In this document: in pieces, positions 1-64,000 of the stretch | Position numbering within the stretch: the stretch's first letter is position 1 | How the letters are laid out: the number at the start of each line of letters is the position of its first letter | Assembly (NCBI GenBank): GCA_044892525.1 | Contig: CM097885.1 | Coordinates: forward strand, 26,972,001-27,036,000 | Length of the DNA stretch: 64,000 bases | Reading direction: 5' to 3' | Origin: Schmidtea polychroa | Taxonomy: Eukaryota | Position numbers and translations under genes: made by a program | The notes under the pieces: model-generated | The model's database searches: none | Seen by the model: the letters and a program-made list of their open reading frames with translations, nothing else | Told to the model about the DNA's origin: nothing

Positions 1-892
1 CAAGTTTACAACTGCAAAGCACGACTGCTAAAAGACAAAAACAACGTTGTACTCGGATATCAGTCACCAGACCACACCCACAGCGGTAATTTCGCAACAT
101 CACTATCCGAGACATGAAGAAAAAAATGACAGAAATTATAGCAACACCAAGTTCTTCTTCCGGTTCGGTAATGGTACAAGGTTATTTCGTATAAAAATTA
201 TAACAAGACTGCTAGCAATATAGTTTCACAGTCCGTAACTTTTACACTAGCTTCCAGTAAATTTCTTTTCTTCTTATTCACCCGCCCTACACCATAATTA
301 AACATTCAATGATTTCTACACCTACTACTGGTGATTTATTTCAACTAGATGATTTTTAATTAAATGTTTTTTGGTTGTTTTACTTTTTATTTTAATTTGT
401 ATTTAATTTTGATGAATTGTTCTGAAATGAGTTTTTCTTTGATGAGAGCGTTTAACAATAATGATATGCTTTCTGAATACTATCGGCTTTGAATGTACAC
501 CATAGTCCTCCAAAAAACATGATAAATTGTCACTGTAACTTGATTAGGTTTACGAATTCCCAATCCATTATCAATTACTGGTACAGTTATATATTTTTCC
601 ATTTTCTTTTCCATATTATTCAAATATAAAATAAATAACTATTTATTTATATAAAGAAAATTTTAGGAAATATACTTTCAAAAAATAGGATTTAAAAATC
701 AAAATTGACCCATTTATTGAAATATTTAAACCGCGTATATAAATGGTTATTGGAGGCTTTATTTTAAAATATTTCGAAATATTTTATTAGGCTTCTGGAA
801 GCTAATTATAGAAGCTTTATAAAATTTAAAAATTTTAGTTTTTGTCATTTTGAGTTATAAATGATATTTATTTAATTTTAATTTTAATAAGT

Positions 893-1933
<1,041 letters not shown>

Positions 1934-2127
1934 TTTTTTTGGAAATTTGTTTTTCGGCACATTTTTGAATTTTAAGCAATTTTGTGTTAGGGAAATTTTT
2001 TAAGAAAATGTTTTTATCAATGTCTGTGTTGATGAAAGTCAGTTCAATTGCAAATTAATTTACGTTTCCTATAAGATTAAATATAATTTTCAGATGAATA
2101 ATAATTGTATGAATGTTAGCAACTTAC

Positions 2128-3470
2128 CACACTCAATCCCAGCAACTCTCTCTTGAAATAATCCAGCTTTTTAGCCTCTAATTCATTCAAATAATTTTCT
2201 AAATAAGTATATGTATATGGATAGCAATAAGATATCTGATAAACATCATCTTCACGATCGAAACAAAATGCAAAGGACATTACATAGTTTTTCCTGTGTT
2301 CTGGACACCGATAATAAAATACATTTTTCGATGGAATTCTGCACCTATATGGAATAAATCTGTTTTGATAATGACATCATTTCACTACATTACCAATTTG
2401 GTCGACTTGTCGACTTGACCATGGGAGACATTCCGTCCCGATACAATGATTTAGTTTTGCTAAAATTGACTATATTGAAAATGATTCGCTGAAATCTTAT
2501 TATTAAAGCGGAAATCTAGATCTTAAATTTACCTGATCCGCTTTAATATTTTCTATTGTAAAATTGAACCAAACTCTAAACCTAGGATTACAAGTATCTG
2601 GCCTTATAAACAAATCATATTCAAATTCATTTATATAATCAACTCGTCCCAGATTTCCTGAAACAGAATCGTTACGTGGAAATATTTTAAATTCATATTT
2701 TAAAGAGATACAATTAAGAAAATAAAAAATAAAATAGTTTCTCTTTTAATTTGAACATTTTGAATTTGAACATTATAGAAAACTTTTCAAAAGTTGAAAT
2801 AAATTACTTATAAATAAGATTTACACAGTCTCGAATGCATTCGTGGAAATTAGTTCAGGTGGAAAATTAAGGAATTTTAAGTGTTAATGTCAAGGGCGAA
2901 TGATTTTTCTAACACAAAAAGCTCTGATTCCAATTAATAATAAATATAACTAAATAAATAACAATAGTTATCCATATTCATATATATCAAATAAGACAAA
3001 TTTAGTTATACTTTAACACTTTTATTTATTGTTTGGTGTAAATTACAATTTTGATATACTGCTTACATAATGTGTGAATGATTGTCAATAATTACCAATT
3101 AATTCATTACATTTTCCATAATATATTTATTACTTTGTTTGTACCAGAATTTTTATTTATATATTAAATGTTATTATAATTATTCATCTATCGTTAACTA
3201 ACCACTTTCAAAACAAGCGTCAAATATCAAATGTCCTTTTTTAACTCTTCCTGCGTATCCAGGTGGCACAACAGCAAATTTATTAAGATTACCGACAACG
3301 GGATCTTCAAAATTTTCTGATTCACTCCCACCTTTATTATAAACATCATAAAAATATCAAAAGTTAAAAATAAAATTTCAATAATTAATGAAAATTCACT
3401 GACCCGAATCACCGGTTTCATTTACACGTTTAGTAGATTTTTGTGAATTAACTGAATTATTTTCCGTCAT
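2128..3470 (-). CDS. AGBL4: Cytosolic carboxypeptidase 6 (tubulin deglutamylase), first five coding exons: 3470-3404, 3331-3203, 2657-2533, 2488-2394, 2344-2128; the gene presumably continues beyond the left window edge
   Basis: Manual splicing at GT-AG junctions gives a continuous frame: MTENN...GRVKKGHLIFDACFESG/NLGRVDYINEFEYDLFIRPDTCNPRFRVWFNFTIENIKADQ/RIIFNIVNFSKTKSLYRDGMSPMVKSTSRPNW/CRIPSKNVFYYRCPEHRKNYVMSFAFCFDREDDVYQISYCYPYTY..., which I recognise as the CCP6 N-terminal domain. Confidence 0.93.
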
Positions 3471-3483
3471 GACATATCATGAA

Positions 3484-3497
3484 GTAGTCATGACAAT
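3484..3497. promoter_or_regulatory. Candidate RFX X-box just upstream of the AGBL4 start codon
   Basis: GTAGTCATGACAAT is a near-palindrome resembling GTTGCCATGGCAAC; CCP enzymes act on ciliary tubulin. Confidence 0.4.
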
Positions 3498-3813
3498 AAG
3501 TATATAAACAAAAATATATGTAGCAGATTAGAAAAAATGATTTAAATACTTCAAATTTTTATGTCAAATTTACTAGAATTTTTCTTATGTTTTTTTCTGA
3601 AAAATTTGAATTAAAATAGATTTTGAAAACTAAAATATAAAGTAATACTTACGTTATATATTTAAATAAAAAATAGCACTTTTTAACATTTTTTTACTTT
3701 AAATATATCTATAAAATATCTGTGTACATATTATATGCAGGCAATATGTAATTTAATATCGGGTTAAAATTTTGCATATATAATTGTAGTTTTTAAAAAA
3801 TGCGTAGTCTAAA

Positions 3814-4479
3814 ATGAAATCGCTACATTCGTTAAATATTCGTATAATTTCAACGTGGCCATTGCGAAAGGATGAAGAATGCACAGAAAATCACATTCAA
3901 TATATGTTTCGATGTATTAAAGATAAATTATTAAATCACAAAGAATTCAAGAAGTCGCAATTAAAAATTAAAGATAATGAACTCAAATTGAATAATACAT
4001 ATTGGTATCCTCAGATGAAAAAATCAAGAATTATATTTAAAAATAACATAAAAGGATATTATATTGTTGATGGAGATCCAAATGTCATTTTTTTATATTT
4101 GAAAACAACCAAAAATTTTGAAACCCATAAATGTGTTTTAGGATTATACATGAAAGATGAGAATCAAAGAAAATTGTTGTTTAAATTTATCGACGAAAGT
4201 ATAATAAAAGACAGCCAATGTGGTTTATTTTCTACAGAAGAAATGCAGGAAAAGCCTTCTGAATGCACCACTTCATCAGAAATGTTTAAAATTGATAATC
4301 CTTTGGTTGATAGTCTATTTTCGAAACCTGAAAACTTTGATTATGACGATTGGTTTGAGAGTGTGATATTTTTATGTTATGGTACCAGCAACAATTTACA
4401 TTTGGTTGATGATGGGCCCATTTATATGTATTCTGGGCATCAGAAACACTCTGTAATAAATTATAGTTTAACTTTGTAA
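3814..4479 (+). CDS. Hypothetical 221-aa protein, head-to-head with AGBL4
   Basis: Long ATG-initiated ORF in very AT-rich DNA, with AATAAA at about 4559; no recognisable motif. Confidence 0.55.
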   Translation: MKSLHSLNIRIISTWPLRKDEECTENHIQYMFRCIKDKLLNHKEFKKSQLKIKDNELKLNNTYWYPQMKKSRIIFKNNIKGYYIVDGDPNVIFLYLKTTKNFETHKCVLGLYMKDENQRKLLFKFIDESIIKDSQCGLFSTEEMQEKPSECTTSSEMFKIDNPLVDSLFSKPENFDYDDWFESVIFLCYGTSNNLHLVDDGPIYMYSGHQKHSVINYSLTL

Positions 4480-7135
4480 TTTAAATTTTCCTATCCAAAC
4501 AATGAGTTTAAATATTATGAAAGTGTTACCAAACGAGAATATATTCCTTATTTTATTAAATAAAATTTGATTTCACTTTAATTACTTGATTACAATCATT
4601 GTGTTTTTTTATTAAAACAGTTAATATTATATATTATTTTAATTTTAAAAATAAAAACGCCGGGTTGAATTTACATAAATGCATTAAATTTCGAATTTAG
4701 TTTATTGAATTTAACTAAAAGATTTCAAATATTATACTTTAAAATATATAAAAATTATTTTTTCATTTTTAGCTCCTTCAAAATAATATATTTGAGGTCA
4801 TTTAACATTAATTTGGGAAATTTAACTGTCCCGAAATTTTTTATCAAAAACTTGGACAATTTTTTATACCTTGAAAGGAAGTAATTTTGTAAACCCTTTT
4901 CGCGATTTCATAAAAAATGCAGAAAAATTTCAAACGCAAAGCAAGCTAAACCCATACATTTAAATTAAGAATAAATTTAATTAAAAATTAATTTAAATAC
5001 CAAATCAATATATTGAGTTGAGTGGGTTAGCAAATAAAAGTCAAGACGAATACATTAATGAAAAATTGACGGGGTCTCCTGGAAAAGTTTTATCTAACTT
5101 AAAAACTAAATAACTAATTAATTAGTTATTAAAAATTGTGTTGATCCCGAATGAGGTGGGAGGGTTGACAATCTAATAGATTAGGGCTAAAAAGAATATT
5201 TTTAGAGCTTAGTAACTGTTTTAGCTATCAATATTATATCAGTATTTTCAAAAACTATTCTGATGATGATTTGCTAATCTGGATCGGTAACTGACAGGTC
5301 AAATTATGGAATTTAGTGAATTATATGCTTAATTACCAAATGGTATGAAAGCAGACGCAACAATATACCGAAAATTACAACTATTGATAAGTAGAAAAAT
5401 ATTCATTAAAAATACTAAGAAGCAAAAAGTATTGAGTTGTCTAAAAAAGATTAATTTGCAGGGTTCTGTGTTGTTTAATTGAAAAAACGCTCGTTGGCAG
5501 GAAACCAAATCTTAGTAGAATATCTAAATACATAATTCTCTATGTATTCATGTGATTGAGTGATTATGTAATAACACTTAATTAAAATCACCTAATGCTA
5601 AATTTTCTTATAACTTCTAATTTTGATAGATAGCATGGCATTTTTATTTTAATGTTATCTGAAAATCGACTTTCCTTTATCGAATGATGCATAATTTATC
5701 CAACTTGGATCATTTTTTTTAAGATGATTACGTCATTTTTGACGGGTTATATCTCTGTTTATTAATAAAGCTCAACACCGTTATAAAAATGAAAATTTAA
5801 CATAAAAGCAAATAATATATATTAAATAATTAAAGATCATTTGTTTTTTGAAAAATAATTATTTTATAAAATATCTACAGACGCTATTTTCTTTGCTACA
5901 GATTTTTGAATTACATTAACATATTTTAAACTACAAAGATTGCAATAACACGCAAAGATCAATAAATCTCGTACGACTTTGAAAAGCTCCACCCGAATCG
6001 AAAGGGTTAAATAAAAATAATGAACATTGGAATTTTCAATTGCGATGACGTGCGTTAAATAGTTTGAAAGTTAAATTTAATTAGTAGACAGTTTGTGTGA
6101 CCGTTCATGTTTTGCATAGCGTGAGTTTGATACGTTGCGAAATTAGGTTCAGATTTCAATAGCAAATTAACAATTGACAAGGTGTAAGAAAATATTTATA
6201 TTGAGGTCATTTTAAGCACTTTACAAGATCGTTTAAAGTTGTAATTTCAAATTTGTCATGTCGTTGCCATTTGTGAATGAGATTGTCGTCATTATTAATA
6301 GTTTGGAATATGAGTGAATTACGGAATTAATCAAGAGTCCATTAGATGTCTTGAATGCTTGCCACATCCAATGAAACCTTCAACTTTTTAAATGTTATCG
6401 AAAGTAATGTTACATTTGAAAAGCATACTTAATTGTGAACCGTTCGGTATGACTATCGTATATAGTGAGTACATTTGTACACAAAACGACTTTTGATTTT
6501 CTTATCTACGACCTTTATATAAATTATTGAAACGAACATTTGATAGAAACAAATAATAAGATTAACTAACTTTTCAATAATTTTTATATTAATATTTGTA
6601 AGACTATGGATCAAAACAATATATAAAGTACACGATCTTTTGGAAATACAAACTTCATAATGGATTTGTCGAAATATCCTGTACCATACATATTGTTTTA
6701 ATCTATAGTCTTAAAAATATTAATATGAAAGTTAATGACTTAAAAAAAAATCAAAAGTAAAACCAAAAGATAAATATGTTACTAACTTTTCTTGGAAATT
6801 TTGAAAGCCAGACTAACACATGTTAGTCCATATTAATAACAAAAAATTAAATAATGTTTTAAAATGAATAGGAATGACCGGGGGAAAATGGTCATAATAA
6901 ATGATATCATGCTCTCGAAAAAAACGAATGAAGCGAAGAAATTAGAAGACGAAAAAGATATATAAAAAATCAATGAAATTGAATAACAAAACGTGATGAG
7001 GTCGTTTAAAATTAGTAAGTACAAATGAAAATGAAGAAAACACAAACAAAAATCAATTTGTGAATGGAAAAAAACGAAATAAAATTCAGGAATTTGTAAT
7101 GTCAAGGGGAATATTTGTGAAAGCAATATGATTAT

Positions 7136-10008
7136 TGTTGGGTTAGAACTGATTTTAAGCCCAAGTGGTTGAATCGTGATTGAAAGACGTCGGAACATAA
7201 CATTCAGACATAACATCAAGTCGAGTTAAACTCGAACACGTTCAAACATCAATTAAACAAATAAATAAAGTTTATTCAACACAAAAATAAACTAAAATGA
7301 AACAAAAGCAAGAAGTATTACATGAAATCCAATCAAACACAACATAGATAAATAACAGATGTAGGCAAATTTGAATTATTAGCGATATTGAGAGATAGGA
7401 ATAAAAATAGAAAGATTTCCACAAAACATCATCAGAAAATGAAGTAGAGATAAAATATTTACAATAGAAATGAATAGAAAACTAGAATATTCTATAAAAT
7501 AGCGAAATCCATCATGACCGCCAAGTAGCTAATGAGAATTAACTAAAAGATGAAAATTTTAGAATTAAATTAACAAAAACTAACATGAAATAAAATAAGA
7601 ATTAAAATAAATAGGAATTAGTTAATAAAATCTCTGAAACAACATATAATCTTCTAGGAAAAGTGCATATCCATCATGACGGCGAATTTAATAAAAAATA
7701 AATAAAATATTAAAAATTAGAAAACAAAATAAATAATAAATTGCGAAAAATCGACACCAAAATTGATAAAAATTAAGATTCAAAATTAAAATAATTCAAA
7801 TTTATTTTACTGAATCAATGCATACACACATACTCGTACACCAAAATCATACTATATATACCGACGCATTTCCAGTCAAAATTTAACCAGTTTGTGAATT
7901 TCTGTCACAATTTAACCAAAATCTTATGCTGAAATTTAGAATTTATTTTTCAATGAAAAGGTAAGTAGTTAATTTTATTGTATTATTTTGATATCCAGTA
8001 AATTATAGTCAGGGTTTCTGATTTTTATTTTTCTAAAAGGAAAGGAAAACGAGATCAATTTCTCGGACTAAAATTACTTATTGTTTTTTCCAGCTTACAA
8101 TCACTTAACAAGAAATGAATATGATATGTACAACATGAAGTGGCAGTTGTACTATTTCGTTCCTCTGGAGTAATTTTACTGCGCCGTTTATCGGTATACT
8201 TTATGTGAACTGTGTGGACGACGACTAGTCTACATGGGATGCGCCTGGGTAGCTCCGTGCTATGCTGTCAATAGGTAAACCCAGTATTGCGGAGTACCAC
8301 GGCGATGAACATCTTTATAAGCAGATCGGGAACTACGACAAGCTTTTAGTTTGTTTATGGTTCTAAGGTCTGAATACATAACATTAAGGGTTTATCAAAC
8401 TAAAATACAGTAGTCCGTGTACGATGAACAATTTTCTATTTCAGTAATGTAATAGAACTATAGTGCATGCCGACTACATATTTAAAATCAACACTCAAAT
8501 TACAGATTTCTGTTTCATTATGTAAGACACCAAGAGCTCGCTTTCAAACTTCCAGTGGGCTGAGAGAAACGATAGTTAAACATTATTTATGCTAAATCAT
8601 CACAACACACAAGGAACATTAAATTCGAGTCGAAATTTAACAGTCAGATATTTGGGATAGATCATCGTCTTTTAAACTGAGGGCTAATCCTTATAAAGTA
8701 CCCAATCAGCTCAGACCTTAAGGAGAAAGCAATAAATCTCAAATTTCCTCTACAAAATATTACCATGTGTGATAAATTTATATATTTAGCCTGTCAGCAT
8801 CGAGCGTTCCAACTGGAGAGATGAGATGGGCAGAAGCATTCTGACCAGACTTTGATTGTGTGAATACTGATTAATGCTGTGGTTATGTATATGTAGTCTA
8901 TATATCACGAGAGAGGAACTGATAAGCTATAGCGACATTATCGGAAAAAAAATTTAGCGAGTCGCAACAGCTGGAGGTAGTTTTACCCATACGAGTAGCA
9001 CGCAGACATATCGTCACTGGAAAATATTTGAATACACTAGCGGAAAGACTAAAAAATCTCTGAATTTTAATTAAAATTACCACAGAATCCCTCGATTTTA
9101 TCTCTAGTTATTTACATTGCTGTTAGTTGTTATAGTTTCACACATGCGGTGGATAGATGTATGGGTACATGTGCATATGGTTAGATAAGTGGGCAAGCGC
9201 TAAAGTTTAAATCATTTATTATGCGACACTAAATGAACATTTGCTGAAATTATCGCTCTTTATCCATTCAGTAATCAAGCTATTAGAGGAGATGCAGAGT
9301 GATTGGGAGACAGCAAGTGGAGATGCTCCGCAATCGAGTGGAGCTGCTCCAAGATCAAGTGCGGAAGTCAAAAGGGATCTGTTTCAGTTCGGATGCTATG
9401 AAGAGTCAAATTCAGCAGATAGATACCCTACAGACTCAGGCCGAGCAGTACCGGGTGGAGATTAGAGGACTAAGACTCCAGTTAAAAAAAGGAGCGTGTG
9501 ACCACCAGGAGTTCCTTGAGCAGCAGTGCTCAACGAAGTCATACCGCTGTTACTACAACGCGCCCCATTCAAAATCAGCGACACAACAAACCAAAGTTGG
9601 AAATACGCTTGCTGAGAGTTAATTAATGAAACTCCCAACCGCATGCTCGACTTGTGACGTATGTTATAAGTGTATTAAAATGTATTAAAATAAAACGTGT
9701 GATTCTGGAGAATCTTTTACGTATTTAAAAGTGCCGGGGATTTTCATAAAGGGAAGTAGTAGATTACCTGATAACTTGTGAAAATTGGTAGTGTAAGATG
9801 AAGGGACCTAATTGAAAATCTGAAATAGACCTTCTATCGGTAATCCGTGAACCCTTTCGAATGCTATTTAAGGCTACTTTGAACGGTCACGGGGGTACAG
9901 AGGTACACTCACGTCTCACGAGTATTCACCAATACGACAAGTCATTGTATCTTGGGTTGCGCCGGAAATGACACGAACGAATAAATGTGGATTACCTGCG
10001 ACCCAACA
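7136..10008 (+). mobile_element. Long (2873 bp) solo-LTR-like element
   Basis: Inverted termini TGTTGGGT...ACCCAACA, 4-bp TSD TTAT (7132-7135 and 10009-10012), TATA at about 7853, donor GTAAGT at 7961; 5' part homologous to the element starting at 58160. Confidence 0.8.
9299..9622 (+). CDS. Coiled-coil ORF in the LTR-like element; distant relative of the 42827/48180/49204 family; true start probably spliced
   Basis: LRNRVELLQDQVRKSKGICFSSDAMK aligns by eye with LQTQIRLLKKKSDHLEGTYFTPAQMK; same position upstream of the conserved 3' structure. Confidence 0.45.
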   Translation: MIGRQQVEMLRNRVELLQDQVRKSKGICFSSDAMKSQIQQIDTLQTQAEQYRVEIRGLRLQLKKGACDHQEFLEQQCSTKSYRCYYNAPHSKSATQQTKVGNTLAES

Positions 10009-10133
10009 TTATCTATAAGTGTCAGAAAATGACAGTGTATAAAAGAAAACCATTAATTGCAAAAGACAGAAAAAATTCATTTGGAAAAACAGAAATAAAG
10101 AGGAGTTGGAATATTGAGTTTTTGAAACGAGAA

Positions 10134-11653
10134 AGTAGGTAGATGTGAGCCCCATGAATCAGTATGAGTTATCGCGCATATATACCCCCCCCCCTTGCTG
10201 ATAAGTTATTGCGCGTTTGATCGATGAGTTATCGCGCATATATTGATTTTTAAGTGCAAAGTGCAAAATGTGCAAAATGTGCAAAATGTGCAAAATGTGT
10301 AAAATTTATTCAGGTGTGCTTTTCTTACATTAAAGATTTCACCCAGACATTGTCCACGAAAAAAGATTTGTTATTTGTCGACACAGATTAATTTATATGA
10401 AATCAACAAAAAGATTTCTTTTCAATATATATGTCACGTTTTTAAGGAATAATTTTTGGAACATTGGGAACCAAGTATATTTAGTCGAGACATCCTTAAC
10501 AAAAAAGTTGCGTCTTGATTCAACTAAGAAGATTCTTTAATAAAGATCTCGAAAAATTTCTTGGTTCTCCTAGGAATTCAGAAAGTGTAATCAATCAATA
10601 TTTTTGGGCTATCTTGAGAACGAGACATATTTAGTCGAGACATCCTTAACAAAAAAGTTGCGTCTTGATTCAACTAAGAAGATTCCGAAATAAAATCCTC
10701 GAAAAGTTTCTTGGTTCTCCCAGGAATTAAGAAAAGGTAAAATCAATCGATAATTCTCAAAAATTCGGCTATGTCCGAATGTATTATGAATTATCACGGA
10801 TTTTGATTGATGAGTTATTGTGCGTTTGATCGATGAGCTATCGCGCATATATACCCCCCACCCCCCTACTGATGAGTTATTGCGCGTTTGATCGATGAGC
10901 TATCGCGCATATATACCCCCCACCCCCCTACTGATGAGTTATTGCGCGTTTGATCGATGAGCTATCGCGCATATATTGATTTTTAAGTGCAAAGTGCAGA
11001 AAGTGCAAAATGTGCAAAATTTAGTCAGATGTGCTTTTCTTACATTAAAGATTTCACCCAGACATTGTTCACGAAAAAGATTTGTTATTTGTCGACACAG
11101 ATTATTTTATATGAAAATCAACGAAAAGATTTCTTTTCGATATAAATTTCACGTTTTTAAGGAATAATTTTTGGAACATTGGGAACCAAGTATATTTAGT
11201 CGAGACATCCTTAACAAAAAAGTTGCGTCTTGATTCAACTAAGGAGATTCCGAAATAAAATCCTCGAAAAGTTTCTTGGTTCTCCCAGGAATTAAGAAAA
11301 AGTAAAACCAATCGATAATTCTCAAAAATTCGGCTATGTCCGACGGACTTTGAAATATTTTCAACCATTCTATTTATGACAGTGCATCGTAAAATTTACA
11401 TATTTTGATGGGACTTTCAGCTTTCTATAGTAGTTTTGAATGGAGATTTCAAATCTTTGTTCAAATGTATACTGTTATTGTGTCAACTATGAATATTTGT
11501 TTAAATAAACTCATTTGATTAATATATAGAGCCAATATAAATAGAGATATTAATACCAATGTTTTTGTTTTATATGTAATTAAAATCAGAGATGTCGAAT
11601 CTTTGTTTTAAAAATTATTTTTCGCGCGCAATTTAAAAAATATTAACTATTTC
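10134..11653 (+). repeat. Left TIR of the Polinton (about 1.52 kb, internally duplicated)
   Basis: Reverse complement of 25229-26023 plus about 725 bp of extra duplicated sequence; includes ~62-bp and 10-bp (GTGCAAAAT) subrepeats. Confidence 0.93.
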
Positions 11654-11705
11654 AACATGTTTTTCGACTCATTATATAAACAATATTTGTAGTACATCTT
11701 TTTAA

Positions 11706-12329
11706 ATGGAATTACAAAATGAAGCTGTTTATCAAATTGTCGGTCCTAGTGGAAGCGGTAAAACGCTTTTTGTATGTAAATTGCTTCAGTCTAATTTGTT
11801 TGTTGAAAAATTCAACAAAATATATTGGCATCGAGGTTCAGAAACTGAAAATGGTTTGACGCATTCAGAATTCTGTAAAGTACAAATGAAAATTATAAAA
11901 GGGTTTGATAAAGATTGGACAAAACGTTTACAAAAGAGAGATGTCATCATCATTGATGATTTATATCAAGAAGCCAACAAAGAAAAGGAATTTAATAATT
12001 TGTTTACAAAGATTTCTAGACATGTTGGAGTTACAGTTATTTTTATAACCCAAAATCTTTTCCATCAAGGAGGAAATCATAGAACTCGTAATTTAAATGT
12101 ACATTATCTAACAATTTTTAAAAACCCTAGAGATGCAACAGTCATTGATTTTCTAGCAAGACAAGCATACCCAAACAATAGGAAGTTTCTACTAGAAGCA
12201 TTTCAAGATGCAACTAAAATTCCCCATGGATATTTATTTCTAGACTTTACCCAAAAATGTTCGGATGAATTACGAGTTCGAACAGATATATTTAACAAAA
12301 ACGGTGCAACAGTATATAAACAAAGTTGA
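11706..12329 (+). CDS. Polinton packaging ATPase (A32/FtsK-HerA-like)
   Basis: Walker A GPSGSGKT, Walker B VIIIDD, SRH, ITQNLF and FKNPRD motifs. Confidence 0.95.
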   Translation: MELQNEAVYQIVGPSGSGKTLFVCKLLQSNLFVEKFNKIYWHRGSETENGLTHSEFCKVQMKIIKGFDKDWTKRLQKRDVIIIDDLYQEANKEKEFNNLFTKISRHVGVTVIFITQNLFHQGGNHRTRNLNVHYLTIFKNPRDATVIDFLARQAYPNNRKFLLEAFQDATKIPHGYLFLDFTQKCSDELRVRTDIFNKNGATVYKQS

Positions 12330-12348
12330 TCAATTGAAAAGATTAATA

Positions 12349-12867
12349 ATGTCTTTTCAAAAGGTAATTGTCAAACCTTCAAAGAAATTGAAGAATTTGA
12401 TTGCAAAGCGTAAGAACAGGAAAATTACAAATAAAATTGCAAATAAAATTCCACTGAAAACCAGTTACACTGAACCAAAAGAGTTTCAATTATCAAAACA
12501 AAACCCTAAAGATTTTATAGCATCTAGAAAAATCAAAATTCCAAGAAGCTTACCATATTTTAATTCTTTGTTGAAGGCTCCTAAACAATCAAGAATGATA
12601 ATTTTACAAACATTCCCTACATTTGTGATAGATGATTTACTTGATATTATAATGAAAGTTGTACATGGGAAGATAAATAATAGCAGTGCAAGAAAACATA
12701 TTTTGGAAAAACACAAGAAATCGCTTCTATCACTTGTAAATAGCAAAAACAAAAAACAAATGAGAAAGATTATGTATAAACAACAAGGAGGATTTATAGC
12801 TGCATTAATTCCTCTTGCATTATCTTTATTAGGTGGAGCAGGTTTATTAGGAAGTCGAAGTTCATAA
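12349..12867 (+). CDS. Basic virion core protein with an adenovirus pX-like C-terminal peptide
   Basis: Lys-rich; ends QQGGFIAALIPLALSLLGG, i.e. an xxGG/F protease site followed by a hydrophobic pX-like tail. Confidence 0.75.
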   Translation: MSFQKVIVKPSKKLKNLIAKRKNRKITNKIANKIPLKTSYTEPKEFQLSKQNPKDFIASRKIKIPRSLPYFNSLLKAPKQSRMIILQTFPTFVIDDLLDIIMKVVHGKINNSSARKHILEKHKKSLLSLVNSKNKKQMRKIMYKQQGGFIAALIPLALSLLGGAGLLGSRSS

Positions 12868-12928
12868 ACAATGGGTGGTAGTCCTTCATTACCGAATTTC
12901 AAACTTGATTTTAATTCAAATTGTTGCA

Positions 12929-13952
12929 ATGGAGAAAATTTGGACAAATCCAAGAGACTCAGCATCTTTCGGCGGAATCGACAGACTACAGAAGGCAATG
13001 AAGAAATCAAAGAAAGAGACAAGAAATTGGTTATCAAGCCAACTTGCATACAGTCTCAACAAACCGATGTTAAAAAGATTTCCAACAAGAGCATATAAAA
13101 CATTTGGTATTGATGATTTATGGCAAGCGGATTTGTTGGAAATGATTCCATATTCCAGTATCAACAAAGGTTACAAATATATTTTAACATGTATTGACAT
13201 ATTTAGCCGATTTGCGAGAGCTATACCTGTTAAAACTAAATCTGCTAGTGAAATTGCTCAAGCAATAAAGAGTTTATTTGCTGATGGGCATCCCGATAAT
13301 TTGCAAACTGATTTGGGTAAGGAATTTTACAACAGTAAAGTTAAACAAATTCTAAAAGAAAATCATGTAAATCACTACACTGTTCATTCTCAATATAAGG
13401 CAGCCTATGTCGAACGATTTAATCGTACATTGAGAGATAAATTGAAAAAGTATTTTGTACATCAAGGCAATAAGACATGGATACATGTTTTACAAAATCT
13501 GATTCATTCATATAATCATTCCTCGGCACCATGGTTTAAATGGATTAAGACCAGTTGATGTTTCAAATGATAATCAAGTCAAATTATGGTTATCTCGACA
13601 AGTTCCAAAACCCAAGAAAGCAAAATATAAAATCAGTGATTATGTAAGAATATCAAAAATTAGTGCTTCTCCATTCATTAAAAACTTTGATAGTAATTGG
13701 AGCGACGAAGTTTTTCAAATTTCGAAGATTAACACTAAACAGAGTCCAATAATGTATGTCATTAAGGATTATGATAACAATGAAATTATAGGTAAATTTT
13801 ATGAACAAGAATTACAAGTTATTCCAAGTCCTACAACTTTTAGAATACAAGAAATTCTAAAGACCAGAGGAAAAGGGAAGCATAAACAATATTATGTCAA
13901 ATGGCATGGTTATCAAAACCCTACTTGGATACTGGAATCTCAGTTGAAATGA
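12929..13952 (+). pseudogene. Retroviral-like (rve) integrase with C-terminal chromodomain; one frameshift at about 13523
   Basis: DDE triad in WQADL, QTDLG and VERFN; a shifted frame continues RHHGLNGLRPVDV...WSDEVF...GKFYEQELQ...YYVKWHGY. Confidence 0.93.
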
Positions 13953-14959
13953 ATAAAACTAATTTTTACATGATTTTACCCAGCAATAGCTCTCCTTTAA
14001 TTCATCCAAATAACAATGCCAGTAAATTTATTGTCGAACTTCAAAATCCAATCTATTTAAATGGTAGTTGGGAAGTGTCCTTGTTGGATTTTACATTTGT
14101 ATACAATCTCTTTCCGTTTTACAGTAAATCCAAGATTGAATATACCAAGATGGAATCAGTATCAGAAATTGTCAAAGTGCAGATAATTCAAGATAGCTAT
14201 GAAATGATCAATCAAGCAAATACAAATGCGATAATATATGTTGAGGATAGATATTTATACTTTCAATGTTTGAAGCGACCATTTCAATTTTTATTTGAAA
14301 CCTTAACTGATGCAAAACGCCTAGGATTTACTCTATTGCGTAACACTTTTGATGAAACGGTGAAATTTGATATTGATACTCTTCCAAAAACTGATGCTAT
14401 ATTCAAATTTCAACTCTTGTATAACAAAGCTGTTGAGCATAGCTATACATTTCAAGATGATTTGTATATTACAGATCTTGATCAATTAAAAGTTTATTTA
14501 ACAAAACATTGTGCAGATATTTTCGCTGTTGTTGAATTAGACAAATTTTTTAAATTTCAAATGAATCCGAATGTTGGCCAAATGAAATTTGACTCTAATT
14601 TGGTAAAGACATTAGGATTATCAAAAGAAACGTATATACAAAACTTAAAAGTTAACGAAGGAACATCGAAACCAAAAATAATTAAACTTCATCAGCAAAT
14701 GTTCATTTATAGTAATATTGTTGAATCTGTAATTGTTGGTGATGTAAGTGTTCCTCTAATGAAAGCAGTATGGGTTGAAAAGCATGAACAAGATGAAGTG
14801 GTACAGATAACGATTGAAAATCCTATGTATTTACCTGTTGCAACATCATGTATAAACAATATAGAAATTAATATACGTGATGATTCTGGAAAATTGATAA
14901 ACTTTTCAAAAGATTCAAAAACCCATTTGACTTTACATTTTCGAAAGGTGAATGTCTAA
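13949..14959 (+). CDS. Minor capsid protein (penton)
   Basis: Typical Polinton N-terminus FYMILPSNSS...NNASKF...L.GSWEVSL and C-terminus IEINIRDDSG...LTLHFR; ATGA overlap with the integrase stop. Confidence 0.85.
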   Translation: MNKTNFYMILPSNSSPLIHPNNNASKFIVELQNPIYLNGSWEVSLLDFTFVYNLFPFYSKSKIEYTKMESVSEIVKVQIIQDSYEMINQANTNAIIYVEDRYLYFQCLKRPFQFLFETLTDAKRLGFTLLRNTFDETVKFDIDTLPKTDAIFKFQLLYNKAVEHSYTFQDDLYITDLDQLKVYLTKHCADIFAVVELDKFFKFQMNPNVGQMKFDSNLVKTLGLSKETYIQNLKVNEGTSKPKIIKLHQQMFIYSNIVESVIVGDVSVPLMKAVWVEKHEQDEVVQITIENPMYLPVATSCINNIEINIRDDSGKLINFSKDSKTHLTLHFRKVNV

Positions 14960-15341
14960 TCCTGATATTGTGTCGTTATATAGTAATAGTCAAACTGGTG
15001 GAGAATTACCATATTTTATGGGTAAGCAATATGGATCCGGATGGTTGCAAACAATTGGAAGGTTCGCACTTCCAATACTTAAAAAGATTGGTTCATTTGG
15101 CATGAGAACAGCAAAGGATGTGATAATGAAAGATCAAAAAATACTACCAACATTGAAAAGACATGCAATGAATGAAATTGGGAAATTGATGCCAAGTGCA
15201 GCAAAGATTTCTAAACCAAATGAAACTAAAAAACCTCCAACATCAACACCACAACAAATTTTGAGTAAGCGACGAAAATCTCGTATAAACAAAAGATGGA
15301 AAGGTTGTGGAACAATATTCGAAAATGATGATCTCCGGTAA
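14952..15341 (+). CDS. Small basic virion protein with protease sites and an amphipathic helix
   Basis: Y..SQTGG.LPYF.G.QYGSG followed by WLQTIGRFALPILKKIG; basic C-terminus; lies between penton and MCP. Confidence 0.75.
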   Translation: MSNPDIVSLYSNSQTGGELPYFMGKQYGSGWLQTIGRFALPILKKIGSFGMRTAKDVIMKDQKILPTLKRHAMNEIGKLMPSAAKISKPNETKKPPTSTPQQILSKRRKSRINKRWKGCGTIFENDDLR

Positions 15342-16554
15342 AACTGAATTGTGTATTTTTGATCGTCCGTCTCCACAAGTAGTAATTGAAAATGGAATAT
15401 TTGAAGATGTATTTCCTATGAATTCAATTACTGATTCAAGGAATGATGTAGAATTTTTTGTTAACGGTTCACAGACTGAATATTTAGATTTGAATGACAC
15501 TCTATTATCCATTCAACTGAAGGTTGTAGATAAAGACAATAAAGATCTGGCAGATGGTGTTGATGTAATTCCAACCAACTACATGTTTCATACTCTATTT
15601 AAAGATGTTATTCTGGGTTTTAATAATATCAAAATCGAAGGTGGCAACAACACATATGCACACAAAGCTTTAATTGAAACAATTTTAAACTATAACGGAG
15701 ATACAAAAAGTATTTGTCTTGCGCCGATGGGTTATGGAAGTAAAGATTTTAGGAAAACATGGATTGCGAAATCAAGACTGTTTTCAATGTGTTCATCATT
15801 ACAACTAGATTTTATGGATCAGCCTAAATATTTACTACCAGGAGTCAATGTACATATTCGTATGAAGAGATCAGACTCAAAATTTTGTTTGGATACATCT
15901 GTAGCTGGAGCATCACCAAAATATCAGTTGGTTGATGCAAAATTAATGGTTCGCCGTGTACGAGTTGAGTCATCAGTGTTGGCAGGCCATCAGATTGGTC
16001 TTAATTCACAACATGCGATTTATCCTATCAAAACCAAAGAAATTGTTGCCTTTGCAATAAGTAAAGATTCATCCTCATTTTATAAAGAACAAATATTTGG
16101 CGATAAACGTTTGCCAAATTTTATTCTTGTAACCTTCCAATCAGAAGCACAATATAATGGTTCATATACAGAAACTAGCTCAAAATTCGCACATTTCAGT
16201 ATGACTTCTTTAACTTTATCAAAAAATTCCGATTATCGTGAGACATATACTCAAGATTTCGACAACGATAACTATGCTGCGACCTATATGCAATCTATAG
16301 TTCGAAATATGGGTTATTTAGATAAGAATTTAAATTGCGGAATCGACATTGTAGATTTTAAGACCAAATATCCTTTCTTTACATTCATTTTGGCTCCAGA
16401 CTTTGATTGGAATCAAAGTCAATTGCCACAAAATGGAAATCTGAGACTTGATATTAAATTCAACAAGGCTTTAACATCTCCTGTATATGTAATTATTTAT
16501 GGAGTTTTTGAAAGCGAAATACAGATTTCAGCAAATCGGTCAATTCTAGTTTAA
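15325..16554 (+). CDS. Major capsid protein (double jelly-roll, hexon-like)
   Basis: Polinton MCP patterns KTELCIFDRP..Q, YLDLNDT, KYLLPGV and GNLRLDIKF...L...VYVIIYG. Confidence 0.9.
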   Translation: MMISGKTELCIFDRPSPQVVIENGIFEDVFPMNSITDSRNDVEFFVNGSQTEYLDLNDTLLSIQLKVVDKDNKDLADGVDVIPTNYMFHTLFKDVILGFNNIKIEGGNNTYAHKALIETILNYNGDTKSICLAPMGYGSKDFRKTWIAKSRLFSMCSSLQLDFMDQPKYLLPGVNVHIRMKRSDSKFCLDTSVAGASPKYQLVDAKLMVRRVRVESSVLAGHQIGLNSQHAIYPIKTKEIVAFAISKDSSSFYKEQIFGDKRLPNFILVTFQSEAQYNGSYTETSSKFAHFSMTSLTLSKNSDYRETYTQDFDNDNYAATYMQSIVRNMGYLDKNLNCGIDIVDFKTKYPFFTFILAPDFDWNQSQLPQNGNLRLDIKFNKALTSPVYVIIYGVFESEIQISANRSILV

Positions 16555-16567
16555 ACAAAGATGAAGT

Positions 16568-16969
16568 ATGGAGTAAGTTGAAGTATGGAGTAAGTTTACT
16601 TTCTAATAAACGATTTACTTGATTAGTTCTGTTCAGCTTAATTGTATTGCAACAAATCTGTTTGGAGACAGGTTTTTAGGAGTTTATCCGCTGGATAAAA
16701 TCCCTTTTCTTGAAAGTAACAATGCTTTAATAGTCAATACCCAATCATCAAGTCTCGATGGCGAACATTGGCTAGCAGTATTTGTTAAACCTGAAAAGAT
16801 TAAAGTGTTTGATCCGATGGGTTACTATTATCCGCCTCTGTTAGTGTCGAAGTTGTCGAAATTATCAAAACCTATCGTGTACAATAGAATTCGTTATCAA
16901 GAACCGCTAACAGTTACATGTGGACAACATTGTATTGTTTGGTTATGTTTTGAGTTTAATAAATATTAG
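16568..16969 (+). CDS. Adenain-type maturation cysteine protease; probable micro-exon ATGGA plus intron (16573-16626, or 16590-16626)
   Basis: Catalytic motifs GEHW, FDPMG and Q...TCGQHC; no in-frame ATG unless spliced, which gives MDSVQLN. Confidence 0.88.
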
Positions 16970-17114
16970 TTGGTGTTCATTTCTTTATTTTCAAAAATAA
17001 CTAAAATAACACAGTTTTTGTACAATATTTTATTAAATAACAATAACAACTCTTTATATACATAAAAAATAGAATGTCTGTTTGAGGAAATTTGACAGTT
17101 GATTTCACATATAA

Positions 17115-20100
17115 TCATGCAAATATATTATCATCATTATCAACAATATTTATACTATAGTGTCCATATGCAAAACTTTTGTTCCGACCCACCCATACCC
17201 TTTTATCATCCTTATTTGACAGAGCCAAATTTGTTGATTTAAATGTGTAAAGTTGATGATTTTTGGACCCAAGCCTCGTTTGTATGACTTTAGGTATTTC
17301 CATTCCATTAAAACAGTCGATGGATGATTGATGATCTATCTCAGTTTCATTCAATCTAATACCTTTGGCTTTAATAGTTTTCTTTGGACCACCCAACAAA
17401 CTATAAAGCTTTGGCCGAAGAAATATCCATTCATCATATAGGACTCCCTTACTTTCATCCTTAAACTTTCCTATAACAGAATCTAATCTTCTGTTATACA
17501 GCGGATGAGACGAATTATAATTAGATGCATCCAATAGATTATCTTGGATCATAGCTTCTAATAATGTTTGCAATTTAAGATTCTTAATTTCCAAGAAGAA
17601 CGAATCCGTATCCCCTGCTGCTATATTAATCTCACAATTGAACTGTTCACGATACTTTTGTAGTTCTATATACTGCAGCTCATACATTCTTAGTTTGGAG
17701 AGATCTAAAACTGTTTGTCCAATATACGAAGGTCTATCCAAACATACAACATCAGGGTTCATAATTGCAGCTATTAAATCATCTGCAATCTTTATACTTC
17801 TCTTGAAGGTTGGTTTTGATGAATATGTTACCATTTTTCTTTGTGAATTGCACAACCTTAAATTCATCCTCTTCTTTAAATTTTCCACTGTTTTCCCATA
17901 TAAACTGTTGTTTAATAGTTTATAATATCCCTTCTCCAGTTCAGATGTTGATTGAGCCCTCAATTTGGTGTTGGCTTCCACATATTCCTTGAAAATAGTT
18001 GATTGGTTAAACTTGATTGCCCGATGTATATTTGTTACTTCAACTCCTAAAAACATATACATTTTCAATAGTCGCCAATGAATTACATAGTTTTTCTTCG
18101 GGTAATGTGTTAACAGAAGCTTTTCCACTTTTGTTCCTTCTGGACACATCTTCTCTGGTGCAACAGGTAAATCGTCTAATAAATCATGAATTTCATCTGG
18201 AATATTCATATCAACCTCCAACGTATATCCATATGGTAAATTCTCTAGGTTTGATGATTTACACTCTTCTAGAATAGTGTCCAAATCAGTATGGATCCAT
18301 TCAAACTTTCCATATGGCAAACTCTGACTAAGTGCCCATCCATACAAGTTATTTATATCGATATATAATAACTCTGTATTTTCATCTCTTCTGACTTGAT
18401 GTTTATTAACGAAAGTCATACCTCCTCGAATGCCAGCTTCATAATAATTATACATTTCATTATCTTGCAACAATTCAATAGGTCTATCCAATGACATTAA
18501 TGCCGATGCCCATGTCATTCCCGGAATACTGAAAAAATTTAAAGGTTCCAATCCATTATGGGCTAGTGATTTAGTTCTGAATTGTTGAAAGTAATCTGCT
18601 AAAAGATATACATCCAACTTTAGATATATCATCATATAGTCTAAAAGGGTTTCACATCCGGTTTCAGACCATATGTTCACTGCTTTATCATATGCGGCTT
18701 GTGACACTCCTTCCCAAATTGGTGGCAATTCTCTGGTTTCTCATAGAACTTCCAGGCTTGTGGCAAAATTGTATGGAAAAATACCTTTTGAATCCTGTAT
18801 TGTTCCCGTAAATGCTGCATTTGTAATTGGTAAACTGTTTATTGTTTTTACTGCATTATCCAAAGATTCATTTACAAACTGATATGAATCAATGAATTTG
18901 ATCTTTATTTGCTTACAATGCGCAATAAGCGTAAGAAATTTTTCGGATGTTGTCGGAATACAACTCAAATTCCAGTGAGGGAATTTATTTATGCCATATT
19001 TTAAAATATGATGCATATCATAACCTCTCCGGTTATGAAATACTACTGGAAGCACTCGACGTACTCTTCTTGAAAGATTACATTTTCCACATGCCGCACC
19101 TAAATATTTCCCGCTGAAATGATCATGATCTCGAACCAAATGATCACAGTGTTCCTTACATATATAACAAAATGATTGCATATTAAAAGAGGATTGTTCC
19201 GTTGGACTGAGAATTAAAGGTTGTTTACCATTTCTCTGGTAATAATGATTTACTTTATTTTCTGCTATTTCCTCTACTTTCTTTAAAAAATCAAATATAC
19301 AATTTAACCCAATAAATTGAAAATATGAGGAAGCTCCGCTAAAATTGTTTATCAGCAAAAGTCCAGCTGAAATCGGTAAGTGTTTCTGATGGTATTGCTG
19401 ATCGTCTGGTAAAATAGATTCGAAATCAGCATAGATTACGAAAGGTGGAGTCACTTTCTTCGACCAATCTTTGAATCTGAGCTCTTTTTCTGTTGGCATA
19501 ACGTACAAAGTTGTCCCAAGCTGATTTTTCTTACATAAAGCCAGATGTCTTTCATATGTCAATTGTCTCCGAAATCCATTTAGACAATTTACACACCATA
19601 TACATTGAATTCGAACTGTACAATTATTGGATACATGACAGTTCATTAACCTGTTGATATTAGGTATTCCAACGTAATGGTAATTATTACTTTCACTTAG
19701 TAATAATAAATATATTGGTGTAACATCTTTAACCTTTGTCCTCCTAATTATGTCTATATTCGGATGTTTCATAACAACATCATCATCATTATTTAAATAT
19801 GTATCATCCGACTCGTATGAGAGAACATTGATCGCCAATCCTGGATTCTGATCTTCAAATTTCTTTATGTCATTCAATGTTGTCGGAGGGTTTTCCGAAT
19901 CGTAATTTACTTCATTCATGTACCGATAATATTGTGACGGTCTGTTACGGTTTTCATGAATGTCTTCGTATTTCAATATAGACAAAACGCTGTAGATAAA
20001 ACACAGATTGTCTTGATTTTGGATGTTTATAATTTTATTCTTTAATGATGCCGGGGTTCTTATATGTCGATGTCCAGACAATCGACTAATTTCGGCAAAC

Positions 20101-21276
20101 TTTGTTATTTTAAAATTAATCTCCAGTATCCTGTTAAGACGCCAACTGCTACCCAACTCCGATCTAATAGCAATTTTCTCATTCAAACTTTCGATTCCTT
20201 CATCTAAAAAGTCATCTGTTAATTTTGTGGCTCTGTTTGAAATTCTTGCAGTCTTCAGCTCACCGTCTTTGACGAATTCTGCATTGATCCCGAACTGTAT
20301 CTTAACGCTCTTCATTTCATTTATACAAGCGTTTAATTTTATCAGCAACCTTGGTGGAATAACTATTTTTTGTATATTATAACAAGATATGTCCAGTGTG
20401 ATAATTCTATGTGTTCTGTATAAATCACATTCAATTTCCGGTTCATCTGATATTCCTGCTCCTGTTTGAAAGTCATCAACTAGTGAGTAGTGATCTGCAT
20501 AGTCAGTACTATCACTGTCAACATTCGATATATTTTCGTTTTGATCATTGAAATCTAGTTCTTCTATTATTTCAAACGATCCATTATATCAATTTCTTCT
20601 TCTTCAGATCTTCCAACGTCTTCGCGCCTTGAACTTCCAGCTTCTTCGCGCCTTGAACTTCCAGCTTCTTCGCGCCTTGAACTTCCAGCTTCTTCACGCC
20701 TTGAAGTTCCAGCGTCTTCACGCCTTGAACTTTCAGCTTCTTCATGCCTCGAATCTTCTTCCTCGAATCCATGATTTCAATTATTTCTGAGTTTGCATTT
20801 TCTATTTTCTCCAATCTTGCTTTTTTATTTTTAATTAAGTGAGTGGAAACCTTTCTTTTGATAAGCTTATCTTCAGGCCTTGAACTTCCAACTTCTTCAC
20901 GCCTTAAACTTCCTGCTTCGTTGCGCCTTGAACTTCCAGTTTCTTCATGCCTCGAATCTTCTTCCTCCGAATCCATGATTACAATTATTTCTGAGTTCGA
21001 TATTGTATTTTCTATTTTCTCCAATCTTGCTTTCTTATTTTTAATTAAGTGAGTGGAAACCTTTCTTTTGAAAAGCTTATCTTTACGCATCACAAATTGA
21101 TTTAAATGTGTCTTATGCGTGTTATAAAAGGACATGTAGGGATCGGAACTTAAAGTTTCGCAATATGGGCATAAAAAGTAATTTTGTTGATAATATGTTT
21201 TGCCATAATATGTTTGCATGATTTTATGGCAGCTTTTATTGTGACTACTGTTTTGACAATAATTTGGGTATAACAC
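17115..21276 (-). pseudogene. polB: Protein-primed family B DNA polymerase polyprotein; in-frame stop at 18741-18743 and apparent frameshifts at about 20580 and 20765
   Basis: ExoI YADFES, EndoVII-like RDHDH...ACGKCNL, ExoII HN..GYD, ExoIII YLKLDV, motif A YIDINNLYG, motif B KLLNNSLYGK, motif C DTDS; the two track ORFs are in the same frame. The N-terminal extent (20349-21276) is less certain. Confidence 0.92.
20610..21082 (-). repeat. 24-bp coding tandem repeat (EEAGSSRR) plus a larger segmental duplication in the pPolB N-terminal region
   Basis: CTTCTTCGCGCCTTGAACTTCCAG units; the KLxKRKVSTHLIKNKKARLEKIEN block occurs twice. Confidence 0.9.
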
Positions 21277-22057
21277 ACCTTAAAATAAATAATGATTTAA
21301 ATATTTATTAAATGAATTTTATTTTATTAAAATAATTCGGGTTTCCCTTTTGTGTTCCATATATTTTGAGAAAAAAGTTTTATAATCACAAACAATGTGT
21401 AGTTTATTTTATTCAAGTGTAAGACATCCGACAAAAAACCATTACTTTATAAGTTAAAAATGCTAAAGGTAAACGGATGCATTTGTAAACAGTTTCTATG
21501 TATTGACTATTTTTTTAGTCAACAGAGGTGATTATGATTTCATACCTTATGTTTACGTGAATACAGATTTCTGTGACCAAGCTATTATGCAAGTGATGTG
21601 ATTTCCAGTGTACCATGGAAAGTATGCAATAAAGCTAGATCAATAATATTGTATTCTTATTGGTACATAAAGAATTCTTTGCGTCTCCTATAGAGTATTG
21701 ATGATAGCAAAAACAATAACTTGTAATGTTTATACTATTTTAATAATATTAAAAATAAATTAAAATTATTATAAAATTTATTAAAAAAATATTAATGTTG
21801 TTTAGTTTAATATTATAAATAAGACGATACAATTGACATTTTTACCGTTTTTGTCATTTTTACCATTTGATATTTTTTTTTTAAACAAACATTATTTATG
21901 TTTAAATTTGTTTAAATATAATATTAATTATATTTTAAAAAGACACCCAATGGAGAAAATCTCAAAGAAAATCTCAAATTCACAAAGATTTGTATCTATT
22001 TTTTCAATTTTAATTTATTAAAAATATATATATATAAAATAATAATCCTTAATTAAA

Positions 22058-22620
22058 TCTAATATATAAAGATGAAAGTTTGTTTGTTTTCTATAGAATT
22101 CCCCACCGTCGGACCTAGGATGCTGAAATTTTACACGTGGCCCTCATTTGACTCGGAACAGGTCATAGACTATGTTTCAACCCCAGGTGACTACCCCTAA
22201 GTACCCTTAGTCGGATTTATTTTGTCTGTCCGGTCAGCAATTTACCATATAAATAATAATTTATTATATGCTTGCTACTTGAAGTTAAAAGTAATATAAT
22301 TTAGTCAAAAATATTTAAAGCAGAATTCAAACTTATAGAATTTTATTTGATTAGTTAACCAGTTTGCAATTGGAAAAATATTACCGGTTATTTTTGATTT
22401 AAATTGAAGGGTTTTCGATTTTACAAATTGAAATTTATTTTGAAAGCTTTTCTTATTGTAATTAAACATAGAATCGAAACTTATAAAATTAATACTGGAA
22501 CGTATTACCATCATTAAAAAATTAATTTAATTGTATTATATAAAATTAATACTGGAACGTATTACCATCATTAAAAAATTAATTTAAATGTATTATTATG
22601 AAAAGCGGGTAAAACATTTA
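22058..22620 (+). mobile_element. Possible non-autonomous Helitron-like insert inside the Polinton
   Basis: A|TCTAATATATAAAG...GTTTGTTTG 5' pattern; degenerate GCGGGTAAAAC near 22606; no clear CTAG end; internal ~58-bp tandem duplication. Confidence 0.4.
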
Positions 22621-23207
22621 ACTTATTATAAAATTTATTAAAAAAATAGTATTTAATTAAAATTTAATTTATTATAAAAATTTATAACTTACATGTATCA
22701 TAGAAATCTTCCATATCATTTCCTTGATCGATATCACAACATATTTTCTAAGCGAAAAACTTAATATATATATATATTAAATAAATAAAGTTTACCGTTT
22801 GTTTTTTAATATTTGGCATTCTTCTTCTTTTATTTTGAATGAATAATATCTGAAAGAAAAGAAAATAAATATTTAACAAGAGCAAAATAAAATCTTACTT
22901 GTTAGATAAAAATTAATTGATTAATTGAAATTCAAATGTAATATTAAAACAATAGTTAATTATCTAAGCAACTATTGTTAACAACCAAATAGAATCTTCT
23001 AGAATTTTTTTTATATAACTAAGAATATTCTTTTTATTCATAGATTTTGTTCATAGTTAAATAATAACTGATTATTGTATCTAAATATTTATTGTTACCA
23101 ATCAACTAGAATGTTCTAGAATGTTCTAGAACATTCTAGGTTGATCTAGAATGTTATTATTAATATGTAAGTAATAAATATGAATTTGATGCAAGTTAAA
23201 TTAACTA

Positions 23208-23642
23208 TCAAAGTTTATAAATTTTTATTAAATTGACAAAAAATATAATGAAACGTTTAAACATAGTTCTTAACCAAAAATGTAACTCTAATTTTTTTAT
23301 ATATTTCCAGTCACCATTTTCTTTGATCCATGGGTATATTTTTGTAATTTCTTGCACTGGCCAGTTCATATATTTTGGATGTTCATTTGGGCATAAAATA
23401 AGAATGTTTCTGACATACATTAAGCTAACGATGACTTTAAACCAACATATACCATCCTCAAACAACGATTCAAAGACATCCTTGAATGTTTTTTCCTGAT
23501 TACCTTCCGATGATAAAATAGAAGAGAAATCAATGGTACATCGAAGCTCTACTTCTTTTATTATTTTTAATAAACAATTTATTGTTTGATCATCACTTTT
23601 ATAAATTAAACCATTGACAATGGCGATTATGTATTCATTCAT
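23208..23642 (-). CDS. Bcl-2 family protein (viral-type)
   Basis: BH1-like FKDVFESLFEDGICWFKVIV, BH2-like PWIKENGDW, hydrophobic/basic C-terminal tail. Confidence 0.82.
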   Translation of the reverse strand: MNEYIIAIVNGLIYKSDDQTINCLLKIIKEVELRCTIDFSSILSSEGNQEKTFKDVFESLFEDGICWFKVIVSLMYVRNILILCPNEHPKYMNWPVQEITKIYPWIKENGDWKYIKKLELHFWLRTMFKRFIIFFVNLIKIYKL

Positions 23643-23797
23643 TGTAAAAATGAATGTATCTTGAAATTAATATGCAAGATTAATGCATATTTTGTTTGGT
23701 TAATGTAACAAGTATTTGATTTGTTGATAAAATGAACAAATGAGAGATGTATGTGAGACAGTGTGTGTATAGAACTTAAAGTTTATCATTATTTCAA

Positions 23798-24208
23798 ATG
23801 TTGAATATGAAGAATGAGCAACCGTTATTTAAAGCAACTTATATTTTTCATGAGCATCAAATACATTTACTAGTCAATCCGATCAATTACAATTTGTTGA
23901 TTCCTGTTGAACTAGTGAAAACTAGTTACAATTACTGGATTGAAGAATTCTCTCAAGAAGATCAAGAAGCGATTACTACAATATTTGGACGAATCAACAA
24001 GCAACTTATAGTTAATGAAAATGGTTCATTCATAGGCGGTCCATCAACGAAATTTTATGATGAAGACGAGAATCAAATCCCATTTAAACCTAATGCTAAA
24101 TGGAATATGAAAATTTGCATTCAAGGTTATAAAATAGCGCCAAGTACAGCAATATTACCTATATGGAAGATTGTAAGTGGAAAATTGCAAAGAAATTATG
24201 TATGTTAA
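23798..24208 (+). CDS. Hypothetical Polinton protein, possibly an OB-fold ssDNA-binding protein
   Basis: Intact 136-aa ORF; C-terminal TKFYDE...MKICIQG...PIWKIVS is reminiscent of viral SSB beta strands; function is inference. Confidence 0.55.
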   Translation: MLNMKNEQPLFKATYIFHEHQIHLLVNPINYNLLIPVELVKTSYNYWIEEFSQEDQEAITTIFGRINKQLIVNENGSFIGGPSTKFYDEDENQIPFKPNAKWNMKICIQGYKIAPSTAILPIWKIVSGKLQRNYVC

Positions 24209-24401
24209 TATCTTATGTTATTTTTATTAAATAAATGTTTCTGTTTAAAAATCGTGTTGTTATGATATCATAATTTGGTTGTCATAATAATATTTAAAAT
24301 TTAAAATAATCAATATAATTACCTAGAGTTATCCATTATTTTCAATAATATTAGTAAATATTAATTACCGTGGACGGGTTTCATTAAAAGTTATACAAAA
24401 T

Positions 24402-24797
24402 ATGAATTTTCCTTATGGTAAACCTCAGCAAATAATAGATAAAACTGATAATTATACAATTATATTCTTCAAGACAGGGAAATGTCGAATAATGGGTTGC
24501 AAAAAACCTATTGAAAGCATACATTATAATATTAAAGATGTTCATCTTCAATCTTGTACAATTACTATTGATATCAAACAACTAATTAATTTGCAATATT
24601 TGTCAAAGAAAACAAAATGTGTATATGAACCAGAAATATTCCCGGGTTTGCGTCTCATATCTTATAACCCCTTGTGTGTAAACTTGTTTTCTAGTGGAAA
24701 AATAGTTGTACTTGGTTTAAAAACTCTAAATTATAATTGGATTGTCAACAAAATTATAAATGATGTAAATGATTTGATTGGTTCACAAAAACTATAA
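24402..24797 (+). CDS. TATA-binding protein (TBP)-like protein; frame open upstream to about 24327
   Basis: Two TBP repeats: IIFFKTGKCRIMGCK and YEPEIFPGL...VNLFSSGKIVVLGLK; upstream in-frame LVNINYRG resembles the first strand. Confidence 0.88.
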   Translation: MNFPYGKPQQIIDKTDNYTIIFFKTGKCRIMGCKKPIESIHYNIKDVHLQSCTITIDIKQLINLQYLSKKTKCVYEPEIFPGLRLISYNPLCVNLFSSGKIVVLGLKTLNYNWIVNKIINDVNDLIGSQKL

Positions 24798-24833
24798 ATA
24801 TTGTACACTTTAACATTTGTTTCATTTATTACA

Positions 24834-25189
24834 ATGTCACAAGTTTCTGAAATCGGTAAATAAATATATTTTATTCTTAAATTTTAAAATTATGTTTAGA
24901 TTATCAAATAGAAATTCTAATTAATAAAGTGTTTGAGATTTATCCGGAAATCAAAGATGAAATTATAAATTATGCTCCGGAAATTGCACCAGCCAAAATA
25001 TTTCAGGCAACTGGGATTAACATAGAGCGCATTATTTTTCACCATAAATTTATGATGTATGGATATGAAAAGCAAACTCAATTACTAAAAGATTCATGTT
25101 GTCAATATCAATGTCAAGAATGTATTACTTACAAAAGAAAACAAACAGTAAACATTCTACTCAACGAATTGTATAAATATTTCAAATAG
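24834..25189 (+). CDS. Two-exon Cys-rich hypothetical protein (exons 24834-24855 and 24900-25189)
   Basis: A 44-nt GTAAAT...TTTAG intron joins MSQVSEI in frame to DYQIEILINKVFEIYPE...; CCQYQCQEC cluster. Confidence 0.7.
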
Positions 25190-25228
25190 TTTTTTAATAA
25201 ATGTTTCATTGTTTTGAAAATTTAATTA

Positions 25229-26023
25229 GAAATAGTAAATATTTTTTAAATTGCGCGCGAAAAATAATTTTTAAAACAAAGATTCGACATCTCTGATTTT
25301 AATTACATATAAAACAAAAACATTGGTATTAATATCTCTATTTATATTGGCTCTATATATTAATCAAATGAGTTTATTTAAACAAATATTCATAGTTGAC
25401 ACAATAACAGTATACATTTGAACAAAGATTTGAAATCTCCATTCAAAACTACTATAGAAAGCTGAAAGTCCCATCAAAATATGTAAATTTTACGATGCAC
25501 TGTCATAAATAGAATGGTTGAAAATATTTCAAAGTCCGTCGGACATAGCCGAATTTTTGAGAATTATCGATTGGTTTTACTTTTTCTTAATTCCTGGGAG
25601 AACCAAGAAACTTTTCGAGGATTTTATTTCGGAATCTCCTTAGTTGAATCAAGACGCAACTTTTTTGTTAAGGATGTCTCGACTAAATATACTTGGTTCC
25701 CAATGTTCCAAAAAATATTCCTTAAAAACGTGACATATATATTGAAAAGAAATCTTTTTGTTGATTTCATATAAATTAATCTGTGTCGACAAATAACAAA
25801 TCTTTTTTCGTGGACAATGTCTGGGTGAAATCTTTAATGTAAGAAAAGCACACCTGAATAAATTTTACACATTTTGCACATTTTGCACATTTTGCACTTT
25901 GCACTTAAAAATCAATATATGCGCGATAACTCATCGATCAAACGCGCAATAACTTATCAGCAAGGGGGGGGGTATATATGCGCGATAACTCATACTGATT
26001 CATGGGGCTCACATCTACCTACT
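25229..26023 (-). repeat. Right TIR of the Polinton (about 795 bp)
   Basis: Near-perfect reverse complement of the outer and inner parts of the left TIR. Confidence 0.95.
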
Positions 26024-28780
26024 CGAGAAGAAGTAAAATCAAAACAGTAATCAATAAAAGTTAAAACAAAACAGCCAGGGAAAAATAGAAAAATGAATAT
26101 AATCGTTAATTCAATAAGCCAGTGATAGTCGAAGTAAATTGTAGAAATTGTTAAAGTCCTAAGTCGAAATAGGAAAGCAACCGGATCAATTGTGCGATAT
26201 GTTACCCATTAGCAGCAGTTAAGTGGTTGTATAATAAAAGTGTTCCTAAAGTGATATTCCTCCCGAAGGGTTGTAATAAACACCCGAATACGTTTGAGTT
26301 GCATTGATTAATTGGTGTCAGTGTAATCGTTATAACCATTTAGTGGTATTGAATAAAGTTATATTATTTGGAATTCGTTGTTGTTGTTAAATAAAACACG
26401 CTCGGAGTCAGAAAACAGTAATTAATTTGATAAACCAACGACAACAAACAAACCCCAACAATTTGTTATTATTACTTTTACAAAGTATTTCCAACTGTAT
26501 TGCTTGCTTGATATAATTGTTAAAGAAACACCAGTAAAACTTTCGTATTTTTTGAAAATATTTTGAAATTTCATGTATTTTATTTTCCTTATAATTTTGC
26601 GTTATCAGCGATATCTTACTCAGCCAAAGATATATGATACAAGTAACAAGAATTTTCTATAAGTCCTGTCTTGCACATGTAAATGTATGGATCTGCTTTG
26701 TTGTATATTCATACTACAACTATTTGTATCTCTTTTAGTTTCTAGGGTCACATCTTTCCAAACATCAAATGATTTATTCGATCAGCTTTTATAACTATTA
26801 CTAACAACTTTCCCAACTATGTTGGAACTATATAATGTAGCTTTAACTATAATAAGCAGGTGAACTTTGGTATTAAAACTACTTCATGATGTGCTTTCGC
26901 ATTCGGTTCTTGGTACCAATAAAATGATTCACACCACCGTATCGCTCAAAATTTCCCACTAAATTCTTATCTTCTCACTGTTGTTAGTCGATCTATTTTA
27001 TTCCCAATAATCTATTTAAAGTCAATGAATTATTAGTAATATTAAACAAATGCATAATCAATATGCAAGGCAAAACACATTAAGAAACTTAAAGTATGGA
27101 AAATTTATAACAGGTGTGCCGTTTTAACGAAGCGGGCATAATCTTCGTCACGTTTGTGATTTTGGTTTTTGAAGATTTTTTGCTTTCTTAGTTTTTTTAT
27201 ATTCTATCTTATTATTTTTTGCCGTTTTTATTTTTGGATTTTTTCCTTTTGCGGTCGTTTTCTTTTTTATTCGTTATCTCAGTTGTTTTGGGTGCTTCCT
27301 CTTCTTCTATGTGTTTTTTAGTTGCATTTTCTTTTTCTGCTTGTGCTGTCTTTTTGGCTTACTCTTCTTCTATGCGTTTTTTGTCGCTTTTTCTTTTTCT
27401 TGTGCTTCCATTATTTCCTTTAAGCCTATCGATTCCTTTCTTTGGCGTTTAGGTTTTATTCTTTTTGTGTTGTTGCTAAATCTTGCGTATTTAGCTTCTA
27501 TTACACTTTCGCTTTCTTCGGATTCCTCAGTCTTTGAATCTAAGCTATAGGCTTCATAGTCTGTTTCTAGGTATCTATCCTCAACGTAGGATATTTTCTC
27601 TTCTTGTTACTACTACCAGAGAAAACTTTACTTTTACTCTGACTGCTTCACTCACCCTTAATCCTTGTCAGTAATTTATAAATCATAACAATAAAATACA
27701 TATATTTCAGGACTACACATAACTCATACTTTACAACCTGATGCTAGGAATACTACGATGAAGTTCTTGATCCTTATAAATTTAGGAGAAGGTCTTAGTT
27801 TGTTTGTTTAGAAGTAAGCTTAGCGCAATATTCTCAGAAATCATTTAATCCCTGGTATGAGTTAGAAGTGATATTATCCTATGAGGATCGTGTACTAAAG
27901 ACAGATTAAACTAAGTGCCTTGAGAGAAATCTAGGTCCATTTTAGCCTATGTCAATTCTTCACAAGAAGACTCTTTCAGAGTCGTTGATTCTGTAACATT
28001 AACACGATCCTCTTCAAACTTTATGTCACTAAAATATTTATAAATTATAACTGTTACATACATTTCCTTAGTACTTTGTCATACAATTAGAAACTATTCA
28101 TCAGCTTGTCCATCTCAACTTCATAAACTCGTGAATCGCCTCAACCATATTATGGTTACCATACTCACATTTCAGTATAACAGATTTTCTCAGCACAACC
28201 AAAGCGAAAACAACGAAAGAAAATCAATCACGTTAACACAATTATTTATTGAGAATTTTAAATTTGCTATAAAAAAATATACGTGGGGAGTTTGTGTTTG
28301 TCAATTTTGGGACACGCGGAGTCAGAGTAATCAACGGTCGACTTTTTAGTATCATAAAACCCAACAATATTACATGTTTATATAATATTGAGACACTATA
28401 TATTCAAAGGATCTTTTCGATCCATGAATTTTTGCGCAGATTTTAAAGTTACATAATGAGAGTGAAAAAGAATCTTGGAAATTTGTTAAATTTTAAAATT
28501 TCTGAATACAAATGAAAAAAAGTAAAAAATATCACTCATTTTAAGAGAAGAACAATGCTAAATTCCCGAGTAATTTAGTTGACCTTAAGGACGCAGGGGT
28601 ATAATGAGCATCAAAATTAGAAAACTAAGGTCATGAACGTTAAGGTTACGTTAAAACGGTTAATTTCCTGAATATGAATTTGTACAACGGGTTAAAGGTA
28701 GATTAGACAATGAAGACCAACATGTTGAGAATAGATTTGTTGTGAAATAGATTTGTTGTGAAATAGATTAATTAAACAAT

Positions 28781-29792
28781 TGTTGAGGATACCTAAATAA
28801 CAATTTATAAAGAAATAAATAAAGTTACCTGGGGGAAGATTGCCATGACAAACGGGACGATCTATAGAAACTCAGAAAAGAAAACGGAAGTGAAAAGAAA
28901 TTAAAAATGAGAAAGAGAAAGGAAATAGAAGTTATCAAACAGGAAAATAAAAATCAAGGTCAGTACTAATTAATTAGTACAGAAAGGAAAAGGAATTTTG
29001 AAATCGGGGAAAAAGGAAAACAATATACTTATCTCGACAGCTTGCCAGTGATAATAGAATTGATGGGAGAAGGCGGTCAAACAAAAAAGGGAAAAGGGAA
29101 AACAACTTGACAGCTGTCAGAGATAAAAATGGGACAGTCGGGAAAAGCCGGAGAAGGAAAATGGAATAACACTTGATTATCTGGAGTGCCGCAAGAGAAG
29201 CGAACTATATAAGGGAAAACTGGTGAACATGAAATTAGAACAAAAAGAGAAGAAAATTAGAGACAAAGTGACGCGAAATTGAAAACGATTTGGAAGACGA
29301 TTTGAGAGACGATTTGAGAGACGATTTGAGAGATAAAATTATTGGAGAAAATTAGACGTTGGAGGAAACGTTGTTGGACAAACGATTGTCAAAAATAATT
29401 GTAAAGGAAATAATTGTGGAAAATAATTATTGGAGAAGAGTTGAAGAAAAGAATTAGTTGAATAATAAATCGAAAAGAAGTTATTGATTATTTGAATAAA
29501 GTTTGGAAAAAAGTGAAAGAAAACAACCAGCTCAAAATCCCAGTTTAGAAACCAATCAGTAATTTGTGATCTTTTAATCCGGTGTTATACAAGTGCTATT
29601 CCTCACCGAGTGTTGCAATAAGCATTGTATAGTCACCGAGCAGAGGTTGAATTTATTGTCAGTGTAAAGAGAAAGTTTATTTGTCATTATCAATAAAGAT
29701 TTCTGTTGTCAAGTGTTATTTGTGAATCGTATAAAGACACGCTTGGAGTCAGAGTAACATTTAAATTTATTACCAACTCAAATAACCCAACA
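28781..29792 (+). mobile_element. Solo LTR (1012 bp)
   Basis: TGTTG...CAACA termini, 4-bp TSD CAAT, TATA at about 29206, 12-bp tandem GACGATTTGAGA; 3' end shared with 26200-26460 and 28300-28366. Confidence 0.8.
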
Positions 29793-31416
29793 CAATTATC
29801 AAGGGCGTAAAAAAAATAATTATGAAACTTTTTTTCAAATTTCACCACTGATTTCTTTTCCACTGACATTGTATTTATTAAAAAGATTGATTATGAATCA
29901 ACAAATATATCGATGTTTTTACTGATTCATAGTCAAGCTTTTTAATAAATACAAAAATAATTAATTAATTAACAAAGTCAGCAATTTTTTTTATCATGAC
30001 AACGTGACTAATGTTAGCCAGAAATAGAAAAGAAAAAAGTTATAGATTATTGAAAAGAAATTATTAATTAAACAATTATCAAGGGCGTAAAACAATATTT
30101 TGAAATTAAAAAAATTCCACATTTGCTGTCAGATAGTGAAGAAGAAAACACGAATTTTATGGAATGACTTGAAGAGATAACCAAAGGTAAACAAGAAGAA
30201 TTCAATTAAGTCGTAAGGAAACTAAGATATTCAGAAGGCGATTGCTGTTGTAAACTACGTGGTCTCGACATTGAGCAATTAAAATCTTTATCTTGATTGT
30301 AATAATTCAATTGTATAACTGCAATATACCTTGGGTTATATTAAATTTAGAAAACACTTGGAGTTAGATTTCAACAAATTATTCTTATTGTTAATGTATC
30401 CCTAGTTACATCACAGCTAATACTAAAGGAAATGAAATATAACCATAACAAGTCACCTTAAAAATATATATTATGAAATAATCACCAGATAAACCCAACT
30501 GCATTAACTATAGGCTATAGCTTCCTAATCCTTTTACTCCTCAGAATTCCTGAACCCTTTAAATTCAATTTACATCATAAAATCTACATCAAACACTCCA
30601 TAAATGAAATCGACCAATACTTCACCGCAACCAGTGCGATGGTATCTTCATATTATAAATAGAAAGAAAAAATTAAATTATGAATGGAACTTCTCTATCA
30701 TACAGAGTTATAATTACGGGATACATAATTATAGAATGGTGAAGTCAGTGAATCCCAAAAATATACTCGAATAGTTATATATACTAGGGCGAGCATAACG
30801 TTTCTAAAATGGCAAAAAACGAACGAGATATATTGATTACAAAGAAACTATTGACCAATAAATTTCATCACAATAGAGTTTGTAGTCATTATTTTGTAGA
30901 CTCACTTTTATTCAATTCTAAATGTTTATTTCTATCAATTCATCTGTGAACCTGCCTATATATCAATGGAACAATAAGACTTGTATTTATATTAAAGGTT
31001 TGTTACTAGAGATAAACGTTTCCTTTAATACGGGAGGATGTCTGCATGTCAAACCAAAAAAGGCTGAGCAGGTCAAATCACCAAATGTGCAAATGCAACA
31101 TCACTTTTACACTGATATAAAAGTTATGACTTACCATTACCATATGTTATTTTTTAATTTCAATTGTTTATATTTTAGTAAATTCAAGTAGTAAAATTTT
31201 TTTTGGTCAGATGATTTTTGGCGGGGTTTTACTAGGGAACGTTGATAACAATTTAATATTTTTCAGACTTTTGATGTCAATTAATATTTAGTACAAATTT
31301 TCGAGTATTGTTTTAAAACTTTCAATTTTAATACTGAATTCTTTCAGAATCGTTTACAGTACCAAATCATATTTTTCTTTAACTCTCATCAAATAAAAGA
31401 TGACGCCATTTCAATA

Positions 31417-31620
31417 CAGTCATACCCCGGTTAACGTTGTTAAATGGTTCCAGAAAAACGCGATGTTAACCGAAACAACGTTATACGAAGCAATTATAAT
31501 TAAGAAAAAAATTCGCAATTAAATAGATTTAAAAGATTTAAAAGATCCTTTTTCACCATGGTGGACCGACGTTACAGCGAAACAGCTTTATTCGGGGCAA
31601 CGTTATCCGGGGTATGACTG
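31417..31620. mobile_element. MITE (Tc1/mariner-pogo type), 204 bp
   Basis: TIR CAGTCATACCCCGG(T/A)TAACGTTG with TA on both flanks. Confidence 0.92.
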
Positions 31621-31701
31621 TACTTGGAATGCACCATTAGTTTAGTATTTAATTTGATCCAATAAAAAGAAATTTCAAATAGTCCGCTCAATATCTTTTT
31701 T

Positions 31702-32273
31702 TCAAACAAAGTCTTTTTCGATCAATTTTGCTGGTCTCGAAGAAATCTCATTAAGAAAATCAATAACCACAAATCTAGAATCAATACAATTTGTTTTCAC
31801 AGAAATTCTAATCTGCTGTTCGATCGTTATCGATAATGTAGAAATCGCACTCAATTTCATTGACGCCGTATTATAGCCATTCACTGCACAGATATCGAGT
31901 TGACAAAAAGATCCATCGCGGGATAAGGAACAGAAATATACTATTTCTCCCACAGATTTATGGAGAAACTTCTTATCTAATTCATTGGCATTGAACTGTT
32001 GATAGGATATTGCGTCCCTCTTAAACAAAATATGTTGACTTTGATCCGAAGATGATAACATGGACGATGGGAAACATAACTAAATTTCATTGTATTTATT
32101 AAGGAGAATTCAAAAAATACTTTGCACTCCGATAATGAATCAGCATTTATAACTTCAGTAATATCTGAGCTTGGAAAAACAATGAAAAATTCCAATTTAT
32201 CATCAAATGTCTTCAGCAATTCGACATTTGTTTCATCTCCAATAATAAACGAATTGGAAGACTGGTAGAACAT
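31702..32273 (-). CDS. Probable spliced host gene fragment of unknown function
   Basis: Two track ORFs join in frame across a 41-nt GT-AG intron at 32120-32080 (LSECK/LCFPSSMLSS). Confidence 0.45.
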
Positions 32274-32311
32274 TTCCCCTTGTGCTTTTATTTCTAAACT
32301 TTAATAATAAT

Positions 32312-32628
32312 TGTTAGAAGCTATAACATTTAATTCTTCGGTCATCAAAATAAATTACTAAGACTATTAAATCCAAAATTATATTTCATTAAATCTGATT
32401 ATATAAACAAATATTCTTGGGACATTTTCTAAATTTTAATTTCAACCAAATATCAACATACCATCGCATTCATACTTGAATTTCAATTTTATTAAAAATT
32501 ATTTTATTTTAAAATTTCAATTATCATTTCAATTTTAATATCTTAAAATAATTTAAGTTTCAATTAAAACTTTACAAATTTTAATCATGAACTAATTTAA
32601 TTTAGTATTTTAATTTTAACTCCTCACA
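32312..32628 (-). repeat. 3' LTR
   Basis: Direct repeat of 37056-37372 with one substitution seen. Confidence 0.97.
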
Positions 32629-35600
32629 TCCCCTTTTTTTAAAATGTTTGATCTTCTCAACATTTCTGACTACCATCTTCCCATTTTGATCTTTAAGTAA
32701 GTAGCTCCGTTCATGTATTTTCTTTATCACTTTGTACGGCCCTTCCCACCTTGCATCGTCTTTATTTCGAATTTCTTGTTTGATCAAGACCACATCTTCT
32801 ATTTCAAAATCTCTCACTGTTTTGCTTATTTTTGGTTTTAGTGTTTTATCCTCTATTCTCTTTTCCATATCTTCTCTATTTATTTCTTTATTCGAGTACC
32901 ATTTCATTCTGTCGATTTTCCTCCCAAATATAATCTCTGCTGGGCTTACTCCCGTTGTTTTTTGAACTGTTGCATTTAACGTATATTCTATTTCTGGCAC
33001 TATATCAGCCCAGTTTTTCCTTCCTCCTTCATTCAATGACGCGTTAATATACTCTCTGATTGTTCTGAATTGTCTTTCAATAATACCATTCGTGTTATGG
33101 TGATATGGGCTTGAGAAAATTAATTCAATGCCAGCTGCCTTTGCTAGTTCTTTTATACTTCTTGCTTCAAAGTTCTTCCCACAATCTACATGAAGTTCTT
33201 TTGGAGCTCCAAACTTTAATATCCATTTATTTAATAACGTCTCACTAATTGTTTTTTCGTCTTGCTTGTTTATGGCCGTTAATGAGATGTATTTACTATA
33301 GTGGTCAATGATTCCGCAAATATATTTCTTTTTGTTGAACGTTTCTTTCAATGGCCCACATATATCCATATATATCTTCTCGAATGGTTCTGTACTCTTT
33401 ATTGTTTGAGTTTCCTCCTTTGTCTTGGTTGTTATCGTTTTCATTTTCTGACATCTTTCGCAGTTCTCAATTACCTTTTTTACTTCCGTTGCTAAATTTT
33501 CCATGTCGCAGTTATTCTGGATATATTTTGTTACTTTCTGTGCACCTGCATGGCACAGCAATACGTGTACTTCTTTTATCATCCTCTGTCTATTATCTGA
33601 CGGTATCCATATTTTACCTTGCTTAGTTAGTACCGTGTTGTTTTCCATTATGAACTTACAATCTTTATTTTCTAACTTATTCTTTATTTCTTGGACCTCC
33701 ATATTGTCATTTTGCCACTTGTTATATCCGCCTTCTGCTGTTACTGTTACTATTCTGGTTTTAATTTTGCCGGTTTTTGCGTCTTCGTGTTCCATCATAC
33801 ACTGTACACATGTTCCGCATGTTTTCCTGGATAGCATATCCGCGTTTGTATGGCTTGTTCCTTTCCTGTATTTCATTTTAATATCCAGGCTGCTTAAATA
33901 GTTGATCCATGTCTGGAATTGAGCAGTTATTGGTTTCTTCGTTGTTACCATAAACGTAATAGCTTTATGGTCCGTTCTCAGTACGAATCTCTTACCATAT
34001 AAGTAATGGTTGAAATGTTTACAAAAATAGTATATTGCCAATAATTCTTTTCTGGTAATGCAGTATCCTTTTTCGTGGCTGCTCATCGCATGTGAACCAT
34101 ATGCAATGACATGTTCATGTCCTTTTTCATCCTTTTGCGAAAGAACTGCTCCAATAGTATCGAAGCTCGCGTCTGTGTCTAATATAAATTCTTTTCTGAA
34201 ATCTGGAAATACCAATACTGGGGCGGTTATCAATGCTTCTTTCATTTCCCTGAAAGCCTTTTCACACATCTCTGTCCATCTTATTTTCTCATTGTTTTTT
34301 CCGCATATGCTTTCTAGTGCTCTTGCCTTCTTTGCATAGTCTTTTATGAACCGTCGATAATAGTTACAGATACCCAGAAAGCTCCTCAGATTCTTCACAC
34401 ATTTTGGTTTTTGAAATGATTGTATTGCTTCTATCTTAGTATTATCTGTTTGTATGCCGTCTTTATTTATTATGTGTCCCAGAAACTTCACTTCTTTTCT
34501 AAATATTTGACATTTTTCGGGGTTCAATCTTAGTCCTGCTGTTGCGATCTTCCCTAGGACTTTTCCAAATATGTTATAATGGTCTTCTTCTGTCTTTGTG
34601 AATATTAGGATGTCGTCTAAATATACCATCACTCCATCTTTCCACAAATCTTTCAATACTTTCGTCATTAATTCTTGAAATGTTCCTGGTGCCGCTGCAA
34701 TACCGAACGGCATCCTGTTAAAACAGAACTGTCCTTCTTTTGTTGAGAATGCTGTTTTCTCTTGAGATTCTTTATCTAACTTCACTTGGTAATAAGCATT
34801 TCCCAAGTCGATTGAGCTAAAATATCTGGATCCGTGTAGGATGTCTAAAATTTCATCTACATTTGGCATTGGAAATGCTTGTCTTTCTGTTATCTTGTTT
34901 AATTGTCTGAAGTCTAGACAAAGCCTGATGTCTTTTTTCTCTTTCTTCCATACACAAACTAAAGGTGTGTTCCACGGTGAATTACACTTCCTAATTATTC
35001 CGTTGTTTTCTAGATTTTTTATTGCTTCCTCAATCTTGTTTTCCAAATTTATTGGCTGACGTCTCGGTTTAATCATTATTGGCTCTCCTTTCGTGATGAT
35101 CTTATGTTTTATCAGATTGGTACACCCAATGTCCCATTTATCTGCCATAAAAACATTCTTGTTTGCCTGAAATATTTCTAGCAGTCTCTTATTTCCGGTA
35201 ACTTTTAAAACGTCGATGGCATGACGTAATCTTTCTTCATCTGTTATAATCCGCCCAAATCTAGCTTCTATTTCGCAAATGAAATCACTACGTTTTCCAT
35301 GTTCTTCTAGTATACATTTCAATTCTATACCAAATAACCTTTGTAGTTCTACTCCTCCAATAATTTCTGGTATTAAATTCTTTACTATAATGAATGTTAC
35401 ATTTCTTTCAATACTGCCCATTTTAACATTGATGTTTATTTTACCCATAGTTTCTAATCTACTGTTGTTTGCACATCTTAGCGATTCCCTTGTTTCTAAT
35501 ATTTCGATATTTTCTAATCGATCAATTACAGATTTAGCCATCACATTAATTCGCGCTCCTGTATCCAATAAACAATCTACTTTCCGCCCTTGGATATCCA

Positions 35601-35946
35601 GTGTTGTACTCGGTCTACCTTGCATTATATTATATGTTATTACTGGACTTTTTTGTTCTTCTACTGACAAAATATTCTGCTCTCTAGTATCTTCTACAAT
35701 TTCATTAATACACATGTCTCCATTTTTCTTGAGGAATTTGTAAATTTTCTCTATAGTTCTTTCCTCGTGTTTTACTAATTCATTTACTTTACACTCCTCT
35801 TTAAATTTTTTCTGAATTTCCTTATCATTCGACTTTTTAATTTCTACACTACTATTATTATTAATATCACGTTCAAAAACACTACAATCTTTATCAATCA
35901 TACAATCATCATACATACTTAAATTACACATACCGTTAGCATTCAT
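32602..35946 (-). CDS. pol: Pol polyprotein (protease, RT, RNase H, integrase)
   Basis: LLDTGA, YLDD, LDTDAS, H-H-C-C zinc finger, YMDICG/HVDCG/IERQF triad, GPY motif; uninterrupted. Confidence 0.97.
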   Translation of the reverse strand: MNANGMCNLSMYDDCMIDKDCSVFERDINNNSSVEIKKSNDKEIQKKFKEECKVNELVKHEERTIEKIYKFLKKNGDMCINEIVEDTREQNILSVEEQKSPVITYNIMQGRPSTTLDIQGRKVDCLLDTGARINVMAKSVIDRLENIEILETRESLRCANNSRLETMGKININVKMGSIERNVTFIIVKNLIPEIIGGVELQRLFGIELKCILEEHGKRSDFICEIEARFGRIITDEERLRHAIDVLKVTGNKRLLEIFQANKNVFMADKWDIGCTNLIKHKIITKGEPIMIKPRRQPINLENKIEEAIKNLENNGIIRKCNSPWNTPLVCVWKKEKKDIRLCLDFRQLNKITERQAFPMPNVDEILDILHGSRYFSSIDLGNAYYQVKLDKESQEKTAFSTKEGQFCFNRMPFGIAAAPGTFQELMTKVLKDLWKDGVMVYLDDILIFTKTEEDHYNIFGKVLGKIATAGLRLNPEKCQIFRKEVKFLGHIINKDGIQTDNTKIEAIQSFQKPKCVKNLRSFLGICNYYRRFIKDYAKKARALESICGKNNEKIRWTEMCEKAFREMKEALITAPVLVFPDFRKEFILDTDASFDTIGAVLSQKDEKGHEHVIAYGSHAMSSHEKGYCITRKELLAIYYFCKHFNHYLYGKRFVLRTDHKAITFMVTTKKPITAQFQTWINYLSSLDIKMKYRKGTSHTNADMLSRKTCGTCVQCMMEHEDAKTGKIKTRIVTVTAEGGYNKWQNDNMEVQEIKNKLENKDCKFIMENNTVLTKQGKIWIPSDNRQRMIKEVHVLLCHAGAQKVTKYIQNNCDMENLATEVKKVIENCERCQKMKTITTKTKEETQTIKSTEPFEKIYMDICGPLKETFNKKKYICGIIDHYSKYISLTAINKQDEKTISETLLNKWILKFGAPKELHVDCGKNFEARSIKELAKAAGIELIFSSPYHHNTNGIIERQFRTIREYINASLNEGGRKNWADIVPEIEYTLNATVQKTTGVSPAEIIFGRKIDRMKWYSNKEINREDMEKRIEDKTLKPKISKTVRDFEIEDVVLIKQEIRNKDDARWEGPYKVIKKIHERSYLLKDQNGKMVVRNVEKIKHFKKRGCEELKLKY

Positions 35947-35969
35947 TCTTTGGTTAAAATCAATATTAC

Positions 35970-37056
35970 TTAGTAAATTGCTCCGATCAATGTCCCGTTT
36001 GACGGAGCGTGCTCGTTTGGGTCATTCTCCCTGTTATACTCGTCTGGCTGGCTTGACTGTTTTGTATTCATCATCTCATCATCAGACTCGATAGCTGCAA
36101 TATCTTTTCTGTTATATTGTTGGTTTCCCCATTGTCTTTGATGTACGTTCCTTGATTGATACATATCGTCCCTTTGTTGATAGGTATTTCTTTGAATTCT
36201 TCCTCCTGACATCTTCCTTTGGTCTCGATCTCTTCCTTGATTTCGTCTTTCCATATTTGTGTAGCACTCTCTTTCTTTGTGTCCTCGTGCATTGCATCTA
36301 TGACATTTGATTGTTGGGCATTCTCTTCGTATGTGACCTTCAACACCACATGCATAACATTGAAATCTTCTTTTTATATTACATTCTCTGCTACTGTGTC
36401 CCGGTTTTTGACACGTCCAGCATTCTATCACTTTAACTCTTGTCTCTGGTTTCCATTCGTTGATTTCTCTCTTCGTGGCTCCAACTTGTACTACATCTCT
36501 ATAAGTTCTTCCCCCAGTTGTAGGTCGTATTGATCTCACCGTGTTTACTTGTTCAATAACCTTGTTAACTTTTTCTATCTTCTTTATAGTTTCTTTAATT
36601 TGTTCCGCCGTTTTGAGATCTTTCATTTCGATTTCTTTCCTGACTTCTTTATCTCTTACACAATGTGTCAATAAACATTTCTGAATTTCTTCCTCATTCC
36701 AAGTGTGTGAGGCCAATTTTTTAGTCATTTTTGATATTTTCTCTATAAATATTTCCGCTGATTCGTTACCTTGCTCGTAGTTCAAGGCTTCTCTTAAGTC
36801 ATCAATCAATGACGTTGGTCGATGAAAAGCTGCTCTTAATTTCTGTTCAACGGTTTTACCTTCTGTGGTTTCATATTCTTCAATCAAAGTCCTGTCCAGA
36901 AGTGTAATAACTAGTACCATTTGGGTCTTCACTGGTGTCTTCGCTTTTTTCAAAGAACCTCTGACATTCTTTGATAAATAATTCGAGGTCATCTCCTCTG
37001 TGGAATTTTTCTGGAAGTAATCTTCCAATAAGCAGATCCGTTGGAATGGTCGCCAT
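35970..37056 (-). CDS. gag: Gag with three CCHC zinc knuckles; frameshift in an A-run at about 36945-36950
   Basis: CWTCQKPGHSSREC, CYACGVEGHIRREC, CHRCNARGHKEREC; the N-terminus MATIPTD...ECQRFFE is in a different frame. Confidence 0.9.
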
Positions 37057-37372
37057 GTTAGAAGCTATAACATTTAATTCTTCGGTCATCAAAATAAATT
37101 ACTAAGACTATTAAATCCAAAATTATATTTCATTAAATCTGATTATATAAACAAATATTCTTGGGACATTTTCTAAATTTTAATTTCAACCAAATATCAA
37201 CATACCATCGCATTCATACTTGAATTTTAATTTTATTAAAAATTATTTTATTTTAAAATTTCAATTATCATTTCAATTTTAATATCTTAAAATAATTTAA
37301 GTTTCAATTAAAACTTTACAAATTTTAATCATGAACTAATTTAATTTAGTATTTTAATTTTAACTCCTCACA
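37056..37372 (-). repeat. 5' LTR
   Basis: Adjacent to the PBS; direct repeat of 32312-32628. Confidence 0.97.
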
Positions 37373-38085
37373 ATAATAATGTCGAGTTGTTACAAATATG
37401 TTAGAGTTGGGCCAACAGAGATTGGCGGAAAATGACATAATATGATGAATAAATAAAAATAGCAATTTTACAATTGCTAAAAATACAATATGATGGGCTG
37501 GAACCCGAGATAACCTAAATTTTCTATAAATTTGAACTTTCCATAAAGTAATTAAATGAAACCCTGTATTAACATAAATTGAGGTAGTCAGACAAATGTA
37601 AGGAAAAATAAAGAATGAGAGAAAGAAAAATAATAGAATAAAACAAAAATCACCAAAATAAAATAAATAATAAATAATTCGCAAACAGACAAACAACATA
37701 TAACCATAACTAATGTTGGGCTGAGAACTAAGACAAAAAATTAAAAGCATGAAATAATGTAAATAAGCAAAAAAGACAAAAACAATAAGAAACGACAAAA
37801 AGTACCACCAAAATCAAATAACAAATTAAAATAAATATATAATAAGAATATTAATTGAATAAAATATAAAAAAAACAAAAAAAAACAGAATTAAAACAAT
37901 AAATTTAAAGAAGCAAAAACATTAAATAAGGATAATAATAGGAAAGCGACACCAAAAATATGCAATTAATATAAAAATTTATAGAGAAAATTAATACAAT
38001 TTTAAGAGAAAACTTAAAAGACGAGTAAAATTACAAAAAATACATAAATTTTAATTAAATTAATTAATTTTGCGATACCTCGATT

Positions 38086-38223
38086 CTGATTGGTCCGCAA
38101 ATTCCACAATAGACTATATAAACTAGACATTGAAACAAAAATTTTAATGTCAAAATACCAAACATTTAGGTAAGATGAGTTACAATATTTTTATAATTTA
38201 ATATCAAAATACCAACCATTTAG
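38086..38223 (+). promoter_or_regulatory. CCAAT/TATA promoter with short first exon and 54-nt intron (38170-38223)
   Basis: CTGATTGG, TATAAA at about 38117, AG|GTAAG and TTTAG|. Confidence 0.65.
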
Positions 38224-38801
38224 GTCAACTACAAAACATTTAGCACTACGACAATTCACTTTACTCAAGGACTAAAATTACACGTTCCAGCTCACAAAAC
38301 TCGAAAACCAGACGCAGTTATTCATTATAAAGCCTTTAGAGAAAGATTTTGGTAAAATTTAATTTTTATCTATATTTCATTTTTGTATGTAACGTATTCT
38401 AACTACTAAATTAATGAAGGAATGGTTCGTGTTCCTTTTCCTTTTTTCATTTTTAATATCTGTAATACTTTTAATATTTTTTTTAAAAAGTTTCACATTT
38501 TATATTTAGTATTTTAATAAAGCTTTTCATTGAAATTAACTATGTTTTGATTTTTTTCGTAATATCGTACTTAAAATAATTATTAATAAATAAGAATGAT
38601 TTTTAATATGAACATTTGGCAGATAATTTATTCGCACACTCATCAGGCCATACTAGAGGTGAACCGAACAACAGTCGTCTCGTTACTATCAAAAATTTAA
38701 CCCGATAAAGACGTGAGAGTAAACGCGAACCAACAGTAACTAATTCACTCAACCTTATCTGTAATTAAGAAAAATAGCTAAAAAACAACACGACTTAGTC
38801 C

Positions 38802-38919
38802 TGATTGGACGAAAATTAGTATATAAGACGACCGTTAAGTTAGTTAAGTAATTACTCTAACTTCACTACAGGTAAAGTTTTTCAATTATTAACAATTAAT
38901 TACTCTAACTTTACTACAG
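38802..38919 (+). promoter_or_regulatory. CCAAT/TATA promoter with short first exon and 48-nt intron (38872-38919)
   Basis: CTGATTGG, TATATAAG, CAG|GTAAAG and CTAAC...TACAG|. Confidence 0.65.
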
Positions 38920-39953
38920 GACTAACTTCAGTACAGCAACTTTAACTACTAATAATCATCAGGAACTCATAGAACGACTAATTTTAGCAAACATTTTACA
39001 GATTCATTTAGCAACGATTTAGAATAGAAACTACTTTATCGCAAGTTATTACGGGACAATATTAGATTCAGGAACTTTAGCTATTGAAACCATTTCAAAG
39101 ATCCGTATATTCAGTTCAGTTTAACAGTTCGAGCAAAGCCGTTAAAGAACCAAGTAAAGATTTTGATTATTGATGATTTTATCTTTATTATTTTAATTTT
39201 TACGAGTGAATTCTAATAGTAAATTATCATGAATGTATAAATTTTCATTAAACAAAATATTATATTTATTAGCACACTTGTCTTTTCTATTCACGGAACT
39301 GGCGACGGTGCCGTTTGAAATCTCTGGATATGATGCCAATGAACCGAGGACACGAGAATTATAATTCGAATAGTTTCGAAGACATGTAGTTGGATCCTAT
39401 AGATAAAATGATTGGAAGGAAGATTCTATTATGTCAATGAGGAATCATCAGAAGAATTCAATATGAGCATTGTTGGAAAATGAACTGCGTTAGTAAAGTC
39501 CCATGTCGTGCATCATACTCAGAAACCAAAGGACATGGTCGCCAGGTAAATTTGATATTGGTGGGTTACAGGTCGTCTAATTTCTACCTACTCGCGCTGT
39601 TTCCAGCGTAACCCAGAATACAATGAAACCGTTGACCGCTTGACACCCGTTGAGCAATCAACGTTGGTACTGTGTCAAGGGTTAGGGTACTAGCAAAAGG
39701 TGAGCATGCTTAACATACTATAATTGTCTAGCACCCTCTGGGGTTCACGGACTGCCGATAGAACGCTTATGACCGATTTCTCTAGGTCCCCGTTATGACA
39801 ATTGACGTTTTCGAATAATCGGAATACACGAACGCTAACATAACAACAATGATTTTTTATTTGAGATCACCCCTTTATATGACGAGTTCATGAGGCTCTG
39901 GTAGACTCCTTCGGGGTAGTCGATTGAATTGGTGTTTGTACCAGGCTGGCCTG

Positions 39954-40276
39954 TCATCCGGGTAGCATCCTAGGGTACCCGTCGATGTCCTCCAGGTCGC
40001 CGGCTAGGGTTGCATCCTCGAGCCGTTGTAGTTGATCCACAGCTGCCTTTCCATCTTCGAAGGCTTCGACCAGAGCTAGGGAGGTGGCGTTGACGAAGGG
40101 ATCACCGGGACCACATTCTGGTAGGTCCAGTCGTGAATCTTGTACCAGATCCACCTTGACCTTAGTCGGGTGACTTCTCCATCTCGGTCCGGATTGGTGG
40201 AGTCTTCTGCCTCCTCGTGGCTCGGGTCGGTTGGTGAGGGACCGGCCTGTGCATTTCTTTGTCTAGTGTTGGGCAT
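39954..40276 (-). pseudogene. Small acidic/disordered ORF (MPNTRQRNAQAGPS...) with a frameshift near 40160
   Basis: GC-rich coding-like island; acceptor TTTTATCACAG directly before the ATG; two overlapping track ORFs. Confidence 0.45.
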
Positions 40277-40832
40277 GCCTGTGATAAAATAACATTAAGG
40301 TACTTCCTAACGAGCCTTTTGATCACCAATTCTGGTTTTATAAAGCAAATCTTAAATTCCGACTCGACCTTAGGATTAAACTTAAAGACACGGTCTTCGT
40401 CTTTTAACTTGAGAAGTATATATTGGCCAAACCAAGCTGAGGGCATAATTTTATATCTTGGCTCCAAACTTTAACTTAATGAAACTTAACTACAGCGAAA
40501 TCTTTATGCTCTGTTGGGCTGAGTCGGAAAATCAATTTGGGAAATTAGGAAAATAAAATAAGCAAGAGGCTAAAGAAAAACAAAATAAAATAAAACAAAT
40601 TACGAATAAAATATAAGAAAAACAATAATTAGGAAATAAGAATTAAAACAAAAATAAAAATAGAAAATTAAAATAGGACAATGGAAAAACGGATAAAATA
40701 ACGTAAAATTCAATAAATAATAAGGAAATTAAAGAAATAAATAGAAAATATAATAAAAATAAAGAAAATAGGAAGAAATAACCAAAAACAAGAAAAATAA
40801 ATTAAAGCAACAAAATTAAGCGGTACTCAATT

Positions 40833-40960
40833 CTGATTGGTCCGCACACACAGAAAATTAATATATAAACACGCACAAAAATCATAAAATTACTGTTAAT
40901 CTAAACATTCTACAGGTAAGAGTACTTTTAAATAATACTGTTAATCTAAACATTCTACAG
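40833..40960 (+). promoter_or_regulatory. CCAAT/TATA promoter with ~25-nt first exon and 45-nt intron (40916-40960)
   Basis: CTGATTGGTCCGCA (shared with 38086), TATAAA at about 40864, CAG|GTAAGA and TCTACAG|. Confidence 0.7.
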
Positions 40961-42826
40961 ACCTACAATAACCGACAAGGATAATCAACAATCAAAATCA
41001 TTTTCTAGGAGCATTCAGAGATCGAAATCGAGACAACTAATTACTGAGAAAGTACCGAATCTATTTCCGACTCAGCCTACAACACTACAAGTGATACGTA
41101 AGCAGATTTTTGTTTGAAAGTATTAGTAATCATGAGATGTTCGTAAAAGTAAAATTAAATGAATTATGATTTTCTTTTCGGTTGATCCCTATTAATATTT
41201 TCATATAATTTTAATGATTAAATAAATGGTTTTAATGATAAATGCGTTGTTTTAGATATATTTATGAATTAGTCGGAAAGTCTATAATTTTATGATTGTG
41301 CATTTTATGAGAAACGTGGAGTTGAGACGTTTCATGTCATGGTGTGAGGGGCCTTCGGGAGCTCAGCCGGTGGACATGAAACGTTTCAATCACGCAGCTG
41401 ACTTGGGCCGAAAAGTGGGGGCTTCCTCACGGGTCCGTCGCTGAAGGTTCCTAACTTAGTTGAAACAGTGGACTATAGATATATGAGAGATTTCAATTAG
41501 AAAATTTAGCTACGTTCATGATTCACAGTGATTTGAGGCGGCCACCACCAATTTTTCGTATCTGGAAAACTGTTATCCACCATAAGTCTGATTCGTAGCA
41601 CTAGTTCAGGCGACCGTAATCTATAAATCCGAGTTCGTCAACCCTCATCACATCTTGGTATTCAACCATCTACTTGATTCTTCCAAAAAATCATCTTAAT
41701 TCGAGAATTTTACTTCAATACCTGATAACTATCTGACGGGGTATCATAAACAACTTATACACGAAAAAGCAAAACACAAGACTTCCAATATAACCACACT
41801 TTATTTTTGAAAACGCTGGTTAACCAAAATATAGTACTTACAAAATGTTTCCGAAAATTAGCCGTCGGAGTAAGATTCATGGTCATCTTTTAGATAAGTA
41901 ATCCGATTCCCTGTCGTAGAATATATCCCACATTAGGGAAAGCCTCGTAATCATAAATCCACATTCTGCAGGTGAAAGCGAGTAAACGGAGGGGAACTGA
42001 CAAACACATAATTTTTCCGATATTGTCACCCGGTAAAATCTCATCCAACTACCCATGTGTGAATGCGAAATGCAATTGATATCGACAGTAGATACAGATA
42101 AGCATCCATGAGAATAGCACAGGACTACCAGCTTATCATGATCAGCGAGAGCATTTGTTGTAATATGTGTGCGACATGAATTATTAGATAGACAGCAGCC
42201 GGTGAGTAGGATCGATAACTATCACCGTGCAGTACACCGAACCGACCAATAAATCACTGACTTTTATCTGGTGCGAAAGTGTCTCGTGGCGCTGATAATG
42301 AGTAACAAATTAATCCGCTAGTCGACTTGGGGTCAACTCTCCACTGCAAACTATTTTTGTAATGTTCACGTTTTTAGACCACCATAATAATAAATAAACT
42401 GCCCTGCGTATATTTAAATCCTCGGCATGAAAGATATTAAATGGGAGGAGGAAATGCCTGTTGGGGGAATAATTCGTCTCGAATTATGTTAACTATAATA
42501 GTCTTGGGTCGAGGTCTAAATAATGAAGTGAGGGTTTAGGGAGGAATTCGGTGTGTGTTGAATTTAGTAATAGCATAATTGTCACCATGATCCCGGATTT
42601 TGCATTTGTCAATACAATCGTGCCTAACTATGTAAATAAAATTATGTAATAAATCTAGCAGTAACAAATTAATTACCTGAGATTGTAAATTTCTTACTAG
42701 TCAGTGTGGTCTCCTTGTTTTGTTGTAAGTATCAAATATGAATAAATAATCTGTAGGGTGGAGTGATGTCTTCATAAATGCCGTATATTTGTATAAAAAT
42801 TTTCTTCACTTTTCTATCTAACTGTC

Positions 42827-43576
42827 ATGCTACCGAATAATCGACCCGCATTACGTCCTTGTTTCTCCTGCGCCGATAAAAACTCTATTATCAAGGATCT
42901 GCAGGCCCAGATCGGTCGATACAAGAAGAAGATCGACGAACTGGAATGCACATGGTTCAGCCCAGTGCAAATGAAGGAGGTTCGAAAGAAATTATATCGC
43001 AGTGAGCATTGTCGGGATGCCCTGATTTCTGAGAGCCGTTCCCAACGGAGCTTGATAAAGGAGCAATCTGAAGCGCTCCACAAAGTATATTTACAAGCAG
43101 CAACTACGAGGCAATTAGTCAGTATACCCATTCACGAAGCGGACAATGTTTTCCCGATACATCACGACACCTCGTTTAAGTCGTCACCTCCGGCCAAGAA
43201 GTCTTGTCGGGAATGTGTTGAAGCCGACCTCTCCCCCAGGCATCCAGATATCGTTTTCCCCAAGATCGGTAAGGTGCCAATCGCCGGTACCTCTACCTCG
43301 GCGGTACCTCCGATTAGTCAGGTGGCACCAAAACCCAAGCGACGGCAATTGTCGAGAGCCGATCGCAAGAGAAAACAGCGAGAGCGCGCGGCCGCCAAGC
43401 ACAACGAACAGCCAGCGGAGAATCCTATTAGTGTTCAGCACCCTCCGACGACAATTGATCTGACCATCGGGGTCCCAGGGCGAATTATCTCCGCCGCTGG
43501 AGTGACCTGGGAGGAAAATGCCTCCGAATTCTTTGATTTGGAAGAGTTGTTGGCCGACACTGAGTGGGAAAAATGA
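42827..43576 (+). CDS. Element-encoded 249-aa protein: CxxC, coiled coil, basic NLS-like segment, acidic tail
   Basis: Intact GC-rich ORF with two clear paralogues in the window (PCFSCxDKN...FSPxQMKE...EHCRD...SEALHKVY). Confidence 0.85.
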   Translation: MLPNNRPALRPCFSCADKNSIIKDLQAQIGRYKKKIDELECTWFSPVQMKEVRKKLYRSEHCRDALISESRSQRSLIKEQSEALHKVYLQAATTRQLVSIPIHEADNVFPIHHDTSFKSSPPAKKSCRECVEADLSPRHPDIVFPKIGKVPIAGTSTSAVPPISQVAPKPKRRQLSRADRKRKQRERAAAKHNEQPAENPISVQHPPTTIDLTIGVPGRIISAAGVTWEENASEFFDLEELLADTEWEK

Positions 43577-45524
43577 GAATCCTCTGTCCGTTCAACCCGC
43601 TTCGAAAGACGAATATCAATGTTTCTTTTCTTATTTTCTCATCATTCATGTATAACTGTGCGGTGTAAATTATCAACGTTTTATCCCATCGTGAGGAAAT
43701 AAATCATGTTTGTTGCTAATGTTCTTATTATATTTTTTGTGTAAAGTTTATGACATAGATTTTAGTTATTCTAATCAATATCAGTGAAAATCTTTATAGG
43801 ATCTATAAGTGTCTTCTAAGGCCGGGTTGTTGGTTTGAACGAACGGTCTGATGATATGAGTAGACGTAAGTCCTTCTATCGGCAGTCAAGGGAAGGAAGT
43901 CGAGGCCTCAGTAAGGAGTAGTCCAAAGGTAGGGGCTCACCTGCTTACTGGCGTCTCGCCGACATAGTGCATTACCAACGTGAAGTAATTCACGGGTACT
44001 ATGCTGGAATATAAGTTGTGCGGGGTACCGCTCGGAGTTACAAAGGGAATGGATAAAACAGACAAAGTAGACCATCATCTCCTAGGCAAAAAGTGAAATT
44101 GTAGAGGTGAGTCCGAGTAGTGCCCCAGCAGCTCATTCACTTTAAAATTCAGATTAAAGAAAAATATTTTCGACCCTAATCTAATTTTACAAATTAAGGA
44201 GGAAAAATCCAACTCGTCATATACTTTAAACCTTAATTGAAAGTCAGATTTCTTATTTTTCGAATTTCTTAATTTATGATATTGTTTTAGTTCGCTACTT
44301 AATTAAAAAAATATTTTATGTCAACATGTTACTATTTAAAATTCTCTTTTTTAAATATTAATGGCTTTCCACCGAAACCAATTGCAAGGTGTCGAACGGT
44401 AATGCTTGGAGCTTTGCACAAGCTACTTACCCTCTTCTACCAACAATTGTAGTAGGTGGAACTTTCGTCTTACCACATAAAAAGGTAAATTTTATTTGAT
44501 CTGCTACAAATTGAATTTTAGGTATTTGTTTTGGCTAGTGAATTTTACTAGTGGATTGATTAGTTGCGGAAATAATGCTGGGAATTCACGGGACGTCTCG
44601 ATTTGATAGTAGAATTGGTTGGTGGATACCTAACGTAATGGAGATGGATTTGTTCAGTTCATTCGTCATTTACATCATTCGACTTTCCTTTTTCCATTTC
44701 AATCGGTAAGTTTAATTTCAAGTCAAGAATTTTTAAATGCGATCGTACATGTCTAATTATAGGATATGGTATAGTTGCACAGGGAGCTAATGGGGAGATA
44801 AATGATGATCACAACTTTAGATTTAGACTCTTGGATATATCAGCAATTCTGTGTTGACTGAGGCTGTGATAATAATAAAAATTCCTGGTGTTATTATTTA
44901 TGGTGAATTATTGCCGATATGTGACGGTTGTATGTTAATTTCTGATTAAAAATTTTGCTCTGAGATGAAAATATAGGTTGACTGAAAATTATTTCAGGGT
45001 GATAATAATAGCTGTAATAATAATGATCACATCGATGGTCTACATCACGGATGATAATGAAATCGCGATAACCTCGACACTAACGGTGCTATTACTACCG
45101 GTAACAATAGTCGATATAACGGCAGGGGGAGTAATGGCAATTTCATAATTTATTATACATATTATTGAACTTGAGGTCTATACCATTGTCTCCTCTCATT
45201 ATATAACCAGGGAGGGGTGGCTTGGGTAATTTTAGATTATGTATTTATCTATTTGATGTCTGCATATACATACTCACACACATACACCCACGTATGCACA
45301 CAGATATATAGGTATATATGTACATCATTACATTACTTTGGGGTGGGGGTTGTTACTAAAAATAGATTAGGGGGGTTTGGTAATTTTATTGGGGAATAGG
45401 ACTGTTGAAGTTAAATCTAGAGATAGGGGATTTCCAACATTAACACTTTGTTTATATTATTTTTATAAAATAAGATTATTTTAATAATATAATACCATTA
45501 GTGGGAGCGACTGAGTTAAAAGAA

Positions 45525-45775
45525 AAATTGTGAAAATAATAATGACAATCATACTAATATTAATGATGATACCGCCATTAAGGGAAACATAGTAAAAATA
45601 CTAATGACAATAATAATGATATTAATGATGATAATATTACTAATGTAAAATTTGAAAAAATAATAATGACAATAATAATGATATTAATGATGATAATATT
45701 ATTAAGGTAAAATTTGTAAAAGTAATAATGACAATAATAATGATATTAATGGTGATATTATTATCAAAAAAAAAT
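45525..45775. repeat. Minisatellite, ~63-bp unit, about 4 degenerate copies
   Basis: Recurring TAATGACAATAATAATGATATTAATGATGATAATATT. Confidence 0.8.
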
Positions 45776-48179
45776 TTATATTTTTATAAGACTATTACCT
45801 ATCCACGGCTTGAGGGGGGTTAATTATGAAAAATTGTTCAAATTAATTTCTAGACGAAGTATAAGTGAATTTATCTAAAAATAAAATAAATTAGAGCCGT
45901 TGGGTAACCATTATTGAGTATGGTCCAAGGGGGTCATTTATGGAAAATTTCTAAATTTATATCATAAAGATAATCTAAGCAAAATATGCATATAACATAA
46001 TCAAACATAGATTTGGAGAAGTACCGTTGGACGATAAAAATTTAAAGTTTTTATATAACTTGTCTTTAGTACATATAAAAATAAACCTAAAAAAGAACTC
46101 TGACGAAATAACTTAGGAATCATTTTATAATTAATCAAATAGACACAAAATAAGGATTACATTTTAACAAGTGCAAAAATCTAGATGTTAATAAAGATCG
46201 TGTACGTTTGGGTATTAGTCACATGACATAGACCTTGAGGGGTGAATATAAAAATCGTATAAGGTATTTCTGGCGAAATTAAGCTTTCGAATATAATTTT
46301 GGCTAGTTGTTATGATCCTAAATGATGAAAAGATATTTTATTCCGTGATATTTCTAGGTGTAGTAGACTTTTAGATAATAATTAGGTTTTCTAAACATTT
46401 AATTTTGTACTACTATATGATGATAGGTGGTTCGTTAGAAATTATTGTAGGGTCGTTACACTGTTAGCCTTCTAATATTAATTTTTATAACATCAAATAA
46501 GGAAAAGGTAGGTTACTTCGAAGTGGATTTTAAGTTTTCGAACCAAGATATAGTTTTCTGAAATAGTATAGTAGAAATATAATTTATTCGAAGAGGCATT
46601 GGTATCATTTTATTTAATTTCTGTCTTTATATTTTTGTTGTCTTTCCTCTTAATTAATATTGTTTATTTGATGTATTTTTTATATTTAACTGAACTTATT
46701 GCTATTTGCGTGCTATGTACCCACGCACGAGTTTTTGGGTCTAGAAATCAGTTCTAGCCCAACAATATTGATAATTTAGAAAACGAAATGAAATTATTGA
46801 CACAGTTTTATTTATGTATTATTTCACATTTATGATTTATTAGCATTGATAATTACGGTCGATCGGTCTATCGTGGCGGTCTCGATACGGTCGGTAGCAA
46901 TACCGGTGGTCCCCAGGTGAGCCTTGGTAAGTGGAAAGACCACTGAGGAGATATATAGAAATTTCGAAATATTAAAGGAAAATAAGTGCCTTCATCGAGT
47001 GGCAGACATCATAGATTAGTAGATCGCTGATTTTCGAGACTAATATCACAAGTTTCTGATATGAATTTCAACCCTTTTGATAGTTAGAGAGTGACAAGGA
47101 TTGTGGAGACAATCGAATCGTCATAAGCGTTATCAGTATAATCCGATAGGGAATAGATAATCCAATTGTCGACTTAAAAACTACAGTAGTTATTTGTGAA
47201 CATGAGATAACTAGATTCTTGCGAAACGAATAATTACTCCAGGTGGCCAGATCATGTCATTAGTTATCGCTAGATAGTAAATCCTTGACTTTCACCGTAA
47301 TTGCCAGAACATTTTTAACGTAGACATTCCAATGTAAAACGAACGTCGATAGAATTTTCTTCATTTCACCATTGTTAATTTAATAAACCGAAACCTCCTT
47401 TCATTAGATCGATGAACGCTGGTAAGGATAATCTATACATCCTGCCGACGAGATTTCATTTTCCATATAATTCATTCCAAAAATTGTCTTAGTAAAATAA
47501 ACATTGATGATAGATTAAGTAAACTAATTCGGATAAGATCGAGAAATGATTTACATAAATTGATAAACATTATTTCCATCTCTTAACGTCAATTACATAA
47601 ATCTGAAAGTCATAGCATGGGGAGTACCAGTCATCCGGGTTTTCGATAAATAAATCAGATTAGATCAAGATTAGTGCGAGAATAAACAATTTATCAGATA
47701 ATCATTCCTCACATAGAATTTACACGATAATTATCTGTGAATCAACCACGTTGTCAAACAAATTAACCACATAAACAAATCCATGTTAGTAAGAATTTTA
47801 ATAATAAGGTAAATTAAATCTTCCAAATTTCCACTTATAAACACAAATCATTTATGTTAATAAGAATATAAATTCCTTCTAAACGATTGTATTTTCTCAC
47901 GCAGTTCATGCAGTGTACGGCCGATAATACATAAAATCCCGAAAACGTTTTTTCGAATAATTAATACTTCGTCAAATGAAATGAATCATTCAGGTTGATC
48001 AAACCTCACCCTTAGTAACATCAATATTCAGGGAAAATGTCGTTCGTAAAATGTATGGAATACGGGGTATCGAGATAGTATATGGAGTGAAAGGGAAGGG
48101 AATTGTTATGAAATGCTTACTAATCTGCTACAGCTGAACTTTTCTCCTGTCGCGTTAAACTCTTATTTATTTTTCAGTT

Positions 48180-48941
48180 ATGTGCGAGCCGAATCTACAG
48201 CCGAAAGGGCCAAGACCTTGTTTTTCCTGTGCAGACAAAAATGCCGATATAAAGAAACTGCACGAGTACATAGGGGCTTTGAAGAAACGCATTGAAACAT
48301 ACGAATGCACATGGTTCTCCCCGCCACAAATGAAGGAGAAAACTAAAATCTTGAGACTGGAGCACTGTAGAGACAGTCTCCTCGAAGAAAGTAGATGTCA
48401 GAGATTGACCATCAAGGCCCAGTCGGAAGCCTTGCATAAAGTATATTCAGAATAGGAAATCCAGAAGAGAATACGGGAATACCCTATTAAGGACGGAACC
48501 AACGTGTTCCCTCTTCATCACCGAGCTGATGAACTACAATTTCCCGTAACCAATTTCACAGGACATGGAAGTCAATTTCCACTCATAGCCGATTCAATCT
48601 TGTCTGGATCATTAAAGGAATCTAAGGCACCAGTAACGAACGACAAGGAACCAATTCCCGCTCAGATTTCTAATCTCATCACCGAACCCACTACTTCGTC
48701 GCCGAAGAAGCGCAAACGCCCTTCTCGGGCAGAGAAGAACCAGAAACGTCGAGATGCGATGGCCGCTTTGGAGGCATCCTTATTTGCGGCTCAGGCGTCA
48801 AAGGACGCAATCCCAAAGAAAATTCCGCTCGTCTCGGAAGAAACTTATCGCATCATCCCTTCCGAAACTCTACACTCTCAGGAATATGCTCGGCTGCAGG
48901 TGGACATAGACGATCTGTTAGCCGATGGAGAGATGCTTTAG
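48180..48941 (+). pseudogene. Paralogue of the 42827 ORF with an in-frame TAG at 48453-48455
   Basis: The two track ORFs are in the same frame; shared motifs and acidic tail DIDDLLADGEML. Confidence 0.8.
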
Positions 48942-49203
48942 TGAACACTGATATGATATCCCAGAAAATGCTGTTCGAACCCGAATGAACCTTACTCTCG
49001 GACATTCTGTATAAAGTGATTTGGGCTCTTCATTCTATTGTATTTGGTTAAATCGAGTCTCTCGGGTGCGAAGGTATAGGGAATTCTTTTTTCTTTTCTC
49101 GATCTATTATCGACGATCATAAAGGTCGAACAGATATTTTTTCAATTTCATTACCCATGATTCCGTTACTTAACTTTGCTATTACAACTTGATTACTTTA
49201 GAA

Positions 49204-49971
49204 ATGTCGAAAACCCCAACAGCTACGACTCTTCTTCTGCCATGCTTCTCATGCACCGACAAAAACGCAATTATCAAAACATTGCAAACCCAAATCAGAC
49301 TACTGAAGAAGAAGTCAGATCATCTCGAAGGGACATATTTCACTCCCGCTCAAATGAAAGAAGTGCGAATGAAGTTGTCGCGGGCCGAACACTGCCGCGA
49401 TAGTCTGATCGAGGAGAGCCGCTCGTTGCGACTGTTAGTCAAGGAGTAGTCTGAGGCCCTGCACAAGGTCTACGTGCAGGCAACGATTACGAAAAAGATC
49501 ACCTCAATACCCATCTCGGAGGAAGATAATGTTTTCCCGGGATATCATCCATCAGTCCCGTCGGAAAATCGAGCCTGCAATAGTTGCATGGACGAGCTCC
49601 TATCGCCCACAATATCTGACGCTCGTGCCGCTGGTGTCAACAGAGTGGCCTCAAGGCCTATCGTTATCTTGAATCCAGTCCCTCCTCCGGTGGTAAAAGC
49701 AACCCCTAAGCGTCGACAACCAACACGGGCCGAACGAACAAAAAGACGGAAGCTACTCCAAGCCGAGCGAGAGGCGAAGTTGGTCTCCGAAGCCATGCAG
49801 ATGTCTCGATCTGTGCCGGCTGAAACAGTAGCTCTATCACAGCCTCCGTTTCGGGTAGTCCCATCATCCAGCACTACCTGGGAAGAAGATGCGAGAGATT
49901 TCTTCGATCTCGACATGATTTTCGCCAAAGCTTCCTCGTCGACCTTGAAACATTATGTTCAAGAATTATGA
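49204..49971 (+). pseudogene. Paralogue of the 42827 ORF with an in-frame TAG at 49447-49449
   Basis: Same-frame continuation; TWEEDARDFFDLD matches TWEENASEFFDLE. Confidence 0.82.
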
Positions 49972-50559
49972 TGTTGTTATTGAATGAGCAGACCAGCTAT
50001 CATCAAATCCTTTTGTTTAATTCTCTGCTATTAATAATTCATGTAGATACACCCTCAGTATGCTGTGGAAATTGGTGTTATAATGGTATTTCTTTAAATA
50101 AATGTTGGATCACGTAGTAATGATAGTTCTGATATCTGTTTCCGAAGTTTTCTTTTGTTGTATTGTAAAAAATGGTGAAACCATGGTGATGAATGAGAAA
50201 TTGATAGTGAAGTCACATAATTTTGATCGATACCTCGAATAATGGAAAAGACATAAGCCCTTCTACCGGCAGTCGGGAAATGGAGAAGTCGAGGTAGGGT
50301 GAAGGAGTAGTCCTAAGGCAGGGGCTCACCTGCTTCACCTTATCTCGCCATCATGGCACAGTACCAACATGGTGTGAATCATGGGTGTCATGATGAGAAA
50401 GTAGTCGTGTAGGTTTTTGATTAGCGGTCAACATAATATGGTGTAAGGTTATTTTTTTGGACTATAATCCCCTGGTAACACGTAAACTCTTGTTGAACTA
50501 GGCGACTCTTTTGGAGTATCTTTTGGAGTCAGATAGTGTGAATAATGCTTGATCGCTAT

Positions 50560-50750
50560 CTTGCTCGTGTTTTAATTTTATTTTTAATTCGAATGTTTTA
50601 TTATTGTGATTTGTACTTTCTATTAAATTTTGTTTACTTAATGTTTATTGTTTTATTTTTATTCTACTTGATGCTGGGTATGCGTGTTATGTACCAACAT
50701 ACTTCGTCACAATTCTAACTTTGGGTCTAAAATTCAGTTTTAGCCCAACA
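50560..50750 (-). mobile_element. 5' end fragment of another TGTTGGGCT-family element
   Basis: Reverse complement reads TGTTGGGCTAAAACTGAATTTTAGACCCAAAG...AATTGTGAC, homologous to 58160. Confidence 0.7.
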
Positions 50751-51434
50751 CATAGAACGACTAAACAGGTAAATTTGACATTAAAACTATACAGAACATA
50801 TTACACTAAGAGTTTGTTCCTAAATTCGAGTCGGCTGATTGGGGCAAACAGATAATCTTTATGCTACTCAAAATCTATCAGAACCAACATTCGACGAAAT
50901 GAGTTGACTTTTGACGAAGGTGGGCGGGTATATTCAAATAATAGGAATGCTATCAAAAAAAAGTCATCGATAATTTTGCTGTAATCAACAAATCGGAATA
51001 ATAGGGAGATCCCTGCGCAAAATTCCCAAATTATATCTAAAGAAGCTCTAATTTAAAGTTAGATATACGTTTTCTTTAATGAAATTAACCAATTATTTTC
51101 CTTTTTATATCATACCCAATAGATTATAATGCAAATAATTCACCTTTTAGTAATTAGAAAAGTAAAAATCTCTAATAGGAAAATTTCATGTTACTGGGAC
51201 TAGACTAGGGAAAATAACAATCCAGAATTGCCCTATACTTAATGTCGATTATGAAAGGTTATTAACCATAATAATTAATCAAATTAAGATTTATACATTA
51301 TGAAAATGACAAAAACGTTGTTTAAAATAACTTAAATTTAACGATTTCAGTTATTTCAAATTTAGTAAATAAAAGCGTCATTTTATCGTTTTATCGTCTT
51401 TTTAGCTTAATCGTATTTACTAAATTTGCAAAAA

Positions 51435-51860
51435 TGTATTTCAAAATCTTTCAACGTCAACTCCAAGACAGTCCAACGGAAGAAGAATTCATTCAGTGAT
51501 CGAGGTGTTCATCAGCAAATCAAATTTATCTGGAGACGGCAGATTAGAAGCTCTATTAGCCCTCGTCCCAGTCAACATCTTCATGTCCCTTGAGGGCTGT
51601 CAGGATCTAGATGAAGCCTCTGTCACCTTAGAATGCAGGTTTATTAAGCGTTCTTCAGGTAGATTTTTTAGGTTCAAATTAAAACAATTGAAACAGGAGC
51701 CTAACGAATCAAACGATGACTTTATGATCAGAGTTCGCCAATCATCTTTGTAAATCCCCACCACCAGCTCTCTCTACCGAAGAACAATACAATCTCTCCT
51801 TTGTGATACTCCTGTAGCGCGTATATCATCAAATGAAATCCGGCAGCGACTATTCACTAG
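51435..51860 (+). pseudogene. Degenerate retrotransposon gag fragment
   Basis: LKQEPNESNDDFMIRVRQ resembles the gag major-homology motif; stops and frameshifts around it. Confidence 0.5.
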
Positions 51861-52249
51861 AATCTATTCACTCGTGCCAGAAATAGATCATACCAAACTG
51901 AAACCGATCGCATTGACAATCCCTCGCTCATTTAACTAACAATGAGTCCATTAATCAAGAAACCACATCATTCAAGAAAGACGAAGCTTTGTAGTGCTCA
52001 ATGCTTTTTGATCAATAGAAACGGTAAACAGCATCTCGTGATAAAACACTATCAACAGATTTACGAATTTGGATTCTTATCCAATACCACGAATAGACGA
52101 TTACCTAAACAAAGTATCCAGAAACCCGATCTTCATTAAAGTTCTTCTCGCCTCTACTCAGCAAATCAGAGACAAACCACTCTATCGTTGAAAAGGAAAC
52201 TGTCGCCATTGTCGAATATTGCCAAAGATGGCTGAACGTGTTGCACTCA

Positions 52250-52858
52250 ATACCATCATTCAACATTTCAACAGACCAAAAAGCTGTTTTATTTCTGGTG
52301 AGGTAGACATTATTCCGTCAATCCGAATAAAATTTTTTTTAGAAAAATCCCATCAAGTTTTGCATATTGTAAAAATAATCACTCAGAAAATTGTTCGGCT
52401 CACTATGATGATGTTTGCCTTGCACATTTTCGAAAGATTGTTAAAAGCCGACAAAAATCAAATGTCTTTGGATCAGTTCTTTACAAAAGGTCAGACAAAA
52501 CCACTGTTGATAGTGAACCTCAGTTTAAGAAAGCAAAAGTTAACGTCAATAGCACTTAAAATAAGAGTTTAATTGTTAAAATTTTGATAAAATAAAATTT
52601 TAATTCATAATTTTTTGCTCTTTATTTACATTCTGTATATCTCTCAAATTTAAGCTTATTGTGCAGTAATCTAATCCAAACATATAATTGTTACAGGTTT
52701 TGAAATTATTTTTATAATTTATAAAAGAATTATGTTTTAATTTTGGGGGATTGGAATCGATTAGGACATTTACAAGGAAAAAGAGGCTCTATTTACGAAA
52801 TTTTTACGTTACGAAACGACTTCCAAACGAATTAATTTCGTAAGTAGAGGTACCACTG
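52250..52858 (+). mobile_element. Tigger/pogo-like transposon 3' fragment
   Basis: C-terminal QMSLDQFF motif; terminal ...TTCGTAAGTAGAGGTACCACTG|TA. Confidence 0.65.
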
Positions 52859-53401
52859 TATTAGGAAATATTATCAGCTATAATAATAATTACTCAAATT
52901 AAAATTTTTATATTAGGAATTATTATTAAGCATTATGGATATGGGATTCAAATTCGAGCTTGGAATGACGGGTTCCGGATAGAACCTGGCCAACAATCCA
53001 GAATGACTATGCACGAACGCACAAACTCCAACCACAACCGAGGGTTTATTCTGCTATCCAATGTAAATCAATGATTCATTACTCGAGAAATCCCCCCAAC
53101 GGACAATGATGGTAATGAGGTTAGAGACAGAGACTGGCTGATTGAGTATAAAAGTAGCTTGAGACGCAAACGCCACTAAGAATGGAGTTGCGTTTCCCAA
53201 ATCTCTATTAACCAGCCGACAATCGTGCCAAATTCTTTAGTTGATGCTTCGAAAGAATATGATGCACAATACCAGATCGAGTTTATCAGAACAAATATGT
53301 TCCTTTCGAAAAATAAAAATCCTGAGTTGCGTCTGTGTGCATCTGTTTTTGGGTTCTGAATTTTATTTTGTGTGCGCACACAAACGCAGACAATTGGTGA
53401 T

Positions 53402-55027
53402 TAGGGCTTGCAATACCGATTTACCGGTTAACCGGTAAATTGCTAAAAAATTCATTACCGAAAAACCGGTAAATTCATTATTTTTTACCGGTTTTTTCGG
53501 TAAAAATTTAAACTTTATATTACACAATATTTATCGTTTTGTTCCGTTCCGTGCATACTATTTTATAAGTAAATAGTTGAATTTAATATTTAAAATTAAT
53601 AATTATACTATAATAAAGAAATTCGACTTTATTTATAAAGTAGTATGTACGGAACAAAACGAAAAATATTGTAAAATATAAAAAGTTTCACACTTCTGTT
53701 CAGTGGTCACAAGTCACACTCGCACCTAAGTAAATATAAAACAAATTTTTGTTTCTTGTTGTGTATGCAAATGCGTGAAATATTCATGCTTAATATTCTA
53801 TTATTCTATCATATATATGTTAAGTGCTCGCTCAAACCGTGTTAAGTGCTCGCTCAAACCGAAGTAGAAATTTTTTATTTGTTTGTAATATTCAAGTTAT
53901 ATACTGACAGAAACGAATGTTTTTCGTGGAATTTCGAAATATTGAACAATTTTAACTGTTAAAATTGAAATACATAAATTGTTGCAGTATATAATTTATA
54001 AAAAATATATCAATTTTTTTTAATATAATAGAACGTCTCATAAAATTTAATAAAGGTAAGGTAATACAAAAAATACTAATTTATTCGTTATTTAAAACCA
54101 AAAAATATTTTAGCCATCATGCGTTCAAATTTAATATGGACCTATTTCAAAGAAACAAATAAGAATGAAGCCGTCTGCAATAGTTGTGCGAAACCGATTA
54201 AATGTGTTGGTGGTAGCACTAGTGGTTTGCATGCCCATCTTAAATCTCAGCATAAAATTAATCTATTGAAGAGAAAAGATGACGAAAGTGATATGGCATC
54301 ATCTAGTCAAATTACAAACAAAGTCATCGCTAGCACTACAAACAATAATATATCAAATTTCTTTATAAAAAAGGTTGATGATTCACTTCCAGCTGTTCTC
54401 GCGCGTTTGACAGCAAAAGATAATATACCGTTTTATAGAGTTGCCACATCCTACGATATCCGAGTACTAATTAAAGCTAAATATAATAAAGAAGTACCAA
54501 GATCTTCCCATACGATCAAAAAAATTGTAATGGACTATGGGGATAAAATTCGCAAACAAGTGGTTGAAGATTTATCCAACCGAAAAGCTAATAATAGTGT
54601 ATTCAGTTTGACGTTTGACGAGTGGACGTCTGTTAAGAATCGACGATATATGAACATAAACGTTTCAGCAGCCGGTCTGATCTGCACCAAGTTGAGGTCG
54701 ATCTTAAATGATAACACGTTAAACACAATGTGTTTTTAAGGCAGTATTTTAATCAAAAACAAGAGTTGAAATGAAGTTTTAATTTTTTTCTAATTTGCGT
54801 TTATACTTTTTTTTATATATTATAATGTTATGATTATGAATTAATAAAATAAAAGAATGAATTAATAAAATAACTGACTTGAATTTTATAAAACATATTA
54901 TAAGTAATTAGTTTGAATAAAATATCAACTAACTAAAATACTCTCAAAATTACCGGTTTACCGGTTTTTTCCACATAAATTACCGAATTACCGGTAATTG
55001 AAAAAGTCGGTAAATTTGCAAGCCCTA
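53402..55027 (+). mobile_element. Internally deleted hAT transposon, 1626 bp
   Basis: TIR TAGGGCTTGCAA, perfect 8-bp TSD TTGGTGAT, subterminal ACCGGT repeats. Confidence 0.96.
54119..54739 (+). CDS. Truncated hAT transposase: BED finger and first catalytic Asp fused to the C-terminal tail
   Basis: IWTYF...CNSC...HLKSQH BED finger, LTFDEWT, then SAAGLICTKLRS typical of the hATC end. Confidence 0.85.
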   Translation: MRSNLIWTYFKETNKNEAVCNSCAKPIKCVGGSTSGLHAHLKSQHKINLLKRKDDESDMASSSQITNKVIASTTNNNISNFFIKKVDDSLPAVLARLTAKDNIPFYRVATSYDIRVLIKAKYNKEVPRSSHTIKKIVMDYGDKIRKQVVEDLSNRKANNSVFSLTFDEWTSVKNRRYMNINVSAAGLICTKLRSILNDNTLNTMCF

Positions 55028-56299
55028 TTGGTGATTCGAGTTGGTAATTGTCGGGTTGATTTATCGAATTTTGGAGTCTTGGATTTTTTGTATGAATTTT
55101 TCGGTTTTATGTAAAATTATTAGAAGTTTTGTTTTAAAAAGGGAACTTGTTTAAATTTTGTACGTTTTGTGAATTCAGTGATTGAATTCAGCACTCCATA
55201 AAGCCGACAGAGAAGTTTATATGTCACTAAAGTTGTGTATTGACAAAACTTGACTGACGGCGATGGCATGCGCAAATTGCCAACGAAACCAGGAGGTAAA
55301 TAAATGCCACGTCTCCAGCTACAATGACATGACAGTAGAGAAATTCACACACACACCCAAGCACACCACGTTAATCAATAATGCTGTACTCCAATCGTTG
55401 ATAACAGGAGGATGAAAGAAATTGTCAAGAGTGTGTAAGTGCAGGTTGCGAAAGGATCGGTGTAGGGGAAACACACATATTCAATATAAGTAATGATTGA
55501 GAAAAAACTGACATTTTCATTCTAAAACAGTAAATGGCAGACAGAAAACAATCCACGAACTCGAGAGGCATGCAGGAATTGGAGTCTCTTTCACGAAGTA
55601 AATTTTTCCAATCTTTTCTAATGTCTTTATTAAATCATTAATTCTATGCGGCCAACCAAATTTTCTTTTATCTCCCGACGATACGAATGGACGGGCATTC
55701 AAATGGTGTTTCAGGCAGGACATTGTCACCTAATTGTAATCGTGATTGTTCAACGTCTGTAAATTTTAAAAGCCTTACAATATGTCGAATTGTCGATAGT
55801 TCTCATAAGTAAAAATATTTTTACAAAAAAGAATGTTAATGAAAATACTCCGGCGAAATTTAATCTAGATTGTTGACATTTGGAGATGTTAAAAGCCCTA
55901 CAAAAGATAAAATTTTCAACGTTTCGTTCAGTAAAACATTTTTCTTGCAGCAATTATTAATATGAACAAATACACATTTGATTTTATTGATTTCTTGGAC
56001 ATTTTTCAATATATGTCCTTAACATTTAACCACAGATGTTGTTTCTATATTTATTATATTCAGTATTTCAGTTTTGTCAAATATAATTTTTGTTGATTTA
56101 AAAAATTACTTGAATGAATTTTTTTTGGATTTCATTTTCTATTAACACTGAAGAGGCCTCATAAATAATCTTAAAATTTCGTTAAAGAAATAAAACTGGA
56201 TAAATACTTCAAACAACGTTAAGACCGAAATCTTTAATTTTTTTATCATGAGGTTTGAATTTAACTTTATGCTGTGTTTACGCTTTATAATACCTAGAT

Positions 56300-57740
56300 C
56301 AGTGATTCTCAAAGTGTGGGTCAGGACACCAAATGGGATATCGTACTAAATTTTTGGGGTCGCAGAAATTTTAACAAAACGGAAGATTACAACCAAAAAA
56401 ACACCCTCTAAACACAGTTTGCCAAGACTGACCCATACACTTATTAAGTATATGAACACTGAGACTACTGCAATTCGAATTGATCTGTTTGATTTATGTA
56501 TAATGCTTTCGTGGTGTTTACATTGTTAAATTTATAGTGTCAAACTATTATTTGTGTAAAACAATAAAATGATAATTTAAGCCTTTTATCCATTTATTGA
56601 CATGTAAATATAAAAAAATAATAATTTTAAAATCATAAATAATTTTAAATGTGAAATAATTACGGGATTTTATTTTCAAAATATACTTCATTTTTAAGGG
56701 GTTCTTGATAAGAAATATTCTTTTAAAGAATTAAATTTTTACATAGTTGTTTTCTAAAAAGTACAAATGTTTTAAATTTGCCGAAGGTAAATAACCTTGA
56801 TTTGAAGAAGTTAAATAATTATTATGATCTTAAATTATTTTTTATTTTTCTTTTATGTCTATATTTCAGAAAGATATTTTTAGGCTATGGATAAGTGAAC
56901 AAATTTGAACCCTACAACTAATTGCCCACCAGAAAATCATAGTATGCAAAACGTGATATTTAGCCAAACACGAAAAAGAAAATATGACGATTCATTTTTG
57001 TCATTTGGATTTTTTGGTTCCAGGACAAAACAGAACAAGACAAAACAGAACATGACAAAACAGAACAATGACAAAAAGGTTTTCACAACGCATTAAATTC
57101 AATATTTCATTGTAGTCACCCAAGCATATGGAATTTATTAGATGCACTAAGACGAGATATGGCTTGTCAGCGATTAATACTAGCCAATGCCCAGACAGGT
57201 CGCCAAGAAGTGATAAAAAAGAAGTACGAAGCCATTGCTCTTCAAGTGTCAATAGTTGTGCAGGAATACCACGCTCATGAAGACAAATTGAGGTATTTAC
57301 GCAGAATGGCCAACCTCCAGTAAAATAAAAATAATGTTCTGTTTTGTCACTGTTCTGTTTTGTCACTGTTCTGTTTTGTCATTGTTCTGTTTTGTCTTGT
57401 TCTGTTTTGTCATGTTGTGTTTTGTCTTGTTCTGTTTTGTCATGTTCTGTCTTGTCTTGTTCTGTTTTGTCCGGTCACCGGATTTTTTTATGTAAATCGC
57501 AATGATGTGGAACAACCTATTTGCATAATTTGCAACGAAATTTTGGCTGCCGAAAACATGAAGCCATCGAAACTGAAACGAGATCTTACGACGAAGCATA
57601 CGAAATACATGGATAAATCAAAGGAATTTTTCGAACGACTTTTAAAGTCATTAAATACAGAAAAACAATGTCTTAATGATTTTATAGGGGTTTCACTCAT
57701 TAGTCTTTTTTCACCCAATATAGTCATAGATAAGGAATAA
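56300..57740 (+). mobile_element. 5' remnant of a hAT Buster/Charlie-type element
   Basis: CAGTGATTCTCAAAGTGTGG terminus; KRKYDDSFLSFGF / PICIICNEILAAENMKPSKLKR split by an insertion. Confidence 0.75.
57016..57479. mobile_element. Non-autonomous Mutator/Foldback-like element, 464 bp
   Basis: 9-bp TSD GGATTTTTT; TIRs built from GACAAAACAGAACA subrepeats. Confidence 0.88.
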
Positions 57741-57759
57741 AAATTTATCTATTTGTGCA

Positions 57760-58140
57760 GCGATGTCTGTTTCTGGAGAGTATTTCAAGGTTGTTACGAA
57801 AACATCATACAACATGGTGAAATTTCACTAGTTTTTATCAAGGTTTATTGAGTTGCTTCATTCAAAAAATATTAAATCCGGATGATGGATAATGTAAGGT
57901 TTTATCATTGCATAGAAGTTTCGCGTTTGATTGATAATACGAATTTTAAATTACTTTTTCTAACACCCTATTCGCCATTTCTAAACCCGATAGAAAATTC
58001 GTTTTCCAAATGGAAAAGTACTGTGATGACAATGCGACCTGAAAATGAAGAACAACTGATACGATATGTAGAAGCAAATGATTTTTTTTCTATGCACGAT
58101 TTTCAGGGATATTGAAGAAGGTATATTTCTAAATCGCTTT
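57760..58140 (+). pseudogene. Tc1/IS630-type DDE transposase fragment
   Basis: MDNVRF and LTPYSPFLNPIENSFSKWK motifs. Confidence 0.8.
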
Positions 58141-58159
58141 TAATACTTGAAATAGATAT

Positions 58160-59980
58160 TGTTGGGCTAGAACTGATTTCTAGACCCAAAATACTAATTG
58201 TGACTGAAATGTGTAGGTACACAGCAAGTAAAAAAGCACCAAGTAGAGTTAAATATTAAAACCTACACCAAATAAACAATATTAACTAAAGAAGAAAGCA
58301 ACAAAAACATAAACAAAGAAATTAAATAAAATTATACAAAAGCAAGAAGTGATGCAAAAATCTAACTCAAAAATAACCAAATAAACATAGAATTACCAAA
58401 AGCAAACTCGAATAACTTAAAAGACGATAAAACATTCCAGAAAAACCCAGAACATTCTATAAAATGGCGATGACCATCACAAAAGTCATCTAGAACAACA
58501 AAAGTTAAGGAAAATAAATAAATTAGTATTAAAAAAAAAAAATCTCAAAAAGAAATTCATAAAAACATCAGTTAAAATAAAAATTAAATTAAAAGTAAAA
58601 TAGAATGTTCTGGAACCGTTCCAAATCCATCATGGACGTAAAATTAATGAAAAATAATTAGAAAATAAAAATTCAAAAATAAAAACAAAAATTATAGCAC
58701 TAAAATTTCCATTAAAAATGTCAAAATCACGAAATAGAAAATTCTGGAATAAAAAGAATTCGAGTTTGTTTTAATGCATCAATACATACACGTGTACAAA
58801 ATAGGTATATATACCGACGCATTTTAGTCACAAGTTAAGCTTTATGCCAAAATTTTTTGTTGATATTACTAGCACTTTATTGAAATTTTAAAGTAAGCAA
58901 TATTTTGGTTATTTTATGCATTGTGTTATGTATTTATTAAACATTTAATCTTAATATGATTTATAAGTTAATCTTAATAGGACTCTATTAAATGAATTCC
59001 AGTTGAAATTTTTGTTTAAATTTTGTTTGAGGGATCAACATCGATCGAACTTATCATCGATTTTGATCCGTCTCACATACTAAATGGGTATCAATATTTA
59101 CAACGTCATTGTGCACGCAGCCTTGACGTAAGCAGGCCACTGCCTGGCATGCACCTCAATATTATAGTGGTGGGATCGTCGGAGGTCGTACCGACTCGGT
59201 GGTATACGCCGCTGGGTTCGTCGATGAATCACCTCCGGACGATGGAGTTCGCGGAACTCGTTATCGGTATTATAATACACGGTAGTATATTACCGCTTAC
59301 ATTCACAATAGGGGCTTGTCGTAGGGAGCACAGTGAGGCCCCGAAAGCAGGCAATATTTCTGTAAATTGACTTTTCACACGTATAATGTACATATAATCT
59401 ATACATTAAAAATCAACAGTGATACACTACCCTAAGGATGATAAATGGAGTAGAGCTCCGGACTCAAATTAACCACAATACACCAAATATATAGTTGGCT
59501 AAACATCTTTCGAGTTAGATTTATGAATCACTACCGACCATAAGAGTATTGATTAGGAAAGTAAAAAATTCTGCCCTTAAATTAGTATCCCCGACTATCC
59601 ACCTATTGATAAAAATATAAATCGTAATCTATAATTTGATATAAATTATAAAATTATGCTGAATTGATTTTTCATAAGATGGCGCTTTCTAAAAGCTGAT
59701 AATAGAGTATAAACCTATAATTTGATGTGAACTTATAAATTATATGAGTTACAAATTAAATATAGATTTTAAATTGTAAATCATAAATCGTAAATTATAT
59801 ATGAATTGTATAAATTACCAGTTATATACTTATGAATTATATAACAAAAAACCCTGCCATTAAATATATATATTATATAAATTGGAAATGATATACTTAT
59901 GTATTATATAGTAAAGAACCCTACCATTGTATATATAAACGATAAACTTATACTAATCGGTCTTTTAGAAAATATAAATT
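58160..59980 (+). mobile_element. TGTTGGGCT-family LTR-like element, 5' part; right boundary not visible
   Basis: Terminus identical to that at 46764; TATATATACCGACGCATT core shared with about 7853; donor GTAAGC at about 58893. Confidence 0.7.
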
Positions 59981-60089
59981 AGTAGATGGATTGGGCACCG
60001 CTGGCACAGGGCACCGCTAGCACAGTACCCCCCCCCCCCCGTCGTCATATTTTTCTAAAATATGGTAAGTCTAAAAGTACAATTTTTTT

Positions 60090-60841
60090 TAAACAAAGAC
60101 ATATGACTCATCAAGGTCATTGAAACAAAGACCATGACTCATAGTATGACTCATCAAAATTGTCAAGGTCATTTAAACAAAGACCATGACTCATCCTATG
60201 ACTCATCAAGGTCATTTTCAAGGTCGTATGACTCATAATATGACTCATCAAGGTCAAAAAATTTTTTTCAAGGTCATTTAAACAAAGACCATGACTCATC
60301 AAGGTCATTTTCAAGGTCAAATGAGTCATACTATGACTCATATGACCTTGAAAATTTTTTTCAAGGTCGTATGACTCATAATATGACTCATCAAAATTTT
60401 CAAGGTCATTTAAACAAAGACCATGACTCATATTATGACTCATCAAGGTCATTTTCAAGGGCAAATGAGTCATAATATGACTCATATGACCTTGAAAAAT
60501 TTTTTTCAAGGTCATCTGACTCATCCTATGACTCATCAAGGTCATTTTCAAGGTCATATGAGTCATAGTATGAGTCATATGACCTTGAAAAAATTTCTCA
60601 AGGTCATATGACTCATATGACCTTGAAAAAATTTCTCAAGGTCATATGACTCATACTATGACTCATCGAAATTTTTTCAAGGTCATATGACTCATACCAT
60701 GACTCATCAAAAATTTTCAAGGTCATTTTCAAGGTCACCTGAGTCATCCTATGACTCATCAAGGTCATTTTCAAGGTCGCATGACTCATCCAAGGTCATT
60801 GCCAAGGTCATATGAGTCATCGCGATGACTCATCAAGGTCA
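60090..60841. promoter_or_regulatory. Array of AP-1-type (TGASTCA) and NR5A/ERR-type (YCAAGGTCA) sites in the Polinton terminal region
   Basis: About 30 and about 25 copies respectively, counted by eye, in both orientations. Confidence 0.7.
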
Positions 60842-61003
60842 TATTATTATTTTTAAAAATATTATTATTTTTATTATTATTTTTAAAAATATTATTATTT
60901 TATTTTTAATTTTTTCAAAGTTCCCGCCAACGAAAATTAATAATCGATAGCTCATTTTAAAGCTCAATCCAAGACCTTTCGAATGAGCTATATATCTTGT
61001 TAC

Positions 61004-61040
<37 letters not shown>

Positions 61041-61192
61041 CTATATACTCCGAGTCAATATACTCCTAGTCTATCCGACAAAATATTTTGTCCCCCTATG
61101 GGTAATGCTCACAAGGGTACTGGTCACGCTCAACAAATCAACAAATCAACAAAACATACATTTATTTAAACAATAAAATTAACAAAGGTAAA

Positions 61193-61684
61193 CTAAATAT
61201 ATATAGTATGATATTCATTAATCAGTGTTGAACAGGCTTGACACTTCCGAACATTCTTCTCATGACACTTAGAACAAACAATTACGTGACCACACGGTAA
61301 ATACAAAACCGAAACTCGATTTTCTTTACAAATTGAACAAGTTAAATATCTTTTCTTAACATCTTTCAATTTTTTCGTTAGCTTATTTTCAATCAAATCG
61401 GCTTTCGCTATCCATTCATAAATCAATCTACTATATCCCGGTTTCAACCTTAAAAACATACAACTCCAAAAGTATTCATTCAGTGAATCGTTGTTTACTG
61501 CTATTTTTTCTAAGTACATTAAATAACAAGATAACTTTAAAATAGATTTCTCATAATTAAATAAATCAAACAAATATTCAATAGAGGAATGTTTGAAAAT
61601 TTTTAAAATATTTATGAGTTGCTTATCACTGTAAGTATCATGATTATTTATAAAATCTTCAAGTGTATTGTTAAAAAATGTCAA
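61193..61684 (-). CDS. IAP-type C-terminal RING finger protein (no BIR seen)
   Basis: CSICKENRVSVLYLPCGHVIVCSKC...CQAC...IYI at the extreme C-terminus. Confidence 0.85.
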   Translation of the reverse strand: MTFFNNTLEDFINNHDTYSDKQLINILKIFKHSSIEYLFDLFNYEKSILKLSCYLMYLEKIAVNNDSLNEYFWSCMFLRLKPGYSRLIYEWIAKADLIENKLTKKLKDVKKRYLTCSICKENRVSVLYLPCGHVIVCSKCHEKNVRKCQACSTLINEYHTIYI

Positions 61685-61965
61685 TGAAATTTCCGAATAG
61701 GCTGGACTTAATTTTTCCTTATTTCTAGTAGGACTTCCTTGCTATAAATGACATATAAAAAAAAATTGTCAAAATAATAAAGTTACCAAATGTGTTACAC
61801 ATTCATCGGTTTTATTTGTATAAATCATTATTAATAACTAAATTACTTTTGTTTTTTACATTTATAAAAATTGTGATAACCAATCAAAATAGAGCTTTCA
61901 AAATGTAACCATCAAATGTATAACAATAATAAGCATGACTAGTACCCTTTGCAACCTGTTTAAAG

Positions 61966-62145
<180 letters not shown>

Positions 62146-62151
62146 TTCATA

Positions 62152-62305
62152 GATATAGCTGCATGCTCACTGCAGACTATATATAAAAATATAGCTGCAT
62201 GCCCACTGCAGACTATATATAAAAAATATAGCTGCATGCCCACTGCAGACTATATATAAAAAACATATAGCTGCATGCTCACTGCAGACTATATATATAA
62301 AAAAA
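62152..62305. repeat. Four ~38-bp tandem repeats upstream of the RING gene
   Basis: ATATAGCTGCATGCYCACTGCAGACTATATATAAAAA x4. Confidence 0.93.
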
Positions 62306-62538
62306 ACATATAAAAGTCACCATTAAATACTTATAAAATAAACTTAAAAATTATAATAAAACAAACTTAAAAATTCGAAAAAAAAAATCTAATTACAAAA
62401 TTTTATTGAATATATACAAATTTTAAATCAATATATAAATACAAGTTTTTATACATTTCTATAAATCAAAATAAAATGTTTTTTTTCAATATATATACAA
62501 GTTTTTGATCAAAAGTTTCTGTACAATTCTGAGTTGCC

Positions 62539-64000
62539 CTATTGATCTTCGTCCCATTCGCTGTCGTCAAAACTGGGACTTGGAGCTGCACTGAATTCGT
62601 CATCATATTCGCTTAATTCGTCAACTCCTAAATAATGCCCAAATGCGTAACTTAAGTTTTTTCCTAGCCACGCGCACTTATCATCATTATTACTTAGGGC
62701 AATTTTCGAATTTTTAAAAGTAAAAAGTTGGTGATTTCTAGTACCTATTCTAGTCTGCGGTACAGAAATCACCTGATTTGAATTATAGCAATTTAGATAT
62801 GTTTCATGATTTATTGATGTCCCAGATAATTTAACCCCCTTCGCTTTTACCGTTTCCTTACTACCTAAAAGACTATAACATTTAGGGCGTAAGAAAACCC
62901 ATTCAGAATACCCTAATCCCTTGCTCTCATCTTTAAACTTCCCGATGACCGAGTCAAGGTTCCTACTATACAAGGGGTGGGTTGGATCGTAATTTGACGT
63001 ATCCAATAAATTATCTGAGATCATTTGAGGTAATAGAGTTGTTAATTTTAAATTTTTAATTTCTAAAAAGAAACTGTCGGTATCACCGGCAATAATATTA
63101 ATTATACATTTATATTGGCGTCTGTACTTCTCCAAATCAATATATTGGAGCTGGTACATCCGCAGTTTAGACAGATCTAGTACTGTTTGACCAATGTAGC
63201 TAGGTCTGTCTAAACAAATCACATCTTTTTCCAAATGTGCCGCAATCAGATCGTTATCGATTCTTATGGACTTTCTGAAAGTCGGCTTTGAGGAGTATAC
63301 TATCATCTTTTCGGATGAATTACACAACCTCAAATTCATTCTTTTTTTCAAATTTTCAACCGATTTACCGTAAAGAGAGTTATTATACAATTTAAACAAG
63401 TCCCTATATATCTCGCTAGTAGACTGAGATCGTAAAGTGGTGTTGGTGTCTATGTAGGATTTAAAGATAGGTCCTTGTTTAAACTTTATACACCTATGAA
63501 TATTTACAACAACCGCACCTAATTCTATATACAATTTGAGAAGCCTCCAATGAAGAACATAGTTCCTCTTTGGCCAATGCGTAAGCATAAGCTTCTCAAC
63601 TTTTGAATTAGGTGGGCACAACTTTTCCGGCGCAAGCGGAAAATCATTCAAAAAGTCATGCACACATTCCGGAATATCGATATCGACCTCCATAGTATAC
63701 CCATATGGAAGGTTATCAATATCCGTGTTCATACATTCAAGTAAAACATCATTCAAGTTTTCATGCACCCAAGAAAAATCACCATAAAGAAGATTTTGGC
63801 TAAGAGCCCAACCATACAGATTATTTATATCAATGTACAATAATTCTGTATCATCTGAAGTAGCCGTGTAATGTTTGTTAACAAATGTTAACCCACCCCG
63901 GATACCTCCCTCATAGAAATTATACATTTCCATGTCCTGCAGAAGTTCTATTGGTTCCGTTAATGTCATAAGCGCTGAGGCCCATGACATACCGGGAATC
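62539..64000 (-). CDS. polB: Protein-primed DNA polymerase B, C-terminal part
   Basis: YIDINNLYG, KLYNNSLYGK, AGDTDS; collinear with 17115-18728. Confidence 0.95.
   Translation of the reverse strand, partial: IPGMSWASALMTLTEPIELLQDMEMYNFYEGGIRGGLTFVNKHYTATSDDTELLYIDINNLYGWALSQNLLYGDFSWVHENLNDVLLECMNTDIDNLPYGYTMEVDIDIPECVHDFLNDFPLAPEKLCPPNSKVEKLMLTHWPKRNYVLHWRLLKLYIELGAVVVNIHRCIKFKQGPIFKSYIDTNTTLRSQSTSEIYRDLFKLYNNSLYGKSVENLKKRMNLRLCNSSEKMIVYSSKPTFRKSIRIDNDLIAAHLEKDVICLDRPSYIGQTVLDLSKLRMYQLQYIDLEKYRRQYKCIINIIAGDTDSFFLEIKNLKLTTLLPQMISDNLLDTSNYDPTHPLYSRNLDSVIGKFKDESKGLGYSEWVFLRPKCYSLLGSKETVKAKGVKLSGTSINHETYLNCYNSNQVISVPQTRIGTRNHQLFTFKNSKIALSNNDDKCAWLGKNLSYAFGHYLGVDELSEYDDEFSAAPSPSFDDSEWDEDQ

What the first reader, a model, noticed from the sequence alone, without database searches (positions are those of the whole stretch)
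23208..23642. Bcl-2-like gene in the Polinton with an altered BH1 (ICWFK for NWGR)
BH1- and BH2-like motifs and a C-terminal tail are present, but the NWGR groove signature is replaced, as in divergent viral Bcl-2-fold proteins (adenovirus E1B-19K is the classic analogue). An apoptosis modulator points to a virus-like life cycle rather than pure transposition.
Basis: partly seen in the sequence, partly recalled or inferred. Interest (0 to 1): 0.7.

Follow-up and report, generated by a model that had tools for sequence, protein, structure and literature searches.

The report
Polinton-captured flatworm-type Bcl-2 gene
A virus-like Polinton element carries a real but worn cell-death-control (Bcl-2) gene whose closest named relative is the essential survival gene bcl2-1 of a planarian, so its odd binding motif was mostly inherited from a host gene, and such cargo is already known in these elements.

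Summary
The 144-aa ORF is real, Bcl-2-like (Pfam E 3.4e-6, below the curated cut-off) and lies inside a 15.9-kb Polinton with terminal repeats and a 6-bp target duplication. The reading of its altered BH1 needs changing. The closest named relative is cellular Schmidtea mediterranea BCL2-1 (38% identity, 81 bits), whose RNAi lyses the animal. It and two unnamed relatives also lack the Asn and Gly of NWGR, so the loss looks like a host-lineage trait, not E1B-19K-like viral drift. The Phe of ICWFK is peculiar to this copy: 3 of 3 runs covering that codon read another base. This copy also has broken integrase and polymerase genes. Best reading: a captured flatworm survival gene that delays host-cell death during element replication, probably impaired in this copy. 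Structure predictions were too poor to test the fold; expression and a possible splice at 23286 are open; the flatworm host is inferred. Bcl2 cargo in adintoviruses is published (PMC8502044), and this scan found it before on other DNA, once in this same genome (e1-7879924). New member of a known kind.

The parts
23208..23642 (-). Bcl-2-like ORF, 144 aa, uninterrupted
23436..23450 (-). BH1 core ICWFK (NWGR position); the Phe codon (68) differs from all other runs that cover it
   Evidence: (X1, X2, X6; X8 has no cover)
23307..23330 (-). BH2-like motif, residues 105-112
23211..23288 (-). C-terminal tail, residues 119-144; short hydrophobic core, no significant match to the relatives' tails; GT at 23286 is a possible splice donor
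   Evidence: (table 8)
10128..10133 (.). left 6-bp target-site duplication
10134..11653 (+). left terminal inverted repeat, starts AGTAG, with an internal duplication of about 715 nt
11706..12329 (+). packaging ATPase (Pox_A32-like)
   Evidence: E 1.4e-8
12265..12867 (+). basic ORF, presumed virion core protein (label recalled, no hit)
   Evidence: 0 families
12929..13949 (+). rve integrase, broken: core frame ends at 13558, chromodomain-bearing part lies in another frame (13503-13949)
13901..16554 (+). three ORFs (352, 129, 409 aa) at the places of minor capsid, core and major capsid genes; identity by position only, no hits
16610..16966 (+). adenain-type protease frame
   Evidence: Peptidase_C5 22.1 bits, cut-off 21.3
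17115..21279 (-). [quoted passage not shown]
21337..21750 (.). high-depth host repeat nested in the element (bounds approximate)
   Evidence: table 2
22022..22570 (.). second high-depth nested repeat (bounds approximate)
   Evidence: table 2
23798..24208 (+). 136-aa ORF, head-to-head with the Bcl-2 ORF across 155 nt; no hit
24402..24797 (+). short TBP-like gene
   Evidence: E 1.8e-14
25229..26023 (-). right terminal inverted repeat
26024..26029 (.). right 6-bp target-site duplication, identical to the left

Best explanation
An ancestor of this Polinton family picked up an intron-less copy of a flatworm bcl2-1-type survival gene, already carrying a non-canonical BH1, and kept it as an accessory gene upstream of the polymerase. 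It then evolved fast. In active elements the protein most likely works as a viral-type Bcl-2: it sits on mitochondrial or ER membranes and holds back Bak/Bax-type killers, so that a cell replicating or integrating the element's linear DNA does not die. In this particular inserted copy, whose integrase and polymerase are broken, a bulky Phe at the NWGR glycine position probably blocks the groove, so this copy's product is likely impaired. Shown: Bcl-2 homology, place inside the element, closest named relative, shared loss of Asn and Gly, copy-specific Phe, broken core genes. Inferred: flatworm host, direction of capture, expression, membrane targeting, anti-apoptotic action, impairment by the Phe. 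Rough odds: Bcl-2 family 0.97; derived from the flatworm bcl2-1 lineage 0.85; anti-apoptotic in active elements 0.6; this copy impaired 0.6.
For: Closest named protein P0004 = ACW83059.1, 38% over 131 aa, 80.9 bits, against 35.8 bits for a herpesvirus-like vBcl-2 in the same blastp run. ACW83059.1 is bcl2-1 (PMC4993586 supplement file 2 row 38) and bcl2-1 RNAi gave total lysis (PMC4993586 passage); it is called a pro-survival factor in PMC7586133. All 3 of 3 relatives lack Asn and Gly of NWGR; 2 of 3 keep Arg. L001, which encodes P0003, looks like a cellular transcript: the gene is its longest frame and about 800 nt of microsatellite-rich sequence follow. Five-row tree joins the ORF with P0004 at 97/93, on a long branch (1.65 against 0.23). 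Helix 2 has no Gly-Asp BH3 core, which argues against a Bax/Bak-type killer (motif recalled). Codon 68 is read otherwise in 3 of 3 covering runs, codon 95 in 4 of 4 (codons). A Gly-to-Phe change at the equivalent site abolished the anti-apoptotic action of vaccinia F1L (PMC2836074 passage). Bcl2 and IAP homologues are reported in adintoviruses (PMC8502044). The listed contig pieces over the ORF have no gaps in X1, X2 and X6 (table 8).
Against: Both AlphaFold models were poor (pLDDT 55.8 and 47.6), so the fold is not shown by structure. Pfam score is under the curated cut-off. The top Atlas cluster is mostly viral and partly E1B-19K. Mouse Boo, with a similar non-canonical motif, binds no pro-apoptotic partner (PMC5691656 passage), so the groove may not bind BH3s even in the relatives. 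The tail is weak for a membrane anchor. The tree has only 5 rows, a long query branch and no flatworm paralogues, Burro domains or adintovirus Bcl2 sequences. P0001 and P0003 are unnamed and on short contigs, so their cellular origin is inferred. Only 5 differences in the ORF were visible (3 synonymous, 2 not) among 40 of 455 rows shown, too few to show selection. The window's Phe could be an assembly error rather than a mutation.
Confidence: 0.6

Rival explanations
1. Groove-independent modulator: like mouse Boo, the protein keeps the fold but binds no BH3 peptide, and acts on something else (autophagy, calcium, innate signalling) or as a decoy that interferes with host BCL2-1.
For: Gly of NWGR absent in all 3 relatives; Boo with a similar motif engages no pro-apoptotic protein (PMC5691656; PMC8998228); weak tail.
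Against: The closest named relative with the same kind of motif is essential for survival; BH1 flank and BH2 residues stay conserved.
Confidence: 0.15
2. Passenger: a captured host retrocopy that drifts without selection and is copied along with the element.
For: Long branch; shortened N-terminus, loops and tail; two non-synonymous copy-specific differences at columns conserved in the relatives; broken integrase and polymerase in this copy.
Against: At only 33-42% identity to relatives the frame is still open and keeps the BH1/BH2 core, which drift would not allow; 3 of 5 visible differences are synonymous against 18% (32% for transitions) expected, a small sample.
Confidence: 0.1
3. Old viral gene: inherited along the adintovirus/adenovirus line (E1B-19K-like), its likeness to planarian BCL2-1 being convergence or a virus-to-host transfer.
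For: Top Atlas cluster 0.94: viruses 55%, PF01691 20% of members; Bcl2 genes occur in other adintoviruses.
Against: No PF01691 hit; 81 bits to BCL2-1 over both termini-proximal helices; no relative in viral contigs with the ORF as query; Atlas recognition below its threshold.
Confidence: 0.1
4. The true product is spliced at 23286 and has another C-terminus, so the in-frame tail is not the real tail (compatible with any of the functions above).
For: Homology to relatives ends at about residue 118, just before the GT at 23286; the main X1 contig leaves the window sequence at 23285 with 28 unplaced letters and X1 has almost no cover from 22570 to 23254; an earlier scan note describes a two-exon Bcl-2 in another Polinton of this genome (e1-7879924, unchecked).
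Against: No second-exon piece matches the relatives' tail among 1104 frame pieces of the element (best nearby 0.2 bits); X1 is only guessed to be RNA and its even cover of intergenic and intron-like parts looks like DNA, so a genomic deletion or insertion explains the break equally; X2, X6 and X8 contigs run straight across; the in-frame tail aligns loosely with the relatives' tails.
Confidence: 0.2

Closest known systems
Schmidtea mediterranea BCL2-1 (ACW83059.1 / C9WPR4; gene bcl2-1, FJ807655.1)
   Same: 38% identity over 131 aa; same helix order; BH1 without Asn and Gly; no Gly-Asp BH3 core; sister in a five-row tree.
   Different: 40 aa shorter, short loops, weak tail, Lys for the BH1 Arg, Phe at the Gly position in this copy, much longer branch, and located in a Polinton.
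Bcl2 accessory genes of adintoviruses/Polintons (Starrett et al. 2021, PMC8502044)
   Same: Bcl-2 homologue carried by an animal element with pPolB, rve integrase, packaging ATPase and adenain; lies upstream of PolB, where that paper places Oncoid accessory genes.
   Different: That paper names no planarian element in its main text (0 hits for planari/flatworm/Schmidtea); its Bcl2 sequences were not visible, so kinship is untested; none was assayed in the passages read.
BCL2-like domain of planarian Burro LTR retrotransposons (PMC6431247)
   Same: Apoptosis-regulator cargo in a flatworm mobile element.
   Different: Domain inside a giant polyprotein of a retroelement; relation to this ORF not tested.
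Mouse Boo/Diva (BCL2L10)
   Same: Cellular Bcl-2 fold with a small non-Gly residue in the NWGR motif.
   Different: No sequence comparison made; Boo binds no BH3 partners whereas planarian bcl2-1 is essential.
Adenovirus E1B-19K (PF01691)
   Same: Small viral Bcl-2-type protein of a related class of linear dsDNA elements; works by binding Bak/Bax (PMC11209288).
   Different: No Pfam match. From recall, not from a call, E1B-19K keeps the Gly-Arg of BH1; PMC2836074 says BH1 mutations abolish its activity. It is a functional analogue at most.

Membership tests
Bcl-2 family (multi-motif, PF00452) | Sequence homology across the Bcl-2 domain | tested here: met
   Pfam E 3.4e-6 over profile 2-100 (28 bits, cut-off 31.4); three relatives at E<=2e-21 pass the cut-off (45.3, 49.8, 43.3 bits); profile search of PDB E 1.4e-9 to Bcl-xL
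Bcl-2 family (multi-motif, PF00452) | BH1 and BH2 regions in order | tested here: met
   LFEDG..W and W..ENG.W align to Bcl-xL BH1 and BH2
Bcl-2 family (multi-motif, PF00452) | Helical-bundle Bcl-2 fold by structure | tested here: inconclusive
   models at pLDDT 55.8 and 47.6, all-helical; Foldseek ranks Bcl-xL first to sixth but at E 0.5-0.95; two searches gave nothing clear
Bcl-2 family (multi-motif, PF00452) | C-terminal membrane anchor (common, not universal) | tested here: inconclusive
   19-residue hydropathy 1.12 against 1.35-1.83 in relatives; longest uncharged run 9
Canonical pro-survival Bcl-2/Bcl-xL | NWGR groove motif with Gly and Arg | tested here: not met
   CWFK at that place
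Canonical pro-survival Bcl-2/Bcl-xL | Binds BH3 partners and blocks Bak/Bax | not testable with these tools
   needs assay
Bax/Bak-type effectors | BH3 with Leu-x3-Gly-Asp in helix 2 (motif recalled) | tested here: not met
   no Gly-Asp in residues 20-35
Adenovirus E1B-19K (PF01691) | Match to the family profile | tested here: not met
   no hit at E<=0.1; Atlas cluster with 20% PF01691 is a weak lead only
Planarian BCL2-1 lineage | Best hit and grouping with BCL2-1 to the exclusion of paralogues | tested here: inconclusive
   best named hit and 97/93 grouping, but no paralogues were available
Polinton/Maverick (adintovirus-type) | Long terminal inverted repeats, AG ends, 6-bp target duplication | tested here: met
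Polinton/Maverick (adintovirus-type) | pPolB and rve integrase | tested here: met
   both broken in this copy
Polinton/Maverick (adintovirus-type) | Packaging ATPase and adenain protease | tested here: met
Polinton/Maverick (adintovirus-type) | Jelly-roll major and minor capsid proteins | tested here: inconclusive
   ORFs of fitting size and place, no Pfam, PDB or viral-contig hit; not folded

The most novel reading that the evidence does not exclude
Flatworm Polintons captured the host's own essential, non-canonical survival gene and express it from a spliced early unit shared with the polymerase leader, as adenoviruses do with E1B, so that many genomic copies add to the host's anti-death dosage in stem or germ cells; with the Burro retroelements this would make apoptosis-gene capture a repeated adaptation of mobile DNA to regenerating flatworms, and the fast-evolving copy a natural probe of how a Gly-less BH1 still protects cells.
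Probability: 0.15. Interest if true: 0.6.

Novelty: new member of a known kind. Interest (0 to 1): 0.27.

Why it matters
Modest. Bcl-2 cargo in Polintons is published and recurs in this scan. The useful new points are a traceable donor lineage (an essential planarian gene), the fact that a cellular pro-survival protein without the NWGR glycine explains the motif, and the warning that the most striking residue belongs to one decayed copy. If expression and function were shown, it would be a rare case where a Polinton accessory gene and its host source can be assayed side by side in an animal with RNAi.

Tried and rejected
Single-sequence word-index search: 27 candidates, none at E<=0.01. Full HMMER scan of 1.84 billion representatives: 2 hits, one (P0002) a repeat-driven false hit that was dropped. 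Viral contigs: no relative with the ORF, the 409-aa ORF or the polymerase C-part as query; P0001 found only a herpesvirus-like vBcl-2 (L002). Metagenome scan with alignment A1: 203 pattern matches, none confirmed. Structure: two low-confidence models; Foldseek PDB no match at E<=0.001, BFVD none, VIA-align best Z 6.1 on unrelated helical bundles; the second model was not searched; these blanks say nothing against the fold. Expression: no RNA holder listed; X1 is a guess and was laid as contigs only. Depth is not a copy number. A frameshifted or second-exon tail: not found. TATAAAC box: 25 in the window against 25.6 expected, none in the 155 nt upstream of the ORF; not informative. No tRNA or Rfam hit. 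No whole genome is held, so no copy survey. The original bcl2-1 paper and the planarian mitochondrial-apoptosis paper were not held. No complex prediction was run: no planarian Bak or BH3 sequence was available. Rejected: chance ORF; host gene outside the element; assembly-made tail (contigs of X2, X6, X8 cross it); Bax/Bak-type killer (no BH3 core).

Full report
Observation. The ORF 23208-23642 (-) encodes 144 aa with ICWFK at 65-69, a BH2-like motif at 105-112 and a short hydrophobic tail. Pfam Bcl-2 is the only family hit (E 3.4e-6, 28 bits, cut-off 31.4). All 60 PDB sequence hits shown, of 109 at E<=10, are Bcl-2-family chains, and ICWFK aligns with the NWGR of Bcl-xL. A profile from the window protein plus two relatives reaches Bcl-xL at E 1.4e-9. 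A profile of three relatives alone scores the ORF 85 bits, the reversed protein -0.4 and the best of 1000 shuffles 9.6.

Context. The gene lies in a 15,890-nt Polinton, 10134-26023, with AGTAG ends, long inverted repeats and identical 6-bp flanks. It carries a packaging ATPase, rve integrase, adenain-type protease, protein-primed polymerase and a short TBP, plus ORFs at the usual capsid positions that gave no hit. This copy is damaged: the integrase is split over two frames near 13503-13558, and the polymerase region has an in-frame stop at 18741-18743 and a frame change near 20570-20776; two high-depth repeats sit between the polymerase and the Bcl-2 gene. The Bcl-2 ORF is on the polymerase strand, upstream of it, and head-to-head with a 136-aa ORF. 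The surrounding window is AT-rich animal DNA with a cytosolic carboxypeptidase exon, Ty3/Gypsy and other transposon pieces.

Relatives. A full scan of 1.84 billion representatives gave 2 hits, one real (P0001, 42% by blastp) and one repeat artefact. Profile searches added P0003 (33%) and P0004 (38%), 3 proteins among 3551 candidates at E<=10. P0004 is S. mediterranea ACW83059.1, listed as bcl2-1 in a supplement of PMC4993586, whose text reports total lysis after bcl2-1 RNAi. PMC7586133 calls Smed-Bcl2 a pro-survival factor; PMC3566077 says it is required for cell survival while loosely calling it pro-apoptotic. The contig of P0003 (L001) holds this gene followed by microsatellite-rich sequence, like a cellular transcript. 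In one blastp run the ORF scores 72-81 bits with these three and 36 with a herpesvirus-like vBcl-2. A five-row tree joins it to P0004 (97/93) on a branch seven times longer; the tool warns that long rows are unsure, and no paralogues were available.

The BH1 question. All 3 of 3 relatives lack the Asn and Gly of NWGR and have a small residue at the Gly position, as mouse Boo does; 2 of 3 keep the Arg. So the loss of the signature predates the element or at least is shared with a working cellular gene. The Phe is another matter. The 1.7-kb stretch is held at half or more of its words by 8 of 21 listed runs, from 4 studies. Of 4 runs laid, the 3 that cover codon 68 all read another base there at full depth, and all 4 differ at codon 95 (codon numbers). 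Three further listed differences in the ORF are synonymous (worked out by hand); two of them are shared by the window and X1. Only 40 of 455 rows were shown, so this is not a full count, and contigs drop rare variants. The Phe is thus a private change of this copy or an assembly error. In vaccinia F1L a Gly-to-Phe change at the equivalent site removed Bak binding and anti-apoptotic activity (PMC2836074), so this copy's groove is probably impaired (inference).

The E1B-19K analogy. PF01691 is not hit, and no viral contig relative was found. Against this, the best ESM Atlas cluster (0.94) is 55% viral with 20% PF01691 and 16% PF00452 members, at a recognition value the tool rates weak; the same cluster ranks 30th for P0001. 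From recall, E1B-19K keeps Gly-Arg in BH1; I found no passage stating it. E1B-19K is a fair functional analogue, not a demonstrated relative.

The tail. It is a marginal membrane anchor. Homology ends near residue 118, next to a GT at 23286, and the main X1 contig leaves the window at 23285 while X2, X6 and X8 contigs run through. No piece among 1104 frames of the element matches the relatives' tail.

Mechanism. Most likely (0.6): a captured bcl2-1-type gene expressed early, whose product restrains Bak/Bax-type effectors; flatworms have a mitochondrial pathway with Bak and Bcl-2 homologues (PMC8998228 passage citing earlier work). It would keep cells alive through the DNA-damage signal of linear DNA replication and integration. 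This helps a transposon as well as a virus, so it does not by itself prove virions. Rivals: groove-independent or decoy action (0.15), passenger (0.1), old viral inheritance (0.1); a spliced C-terminus (0.2) is compatible with any of them.

What is known. Starrett et al. 2021 state that adintoviruses carry Bcl2 and IAP homologues (PMC8502044: passages, section 3.2, text of Supplementary Fig. S2 with 3 Bcl2 labels; Fig. S1 and the sequence files were unreadable or cut and may hold closer relatives). PMC11071296 mentions anti-apoptotic homologues in mammal-associated adintoviruses (passage). Planarian Burro retroelements carry BCL2-like and BIR domains (PMC6431247 section 7). PMC8097293 has no 'bcl' in its text and the vBcl-2 review PMC11209288 no 'polinton'. 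I found no paper on a planarian Polinton Bcl-2 in searches (3 papers; 5; 7; listing only for six of them); subscription journals and Repbase are not covered. This scan has noted Bcl-2 in Polintons before, in this genome and at least two others (unchecked notes).

Verdict. Real gene, known kind of cargo, with a traceable host donor lineage and a headline residue that belongs to one decayed copy. Novelty: new member of a known kind. Interest 0.27.

Noticed in passing
window 22849-22796, 22747-22693, acceptor 21278 (-): Two mini-exons with strong splice sites (ATG at 22819, 48-nt intron) whose phases fit the long frame starting at 21279: a likely spliced leader of the polymerase gene, with the nested repeats lying in its intron. 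Matches the lead in e1-7879951. The acceptor at 22849 implies a further upstream exon, close to or within the Bcl-2 unit.
   Followed up: partly
window 24402-24797 (+): Short TBP-like gene in the element (Pfam E 1.8e-14); TATAAAC lies 31-101 nt before three plus-strand genes (11675, 14851, 15284) but is not enriched overall.
   Followed up: partly
window 23213-23219 (-): A TATAAAC lies in the last codons of the Bcl-2 ORF, upstream of the polymerase mini-exons; may be chance.
   Followed up: no
window 61196-63999 (-): A second Polinton-type polymerase piece, 67% identical to the first, followed by a frame ending in a C3HC4 RING (IAP/MDM2-like by recall; Pfam E 1.5e-9, no BIR hit).
   Followed up: partly
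window 10134-11653: Left terminal repeat has an internal duplication of about 715 nt and 62-nt sub-repeats, absent from the right one.
   Followed up: no
window 23798-24208 (+) and 24881-25186 (+): Two small frames without any Pfam hit inside the element; contigs of other runs show diverged relatives of the first.
   Followed up: no
window 20545-21219: 24-nt tandem repeats and a 210-nt duplication in the low-complexity N-terminal part of the polymerase region.
   Followed up: no
window 32602-36992 (-): Ty3/Gypsy element with open gag (340 aa) and pol (1114 aa) frames.
   Followed up: no
window 2119-2745 (-): Exons of a host cytosolic carboxypeptidase gene; poly(AAT) arrays at about 860-2000 and 61960-62160.
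   Followed up: no
window 42797-43573, 48159-48938, 49174-49968 (+): Three related coiled-coil-like ORF copies of unknown kind.
   Followed up: no
L002 1-13457: Herpesvirus-like gene cluster (FLIP-like, CD200-like, DHFR-like, Bcl-2, complement-control-like; labels by eye and recall); used only as a distant control.
   Followed up: no

What the first reader, a model, noticed from the sequence alone, without database searches (positions are those of the whole stretch)
38150..38244. Second exon-1 = intron-end promoter
TCAAAATACCAAACATTTAG|GTAAG ... TCAAAATACCAACCATTTAG|GT (one mismatch) bounds a 54-nt intron about 30 bp after a CCAAT/TATA promoter, with a decayed third copy just downstream. The sequence is unrelated to the 40891 repeat, so the architecture rather than the sequence is conserved.
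Basis: partly seen in the sequence, partly recalled or inferred. Interest (0 to 1): 0.72.

Follow-up and report, generated by a model that had tools for sequence, protein, structure and literature searches.

The report
Retrotransposon LTR intron copying its exon
The end repeats of jumping genes in a flatworm-like genome carry a tiny intron whose last part is a continually refreshed copy of the short first exon, a layout that would let the element be spliced and still pass its intron on through copying via RNA, although splicing itself has not been observed.

Summary
The repeat is real and far beyond chance: 3 of 143 AG|GT donors in the window score 20-25, the other 140 at most 7, and 0 of 14,215 shuffled donors reach 20. 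It is not a host promoter but the U3/R part of a 1,022-bp solo LTR (37714-38735). Two related LTR promoters (38801, not named in the finding, and 40833) share the layout. In all three the repeat runs from about the predicted start site (TATA +28/29) exactly to the donor. Two clues from sequencing-run contigs favour rebuilding during reverse transcription. Sister copies differ in exon 1 at three letters that all match the decayed third copy, while this LTR's exon 1 and intron end share the other letter. Sister copies of the 40891 unit have a G just before the intron-end copy, as cap read-through would leave. Best reading: strong-stop cDNA from the spliced 5' end lands on the unspliced 3' LTR RNA and overwrites the intron end. 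Splicing is not shown and the parent element is unidentified. The scan noted this layout before in fungal copia and gypsy LTRs. Six targeted paper searches found no description.

The parts
37714..38735 (+). Solo LTR 'P1' (1,022 bp), TGTTGGG...CCAACA; holds the finding
   Evidence: TG..CA ends; 4-bp target duplication with one mismatch (CTAA / GTAA); right end less certain than for P3; no internal region next to it
37714..38145 (+). A-rich U3 region (inferred)
   Evidence: sequence; position between the LTR start and the predicted start site
38086..38093 (+). Reverse CCAAT box (CTGATTGG)
   Evidence: shared by all three units
38115..38122 (+). TATA box
38146..38169 (+). Predicted exon 1 (24 nt; start site inferred at TATA +31), repeat copy 1, ends in TAG
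   Evidence: start site inferred from spacing, not measured
38170..38223 (+). Intron-shaped segment, 54 nt, GTAAG...TAG
   Evidence: size inside the 45-85 bp short-intron peak of planarians (PMC13594981, passages); splicing not shown
38200..38223 (+). Repeat copy 2 = intron 3' end (22 of 24 identical to exon 1)
38224..38243 (+). Repeat copy 3, 5'-truncated relic at the start of exon 2; carries the letters that sister LTRs have in exon 1
38352..38358 (+). Second donor-like site, upstream of the poly(A)-like signal
   Evidence: function inferred
38516..38521 (+). AATAAA followed by a T/GT-rich stretch (candidate end of R)
37491..37713 (+). Probable 5' part of the older LTR 'P2' into which P1 inserted; its 3' end was not established
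   Evidence: TGATGGGCT start resembling the other LTR starts; nesting inferred
38801..38936 (+). Unit P2: CCAAT 38801, TATA 38820, exon 1 38850-38871, 48-nt intron-shaped segment 38872-38919 ending in a copy of exon 1 (21 of 22), relic third copy 38920-38936
38937..39153 (+). Rest of P2 exon 2, enriched in short AG-ending relics resembling the exon-1 ends of the three units
   Evidence: 1 of 300 shuffles reaches the score with the third copy left out; 15 YAG in 38920-39153, 0 of 2,000 shuffles. Not seen for P1 (210 of 300), weak for P3 (26 of 300)
40512..44130 (+). Solo LTR 'P3' (3,619 bp) with perfect 4-bp target duplication (GCTC)
40833..40960 (+). Unit P3: CCAAT 40833, TATA 40862, exon 1 40892-40915, 45-nt intron-shaped segment 40916-40960 ending in an exact copy (24 of 24); no significant third copy
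40936..40936 (+). Position just 5' of the intron-end copy in P3: T in the window, G in one sister contig in each of three runs (candidate cap read-through mark)
   Evidence: table 3; position checked
39559..46764 (-). Solo LTR of a related type on the minus strand (target duplication ATAT) that interrupts P2 and is interrupted by P3; no exon-copy intron found in it
   Evidence: loose ends near 39585 fit this end

Best explanation
The feature is the promoter and start of R of a solo LTR from a multi-copy LTR-retrotransposon family in a planarian-like genome. Transcription starts about 30 nt after the TATA box, giving a 22-24-nt exon 1, a 45-54-nt intron and exon 2 (inferred). The cap-proximal intron in the 5' LTR copy of the RNA is spliced, while the same intron near the RNA's 3' end is at least sometimes left in (inferred, not shown). 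Reverse transcriptase copies the spliced 5' end (exon 1 + exon 2) into minus-strand strong-stop DNA. At the first strand transfer this DNA pairs through exon 2 with the unspliced 3' LTR RNA, so its exon-1 part lands on the intron's last ~24 nt, and synthesis continues through the intron's 5' part, the true exon 1 and U3. Every new LTR then reads U3 - exon 1 - donor/spacer - fresh copy of exon 1 - exon 2. The intron is rebuilt, its 3' splice site is overwritten by exon 1 in each cycle, and exon 1 must itself end in YAG. Rare out-of-register events leave partial copies inside exon 2, which are no longer refreshed and decay (third copy). The likely use of keeping the intron is better transcription or export of a long RNA, and a common spliced leader for the LTR-borne ORFs. 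A second donor upstream of the poly(A) signal may suppress 5'-LTR polyadenylation as in foamy viruses. These functions are inference only. Rough odds: solo-LTR promoter 0.9, real intron 0.8, overwrite at strand transfer 0.7.
For: Shown: (1) LTR anatomy with TG..CA ends and 4-bp target duplications, nested. (2) In 3 of 3 units the repeat's 5' edge is 28, 29 and 29 nt after the TATA start, its 3' edge is exactly AG|GT, and the spacer is not repeated. So copy 2 plus what follows equals the predicted spliced 5' end. (3) Identity within an LTR (22/24, 21/22, 24/24) far exceeds that between LTRs (14/26, 18/27, 17/25), although the promoters are homologous (P1-P3 and P2-P3 0 of 300 shuffles; P1-P2 16 of 300). 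(4) All 3 exon-1 differences listed for sister contigs (38151, 38155, 38159) equal the letter in copy 3, while the window's exon 1 and copy 2 share the other letter (chance about 2e-4, computed after the fact). By its end coordinates, X1 record 1 (38083-38264, 182 letters on 182 positions) carries two of them and keeps the intron. (5) T>G at 40936, the -1 position of copy 2, in one contig each of X1 (1,407 of 3,006 depth), X5 (335 of 335) and X7 (18 of 18), with no row listed for the -1 position of exon 1. Changes to G at -1 by cap read-through are reported for MLV and HIV-1 (PMC11998490, discussion passage). (6) A loose-end consensus of 15 X1 contigs puts TCAGT with its A at TATA +31; TCAGT as an initiator motif is recalled. 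(7) Sizes 45/48/54 fall in the planarian short-intron peak of 45-85 bp (PMC13594981). (8) 3 of 4 ORFs of the P2, P3 and minus-strand LTRs have an AG exactly 2 nt before the ATG. (9) 0 of 7 unrelated loci with the same CCAAT-TATA-donor pattern have the repeat (best scores 3-6).
Against: Splicing and the start site were not observed. The G mark is seen for 1 of 3 units only: the window's own P1, P2 and P3 copies all have T at that position, and the three contigs may be one subfamily. The state of copy 2 in the sister contigs could not be read (40 of 518 rows shown), so co-change of copies 1 and 2 rests on the window's one LTR against its sisters. The model needs an unspliced 3' LTR RNA, but adding 60-200 nt of U3 did not consistently hide the donor in predicted folds (P2 unchanged, P1 same or more open, P3 lower in 3 of 6 settings). 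Copies 1 and 2 differ at 2, 1 and 0 positions, which must be put down to mutation after insertion. Two other LTR-like promoters in the window (TATA at 7853 and 58806) have donor-like sites downstream without a clear exon copy (gapped score 10 at 7961), so the layout is not needed by all LTRs here. No internal region links these LTRs to an autonomous element.
Confidence: 0.66

Rival explanations
1. Real intron inside R, born once by DNA-level duplication of a splice-site-containing stretch and kept alike by gene conversion or repeated slippage. The intron survives because strand transfer happens early (inside exon 2) or because packaged RNA is unspliced, not because exon 1 overwrites it.
For: Short AT-rich tandem repeats are common in the window. 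A third partial copy and further relics show that local duplications happen. Premature strand transfer is known for HIV-1 (reference title seen in PMC11998490).
Against: Does not explain why the repeat starts at TATA +28/29 and stops exactly at the donor in 3 of 3 diverged LTRs, why the spacer is never duplicated, the G at 40936, or why copy 3, only 20 nt away, escaped homogenisation.
Confidence: 0.14
2. No splicing. The repeats are by-products of reverse-transcriptase jumps: the enzyme skips from copy 2 to copy 1 (direct-repeat deletion) while copying the 5' end, then lands on the 3' R. This also rebuilds the unit and homogenises the copies; the GTAAG works only as a U1-binding site.
For: It predicts the same start-site edge, cap G and concerted change. 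Direct-repeat deletion by retroviral RT is established knowledge (recalled). U1 binding without splicing controls poly(A) choice in foamy virus (PMC3694450, abstract, section list and discussion).
Against: Gives no reason for the repeat to end in YAG exactly at a GT donor in all three units, or for 45-54-nt spacing matching the host's short introns. It also needs a repeat to begin with.
Confidence: 0.12
3. The units are not LTRs but promoters of a host or virus-like non-coding RNA family, or of a non-LTR element such as a Penelope-like terminal repeat.
For: No gag/pol or primer-binding site lies next to them. The 249-aa ORF inside P3 has no Pfam family or homologue. Penelope-like repeats also hold a start site and a 5'-UTR intron (PMC8557442, passages).
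Against: TG..CA ends with 4-bp target duplications in 4 units (3 perfect, 1 with a mismatch); a shared motif about 175-260 nt before the 3' end in the 3 units with a mapped end; nesting; very high summed depth in DNA runs; no Rfam family, hammerheads included, in 37400-51000.
Confidence: 0.05
4. Chance match in AT-rich DNA.
For: The region is about 27% G+C.
Against: 0 of 14,215 shuffled donors reach the observed scores; 0 of 7 pattern-matched control loci.
Confidence: 0.01

Closest known systems
Foamy virus LTR (Schrom et al. 2013, PMC3694450; abstract and discussion read)
   Same: A splice donor inside R, upstream of the poly(A) signal and present in both LTRs; the 5' and 3' copies of the same sequence must behave differently.
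   Different: No complete mini-intron or copy of exon 1 in the LTR is described in the parts read. The U3-dependent fold that hides the 3' donor there was not reproduced here by prediction.
HTLV-1 LTR intron (bioRxiv 10.1101/2023.01.28.526022; passages)
   Same: Donor and acceptor both inside a retroviral LTR, used in transcripts.
   Different: The passages seen mention no repeat of the upstream exon at the acceptor and no route for rebuilding the intron.
Penelope-like elements (PMC8557442; passages)
   Same: Retroelements whose terminal repeat holds the start site and a short 5'-UTR intron (75 bp in Penelope) that survives retrotransposition; the paper calls the significance unknown.
   Different: Different class (pLTR; GIY-YIG endonuclease). 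Here the ends are TG..CA with 4-bp duplications and the intron end copies exon 1.
Burro / GYPSM1 giant Ty3/gypsy elements of planarians (PMC6431247; passages)
   Same: Planarian-like host; their quoted sizes (internal up to 25 kb, total over 30 kb) imply LTRs of a few kb, like the 2.9-3.6-kb solo LTRs here; accessory ORFs.
   Different: No link by sequence could be made; no LTR intron is mentioned in the passages seen. Grohme et al. 2018 could not be read.
Cap read-through at minus-strand transfer in MLV and HIV-1 (PMC11998490; discussion passage)
   Same: A G appears at -1 where the strong-stop DNA lands.
   Different: There it lands at the true start site; here the G sits before the intron-end copy, 45 nt downstream.
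Fungal copia and gypsy LTR exon-copy mini-introns
   Same: Same layout and same proposed rebuilding mechanism.
   Different: Those shown are described as fungal or fungus-like, or name no host; this case is in an animal. The relic third copy and cap-G clues do not appear in the short notes seen.

Membership tests
LTR retrotransposon solo LTR | TG...CA termini | tested here: met
   P1 37714-38735, P3 40512-44130, 7136-10008, minus-strand 39559-46764
LTR retrotransposon solo LTR | Short target-site duplication | tested here: met
   4 bp: perfect in 3 of 4 units, one mismatch in P1
LTR retrotransposon solo LTR | U3-R-U5 order: promoter, start site, poly(A) signal | tested here: inconclusive
   Motifs are in the right order in 3 of 3 units, but no RNA ends were measured
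LTR retrotransposon solo LTR | Occurs elsewhere as paired repeats flanking gag-pol with primer-binding site and polypurine tract | not testable with these tools
   No genome held; run contigs are returned as tables only
LTR retrotransposon solo LTR | Dispersed, multi-copy | tested here: met
   4,553 contigs of X1 laid on 4,001 bases at 82% likeness or more; summed depth up to about 9e5 against 171-474 for contigs without differences (depth is not a copy number)
Burro/GYPSM1 (Ty3/gypsy) | Giant internal region with a ~4,900-aa polyprotein | not testable with these tools
   No internal region adjoins these LTRs in the window; family assignment left open
U2-type spliceosomal intron | GT donor and YAG acceptor | tested here: met
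   GTAAG/GTAAA/GTAAG and TAG/CAG/CAG
U2-type spliceosomal intron | Size typical of the host's introns | tested here: met
   45-54 nt vs 45-85 bp peak in S. mediterranea (PMC13594981); host identity itself inferred
U2-type spliceosomal intron | Removed from RNA via a lariat | not testable with these tools
   Only contigs could be laid
Foamy-virus-type donor/poly(A) switch | Donor in R upstream of the poly(A) signal | tested here: inconclusive
   Donor-like sites 164, 93 and 56-119 nt upstream of AATAAA/ATTAAA; R end not measured
Foamy-virus-type donor/poly(A) switch | U3-dependent RNA fold masks the donor in the 3' LTR | tested here: not met
   Predicted accessibility of the first donor not consistently changed by U3 (prediction only, second donor not folded)
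Penelope-like element terminal repeat | Hammerhead ribozyme in the repeat (most, not all, PLEs) and nearby RT/GIY-YIG ORF | tested here: not met
   No Rfam match in 37400-51000; no Pfam family in the 4 LTR-borne frames scanned

The most novel reading that the evidence does not exclude
LTR retrotransposons of animals, and by the scan's unchecked notes of fungi, use a general self-renewing intron: the spliced first exon is written back by reverse transcriptase as the intron's own 3' splice site in every cycle. One 22-24-nt sequence therefore serves as initiator, first exon, strand-transfer landing pad and splice acceptor. Misregistered cycles add exon relics to R, a route by which retroelements keep introns and grow their LTRs.
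Probability: 0.55. Interest if true: 0.82.

Novelty: new variant of a known kind. Interest (0 to 1): 0.7.

Why it matters
Elements that copy through RNA are expected to lose introns, and intron retention is treated as an oddity of Penelope-like elements whose significance is unknown (PMC8557442). This layout gives a concrete, testable way for an ordinary LTR element to be spliced and still inherit its intron. It predicts countable marks in genomes: repeat edge at the start site, G at -1 of the second copy, and joint change of two copies beside a frozen third. If it holds in both fungi and animals, it is a widespread, overlooked feature of LTR biology. It also means that spliced reads from such LTRs are nearly invisible to standard mapping.

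Tried and rejected
No whole genome was held, so the genome-wide scan could not be run. Sequencing runs: no RNA holder listed; X7 is only guessed to be RNA and is not used as evidence of expression. Joints: none of the 15 of 44 rows shown skips any of the three intron-shaped segments; this shows neither presence nor absence of intron-less copies. Pattern scans for more copies: viral contigs 0 hits and 4 hits with a looser pattern; metagenome contigs 3 hits. None of these 7 has the repeat, so they serve only as controls. A search of viral contigs with the window's Ty3/gypsy Pol gave no relative. The 249-aa ORF at 42827 found no homologue among 871 candidates of 136-436 aa, no Pfam family and only atlas hits below 0.9, so it did not identify the parent element. 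Look-ups of earlier findings by sequence gave nothing relevant. U3-dependent masking of the donor was not supported. A recursive-splicing site (AG|GT after copy 2) was rejected because P2 and P3 lack the GT. Accumulated relics in exon 2 beyond the third copy are supported for P2 only. No tRNA gene or Rfam family explains the repeats. The S. mediterranea splice-site table (Additional file 2 of PMC3022928) could not be read; the 7 readable supplements held none of 6 short motifs, and file 6 none of 5 peptide words. The unread table might hold spliced LTR introns. Literature: searches (4 papers listed; 0; 1; 0; 2; 1) showed no title or abstract start describing an LTR intron that copies its upstream exon. 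Only the HTLV-1 preprint among these was opened, the library lacks most subscription papers, and Grohme et al. 2018 was not available.

Full report
1. Observation. The described letters are at the stated place. A 54-nt GT..AG segment (38170-38223) follows CTGATTGG (38086) and TATATAAA (38115). The stretch before its donor is repeated at its 3' end; the best-scoring repeat is 27 nt, 25 identical. A shorter third copy follows at 38224-38243. Of 143 AG|GT(A/G) donors on both strands, three score 20-25 (38170, 38872, 40916) and 140 score at most 7. None of 14,215 donors in 100 local shuffles reaches 20. Allowing gaps leaves the same three on top, the next scoring 10. The finding names two of the three units; the one at 38801-38936 is added here. 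Seven loci from public collections with the same promoter-and-donor pattern have no repeat (0 of 7).

2. Setting. The window is eukaryotic, AT-rich and full of mobile DNA. Earlier notes of the scan describe the same genome as flatworm-like and holding a Burro-type element (unchecked). The three promoters lie in units that begin TG(T/A)TGGG; those with mapped ends close in CA and have 4-bp target duplications: 37714-38735 (P1, one mismatch), 40512-44130 (P3), 39559-46764 on the minus strand, and 7136-10008. They are nested. P1 appears to sit in the U3 of an older LTR that starts at 37491 and owns promoter P2, whose 3' end I could not fix. P3 sits inside the minus-strand unit. No gag-pol adjoins them, so they are read as solo LTRs, and the superfamily is open. 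Public DNA runs hold thousands of related contigs; summed depth is far higher over the CCAAT/TATA part than over the exon-intron part (X1: 474,238 at 40800-40933 vs 7,043 at 40934-41067, not a copy number). So the promoter is shared widely while the start of R varies. P1 and P3 promoters are homologous (77 of 119 columns, 0 of 300 shuffles), which corrects 'unrelated'.

3. Anatomy of the repeat. In 3 of 3 units the repeat starts 28-29 nt after the first T of the TATA box and ends exactly at AG|GT; the spacer is not repeated, and the letters after the two copies differ. With the usual TATA-to-start spacing of about 30 nt (established knowledge) the repeat is the whole first exon, 22-24 nt. A loose-end consensus of 15 sister contigs has TCAGT with its A at TATA +31, which fits an initiator (motif recalled). 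The segment sizes 54, 48 and 45 nt lie in the 45-85 bp short-intron peak reported for S. mediterranea (PMC13594981, passages). Downstream, each unit has a second donor-like site and then an AATAAA/ATTAAA with a T-rich tail. Three of four ORFs in these LTRs have an AG two letters before the ATG; the fourth (42827) has none there, and the coordinate tried for the 7136 LTR frame was off its ATG and is not counted. This suggests a spliced leader shared by LTR-borne ORFs (inference).

4. Evidence on how the repeat is kept. (a) Exon 1 and the intron end are 22/24, 21/22 and 24/24 identical within an LTR, against 14/26, 18/27 and 17/25 between LTRs. (b) Sister contigs differ from the window's P1 exon 1 at 38151, 38155 and 38159. 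At all three the sister letter equals the third copy at the ungapped offset, while the window's exon 1 and copy 2 share the other letter (about 2e-4 by chance, computed after the fact). The X7 contig carries all three, and by its end coordinates runs from upstream of the CCAAT box; its 3' part might be loose, so alone it could be an intron-less form. X1 record 1 spans 38083-38264 without net length change and, by its end coordinate, carries two of them, so an intron-bearing sister has them. The simplest reading is that copies 1 and 2 change together and copy 3 is a frozen earlier state. The sisters' copy 2 was not visible (40 of 518 rows shown). (c) At 40936, the position just before copy 2 of P3, one contig in each of three runs (three studies, one species label, possibly one subfamily) reads G, and no row is listed for the matching position before exon 1. 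Reverse transcriptases of AMV, MLV and HIV-1 are reported to copy the cap and leave G at -1 (PMC11998490, discussion passage). The window's own three copies have T there, so this mark is 1 of 3. (d) P2's exon 2 holds further AG-ending relics (1 of 300 shuffles); P1's does not (210 of 300) and P3's is weak (26 of 300). A related exon-1-like sequence follows the P3 promoter in one contig of a second species label (X9).

5. Mechanism. In LTR elements R and U5 of the new DNA come from the RNA's 5' end and U3 from its 3' end (established knowledge). If the cap-proximal intron is spliced, strong-stop DNA is the complement of exon 1 + exon 2. Pairing through exon 2 with an unspliced 3' LTR RNA puts its exon-1 part on the intron's last ~24 nt, and extension copies the spacer, donor, exon 1 and U3. 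The product is the observed layout, with the intron end overwritten each cycle and a cap-derived G possible in front of it. Shown: layout, edges, non-chance, LTR context, within-LTR likeness, the two contig clues. Inferred: start site, splicing, an unspliced 3' copy, the transfer itself, and any benefit. Against: no RNA evidence; predicted folds give no consistent U3-dependent masking of the donor, so why the 3' copy would escape splicing is unexplained (cap-proximal introns being favoured is recalled knowledge); other LTR types in the window lack a clear exon copy. I put this reading at 0.66, DNA-level duplication with conversion at 0.14, RT repeat-skipping without splicing at 0.12, and a non-LTR origin at 0.05. 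I wrote the hypothesis down before seeing the scan's fungal notes; those notes are not independent evidence.

6. Known systems. It works like the foamy-virus LTR in having a donor in R that must act differently at the two ends (PMC3694450, abstract and discussion), like HTLV-1 in having an intron inside the LTR (bioRxiv 10.1101/2023.01.28.526022, passages), and like Penelope-like elements in keeping a 5'-UTR intron (PMC8557442, passages). None of the parts read describes an intron end that copies exon 1. It meets the sequence tests for a solo LTR; membership of Burro (PMC6431247, passages) could not be tested. Six targeted searches listed 4, 0, 1, 0, 2 and 1 papers, judged by listing except the HTLV-1 preprint; the library misses most subscription journals. 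PMC11410931, PMC8532177, PMC3022928 and PMC13238120 were seen as passages and did not mention LTR introns in them.

7. Verdict. A real, non-random feature of retrotransposon LTRs, a new variant of a known kind. The scan has seen the layout in fungal elements; this is an animal case with two sequence clues that point at reverse transcription as the cause. Interest 0.70; 0.82 if RNA data confirm it.

Noticed in passing
window 10134-26023: Polinton/Maverick with long inverted ends (AGTAG starts), A32-type ATPase, integrase, split DNA polymerase B, a Bcl-2-like ORF (23208-23642, minus) and a TBP-like ORF (24402-24797); the TBP gene was noted many times earlier in this genome.
   Followed up: partly
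window 32312-37372: Young Ty3/gypsy element on the minus strand with open gag and pol frames, 317-bp LTRs 99.7% identical and a 5-bp target duplication; its LTRs have no exon-copy intron.
   Followed up: partly
window 42827-43576, 48180-48941, 49204-49971: Three paralogous ORFs of unknown function inside the long 3' parts of these LTRs; the second and third are interrupted by in-frame stops. No Pfam family in the frames scanned, no homologue for the first.
   Followed up: partly
window 39900-40276 (minus): Another short, interrupted ORF inside the minus-strand LTR, preceded by an acceptor-like AG two letters before its ATG.
   Followed up: partly
window 7136-10008 and from 58160: LTRs of a second type with a TATATATACC promoter and no CTGATTGG box before it. 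The 7136 LTR has a 15-nt repeat with a 28-nt period near the predicted start and a 79-nt intron-shaped segment at 7961 whose end weakly resembles the sequence before the donor (gapped score 10, fourth of 143); possibly a decayed case.
   Followed up: partly
window 9832, 39763 (minus), 43874, 50261: A shared motif (TTCTAYCGGYARTC); it lies about 175-260 nt before the 3' end in the three LTRs with a mapped end. Candidate packaging or integration signal; the 39594-39861 bins have the highest depth of X1.
   Followed up: no
window 50559-50750: Inverted, apparently truncated 5' end of a second-type LTR next to the 3' part of the P2 LTR; leaves the P2 right end unresolved.
   Followed up: no
window 53402-55027: Short element with inverted ends, an 8-bp target duplication and a BED zinc-finger ORF, hAT-like by recalled features.
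   Followed up: no
window 60088-64000: Array of TGACTCAT-containing repeats (60088-60845), a RING-finger ORF (61193-61741, minus) and a second polymerase-B-like frame (62539-63999, 67% DNA identity to the first), probably the end of another Polinton-like element.
   Followed up: no
window 45516-45780: 62-nt tandem repeat (about four copies) inside the minus-strand LTR.
   Followed up: no
L006 and L007: Two similar viral-contig loci share a CCAAT-TATA-donor-like pattern without any repeat.
   Followed up: no

Follow-up and report, generated by a model that had tools for sequence, protein, structure and literature searches.

A candidate self-renewing first intron at the LTR-type promoter P2 in a transposon nest of Schmidtea polychroa

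The P2 site (38849-38936 of the window, the whole 64,000-nucleotide stretch of Schmidtea polychroa DNA analysed here) is probably the promoter and R start of an LTR in which the tail of a short first intron would be a reverse-transcribed copy of exon 1, renewed in each cycle, its tandem position behind a second promoter, P1, being accidental. We further propose, more tentatively and at a strength a little short of probable, that LTR elements can possess a self-templating first intron: exon 1 would act as cap-proximal exon, as 3' splice site and as strand-transfer homology, splicing and reverse transcription together would rebuild the intron in each generation, and the device would be kept across deeply diverged subfamilies, with the element resembling a normal spliced gene. 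The words promoter, exon and intron as applied to P2 denote predictions from sequence; coordinates are collected in Table 1.

Table 1. Positions of the P2 site, its paralogues and the surrounding LTR-like units in the window
Feature	Positions	Strand	Remarks
Putative U3-like promoter P2, 3' end	38763-38848	+	reverse CCAAT box 38804-38808, TATA 38820-38826; A-rich upstream U3 missing
Predicted exon 1 of P2, 23 nt (copy 1), predicted R start	38849-38871	+	29 nt after TATA T; ends AG/GTAAAG
Predicted intron 1 of P2, 48 nt	38872-38919	+	first 25 nt unique; last 23 nt are copy 2
Decayed third copy, start of predicted exon 2	38920-38936	+	14/17
Predicted non-coding exon 2	38920-39153	+	followed by GTAAAG donor at 39154
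Predicted intron 2 of P2 piece	from donor 39154	+	broken up by nested units; acceptor predicted just before 48180
P1, predicted exon 1	38143-38169	+	TATA 38115; 54-nt intron to 38223 ending in exon 1 copy; donor 2 at 38352
P3, predicted exon 1	40891-40915	+	45-nt intron to 40960, 25/25 repeat; second donor 41098
P3-unit protein, open 249-aa frame	42827-43576	+	AATAAA 122 nt behind
ORF-A, paralogue of the 249-aa protein	48180-48941	+	one in-frame stop 48453-48455; likely of P2 piece
ORF-B, paralogue	49204-49971	+	one in-frame stop 49447-49449; AATAAA 50097; likely of P1 unit
5' part of host LTR-like unit	37714-38762	+	TGTTGGG start, A-rich U3, P1; cut off at about 38762
Nested solo-LTR-like unit	39559-46764	-	TG..CA ends, target duplication ATAT
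Innermost solo-LTR-like unit, 3,619 bp	40512-44130	+	TG..CA, target duplication GCTC; P3, 249-aa frame, AATAAA 43698
Further LTR-like unit	7136-10008		TG..CA, TGTTGGG start, 4-bp duplication TTAT

At P2, copy 1 (38849-38871) recurs as copy 2 (38897-38919) with 22 of 23 letters matching, and a GTAAAG donor stands at 38872, directly after copy 1, with 48 nt from its GT to the AG that closes copy 2 (38872-38919). The repeat-bounded GT-AG stretch of the original prediction is therefore real, as is its further decayed copy, which occupies 38920-38936 and matches the tail of copy 1 at 14 of 17 positions. Of the 5,834 sites ending in AG on the two strands of the whole window, three match the tail to this degree, and they are the three copies themselves; the layout AG/GTA...repeat-AG was found three times in the window and in none of 100 local Markov shuffles. 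The third copy has the C of copy 1 at the sole site where copies 1 and 2 differ, copy 1 having C at 38864 and copy 2 T at 38912; this suggests that it is copy 2 that carries the later change. The prediction of a promoter with a short exon 1 equal to the intron end is upheld by a CCAAT box at 38804, TATA at 38820 and a repeat that begins at +29, as in two paralogues. Its choice of CTAAC as the branch point is doubtful, since this adenine is only 11 nt from the intron end (-11), and two further branch-like motifs, TTAAC (-27) and TTAAT (-20), are placed like the TTAAT of the paralogous introns (-22 and -16). Folding of 38610-38770 was no better than that of shuffles (z -0.09).

The P2 layout is no assembly artefact, as public contigs of runs X1 (38799-39136) and X2 (38507-39136), which may come from the source sample, span it with no other letters; a contig from another study (X5) spans 38795-38941 with three other letters. 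Contig cover was absent over 38857-39071 in X7 and X11 and over 37854-39215 in X10, and metagenome contigs gave no match to the exact P2 motif. A looser CCAAT-TATA-donor pattern returned 14 viral and 97 metagenome matches, which we attribute to chance: these 111 matches at 110 loci had no repeat (best 13/20) and no blastn match to the region.

The pattern CTGATTGG..TATATAA occurs three times in the window, at P1, P2 and P3, and in none of 100 shuffles. At all three promoters the repeat stops exactly at AG/GTAA, and its start lies 28, 29 and 29 nt beyond the leading T of TATA. Pol II usually starts at such a distance from TATA, and the 5' edge of the repeat is accordingly the predicted cap site. 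Once past the junction, only 4, 4 and 0 of 10 nt are common to the two copies, and each intron has a unique 5' half. Copies 1 and 2 agree within one promoter at 21, 22 and 23 of 23 positions, whereas the 12 cross pairs between promoters agree at 8-15 of 23, so that some process appears to homogenise each pair while the subfamilies diverge. The pair is perfect in the innermost unit (P3, with an open frame) and has one or two mismatches in the older host (P1 and P2, with broken frames), which agrees with drift after insertion. Since P1, P2 and P3 are homologous, they demonstrate maintenance of the repeat, not three independent origins. Repetition of the process, as had been suggested from the decayed copy, is plausible, in that a third copy is present at P1 (15/20) as well as at P2 (14/17), with none at P3.

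One alternative explanation for this pattern is a one-off DNA-level duplication in the ancestral LTR, after which gene conversion or selection kept the copies alike, with spliced RNA and its reverse transcription playing no role. Gene conversion between neighbouring repeats is possible, and this, together with the existence of partial third copies, counts in its favour. It is also described, in the accessible parts of two studies, that tandem duplication of AGGT can make an intron (PMC3265369; PMC3443670). However, a tandem duplication doubles both sides of AG/GT, whereas copy 2 is followed here by GACT (ACCT at P3) and the 25-nt spacer is unrepeated, and a duplication model gives no reason why the 5' edge should stay at +28/+29 from TATA in three diverged subfamilies. 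We consider this account unlikely.

We favour instead a renewal of the intron during reverse transcription. Transcription is predicted to start at about 38849, and the cap-proximal 48-nt intron would be spliced out of the 5' LTR RNA. For retroviruses it is established, in the part of the source available, that minus-strand strong-stop cDNA copies the RNA's 5' end and anneals to R at the 3' end (PMC3185662). With the 3' LTR unspliced, the cDNA (exon 2, then exon 1) would pair in register with exon 2 and the intron tail; exon 1 would overwrite the tail, and the 5' half of the intron, copy 1 and U3 would be copied from the 3' LTR. Every cycle would then restore the intron and re-equalise both copies, with exon 1 having to serve also as 3' splice site. 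A repeat that runs from the cap site to the donor and stands directly before exon 2 has the look of cDNA of the 5' end of a spliced RNA, and because exon 1 would end like a 3' splice site, YAG/GT is accounted for without recursive splicing. The cap-binding complex favours a cap-proximal intron, and the 3' copy is without such help; this effect could supply the asymmetry by which the 5' intron is spliced and the 3' copy kept. Counting against the model, the LTR-like units at 7136 and 58160 carry GTAAG donors, 108 and 87 nt beyond TATA respectively, and no repeat (best 13/20 and 11/20), so that some LTR introns may do without such a device, or those introns may stay unspliced in genomic RNA. The promoter of these two units differs from P1-P3, with TATATATACCGACGCATTT and a CCAAT box absent within 80 nt.

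Against the renewal of the intron stands the conserved late AATAAA (43698 and 50097, 122 and 126 nt after paralogous ORF stops), as it implies that R is long, so that the 3' intron copy might likewise undergo splicing. Another possibility is that R is very short, with the end of the genomic RNA at copy 2 or close to it; the GT-AG stretch would then serve to form 3' ends and would be spliced out in the 5' LTR alone, against premature termination. This shares with the preferred reading a reverse-transcription origin and differs from it in purpose; it explains the same edges, and misregistered jumps near the RNA end would give third copies right behind copy 2. AATAAA is, however, absent inside all three introns, the conserved signal lies about 2.8 kb downstream, and one X7 contig is unspliced from 40822 to 41340, through and past copy 2 of the P3 unit, which counts against a short R if X7, taken as RNA by guess only (likewise X11), is RNA. 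We regard a purpose in 3'-end formation as improbable.

Other contigs bear on the splicing and renewal of the intron. A consensus of three related X7 contigs (agreement 0.7), which counts against renewal, has a 23-nt exon ending CAG, then GG, behind promoter sequence; it would represent either a subfamily that lacks the intron or a 3' LTR from which it was spliced. The 11 joints listed include no GT..AG skip at any of these introns. A single X5 DNA contig (depth 20.7) joins 38856 to 38916 with 12 other letters, a possible intronless relative that is too thin to count. Among the matches listed, a P2 relative differs within copy 1 at 38858 and 38861 (at least one contig in X2 and at least two in X5).

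These LTR promoters lie within a transposon nest, a context absent from the original prediction. We interpret the multi-kilobase units as likely solo LTRs of an integrase-type retroelement. TG..CA ends are present in the units 40512-44130, 39559-46764 and 7136-10008, whereas the P2 piece is without both ends and the host of P1 has the TG start only; for the P1/P2 host no 3' end was identified and no convincing target duplication was found. P3 lies 350 nt into the 40512-44130 unit, which is itself inside the minus-strand unit 39559-46764, and public DNA contigs carry the empty-site joints of both insertions (40507 to 44131 in two contigs of X1 and three of X5; 39556 to 46765 in two of X1 and one of X5). 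Judged by sequence alone, a Pol II promoter (CCAAT/TATA) and a poly(A) signal are both inside the repeat. The 64-kb window contained no internal region of these LTRs (PBS, gag-pol or a two-LTR full-length element). A candidate element at 38350-49144 and two CTAA duplications (45079 and 50805) were dismissed as chance. LTR-like TGTTGGG starts were also seen from 58160 and, on the minus strand, at 50750 and 46764, that at 50750 being a 360-nt inverted fragment which adjoins the 3' part of the host. Stable RNA stems are predicted early in intron 2 of the P3 unit (41310-41480, z -3.27) and of the P2 piece (39285-39555, z -2.48), and Rfam gave no match in 37700-50800.

The units encode a family of LTR proteins of about 250 amino acids; their N-terminal part, which contains Cys, is conserved, and a stretch rich in Arg/Lys is also present. 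No homologues were found among 870 candidates, and a comparison with 1.84 billion sequences gave two matches only, both repeat-protein noise; the LTR protein and downstream frames had no Pfam family at E 0.01, and Atlas scores for the LTR protein were at most 0.82. The sequence behind ORF-B is 73% identical to the 3' part of the P3 unit, and LTR 3' homology continues after the ORF-B AATAAA to about 50386.

The window as a whole is AT-rich (about 30% GC) and transposon-rich, with Maverick-type and gypsy elements. A Maverick/Polinton-type element at 10267-25900 has long inverted repeats and pPolB, integrase and A32-like ATPase frames, along with Bcl-2-like (23211-23666) and TBP-like (24327-24794) frames. 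On the minus strand a Gypsy element (32312-37355) with gag and pol frames ends about 360 nt before the start of the host LTR, and it appears to be a recent insertion because its terminal repeats are identical over at least 300 nt. A dense TGACTCA-containing repeat array behind a C-run (60111-60845) is followed by a RING-finger frame (61196-61741), and together these may be another element end; long AAT microsatellites occur at 894-1932 and 61968-62146, and a BED-finger frame at 54080-54736.

As to the tandem position of P1 and P2, P1 resembles P3 (68 identities, 28 mismatches, 4 gaps) more closely than P2 does (47/38/2) and has the same CCAAT-TATA spacing as P3, and ORF-B shares 115 identities with the P3-unit protein as against 99 for ORF-A. 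P1 and ORF-B thus look like opposite ends of a single LTR, P2 and ORF-A being enclosed by them. On the left side, relatives of P2 match 38763-38856 and have A-rich letters before 38763 (at least six contigs in X2 and at least nine in X5), and one contig joins P3-type U3 to 38793. Summed depth in X2, which does not equal copy number, is 8,700-12,100 over the P2 core (38771-38856), 58 over 38642-38684 and 77 over 38857-38899; the value at 38642-38684 (57.9) is the depth of its one identical contig. The link is covered, with no other letters, by one X2 contig (38507-39136), and the presence in X5 and X7 of a second variant of 38618-38760 counts against its being a chimera. On the right side, 49022 is where the match of an ORF-A relative ends and 49097 where that of an ORF-B relative begins. 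Without its nested inserts, the P2 piece (from 38763 to about 49050) is likely a fragment of another LTR subfamily within intron 2 of P1, the simplest reading being that it replaced part of that intron through insertion plus deletions or through template switching. As U3 plus an intact intron in another LTR, it could be a captured segment of unspliced 3'-LTR RNA. The predicted tandem of promoters is therefore present, apparently as a locus-specific junction of two LTR subfamilies at 38763 and not as a designed two-promoter unit; its upstream TATA starts at 38115, not 38117 as had been given. Both promoters are likely decayed.

The opposite interpretation is that of an inherited LTR with two promoters (P1 and P2) and two ORFs, where P2 copy 1 is a selected ratchet site for P1 transcripts. 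A textbook ratchet motif, CAG/GTAAAG (38869-38877), stands 520 nt beyond the P1 donor (38352), and two ORF paralogues lie downstream. Yet the link is in that single X2 contig, P2 relatives have ordinary U3 upstream, and P1 and ORF-B group with a single-promoter unit. The intron would measure 568 nt (38352 to 38919), as against more than 40 kb typical for fly recursive sites in the accessible part of the source (PMC6110457). YAGGTAA occurs 18 times in the window, both ORFs are broken, and YAG/GT is automatic wherever exon 1 equals the intron end, being present also at two promoters that have no tandem partner in their unit. A recursive site for RNA from the upstream promoter, as originally predicted, is thus formally possible for read-through RNA and otherwise unsupported; we hold a selected two-promoter unit to be very improbable, and the P1/P2 tandem is likely an accident of nesting, not a product of recursive splicing.

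A last alternative, that these are tandem promoters of a host gene or a product of chance, is largely refuted and has the smallest claim of all. CCAAT, TATA and a short first exon are the normal layout of an animal promoter, which would fit a host gene. Against this are the high-copy promoter core, the LTR ends, the target duplications and the nesting, the downstream frames without a Pfam family at E 0.01 and, with respect to chance, the 0 of 100 shuffles; no host gene was found for the P2 site.

An intron near the cap may promote RNA export or help to evade the silencing of intronless RNA. Retroelements normally lose introns that are spliced from the RNA they copy, as is stated for retroviral vectors in the part of the source available (PMC2266726). 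The layout at P2 offers a concrete and testable route by which an intron could be spliced and yet inherited, and any genome can be searched for its signature, a repeat that extends from the cap site to the donor. P2 adds a third, diverged subfamily to the case; the tandem placement and the ratchet motif of this site are probably incidental.

Several known systems bear comparison with the predicted intron, and our search of the literature on LTR introns renewed by strand transfer, and on Burro, found no description of such renewal, most subscription papers lying outside the search; the accessible text of PMC8532177 contains nothing about LTR structure. Trans-splicing in Caenorhabditis elegans Cer1 was rejected as a parallel on the portion available (PMC3315495). 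Recursive splice sites, as far as the accessible part of their description goes, likewise have YAG directly before GT (PMC6110457), whereas here the intron is short, the setting is a transposon nest and the repeat explains the motif. Intron gain through tandem duplication also yields direct repeats at the two borders of the intron, each ending in AG, according to the available parts of PMC3265369 and PMC3443670, whereas at P2 only the exon side is repeated, between the predicted cap site and the donor, in place of a whole intron with both sides of AG/GT duplicated. In Penelope-like elements a short intron of the 5' UTR (75 bp in Penelope) is retained within the terminal repeat by a mechanism stated as unknown; these elements have pseudo-LTRs derived from partial tandems and a GIY-YIG endonuclease, with an exon-1 copy at the intron end going unmentioned in the accessible text (PMC8557442). 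The units here differ in their TG..CA ends and 4-bp duplications, which are of integrase type, and no RT or GIY-YIG Pfam family was present in the five frames scanned. Comparable in setting are Ogre and the giant gypsy-like planarian LTR elements Burro/GYPSM1, with multi-kilobase LTR-like units, an AT-rich genome and Maverick alongside gypsy, as here; the part of the source available gives 30 kb for Burro in total and 1.9-6.5 kb for Ogre LTRs, with no mention of an LTR intron (PMC6431247). A giant internal region with a polyprotein of about 4,900 amino acids would mark Burro/GYPSM1; of the elements discussed here the window holds LTR-like units, with no internal region. In retroviral and LTR R regions a repeat at both RNA ends permits the strong-stop jump, and the 5' RNA end templates R of both new LTRs, as described in the accessible part of PMC3185662; unlike in this ordinary transfer, the 5' R here is predicted to be spliced, the acceptor would be an intron tail equal to exon 1, and an intron would be rebuilt by the jump. 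Among engineered systems the nearest parallel is provided by split-intron retroviral vectors, in which, in the available part of the account, a splice signal is copied from the 3' LTR and the intron is made in the progeny (PMC3182074); these vectors are one-way and self-disabling, whereas the element proposed here would renew its intron in every cycle.

Follow-up and report, generated by a model that had tools for sequence, protein, structure and literature searches.

A short candidate intron in a planarian LTR ends in a copy of its own first exon and is probably rebuilt by strand transfer

According to textbook accounts, an LTR element loses any intron that is spliced out of its genomic RNA, and both R regions of this RNA are the same. 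We describe a planarian LTR module whose parts are each known from other systems: strand transfer, cap copying, short introns, the retained intron of Penelope-like elements and the spliced LTR transcripts of maize. In HIV-1, strong-stop cDNA lands on the 3′ R, and copying of the cap adds a G immediately 5′ of the copied segment; after minus-strand transfer this G lies directly upstream of the start site, and misaligned transfer gives small changes at the junction (PMC12172438). Penelope-like elements carry a short pseudo-LTR intron near the start site that is retained through retrotransposition and required for expression (PMC2377424). They differ from our module in their GIY-YIG endonuclease and tandem-derived pseudo-LTRs, and the available text describes neither an exon copy at the intron tail nor any rebuilding (PMC2377424). 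In maize, spliced transcripts arise inside the LTRs of young elements, but these are LTR-contained non-coding RNAs with long introns (mean 1,303 bp), and the part of the report available describes no mechanism of duplication or inheritance (10.64898/2026.05.08.723830). Intron gain by tandem genomic duplication also makes the exon end and the intron end direct repeats (PMC3265369, PMC4974935). Such duplication is a single event whose copies would be expected to drift apart, whereas in the module dozens of lineages show renewed similarity, with the predicted start site as its limit. Burro/GYPSM1, a giant Gypsy-like element of planarians, is about 30 kb long, with long LTRs, protease, RT, RNase H and integrase, and with ankyrin, MATH and RING domains; its env-like fusion domain precedes the protease, and an LTR intron is not mentioned in the available portion of that source (PMC6431247).

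The module lies in a window of 64,000 nucleotides from Schmidtea polychroa (the whole stretch of DNA analysed), on contig C1. The assembly, which was the genome searched, totals 781 Mb, is AT-rich and includes four very large contigs. The initial annotation had reported a 25-mer at 40891–40915 that is followed by a donor and recurs at the acceptor end of a short intron; the 25-mer is found again exactly at 40936–40960, with GTAAG at 40916. A TATA box does precede it, although the claimed spacing of about 27 bp needs adjustment: TATATAA runs from 40862, its first T lying 29 nt upstream of the 25-mer. A40892 is the likely +1, so that exon 1 comprises 24 nt and the remaining base of the 25-mer is position −1. 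The layout recurs where it had been said to recur, in repeats at 38143–38169/38197–38223 and at 38849–38871/38897–38919. Calling those sites unrelated was an overstatement. CCAAT and TATA boxes occur with one common spacing at all three sites, and the LTRs at 37714 and 40512 have the same LTR start; the sites are thus diverged relatives, not three independent origins. The features are as follows.

40512..40891, + strand: putative U3, with an A-rich block, a CCAAT box (as GATTGG) near 40835 and TATATAA at 40862
40892..40915, + strand: repeat 1, candidate exon 1 of 24 nt, with an initiator-like A40892 as predicted start site, a branch-point-like TTAAT and a CAG end
40916..40960, + strand: candidate GT-AG intron of 45 nt (splicing predicted), consisting of the donor GTAAG, a unique spacer and repeat 2
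40936, + strand: position −1 of repeat 2, the putative landing point of strong-stop cDNA; T in the window copy
40937..40960, + strand: repeat 2, the intron tail, an exact copy of exon 1 that would provide the branch point and acceptor AG
40961..41097, + strand: candidate exon 2, ending at a second donor GTAAG at 41098
38146–38169 (exon 1) and 38170–38223 (intron), + strand: module in a sister LTR that starts at 37714; the LTR is diverged and disrupted, and the repeats differ at two positions
38850–38871 (exon 1) and 38872–38919 (intron), + strand: module in a more distant LTR-like fragment, with donor GTAAA and one mismatch

Three sites of this layout in 37500–42500 score at least 20, against none in 200 first-order Markov resamples of the stretch, and a module scan of the rest of the window returned only a ATGACTCAT-rich repeat array near 60.1–60.8 kb (60102–60845) and two weak matches. 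The same scan found no match in the 317-bp LTRs of a neighbouring compact Gypsy element (32312–37372, − strand), which are 99.7% alike and enclose gag and pol frames. Elsewhere the window holds Polinton/Maverick-like genes at 11706–21279 (packaging ATPase, integrase and protein-primed polymerase B, in split frames), a second polymerase-like stretch at 62828–64000, and frames at 24327–24797, 54080–54739 and 61193–61741 with TBP, BED zinc-finger and RING matches.

The window copy resides in a solo LTR. The unit spans 3,619 bp (40512–44130, + strand), has TG...CA ends and is flanked on either side by GCTC, a 4-bp target duplication. Genomic copies start at window positions 40512–40514 and stop at 44130, which sets the LTR bounds. 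A contig of run X2 joins 40507 directly to 44131 and represents the empty site of this solo LTR, so the insertion is absent from some chromosomes; the contigs of runs X1 and X2 are apparently DNA, with U3 and the far LTR end covered alike. The joints listed from the contig runs include none between 40915 and 40961, which counts neither for nor against splicing. Paired LTRs occur in a sister family that is about 85% alike to the window unit in U3, at distances of 23–26 kb. In one pair, L025 and L026, the LTRs are 100% identical across 1,179 bp, lie 25.7 kb apart and flank protease, RT, RNase H and integrase in that order (Pfam RVP, RVT_1, RT_RNaseH and Integrase_H2C2, in split frames). The interior of this pair also encodes an env-like fusion domain and ankyrin, MATH and RING domains, again in split frames. 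The target duplication, the domains between the LTR pair and the LTR ends bear out the earlier premise that these are LTRs of a reverse-transcribing group. The sister family fits the Burro description in its size near 30 kb and in its env-like, ankyrin, MATH and RING domains, a likeness by description rather than by sequence, and the window solo LTR appears to fit a Burro-like giant Ty3/Gypsy group. A Penelope-like identity was considered and rejected, as an integrase, RNase H, a tRNA primer site and a target duplication were found.

In the sister family, the primer site lies 7 nt past the end of the L025 LTR and is complementary to host tRNA-Pro(TGG); its complement was found in a genomic array that ARAGORN calls as tRNA-Pro(TGG). 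Self-priming from exon 1 is ruled out because the primer site matches tRNA-Pro. The tRNA-Pro(TGG) genes form a tandem array at C1:130901009–130952345 with a period of about 475 bp, and their pattern has 1,577 matches genome-wide. At the other end of the elements, the 30 nt upstream of the 3′ LTRs L023, L026, L028 and L029 share a common sequence with no clear purine run. The LTR of the window contains a 249-aa frame (42827–43579) that is conserved at the DNA level in sister families and returned no match in a Pfam search. It also contains a G+C-rich block at about 41303–41448, 84–88% conserved between families whose flanking sequence barely aligns, which is a candidate packaging or dimerisation element. 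Within this block, 41357–41370 is similar to the tRNA-Pro primer site.

The two repeats change in concert across the genome. A CCAAT-TATA-donor pattern gave 580 matches genome-wide, against 3 for a reversed control. We retrieved 80 of the 100 sites listed from these matches, skipping loci already known and near-duplicates, so that shared mismatches are undercounted. Such searches overlook degenerate copies, and also intron-less copies in which exon 2 starts with G. Among 111 loci chosen by promoter and donor motifs, and not by the repeat, 103 carry the repeat at a score of at least 16; the other eight include a mutated acceptor, deletions and an insertion. The 84 distinct loci contain 69 different exon-1 sequences that are on average 67% alike between loci. 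Within a locus, exon 1 and its own intron tail are 98.6% identical (exactly so in 61/84), and in 78 of the 84 the strictly nearest match of repeat 2 is its own repeat 1. Variants of repeat 1 are thereby mirrored in repeat 2, as had been anticipated. Exonic mismatch types number 23, and 22 of them occur at a single locus, the exception being a local duplicate. Since either LTR can mutate after insertion, single mismatches give no direction of copying, and we argue direction from marks at the edges of the repeats instead. The loci are related, so p-values overstate their independence and cluster counts are the fairer measure.

By sequence, the segment between the candidate exons has the hallmarks of a U2-type intron. 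It is 41–57 nt long in the 84 distinct loci, all of which have a branch-like A placed invariantly 17–18 nt upstream of the acceptor AG. The acceptor is TAG in 55/84, CAG in 21/84 and AAG in 8/84, the first two giving the YAG form. The GT donor was part of the search pattern and is therefore present by selection.

The left edge of the mirrored segment coincides with the predicted start site, as the initial annotation had required. The A at +1 is invariant and lies 31–33 nt from the first T of the TATA box in 83/83. Position −1 of repeat 1 is a pyrimidine in 84/84 and position −2 a T in 81/84, against 58/84 and 43/84 for the same positions of repeat 2. Identity between the repeats is 78–83/83 at each position from +1 to +20, then falls upstream to 50/83 at −1, 43/83 at −2 and 20–39/83 at −8 to −12; a −2 variant common to L025, L026, L028 and L029 is not mirrored in repeat 2. 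An identity edge at this place suggests that the copied segment starts where the RNA would start.

A G marks this edge at repeat 2 only. With an anchor picked without using the −1 base, a G directly precedes repeat 2 in 19 of 84 loci and repeat 1 in none of 84, while G makes up 5% of the spacer. The first upstream mismatch between the repeats is G in 30 cases, where 6.4 were expected; for the second mismatch, taken as a control, the figures are 9 and 6.5. The −1 G of repeat 2 occurs in 16 of 38 clusters and is variable within 9, which implies that it has been gained or lost repeatedly. The distant clade of the 38850 site has it in 4 of 15 loci against 0.6 expected, two of the four being close sisters and 6 of 21 loci, without donor or anchor, having been set aside. 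Extra partial exon-1 starts also occur at the left edge of repeat 2 (9/84, about 2 expected) and resemble the misaligned transfers of HIV-1 (PMC12172438). HIV-1 has R copies that are the same and its G at the U3–R junction (PMC12172438); in the module the putative U3–R junction lacks the G, which lies 45 nt further downstream, within the intron. The mark sits at the intron tail rather than at the promoter, which points to repeat 2 as the place of landing and to repeat 1 as the source of the copied sequence. Position 40936 is T in the window copy but G in L002, L003, L004 and L013, and G also in X1 and X2 contigs. Counting against a rebuilding model, −1 equals the base of repeat 1 in 50/83 loci, and some loci match up to −8; such matches and the window T would need variable start sites or cycles without cap copying.

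The right edge coincides with the predicted splice junction. Mirroring is undiminished up to the AG, at 80–84/84 for each of the last 12 positions, and the 42 different hexamers found at −8 to −3 are mirrored in 77/84. Relative to their sisters, four of 88 loci (L072, L081, L095 and L102, of which L081 is a rearranged copy) have GTAA inserted between the acceptor and exon 2. We sought donor-prefix insertions of 1–8 nt in the 88 loci and found none of any length but 4 nt. The commonest alternative donor form is GYNNGY (PMC4267661), and at +5/+6 three of the four loci with a GTAA insertion carry GT or GC, L095 having GA today. The insertions look as if RNA spliced at a +4 donor had been written back into DNA, and they are the best indirect sign of splicing. 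Loci L105, L112, L113 and L117 differ from their sisters by 2–8 nt of extra sequence at the start of exon 2 that mostly repeats the acceptor end and is not donor-derived. These additions and the GA of L095 speak against reading the GTAA insertions as a sign of splicing. Exon 2 begins with G in 29/84 and with GTA in 22/84; a GT-initial exon 2 also fits an old tandem duplication.

Sequences further into the LTR bear on its RNA. Exon 2 contains an inverted copy of the first 18 nt of the LTR (41064–41081), which pairs with 40512–40530 in a fold of 40512–41110. This inverted copy is clear, in 10 distinct forms, across the clade of the window copy, and weak or lacking in that of the 37714 LTR. Within one LTR, the stem can form only where U3 is transcribed, and it is a possible 3′-LTR-specific switch or genome circularisation signal. 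Around exon 1 itself, a fold of 40892–41110 revealed no strong structure. Two further features recur across families, a second donor (41098) about 205 nt past the start site and an AATAAA (41221) about 330–380 nt past it; together they form a candidate U1-controlled poly(A) site. Because splicing in the same RNA must leave this second donor unused, these elements plainly do retain introns.

Intron-less copies, which the initial annotation had suggested as a check, exist, and their loss of the intron is precise wherever a close sister allows comparison. Matched patterns returned 452 LTRs with the donor and 61 without it. We checked 20 of the 61: one is a donor mutant, and the other 19 lack the intron and have the repeat only once. 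LTR pairs, counted by eye, separate the two sets, the intron-bearing set being the 100 listed of 452. Same-strand pairs 22–32 kb apart include 0/61 donor-less and 20/100 listed intron-bearing LTRs (Fisher p = 4e-5), and pairs at wider spacing include 2/61 and 24/100 (p = 3e-4). As donor-less LTRs are missing from pairs, the intron seems to be lost mostly after insertion, and the 3′ R of the copied RNA would then nearly always keep it. Age differences between the two sets could add to this contrast.

On the DNA evidence, we consider it likely that the R-region intron is rebuilt by strand transfer at each retrotransposition. The initial annotation had proposed this reading, and the DNA-level tests came out as it predicted and support it. 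The G at −1 of repeat 2 and the GTAA insertions, which it had not anticipated, agree with these tests. RNA polymerase II would start at repeat 1 and the RNA would be capped. The cap-proximal intron would be removed from the 5′ R, and the copy in the predicted 3′ R would be left unspliced in the packaged RNA. Strong-stop cDNA, probably primed by host tRNA-Pro, would end in anti-exon 2 and then anti-exon 1, because the 5′ R is spliced where the 3′ R is not, and would sometimes carry an additional C copied from the cap. For such a cDNA, gap-free pairing with the 3′ R would be confined to exon 2 and the intron tail. The spacer, the donor, exon 1 and U3 would then be copied off the 3′ LTR by extension, so that transfer and extension together would make the intron tail of the new LTR a fresh copy of the parent's exon 1. 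Copying would run one way, from repeat 1 to repeat 2, between a left bound at the start site and a right bound at the splice junction. One-way copying would oblige exon 1 to be an initiator and also to carry a branch point and YAG. Escape of the 3′ copy from splicing might reflect a dependence of splicing on the nearby cap, competition from the internal repeat 1 acting as an acceptor, or the stem between LTR start and exon 2, which would be possible only in the 3′-LTR transcript. By analogy with Penelope-like elements (PMC2377424), the likely benefit is that the genomic RNA would gain export or expression from a spliced first intron and the intron would be kept.

Splicing could be dispensed with if reverse transcriptase jumped from repeat 2 to repeat 1 on unspliced RNA, the shortened strong-stop cDNA then landing on repeat 2 of the 3′ R. 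Short direct repeats are known to be deleted during reverse transcription (PMC12172438), and such jumps would also be expected to homogenise the repeats in part and to leave a cap G at repeat 2. They predict weaker mirroring at the 3′ end, however, where we see 80–84/84 at the last 12 positions and hexamers mirrored in 77/84; the branch-like A, the donor fixed at the repeat edge and the 4-nt length of the GTAA insertions are left unaccounted for, and we regard this route as unlikely. Homogenisation could equally act on DNA, with an AG|GT site duplicated in tandem, the copies kept alike by DNA conversion or re-duplication, and the genomic RNA unspliced at both ends. Intron gain by such duplication is documented (PMC3265369, PMC4974935), exon 2 starts with GTA in 22/84, and the precise losses look post-insertional (0/61 in LTR pairs), from which we conclude that DNA-level exchange between the repeats probably occurs. 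As a full account it is very unlikely, because it explains neither why the left edge falls at the start site nor why only repeat 2 has a G at −1, and because the repeats are 98.6% identical over 24 nt despite a 33% difference between families. A one-time duplication should show AG|GT at both junctions and independent decay, but exon 2 has its G in only 29/84 and the copies co-change. Tandem duplication may still be how the module first arose.

The edge G would be an ordinary cap copy if transcription started at repeat 2 and repeat 1 belonged to U3. Repeat 2 does have the same +1 to +24 sequence, and a cap G normally marks a start site (PMC12172438). We give this arrangement scant credence: the TATA box lies 31–33 nt from repeat 1 but about 75 nt from repeat 2, the −2 and −1 initiator bases are conserved at repeat 1 only (81 and 84/84 against 43 and 58/84), and it does not account for repeat 1 tracking repeat 2. 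Just as improbable, in our estimate, is a module whose intron is spliced in mRNAs only, with an unspliced packaged genome and repeats kept alike by selection for a pairing or binding role. That would be the textbook route for keeping introns, as in retroviruses, and maize has spliced LTR-contained transcripts (10.64898/2026.05.08.723830), yet under selection A-run lengths that look neutral would not be mirrored across 69 exon variants, and G and GTAA would not come to lie at opposite edges of repeat 2.

Rebuilding by strand transfer accordingly remains our preferred reading, and it lacks an obvious precedent in the literature we could reach. Our search returned no account of an LTR intron tail copied from exon 1; the original Burro description, Grohme 2018, and most subscription papers were beyond its reach. 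An apparent precedent, the "intron in the LTR1.20 leader" in the available text of PMC5542766, belongs to an engineered vector and is irrelevant, and the main text of PMC8532177 nowhere mentions splicing or introns. The module is a real feature of a known kind of element, and its proposed rewriting of the intron tail from exon 1 was not found in print.

If rebuilding by strand transfer is true, the module breaks both textbook rules, that of intron loss and that of identical R regions. It would provide a concrete way for a retroelement to keep a first intron, an instance of directional concerted evolution at a 24-nt scale, and possibly a way for introns to arise with an acceptor already built in. 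The window would present an animal case with both cap-G and GTAA marks, and genomic copies of the module would preserve traces of earlier start sites, of cap copying and of the use of alternative donors. We find it somewhat more probable than not that the module exemplifies a general class of self-renewing introns, in which the 5′ R is spliced and the 3′ R is not, strand transfer writes the exon back as an acceptor end, and choices of RNA start and splice site would become heritable changes in DNA.

Follow-up and report, generated by a model that had tools for sequence, protein, structure and literature searches.

The window considered here, a 64,000-nucleotide stretch of the Schmidtea polychroa genome, has a GC content of ~30% and is crowded with mobile DNA. 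A Polinton flanked by inverted repeats spans ~10134-26023, a small Ty3/gypsy element occupies 32312-37372, and several nested units have starts of the TGTTGGG type. Three related coding sequences lie on its forward strand. The first, at 42827..43576, is an open reading frame of 249 amino acid residues that was examined by translation, alignment, and structure prediction with AlphaFold. The second and third (48180..48941 and 49204..49971) form a tandem pair, and each is preceded by an acceptor-like AG just 5' of the ATG. The tandem copies each carry one in-frame premature stop, at codons 92 and 82, respectively, that was missed in the first-pass annotation, and only the 42827 copy is open.

The three sequences are indeed clear paralogues. 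They are colinear and 39-45% identical (45% for 48180 and 39% for 49204 with respect to 42827), and the tblastn E-values are 9e-58 and 1e-38, respectively. Common to all three are a CFSC motif, a T-W/Y-F-S/T-P kink, an invariant EHCRD block, and the motifs SEALHKVY and NVFP. Following NVFP are a variable linker, a patch rich in lysine and arginine, and an acidic tail. The heptad core fraction in the first helix is 0.62 in each paralogue. Several features proposed in the first-pass annotation were borne out, namely the CFSC motif in all three proteins, a second CxxC in two of them, and the basic patch in all three (10-12 lysines or arginines in 25 residues, of which 5-7 are arginines). The tail, which had been described as acidic and aromatic, is acidic in every copy, but that of 48180 is leucine-rich and contains neither tryptophan nor phenylalanine. 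Across the family, only four of 19 tail positions are invariant versus 43 of 85 in the helical core.

A solo LTR of 3.6 kb encloses the entire 42827 gene. This unit, at 40512..44130 on the plus strand (3,619 bp), begins and ends with the short inverted repeat TG..CA that is typical of LTRs, and is flanked on both sides by the 4-bp target site duplication (TSD) GCTC. Many chance pairs emerge, however, when ends with matching flanks are sought under relaxed settings, and a TSD alone is therefore insufficient; contigs from four public runs were used to settle the boundary. Five related contigs, from all four runs, depart from the window sequence precisely after position 44130. In three of the four runs, contigs of the empty site carry a single GCTC, which confirms the 4-bp duplication, and join position 44131 to sequence that matches the left flank of the unit at 39559..46764 in 25 of 30 letters. 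Additionally, one related contig of 488 nt enters a tRNA-Pro primer site 6 nt beyond the LTR end, a spacer that is longer than usual. The primer site was seen in this one contig from one run, X7. It matches 15 of the 18 letters of the tRNA-Pro site given in PMC1769482, and by a hand estimate the chance of such a match is ~3 in 10 million per position. On the basis of the exact contig exits, the empty site, and the primer site, the 40512-44130 unit is a solo LTR, and it is nested in its minus-strand relative at 39559-46764, an LTR-like unit with the TSD ATAT. A second solo-LTR-like unit with TG..CA ends, located at 7136..10008 on the plus strand, is bounded by the TSD TTAT. The longest stop-free runs in the two units are 259 and 111 codons, respectively, and thus both lack gag and pol, as had been suggested at the outset.

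Within the solo LTR, a CCAAT-type box and a TATA box at 40836..40869 constitute the predicted promoter. These boxes and a splice donor, which occupy nucleotides 325-405 of the LTR, have counterparts in sister units; the box pair is found again within 38075-38200 and within 38790-38925, and the units at 7136 and 58160 also contain a TATA box plus splice donor. A candidate short GT..AG intron following exon 1 is predicted at 40916..40960. Contigs from run X7, a run only guessed to represent RNA, cover the intron sequence, and no GT..AG joint was observed among the best 15 of 290 joints, a result that speaks neither for nor against expression. The splice acceptor of the copy of 42827 in the window looks damaged relative to those of related contigs, and this copy may thus be silent.

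Between the promoter and the ORF lies a conserved hairpin block, 41315..41450, that is a candidate RNA target. Its folding z-score of -4.3 was reached by none of 200 shuffled sequences, and it alone stood out among the nine stretches folded, two of which were borderline (z = -2.2 and -2.3) and six unremarkable. The summed contig depth in its bin is ~18,000 versus ~140 in the next. No Rfam family was found in the LTR units, this hairpin included, and the idea of a hammerhead was dropped on those grounds.

Downstream of the ORF, an AATAAA poly(A) signal is located at 43698..43703, 433 nt upstream of the LTR end. The same signal occurs 303-433 nt from the unit end in all four units examined, against an expectation of 0.05-0.13 per 150-nt band, the band having been picked after the fact. 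It is followed by a conserved block (43834..44020), likely U5, that is 68% identical to 50222-50409 and contains motifs common to four units. The LTR thus holds CCAAT and TATA boxes, splice signals, an ORF, and a poly(A) signal, and has the look of a gene complete in itself. The 42827 gene would lie in a long R region, in which case a short mRNA could come from any LTR, and RNA of genome length would form only by read-through of the 5' poly(A) signal and retention of the intron.

The tandem pair lies in a sister LTR-like unit. A poly(A) signal and a conserved 3' block are found at 50097..50480 on the plus strand. The end of this unit is uncertain (~50480-50545), and the end-pair scan revealed no clean TSD around the pair. 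The pair is interpreted as a duplicated and now broken version of the gene in a sister LTR with the same 3' block.

The first-pass annotation had also counted the short coiled-coil frame at 9299-9622, in the 7136..10008 unit, as a distant paralogue. This kinship was not established. The frame scores 1.0 bit against the full profile, a value that 113 of 1000 plain shuffles and 95 of 1000 shuffles preserving the heptads also reach. Among the 1533 tiles of the window its tile comes 16th, within the background, and the frame contains no CFSC motif, basic patch, or acidic tail. Against a profile of the N-terminal half it scores 6.0 bits, which was reached by two of 1000 shuffles. Given its equivalent place in a related LTR, a common origin with the 42827 family is possible. 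A better distant member, overlooked in the first-pass annotation, is a decayed copy on the minus strand at 27728..27955, which has several stops and is followed by a stretch rich in lysine and arginine. Its score of 21.4 bits was reached by none of 1000 shuffles.

The protein encoded by the gene has been under purifying selection. Among the three paralogues the synonymous sites are saturated (pS of 0.80-0.95), whereas pN is 0.21-0.31 in residues 11-113. The bootstrap limits of pN/pS in this helical region are 0.16-0.52 for all three pairs, ratios that the saturation renders qualitative but that exclude neutrality all the same. The C-terminal half evolves faster (limits of 0.48-0.86, to be taken in the same qualitative sense). 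Identity is 26-35% at third codon positions versus 55-63% at second positions. The gene is, with little doubt, both selected and LTR-borne.

In the bin that covers the helical coding part, the summed contig depth exceeds that of the preceding bin by ~17-22-fold in three of the four runs (3,700-4,900 versus ~210-220) and by ~6-fold in the fourth. Summed contig depth is no copy number, and these values are read only as pointing to many related copies that are conserved chiefly in the coding part. Contigs identical to the window reach a depth of 12-28 on the same bin in runs X1 and X2.

The AlphaFold model of the 42827 protein, calculated as a monomer from a three-row alignment, has a pTM of 0.32. 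Confident helices are delineated by residues 15-40 and 46-95, and a basic helix is formed by residues 177-193. The acidic tail, residues 226-249, is modeled as a low-confidence helix. The remainder is disordered, including the linker that holds the second CxxC.

Searches for homologues support the earlier view that the family is unrecognized. Three word-index sequence searches returned nothing at threshold (870, 123, and 7425 candidates), Pfam gave only weak matches, all below the cut-off, and there were no matches among the PDB sequences. A full HMMER scan of 1.84 billion representatives produced one match, with an E-value of 2e-4 over profile positions 98-149, to a repetitive, bacterial-looking surface protein that was judged to be a chance hit. 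Foldseek searches of the PDB and viral fold libraries gave nothing at E<=0.001, and the best Atlas match, 0.82, is at the level of a lead only. No credible homologue was thus found in Pfam, the PDB, the 1.84 billion representatives, or the two fold libraries. A description of this family was likewise absent from the literature searched; Repbase entries and Grohme et al. 2018 with its supplements, which lay beyond that search, may already draw the ORFs. The sequences represent a real family of accessory genes, selected and uncatalogued, that resides within long LTRs.

What might the protein do? It is likely that the family has a regulatory role and that the 42827 protein is a nuclear regulator of its own element. 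The nuclear, dimeric transactivator put forward in the first-pass annotation is plausible in view of the anatomy of the protein. The product of this multi-copy, LTR-carried gene family is most plausibly, if tentatively, predicted to be a transcription activator. According to this scheme, transcription would be driven by the promoter near +350 and yield a short, spliced mRNA whose 3' end is set by the poly(A) signal, 433 nt short of the LTR end. Located within an unusually long R, the gene would need neither gag nor pol and could be active in any LTR, even a solo one. The CxxC motif and the two long helices would form a predicted oligomer core, the helix rich in lysine and arginine would provide for nuclear entry and for tethering to the LTR DNA or to the hairpin at 41315-41450 in nascent RNA, and the acidic C-terminal helix would recruit host coactivators, which would feed back positively, in trans, on elements of full length. 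A more far-reaching version is unlikely as a whole. It holds that the LTR by itself amounts to a whole regulatory gene, spliced and located in an R region of 2.8 kb, that every LTR, solo ones too, could make a trans-acting activator, and that an early/late switch from short LTR-only mRNA to genome-length RNA, as in complex retroviruses, is encoded wholly within the terminal repeat.

The tail was evaluated with the activation-domain rule of PMC10550315 (equation 3), which selects acidic 39-residue tiles rich in tryptophan, phenylalanine, and leucine. Four of the 211 tiles of the 42827 protein pass, all of them terminal, as do 51 of 4946 control tiles, in four of 18 proteins; the precision reported for the rule in PMC10550315 is only 0.2-0.7. 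No tile passes in the tails of 49204 and 48180, the latter being one charge short. All three tails share, in register, a hydrophobic-x-x-hydrophobic-hydrophobic motif. A suspected resemblance between the 49204 tail and the VP16 motif could not be confirmed. Counting against an activator are the failure of two of the three tails, the lower conservation of the tail relative to the helical core, and the possible silence of the copy in the window. The basic helix, moreover, is positioned ~80 residues from the long helices, unlike the arrangement in bZIP proteins, and no DNA-binding fold was found for the family in the fold libraries.

The main rival reading is a post-transcriptional regulator similar to Rev, Rex, or CERV, which the layout of the gene would suit nearly as well but which is considered somewhat less likely. 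Here the basic helix would bind structured, unspliced RNA, and the tail would recruit the machinery for export, or for anti-splicing or poly(A) read-through, such that genome-length RNA keeps its LTR introns. With splice signals and a poly(A) signal inside the LTR, genomic RNA would have to avoid both splicing and polyadenylation at the 5' signal, an escape that such a protein could provide. The predicted basic helix and the conserved hairpin between promoter and ORF fit this role, and CERV, which is described in PMC10309623 as containing a helix hairpin, a cysteine loop, a KRKK sequence, and a candidate export signal, supplies a precedent from an LTR retrotransposon. Eight export patterns were employed, their classes, though not all of their spacings, being those named in PMC5358978. 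The relaxed class-2 pattern is in register in all three tails but also matches 82 of 100 control windows, and the strict leucine-rich CRM1 pattern is found in none of the three. The mixed arginine/lysine composition of the basic patch also speaks against an exporter, as does the fact that acidic termini rich in tryptophan and phenylalanine are more common in activation domains.

An anti-silencing or host-adaptor role, in which the acidic tail sequesters or redirects a host chromatin or piRNA-pathway factor with no direct activation of the promoter, is quite improbable. Nuclear SMEDWI-2 is reported in PMC8532177 to repress planarian LTR elements, Burro included, and the duplication of the paralogues and their rapidly evolving C-terminal halves are what a conflict with the host might produce; Pfam, sequence, and fold searches revealed no motif or fold linking the protein to a known suppressor. 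That the family is a structural gag/env fragment, or host cargo captured with no function for the element, is very improbable given the purifying selection, the presence of its own acceptor, stop, and poly(A) signal, the lack of any sequence or fold match to Gag or Env in the libraries searched, which may miss planarian transposon proteins, and the background-level scores of the window's own gag and pol against the family profile, even though Gag N-termini can have long helices and two of the three copies in the window are broken.

Solo LTRs are normally regarded as non-coding promoter remnants. If an LTR-borne regulator can be expressed, an animal genome would carry many such genes, scattered and acting in trans, that persist after their parent elements are gone. 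Control of the Tat/Tas or Rev type would then have evolved independently in invertebrate retrotransposons, for which CERV is the one tested case found. The open 249-residue copy at 42827 makes the choice between activator and exporter directly testable with standard reporter and localization assays.

The retroviral regulators Tat, Tax, Tas, Rev, and Rex are small, basic proteins with cysteines and an effector tail, and the LTR-overlapping ORFs nef and sag lie in U3. The 42827 family resembles the former in its small size, basic character, cysteines, and putative effector tail, and the latter in the presence of the ORF in an LTR. There is, however, no sequence or fold match to the retroviral regulators, and unlike nef and sag the 42827 ORF is situated downstream of the predicted promoter and upstream of the poly(A) signal within a single LTR. 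The regulatory roles of Tat and Rev are summarized in PMC7264820.

Also similar are the giant gypsy-like planarian elements Burro and GYPSM1, which likewise have very long LTRs and accessory ORFs in an AT-rich genome rich in such elements (PMC6431247). These elements exceed 30 kb and encode a polyprotein of ~4,900 residues with MATH, BIR, BCL2, and env-like domains, and the account of them in PMC6431247 describes accessory ORFs and polyprotein domains but names no gene inside the LTR. CERV, from Cer1 of Caenorhabditis elegans, is also an accessory gene product of an LTR retrotransposon with an orphan sequence, a helix hairpin, cysteines, and a basic signal; CERV is nuclear, and both the splicing and the nuclear location are predictions for the family described here (PMC10309623). 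It contains 517 residues, shares exons with gag, and has ring-forming and G-like domains (PMC10309623), whereas the 42827 protein, with its acidic C-terminal tail, is composed of 249 residues and has its whole coding sequence inside the LTR. Conserved orphan ORFs, some of them nuclear and proposed to be accessory regulators, are also known from the plant elements Grande (gene23), RIRE2, and Retand (PMC7264820). These belong to the internal part of the element, where most are found downstream of pol, ahead of the 3' LTR, and many are antisense (PMC7264820), and they would thus be lost from solo LTRs.

A strong hairpin block (z = -4.3) is located at positions 41315-41450 on the plus strand, and the depth of contigs over it is very high. 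Rfam provided no family for it. A second conserved block, positioned past the poly(A) signal, is present in four units (43834-44020, 50222-50409, 39640-39790 on the minus strand and 9790-9935). The first two of these, beginning at 43834 and 50222, yield a similar long stem on folding, although their letters differ. In two units, at 40891-40960 and at about 38850-38920, the short candidate intron that comes first closes with a repeat of the sequence that ends exon 1. The region delineated by 37491 and 38925 contains LTR starts stacked at 37491 and 37714, along with two promoter blocks. Positions 37714-38735 possibly represent a 1-kb unit whose TSD is imperfect and which would lie inside the larger one carrying the tandem genes 48180 and 49204.

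A distant, decayed member of the LTR-borne family, which the first-pass annotation had not listed, lies at 27728-27955 on the minus strand, with a K/R-rich stretch beyond it at about 27180-27500. The minus-strand LTR-like unit at 39559-46764 holds a different short acidic reading frame (39954-40294, minus strand) ahead of its poly(A) signal; this frame is apparently frameshifted, and Pfam returned no match for it. Immediately past the stop of the short coiled-coil frame at 9299, three overlapping CxxC motifs are clustered at 9626-9685 on the plus strand.

Other mobile elements accompany these units in the window. A Polinton, bounded by terminal inverted repeats that are long, extends from 10134 to 26023, and its frames presumably encode a polymerase, an integrase, an ATPase, a capsid-like protein and a TBP-like protein. 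A second Polinton seems to begin near 59980 and to interrupt the LTR-like unit that starts at 58160. The fragment at 53400-55030, which we take to be hAT-like, contains between its inverted ends a frame at 54119-54739, presumably of the zinc-finger type. Finally, a small Ty3/gypsy element at 32312-37372 on the minus strand is flanked by 317-bp LTRs that are 99.7% identical, and it carries a pol frame together with a gag that has a zinc knuckle.

Follow-up and report, generated by a model that had tools for sequence, protein, structure and literature searches.

A covarying motif upstream of the tRNA-Pro primer site in LTRs of giant Gypsy retroelements of Schmidtea polychroa, predicted to fold into three RNA hairpins

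The window, i.e. the whole 64,000-nt stretch of DNA analysed here (Schmidtea polychroa assembly GCA_044892525.1, contig CM097885.1, positions 26,972,001 to 27,036,000), harbors LTRs, either solitary or broken, of giant Gypsy retroelements of the Burro type. Element A is a lone LTR of 3,619 bp with TG...CA ends (40512..44130, plus strand), flanked on both sides by the TSD GCTC and nested in element C. The latter (39559..46764, minus strand) is an LTR interrupted by element A, with family-C ends and the TSD ATAT; its relatives matched the first 170 bp and the last 400 bp only, and the middle is assigned from the ends alone. Element D is another lone LTR (7136..10008, plus strand; TG...CA ends, TSD TTAT), and element B (plus strand) is an LTR that has lost its last few bases, its 3′ end being clipped near 50507 where relatives continue to the LTR end and the primer site. 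Elsewhere in the genome, relatives of element A share its ends and possess 4-bp TSDs of their own. LTRs of this group are often nested in one another (A within C, plus four loci elsewhere in the genome), and at seven loci their ends abut (ATT)n repeats, perhaps because the elements inserted there. LTR A further encodes an ORF (42827..43576, plus strand) for a protein with a basic stretch and without Pfam match, a member of an LTR-encoded family; homologous ORFs are found in both LTRs of complete copies, and element B carries two tandem broken paralogues (~48180–48941 and ~49200–49971), likewise without Pfam match.

Other residents of the window include a Maverick/Polinton-like block (11706–21279) with an A32-type ATPase (Pfam) and, by eye, an integrase-like frame and a broken DNA polymerase-like frame on the minus strand, as well as a small Gypsy element (32312–37372, minus strand) with gag, PR-RT-RH-IN and 317-bp LTRs that are 99.7% identical. 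The remainder comprises a BED-finger transposase fragment (54080–54739), a RING-finger frame (61193–61741), a palindromic minisatellite (60088–60845) and a long A/T-only simple repeat (854–2054).

Four complete relatives of 30–34 kb have paired LTRs that are 99.8–100% identical, and the motif described below is present in both LTRs. In a 33.9-kb copy, the polyprotein is represented by frame pieces of 3,280 and 1,510 aa across two adjacent stretches. Between them, two complete copies scanned against Pfam yielded CCHC knuckles, MATH (PF22486), a fusion glycoprotein (PF24664; in frame, between Gag and protease), PR, RT, RNase H, integrase, ankyrin (PF12796) and BIR-RING (BIR: PF00653). In these two copies, gag is followed by PR-RT-RH-IN between direct LTR copies, the arrangement that defines Ty3/Gypsy elements. 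No BCL2 domain was detected in the complete copies by Pfam at E 0.01; in another copy we noticed, by eye, a word that we take to be BH2-like. Size, a single polyprotein of ~4,800 aa with Gag CCHC knuckles, MATH, the in-frame fusion glycoprotein between Gag and protease, PR-RT-RH-IN, ankyrin and BIR all agree with the planarian Burro/GYPSM1 elements as portrayed in section 7 of PMC6431247; in the copy examined here, the BIR-RING module differs in occupying a separate downstream ORF. The carriers are hence assigned to Burro/GYPSM1 by size and domain layout. Section 7 of PMC6431247 is silent on LTR RNA structure and on the primer.

Across carriers of the motif, LTR length varies from 1.5 to 5.1 kb. 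At the short end is a complete gag-only element of ~15 kb with identical 1,660-bp LTRs (C3, ~71.33–71.34 Mb), which has kept the motif. Many of the primer sites examined below come from its clade, suggesting that this non-autonomous family is very active.

The word CYTTCTAYCGGYARTC occurs in the window exactly at 9830, 43872 and 50259 on the plus strand and with one mismatch at 39750–39765 on the minus strand, that is, at all four places where a previous sequence-only reading had put it. By chance, a mean of 0.01 such matches would be expected (100 shuffles). Genome-wide, the exact word has at least 3,340 matches and a variant with a shorter loop at least 676, compared with none for the reversed control in either case; both counts are lower bounds, as only exact pattern matches were scored. 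Complete copies of the motif lie in element A (43863–44003, plus strand; fold z −2.87), element B (50245..50408, plus strand; 141 bits, fold z −3.99) and element C (39623..39779, minus strand; 108.5 bits, fold z −3.21), and these three also share GCTCACCT, with TACCAAC following the long stem, again as previously reported (copies at 43872, 50259 and 39750). Element D retains a degenerate version (9816..9926, plus strand; 21 bits, fold z −0.12), in which domain 1 is intact and the remainder disrupted, while its relatives have the full motif. A fifth, decayed copy was picked up by the motif model at 26789–26940 on the minus strand (43 bits, E 1.6e-11); the small Gypsy element at 32312–37372 has no match to this model. 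In the three TSD-bounded elements D, A and C the motif sits ~180, ~260 and ~205 nt from the end, respectively, in line with the earlier description. As the window elements are lone or broken LTRs, their “3′ end” corresponds to the part that precedes the primer site in genomic RNA.

The motif is predicted to fold into three hairpins on the element RNA, described here with the coordinates of element A (plus strand). Domain 1 (D1; 43863..43887) is a small hairpin with a GAC/GTC outer stem, a CC/GG inner stem and a near-invariant loop of 6–7 nt (TTCTATC, 43874–43880); its 5′ side includes the splice-donor-like word GTAAGT (43866–43871). The outer stem reads GAC/GTC in most clades and is changed on both sides in clade F. 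A linker (43888..43900), purine-rich in element A, separates D1 from D2 and is of the GAACCC type in 62 of 101 rows, of the purine type in 32 and of another type in seven. Domain 2 (D2; 43901..43958) is the long hairpin of the original finding, with pairs that have changed on both sides and a conserved 1×3 internal loop between TAGT (43919–43922) and GCTCACCT (43935–43942). All three long stems proposed from the letters are present as written, except that the CGAGG stem of the copy at 43872 starts at 43901 rather than at 43891. A third hairpin had been missed. This domain 3 (D3; 43963..44003) displays an 8×1 side loop in which ATTACCAA (43971–43978) lies opposite a single G; the loop ends in CCAA and contains the TACCAAC word, thus turning what looked like a trailing sequence into a part of the fold.

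To evaluate this model, we aligned 34 representatives drawn from 42 clusters of 137 distinct copies, leaving out near-duplicates and visibly decayed rows; column identity was 64%. RNAalifold returned a pair of long hairpins; for 21 of their 24 base pairs, at least one row shows a change on both sides. In the unfitted alignment, 90.5% of 1,184 cells can pair (shuffles: 71.4%; slid controls: 35–39%) and 28 of 35 pairs are changed on both sides, figures to be read with the fact that the structure was corrected once after pair counts (inner D2 helix) and is thus tuned on that same alignment. The first hand model of this inner helix was mis-set, one of its pairs forming in 0 of 34 rows. D3 has 96% and 93% of its cells paired and changes on both sides in 12 of 14 pairs.

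Since relatedness inflates covariation counts, we used a tree-aware null in which independent columns are simulated along the tree. For the unfitted alignment, two of 36 structure pairs and none of 11,592 others reached E<0.05, and seven of the eight top-scoring pairs belonged to the structure. After fitting to the model, which left 78 of 110 rows once the nine weakest had been dropped and a 93% identity filter applied, four of 35 structure pairs and none of 12,055 others did so; the summed score was 981, the highest value among 300 null runs being 116. The individually significant pairs all fall in D2 (one in each test) and D3 (three in the fitted test). No D1 pair is individually significant in either test, so that the support for this domain consists of conservation and clade-level swaps. 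The deep sample comprises about four clades from one genome. These pair counts and tests bear out the earlier proposal that the RNA near the element end has a conserved structure with covarying pairs, a proposal which a larger alignment might have overturned.

None of the ~12,000 pairs outside the structure qualified as a tertiary contact in the tree-aware tests. One candidate between the D1 loop and D2, suggested by a double change in a single locus (L261), was dismissed as a singleton with 84% identity to its nearest relative; no such pair covaries. As to the strand, G-U cells outnumber A-C cells by 126 to 36, and the three complete copies of the window fold better in sense (z −2.9, −4.0 and −3.2) than in antisense orientation (−1.5, −1.0 and −1.4). 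Both the G-U excess and the better sense folding indicate that selection has most likely acted on the sense RNA of the element.

We then asked whether the fold belongs to a known RNA class. Rfam 15 held no family over the motif at E≤5 (window) or E≤10 (six loci), leaving the search that the sequence-only reading had suggested empty-handed. That reading had also raised an unknown ribozyme. Hairpin ribozymes have an invariant G after the cut and AGAA in loop A. Invariant loops on covarying stems would suit a self-cleaving RNA of unknown class, and in clades A/B an AGTC word faces a purine-rich strand, reminiscent of hairpin-ribozyme loop A. However, 16 of 101 rows lack the G expected after the would-be cut and AGAAG is present in only 11, which led us to reject the hairpin ribozyme; the hammerhead, defined by a CUGANGA/GAAA core on a three-way junction, was rejected as well, the core word occurring in one of 101 rows. 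Thus, the catalytic nucleotides of these two known classes are not kept. Other retroelements do carry ribozymes: retrozymes and Penelope-type elements, as covered in passages of PMC4918200, resemble the present case in bearing a conserved RNA fold in a terminal repeat, but have hammerhead ribozymes where we find neither hammerhead core nor Rfam match, and here the carriers include autonomous 30-kb elements. Tertiary covariation is lacking, and a cut at this place would presumably leave the primer site and R on separate molecules, so that first-strand transfer could not take place. Altogether, we regard self-cleavage as highly improbable.

A screen of viral contigs gave no motif match, and the single hit to a metagenome contig (11 bits) was discarded as a chance match in a bacterial-type coding region.

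In some relatives, a primer site lies seven nucleotides after the LTR and is an exact complement, over 18 of 18 nt, of a genomic tRNA-Pro(UGG) gene plus CCA. This site occurs 1,124 times genome-wide. According to the motif model, the motif precedes 69 of 70 primer sites checked (the first 30 listed, plus 40 picked from rows 31–100 outside the clade-C list; three of the 70 copies were also in the model’s training alignment). The sole exception (L283) is interrupted by other DNA. From D1 to the primer site, the distance is 200–270 nt. That this spacing is fixed despite LTRs of 1.5–5.1 kb ties the motif to the primer end of the LTR and not to the promoter. The earlier suggestion of a packaging or strand-transfer signal is thereby recast: a cis-acting replication role is plausible, yet the identity of the elements as LTRs had been missed, and their “end” is the stretch before the primer site. 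The tRNA-Pro(UGG) genes themselves form a tandem array with a period of 475 bp (C1, from 130.90 Mb), and the T-arm pattern has 2,183 matches genome-wide.

The predicted promoter of LTR A (40835..40921, plus strand) combines a CCAAT box, a TATA element (40862) and the first splice-donor-like site (40916). This layout recurs at the same offset in two related LTRs, 330–400 nt into A-type LTRs, while C-type LTRs have TATA and initiator-like words near 650–720 nt. Judged from these signals, transcripts would start ~3 kb upstream of the motif, which would place it in the 5′ leader, inside the first predicted intron, and probably in U5 or R. Contigs of presumed RNA runs cover the motif. Of those listed, none bridges the LTR end and none is spliced or polyadenylated at the motif; they therefore place neither the start nor the end of the transcript. 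In contigs of one such run, loose poly(A) ends map to L197:2532–2571, within the A-rich first 400 bp of the LTR and upstream of a stronger TATA/initiator-like site at L197:2835; they reflect either internal priming or a 3′ end near the LTR start.

A leader of several kilobases would hinder scanning, and the fold could accordingly be pictured as an internal ribosome entry site. Yet the long ORF starts ~3.7 kb past the primer site in clade C and ~8 kb past it in clade E, far from the motif, making this the kind of function we would least expect.

We slightly favor the view that the fold is a 5′-leader replication signal, serving both tRNA-Pro priming and the selection of unspliced RNA by Gag. 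The three hairpins would help load and activate the tRNA-Pro primer and would mark unspliced RNA for Gag. In such a scheme, the variable stems would act as a scaffold, whereas the near-invariant D1 loop, the internal loop of D2 and the side loop of D3 may be the sites at which Gag/nucleocapsid, the tRNA or a different region of the same RNA contacts the fold. This explanation is preferred because the fold is tied to the primer end, is kept in autonomous and gag-only elements alike, and unites free stems with fixed loops; retention in a gag-only element is what would be expected of a signal needed in cis. The same position of the motif also fits a role in export, in packaging only or in splicing.

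A hint at priming comes from the linker between D1 and D2. In clades C, E and F its GAACCC type is complementary to the T arm of tRNA-Pro, which points to a priming role along the logic of HIV-1 primer activation, and the word has no conserved partner inside the leader. On the other hand, the complement is absent from clades A/B, home of two of the three complete window copies, clearly beats shuffles in few single clusters, and was chosen as partner in none of 21 co-folds with the tRNA. In HIV-1, according to the parts of PMC3675109 and PMC11251516 that deal with it, the primer activation signal is a U5 word complementary to the T arm of the primer. What HIV-1 shares with clades C, E and F is the presence, ahead of the primer site, of a short complement to the 5′ side of the primer’s T arm. 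The two cases differ in distance (~60 nt from the primer site in HIV-1 vs. 185–240 nt here), in the tRNA positions paired (48–55 in HIV-1 vs. T-stem and T-loop positions here), in that the word is missing from clades A/B, and in its setting within a three-hairpin fold unlike the HIV leader.

A pure packaging signal, in which Gag recognizes RNA for packaging by binding the three hairpins, with no role in priming, would equally account for the motif being kept in the gag-only element. Because the first predicted splice donor is upstream of the motif, splicing would remove the motif from the RNA, and the packaging determinants of Ty1 reside in the first 380 nt, as stated in a section of PMC4974528. 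What speaks against this reading is that no palindromic kissing loop exists, GACG appears in one of 101 rows, and no Rfam retroviral packaging family matches. The psi of retroviruses is mostly located downstream of the primer site, at odds with the position found here. A retroviral dimer initiation site was rejected as a candidate, 6-nt palindromes being present in 0, 5, 0 and 0 of 101 rows in the four loops; the formerly suggested dimerization by a palindromic loop thus finds no support, three loops having no such palindrome and the fourth one in only five rows. Overall, packaging without priming strikes us as rather unlikely.

Nuclear export would assign the fold to elements of the RRE/RexRE type, bound by a basic protein encoded in the LTR. 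The ORF with the basic stretch does end 290 nt upstream of the motif in element A, and asymmetric internal loops of fixed sequence may be taken to resemble protein-binding sites. However, a 1.66-kb clade-E LTR without an ORF of at least 200 aa keeps the motif, so that the protein would need to act in trans, and export elements do not require a fixed distance to the primer site. We deem such a role improbable.

Slightly less credence still is due to a control of splicing or polyadenylation, with D1 showing or hiding a U1 site or the fold spanning the gap between an upstream AATAAA and a remote cleavage site, as a fold of HTLV-1 does. GTAAG is found in D1 in 52 of 66 A/B, 36 of 43 E and 28 of 28 F copies (most F copies having been selected by a pattern that holds GTAAG), and three LTRs have AATAAA 146–174 nt upstream of the motif. 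Yet GTAAG is present in none of 33 copies of clade C, which nonetheless has 385 LTR–primer junctions, and a young clade-C LTR is devoid of AATAAA within 400 nt. Moreover, a signal present in both LTRs cannot alone distinguish them.

Returning to the preferred replication signal, an extended version would have the D3 side loop pair with the first U3 bases at the far end of the RNA, circularizing 25–30 kb of RNA, while in three of four clades the linker holds on to the tRNA-Pro T arm; this variant we hold to be unlikely. In all eight elements compared, the D3 side loop and its flank can form a 5–10-bp duplex with the LTR start that falls within the top 0.7% of background 16-mers; the sites were picked after looking and are nearly invariant on both sides. 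The terminal inverted repeat of each LTR offers the same complement, and among 45 elements with both parts (the selecting scan required both words) no compensatory change was found between side loop and LTR start. An alternative pairing of the D3 loop with the edge of the primer site was rejected, as 2–6% of background sites are equally good.

End-to-end pairing has a model in Ty1, whose 5′ leader, in the account given in parts of PMC4974528, combines extended tRNA boxes, CYC5/CYC3 cyclization and a pseudoknot; the same parts describe a bipartite primer site for Ty3, the RNA structure of which was still uncharacterized at the time of that 2016 review. Both Ty1 and the planarian elements are thus LTR retrotransposons whose RNA is structured in the 5′ region that surrounds the primer site. 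They differ in that Ty1 has its signals in GAG and hence downstream of the LTR, whereas the fold described here is inside the LTR and upstream of a full 18-nt primer site, and in that no pseudoknot or end-to-end pair is backed by covariation here.

With respect to novelty, the family is known, and some structure in the leader next to the primer site is to be expected. Within the literature covered and Rfam 15, the particular fold appears undescribed: no description was found in titles, abstract openings and passages (including PMC8532177 and PMC11410931). What sets the fold apart from known leaders is its location wholly inside a multi-kilobase LTR, 200–270 nt upstream of the primer site, and its three-domain architecture.

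Rather than a new kind of system, we thus describe a fold whose role is predicted from sequence. Cis-acting RNA signals have been mapped in detail for a few retroviruses and the yeast element Ty1. Here, a well-bounded fold of ~150 nt is present in thousands of copies, across clades whose LTRs differ threefold in length, and in an element that bears env and whose genome is among the largest of any retroelement. The fold may therefore provide an entry point to the priming and selection of a 30-kb RNA, as well as a marker for finding these LTRs.

Follow-up and report, generated by a model that had tools for sequence, protein, structure and literature searches.

Both terminal inverted repeats of a Polinton in Schmidtea polychroa carry a dense array of sites of the types recognized by host transcription factors. 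Judged by its sequence and by the pattern of change among copies, the array is likely to be a host-controlled switch for the element. The left copy lies within the window, a stretch of 64,000 nucleotides, and its features are listed in Table 1.

Table 1. Features at the left end of the array-bearing Polinton, in window coordinates.
Feature	Position (strand)	Remarks
Target site duplication, 6 bp, TAAATT	59975..59980 (+)	Second copy after the right end, G000:C1:27051464-27051469
Left terminal inverted repeat	59981..61200 (+)	Starts 5'-AGTAG; 93% alike to the right repeat
Terminal 109 bp	59981..60089 (+)	Two 16-bp GC-rich repeats; poly-C and poly-T runs of variable length
Motif array	60090..60841 (+)	30 AP-1-type, 25 NR5A/FTZ-F1-type (4 inverted) and 5 TCF/Sox-like sites; AP-1/receptor composite 17-mer
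Inner part of terminal repeat	60842..61200 (+)	AT-rich repeats, TTA run
RING-finger gene, 108 aa	61193..61519 (-)	PF13920, 5.7e-10; reads toward the array; start approximately 680 bp from the inner edge of the array
Protein-primed DNA polymerase B gene, 3' part	62539..64000 (-)	Reads toward the array; frame extends past the window (L021:2516)

The array and the element that bears it

The array is real and non-random. Over its 752 bp the AP-1-type core TGA(C/G)TCA occurs 30 times, 28 of them as the longer word ATGA(C/G)TCAT, the receptor-type word YCAAGGTCA 25 times (21 forward and 4 inverted) and AAACAAAGAC five times. In 1,000 dinucleotide shuffles the corresponding means are 0.38, 0.05 and 0.005 (maxima 3, 1 and 1). 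Outside the array the window, some 63 kb, contains 1, 1 and 0 copies. The approximate numbers given in the initial annotation (30, 25 and 5) are borne out. We take the C/G-centre form to be the AP-1 consensus, and AAACAAAGAC is presumably of the TCF/Sox type. The sequence TGACTCA is given as the AP-1 consensus in PMC13513840.

The terminus had been described as built almost entirely from such sites. Motifs cover 75% of the array itself; the array begins 110 bp inside the terminal repeat and makes up about 60% of it. It had also been said that this is no fixed-period satellite. There is indeed no single period, yet the spacing lengths are mostly fixed and Tandem Repeats Finder reports internal duplications of 93, 144 and 237 bp. 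In the ends sampled below, the step between successive sites is 12 bp on 586 occasions for AP-1 and 467 for receptor sites, and the modules have GTCAT as well as this step in common. The array is a module-shuffling minisatellite in which spacer sequence varies more than spacer length. In direct pairs of receptor sites, two T residues following the first site are conserved, and in the cassettes at the ends most spacer bases are conserved. The array strand is predicted to fold at -160 kcal/mol (z -21.5), far better than shuffles, so that inversion might account for changes between C and G at the AP-1 centre. Two ORFs overlapping the array were rejected as genes, being by-products of the repeat. 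Immediately interior to the array, at window 60921-60928, there is a single word TTCCCGCC, which we take to be E2F-like, followed by a short inverted repeat.

The identification of the stretch as a Polinton terminus stands. The element is 19,483 bp long with a terminus at 59981, terminal repeats of approximately 1.22-1.26 kb that are 93% alike, 5'-AG...CT-3' ends and the 6-bp duplication TAAATT. The array is mirrored in the right terminal repeat, a check that the initial annotation had proposed. The polymerase part matches phrog_1907 (3e-11) and is 67% identical to the PF03175 protein of a second Polinton in the window, with no direct match in Pfam or PDB. The integrase gives an rve match of 1e-5, below the cut-off of that family, plus a chromodomain; there is also an A32-type packaging ATPase (Pox_A32, 3.6e-7) and an adenain-type protease (Peptidase_C5, 2.8e-6). 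By these features the element is classed as a Polinton. The candidate for the double jelly-roll major capsid protein is a 406-aa gene, which has no Pfam match, Atlas look-alikes at 0.98 and PF21738 on 15% of one cluster. A TBP-like protein (L022:2826-3263) is encoded head-to-head with the ATPase gene, and several ORFs are without a family match.

The genes diverge from a central point between the ATPase and TBP-like genes, and all but one small ORF read toward the ends. Because they read outward to the arrays, the arrays are downstream of the genes and are not proximal promoters; the nearest start codons are 0.7-0.9 kb from the arrays and that of the polymerase is 5.7 kb away. The inner terminal repeat supplies a predicted poly(A) signal and a stop codon common to the last gene of each end, the stops of the two end genes lying at the inner edge of the repeat, 1,213 and 1,216 bp from their respective termini. 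The terminal 109 bp, in which array motifs are absent, are presumed to comprise the core origin and the integrase end. Only two AP-1 words, and no YCAAGGNCR, occur in the element interior of approximately 17 kb.

Polymerase B, integrase, ATPase and protease genes, terminal repeats and the 6-bp duplication are all shared with Polinton/Maverick elements as described in PMC8097293, as the capsid-like gene may be, and the size and repeat length fall inside the ranges given there for vertebrate Polintons (12.7-24.6 kb and 46-1,447 bp). The end motif is AGTAGA as compared to (AGT)2 or (AG)3, and factor-site arrays in the repeats do not figure in the description drawn on here. A literature search, thin on subscription papers and Repbase notes, retrieved no published description of AP-1 or enhancer arrays in Polinton terminal repeats.

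The second Polinton (window 10134-26023, target duplication CGAGAA) has a capsid-like protein 77% identical to that of the first, also encodes a short TBP-like protein (window 24402-24797) and has a duplicated block in its left end. Its terminal repeats contain no AP-1 or receptor words and have 62-bp and 9-bp repeats instead. An LTR retrotransposon occupies window 32312-37355, with identical end repeats of more than 300 bp and a 1,114-aa pol ORF.

Conservation of motif cores among copies and subfamilies

The terminal 18-mer has 1,761 exact copies in the genome and its reversed control none, which would correspond to approximately 880 elements if all these ends are paired. The best-scoring capsid genes, considering the top-ranked 102 only, are 99-100% identical, and we regard the family as young. 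We examined 80 ends, of which 22 were chosen because they resemble the window and 58 for their location on contig C1; matching 6-bp target duplications are found in 32 of 37 sampled end pairs. An array, defined as at least five AP-1 cores, is present in 75 of the 80 ends, including 53 of the 58 chosen by position, and the five ends without one were excluded from the array tests. Across 53 ends the array spans 75-1,017 bp and begins, with its first motif, at a distance of 61-134 bp from the terminus. Many target duplications are near-palindromic, and the same 6-bp target word was used at three separate insertions with unrelated wider flanks (L004, L031/L032 and L069/L070).

Pairwise alignments were made of 30 end pairs within elements, verified by their target site duplications, and of 150 of 435 pairs between elements. 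The counts share ancestry and include paralogous alignments, and are to be read as effect sizes and not as probabilities: between elements the differences amount to 561/27,496 (2.0%) in cores, 9.3% at consensus-free positions and 1,730/16,040 (10.8%) in spacers. When the two ends of one element are compared the values are 128/7,356 (1.7%), 95/2,211 (4.3%) and 179/4,504 (4.0%), respectively. Because the counts are not independent, through shared descent and paralogous misalignment, p-values are overstated. Non-array parts of the terminal repeat differ by 0.7-1.7% within elements; cores therefore decay normally after insertion and gain almost nothing along the lineage. The claim that spacers vary while motifs are nearly invariant is thus supported for the cores, which change less than spacers in both comparisons, and has to be qualified for the spacers, some bases of which are conserved as strongly as the cores.

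The distribution of variants over the two ends of an element carries the same information. Variants found at one end only, as against both ends, number 69 and 9 in cores, 28 and 31 in AP-1 flanks, 10 and 38 at receptor position 1, 6 and 19 at receptor position 9 and 6 and 53 at the AP-1 centre. With receptor position 7 counted as core the figures are 108 versus 22, against 22 versus 110; variants common to both ends fall mostly at consensus-free positions. The 87 core positions have nine common minor alleles, several of them cross-matches between modules, and the 39 other positions have 42. In the last cassette, which is clearly orthologous and was compared in 73 of 80 ends, common polymorphism is confined to receptor position 1 (C/T, 61/11) and an AP-1 centre (C/G, 43/30). 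These patterns support selection on the motif cores in the element lineage.

Could the array be a neutral minisatellite, expanded by slippage, in which the likeness to factor sites arose by chance and palindromes together with template switching mimic conservation? The tandem duplications, the GTCAT and 12-bp step common to the modules and the strong folding all speak for such an origin, as do the unrelated repeats at the same place in other lineages. A neutral array should diverge alike at all positions of its unit, and this one does not: minor alleles are concentrated outside the cores, spacers diverge further between elements whilst cores hardly do, and the same words are kept through separate subfamily expansions. 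A mutation hotspot in the GAC context also finds no place in the data (see below). We regard neutrality as very unlikely; what is observed is a dense cluster of factor-site matches under constraint, as expected of an enhancer.

The positions that do vary are of interest. In the arrays the variable receptor positions are 1, 7 and 9, and these are the free positions of the consensus YCAAGGYCR (PMC3861103), which the array receptor words match; the AP-1 words match TGA(C/G)TCA with a free centre. This pattern is not clearly repeated across 15 loci of divergent subfamilies, where position 2 varied 19 times and position 7 seven times, with 172 words exact. Receptor position 7 is T in 92% of array sites and another base in approximately 8%, with variants to all three bases at 138 of about 1,440 sites, and in the end cassettes it is altered in 1 of about 217. 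Its variants occur at one end and at both ends in a ratio of 39 to 13, not different from cores (p=0.2). A GAC-context mutation hotspot was rejected, with 2/1,622 against 115/81,414 in 40 interior copies carrying 232 private changes, and accumulation after insertion is unsupported (rho -0.02 with copy decay; 8.2% versus 8.4%). As there is neither a hotspot nor a rise with decay, position 7 looks like standing variation of an active lineage. AP-1 position 4 is also raised, with 58 variants, the context counts being too coarse to tell inherited changes from recurrent ones. Over the 75 arrays both AP-1 position 4 and receptor position 7 exceed neighbouring core bases in mid-array and not in the end cassettes, and no matching excess is seen in the same trinucleotides of the element interior.

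Places that lack the terminal 18-mer of the window represent subfamilies with other termini; in three of these the polymerase parts are 71-82% identical. They retain the exact words with different spacers and different expansions. A receptor-TCF/Sox-AP-1-receptor cassette near the end is kept in several subfamilies, others have receptor-only or mixed arrays, and in two the outermost receptor site is found over 500 bp from the end. Receptor-only arrays with steps of about 18-19 bp and 38-41 bp were noted at L245, L250, L119 (52 receptor words within 1.7 kb) and L115, and trailing receptor arrays at L025, L039, L047 and L055. Related ends at L239, L240, L241, L243 and L246 have other bZIP-type words, CRE (TGACGTCA) and TTACGTAA-like, with up to eight per locus. 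For a penton-like gene (L021:7394-8461), compared with loci L131, L134, L137, L268 and L270, identity is 50-56% in some relatives even though their capsid gene and ATPase are 92-100% identical; in another relative it is 96%. Module exchange or fast evolution is the likely cause. Other Polinton lineages are abundant in the genome without these words. Gene-less fold-back and polymerase-only families (L251-L258 and L263) are likewise without AP-1 or receptor words and have modular end repeats of their own; the gene-less fold-back families, for which termini were found in 8 of 14 loci, belong to other lineages.

Beyond this genome, the cassette pattern gave no matches in metagenome contigs, and the 37 single, scattered matches of a 16-mer from the array in viral contigs are taken as chance. 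The capsid-like protein has 161 relatives, found without genomic context, and none in viral contigs. No stretch resembling the array turned up in an index of analysed sequences.

Candidate host factors and comparison with known systems

The host encodes an NR5A DNA-binding domain with an RGGR extension (L089), for which the best PDB match is SF-1 (1e-32) and the nearest named relatives are flatworm FTZ-F1 proteins (68-73% identity). Jun-like and Fos-like domains are also encoded, with matches to Jun/GCN4 and Fos (L189 and L187). An ERR-type P-box, judged by a motif that we take to be characteristic, was not seen among 30 of 53 host receptor matches. One host nuclear receptor has two DNA-binding domains in tandem (L100 and L101).

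Mammalian data indicate that ERR reads the same word as NR5A and that ESRRB and NR5A2 alike contact the base at position 7 only weakly (PMC8451941). Position 7 does not separate the two receptors, and its use as proof of NR5A over ERR was dropped. Schistosome FTZ-F1 is reported to bind the probes TCAAGGTCA and CCAAGGTCA, i.e. (T/C)CAAGGTCA (PMC8673669, S4 Table), and two probes with C at position 7 are given as unbound in the same paper. By analogy, the predominance of T in the array fits these probe data and the 8% of variants may be weak sites.

Might the words instead be read by a protein of the element itself, or be kept for single-strand hairpins in fold-back replication? The strong folding of the array strand, a palindromic polymerase-only derivative within the lineage and the several ORFs without a family would be compatible with this. 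No bZIP, zinc-finger receptor or HMG domain was detected among the element ORFs scanned, however, and the changes that are tolerated track the consensus positions of host factors. The number of inverted receptor sites at an end, moreover, varies between zero and several, and the arrays of certain subfamilies consist of direct receptor sites only. We consider either version extremely unlikely.

A more serious alternative is that the same host factors are bound mainly in the service of DNA replication or excision at the ends, in the manner of NFI and Oct-1 at the adenovirus origin. Support comes from the position of the array, which is present in each terminal repeat of an element with protein-primed replication and on the 3' side of all its genes. 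In the palindromic polymerase-only derivative of the family (G000:C1:24976661-24988590; L065, L066 and L267), which has the polymerase part in both arms (97.5% identical) and a target duplication, both arrays have been kept, as they have in a short RING-only copy, and the cassette near the end is common to several subfamilies. Adenovirus helper sites have a tight, fixed spacing beside the core origin; they are few, single and adjoin it. Here the distance of the first motif to the end varies as given above, array size varies more than ten-fold, and two subfamilies have their first receptor site far inside. In other lineages, families that have no genes or only the polymerase multiply although they lack the words, and retention of the arrays in the derivatives may be inheritance alone. 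Replication or excision as the main function seems unlikely, though less so than the other alternatives. An enhancer is a better fit than an origin of fixed geometry because, in the 53 ends, both the distance and the span of the array vary.

Two viral systems provide the closest parallels. The adenovirus terminal repeat, from a related protein-primed virus, also has host-factor sites (NFI and NFIII/Oct-1) and uses host factors for replication and, to judge from the title of a cited work, also in transcription (PMC6141750); the Polinton array differs in having approximately 60 sites over 750 bp, at variable distance and for different factors. The baculovirus hrs, 390-880 bp in length, are repeat arrays of a DNA virus of invertebrates and are likewise rich in host bZIP sites (CRE/TRE); they serve as origins and as enhancers, the strength of which correlates with site number (PMC13513840). 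They are dispersed and consist of units of about 72 bp with a 30-bp palindrome bound by viral IE1 (PMC13513840), a structure that the Polinton array does not share. It lies in both terminal repeats and has modules of about 12 bp with additional nuclear-receptor and TCF/Sox words and far denser TRE words. The array may work like hrs or adenovirus terminal repeats, yet it departs from the structure of both. 

Retroviral LTRs and the SV40 and cytomegalovirus immediate-early enhancers also consist of multimerized host-factor sites with copy-number variation. They are directly upstream of a promoter and functionally proven, whereas the Polinton array is downstream of genes. A mobile element with an NR5A motif is known in SINE B1, which is bound by the pioneer factor NR5A2, a protein with the RGGR loop also seen in the host protein (PMC11102866). 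Those are single sites in a retroposon, with a use for the host at genome activation, as compared to a dense array conserved in the lineage of the element itself.

A putative landing pad for host factors

We judge it probable, on the strength of motif content and core conservation, that the array is a landing pad for host factors which opens the ends of the element and enhances early genes from a distance. Slippage and template switching during replication of the element would shuffle the modules of about 12 bp. Copies with intact cores would recruit Jun/Fos-like dimers and the host FTZ-F1, and the recruited factors would help the element to escape from piRNA-guided silencing. They would also support transcription from the central divergent promoter, of the terminal genes, whose starts are 0.7-0.9 kb away, and of the polymerase at 5.7 kb. 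Elements with intact cores would leave more offspring. Planarian Polintons are reported to be piRNA-silenced, gaining H3K4me3 during differentiation (PMC8532177), and to be enriched in the B compartment (PMC10558129); a pad of this kind could be useful to the element because of that silencing and enrichment.

The initial annotation saw in the array a super-enhancer, a term that goes further than the sequence evidence, and coupled it to wound or stress and to hormonal or germline signals. Coupling to wounds or stress is a hypothesis drawn solely from the behaviour of AP-1 in other animals. In Hydra, injury leads to the opening of AP-1 sites (PMC8049744), and in RNA data on Hydra regeneration a Maverick falls into one cluster with Jun/Fos (PMC13465017); for a flatworm array these are analogies. 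A hormonal or germline link is a weak proposition; the flatworm FTZ-F1 study concerns the oesophageal gland (PMC8673669).

The abundance of the words raises the question whether their main effect is on the host, as decoys for AP-1 and FTZ-F1 or as co-opted enhancers of host genes. Genome-wide there are 97,461 copies of TCAAGGTCA (3,031 for the reversed control), 67,878 of ATGASTCAT (2,876 for the control) and 12,802 of the AP-1/receptor composite 17-mer (control 0). The subfamily of the window alone would supply roughly 30% of the first and 45% of the second, and at 12 of 12 other word spots sampled, all in the first 0.7 Mb of C1, the sequence matches Polinton loci. Against a main effect on the host, the conservation signal consists of variants inherited by both ends, i.e. 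it predates insertion, and once inserted the cores decay to the same degree as the rest of the repeat (1.7% versus 0.7-1.7%). The portable enhancer for host genes proposed in the initial annotation finds no support here: no host gene was recognized among ORFs of at least 100 aa in the transposon-filled 64-kb window, where several ORFs have no identity and genes with introns may have escaped notice. Planarian Polintons are, as noted, reported as silenced. We give this explanation little chance of being right. The words outnumber their reversed controls by factors of 24-32 and, in the places sampled, are mostly carried by Polintons. For this reason they could titrate AP-1 and FTZ-F1 and bias analyses of motif enrichment in this genome.

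A landing pad of this kind would bear on a wider issue, namely what switches on an integrated animal Polinton; particles are stated not to have been observed (PMC8097293). The array names candidate inputs, Jun/Fos, FTZ-F1 and TCF/Sox, in a host of the regenerating type. The different repeats of sister lineages suggest that Polinton families specialize on different host programmes. We offer one further proposal only tentatively and think it doubtful: that the lineage has wired its reactivation to the injury programme (AP-1 and TCF) and to an FTZ-F1 cell state, such that thousands of ends, holding most of the perfect AP-1 and FTZ-F1 sites, would together act, scattered over the genome, as an enhancer responsive to wounds or as a sink for factors. 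The host would have to keep it silent, and it could influence gene expression in regeneration.
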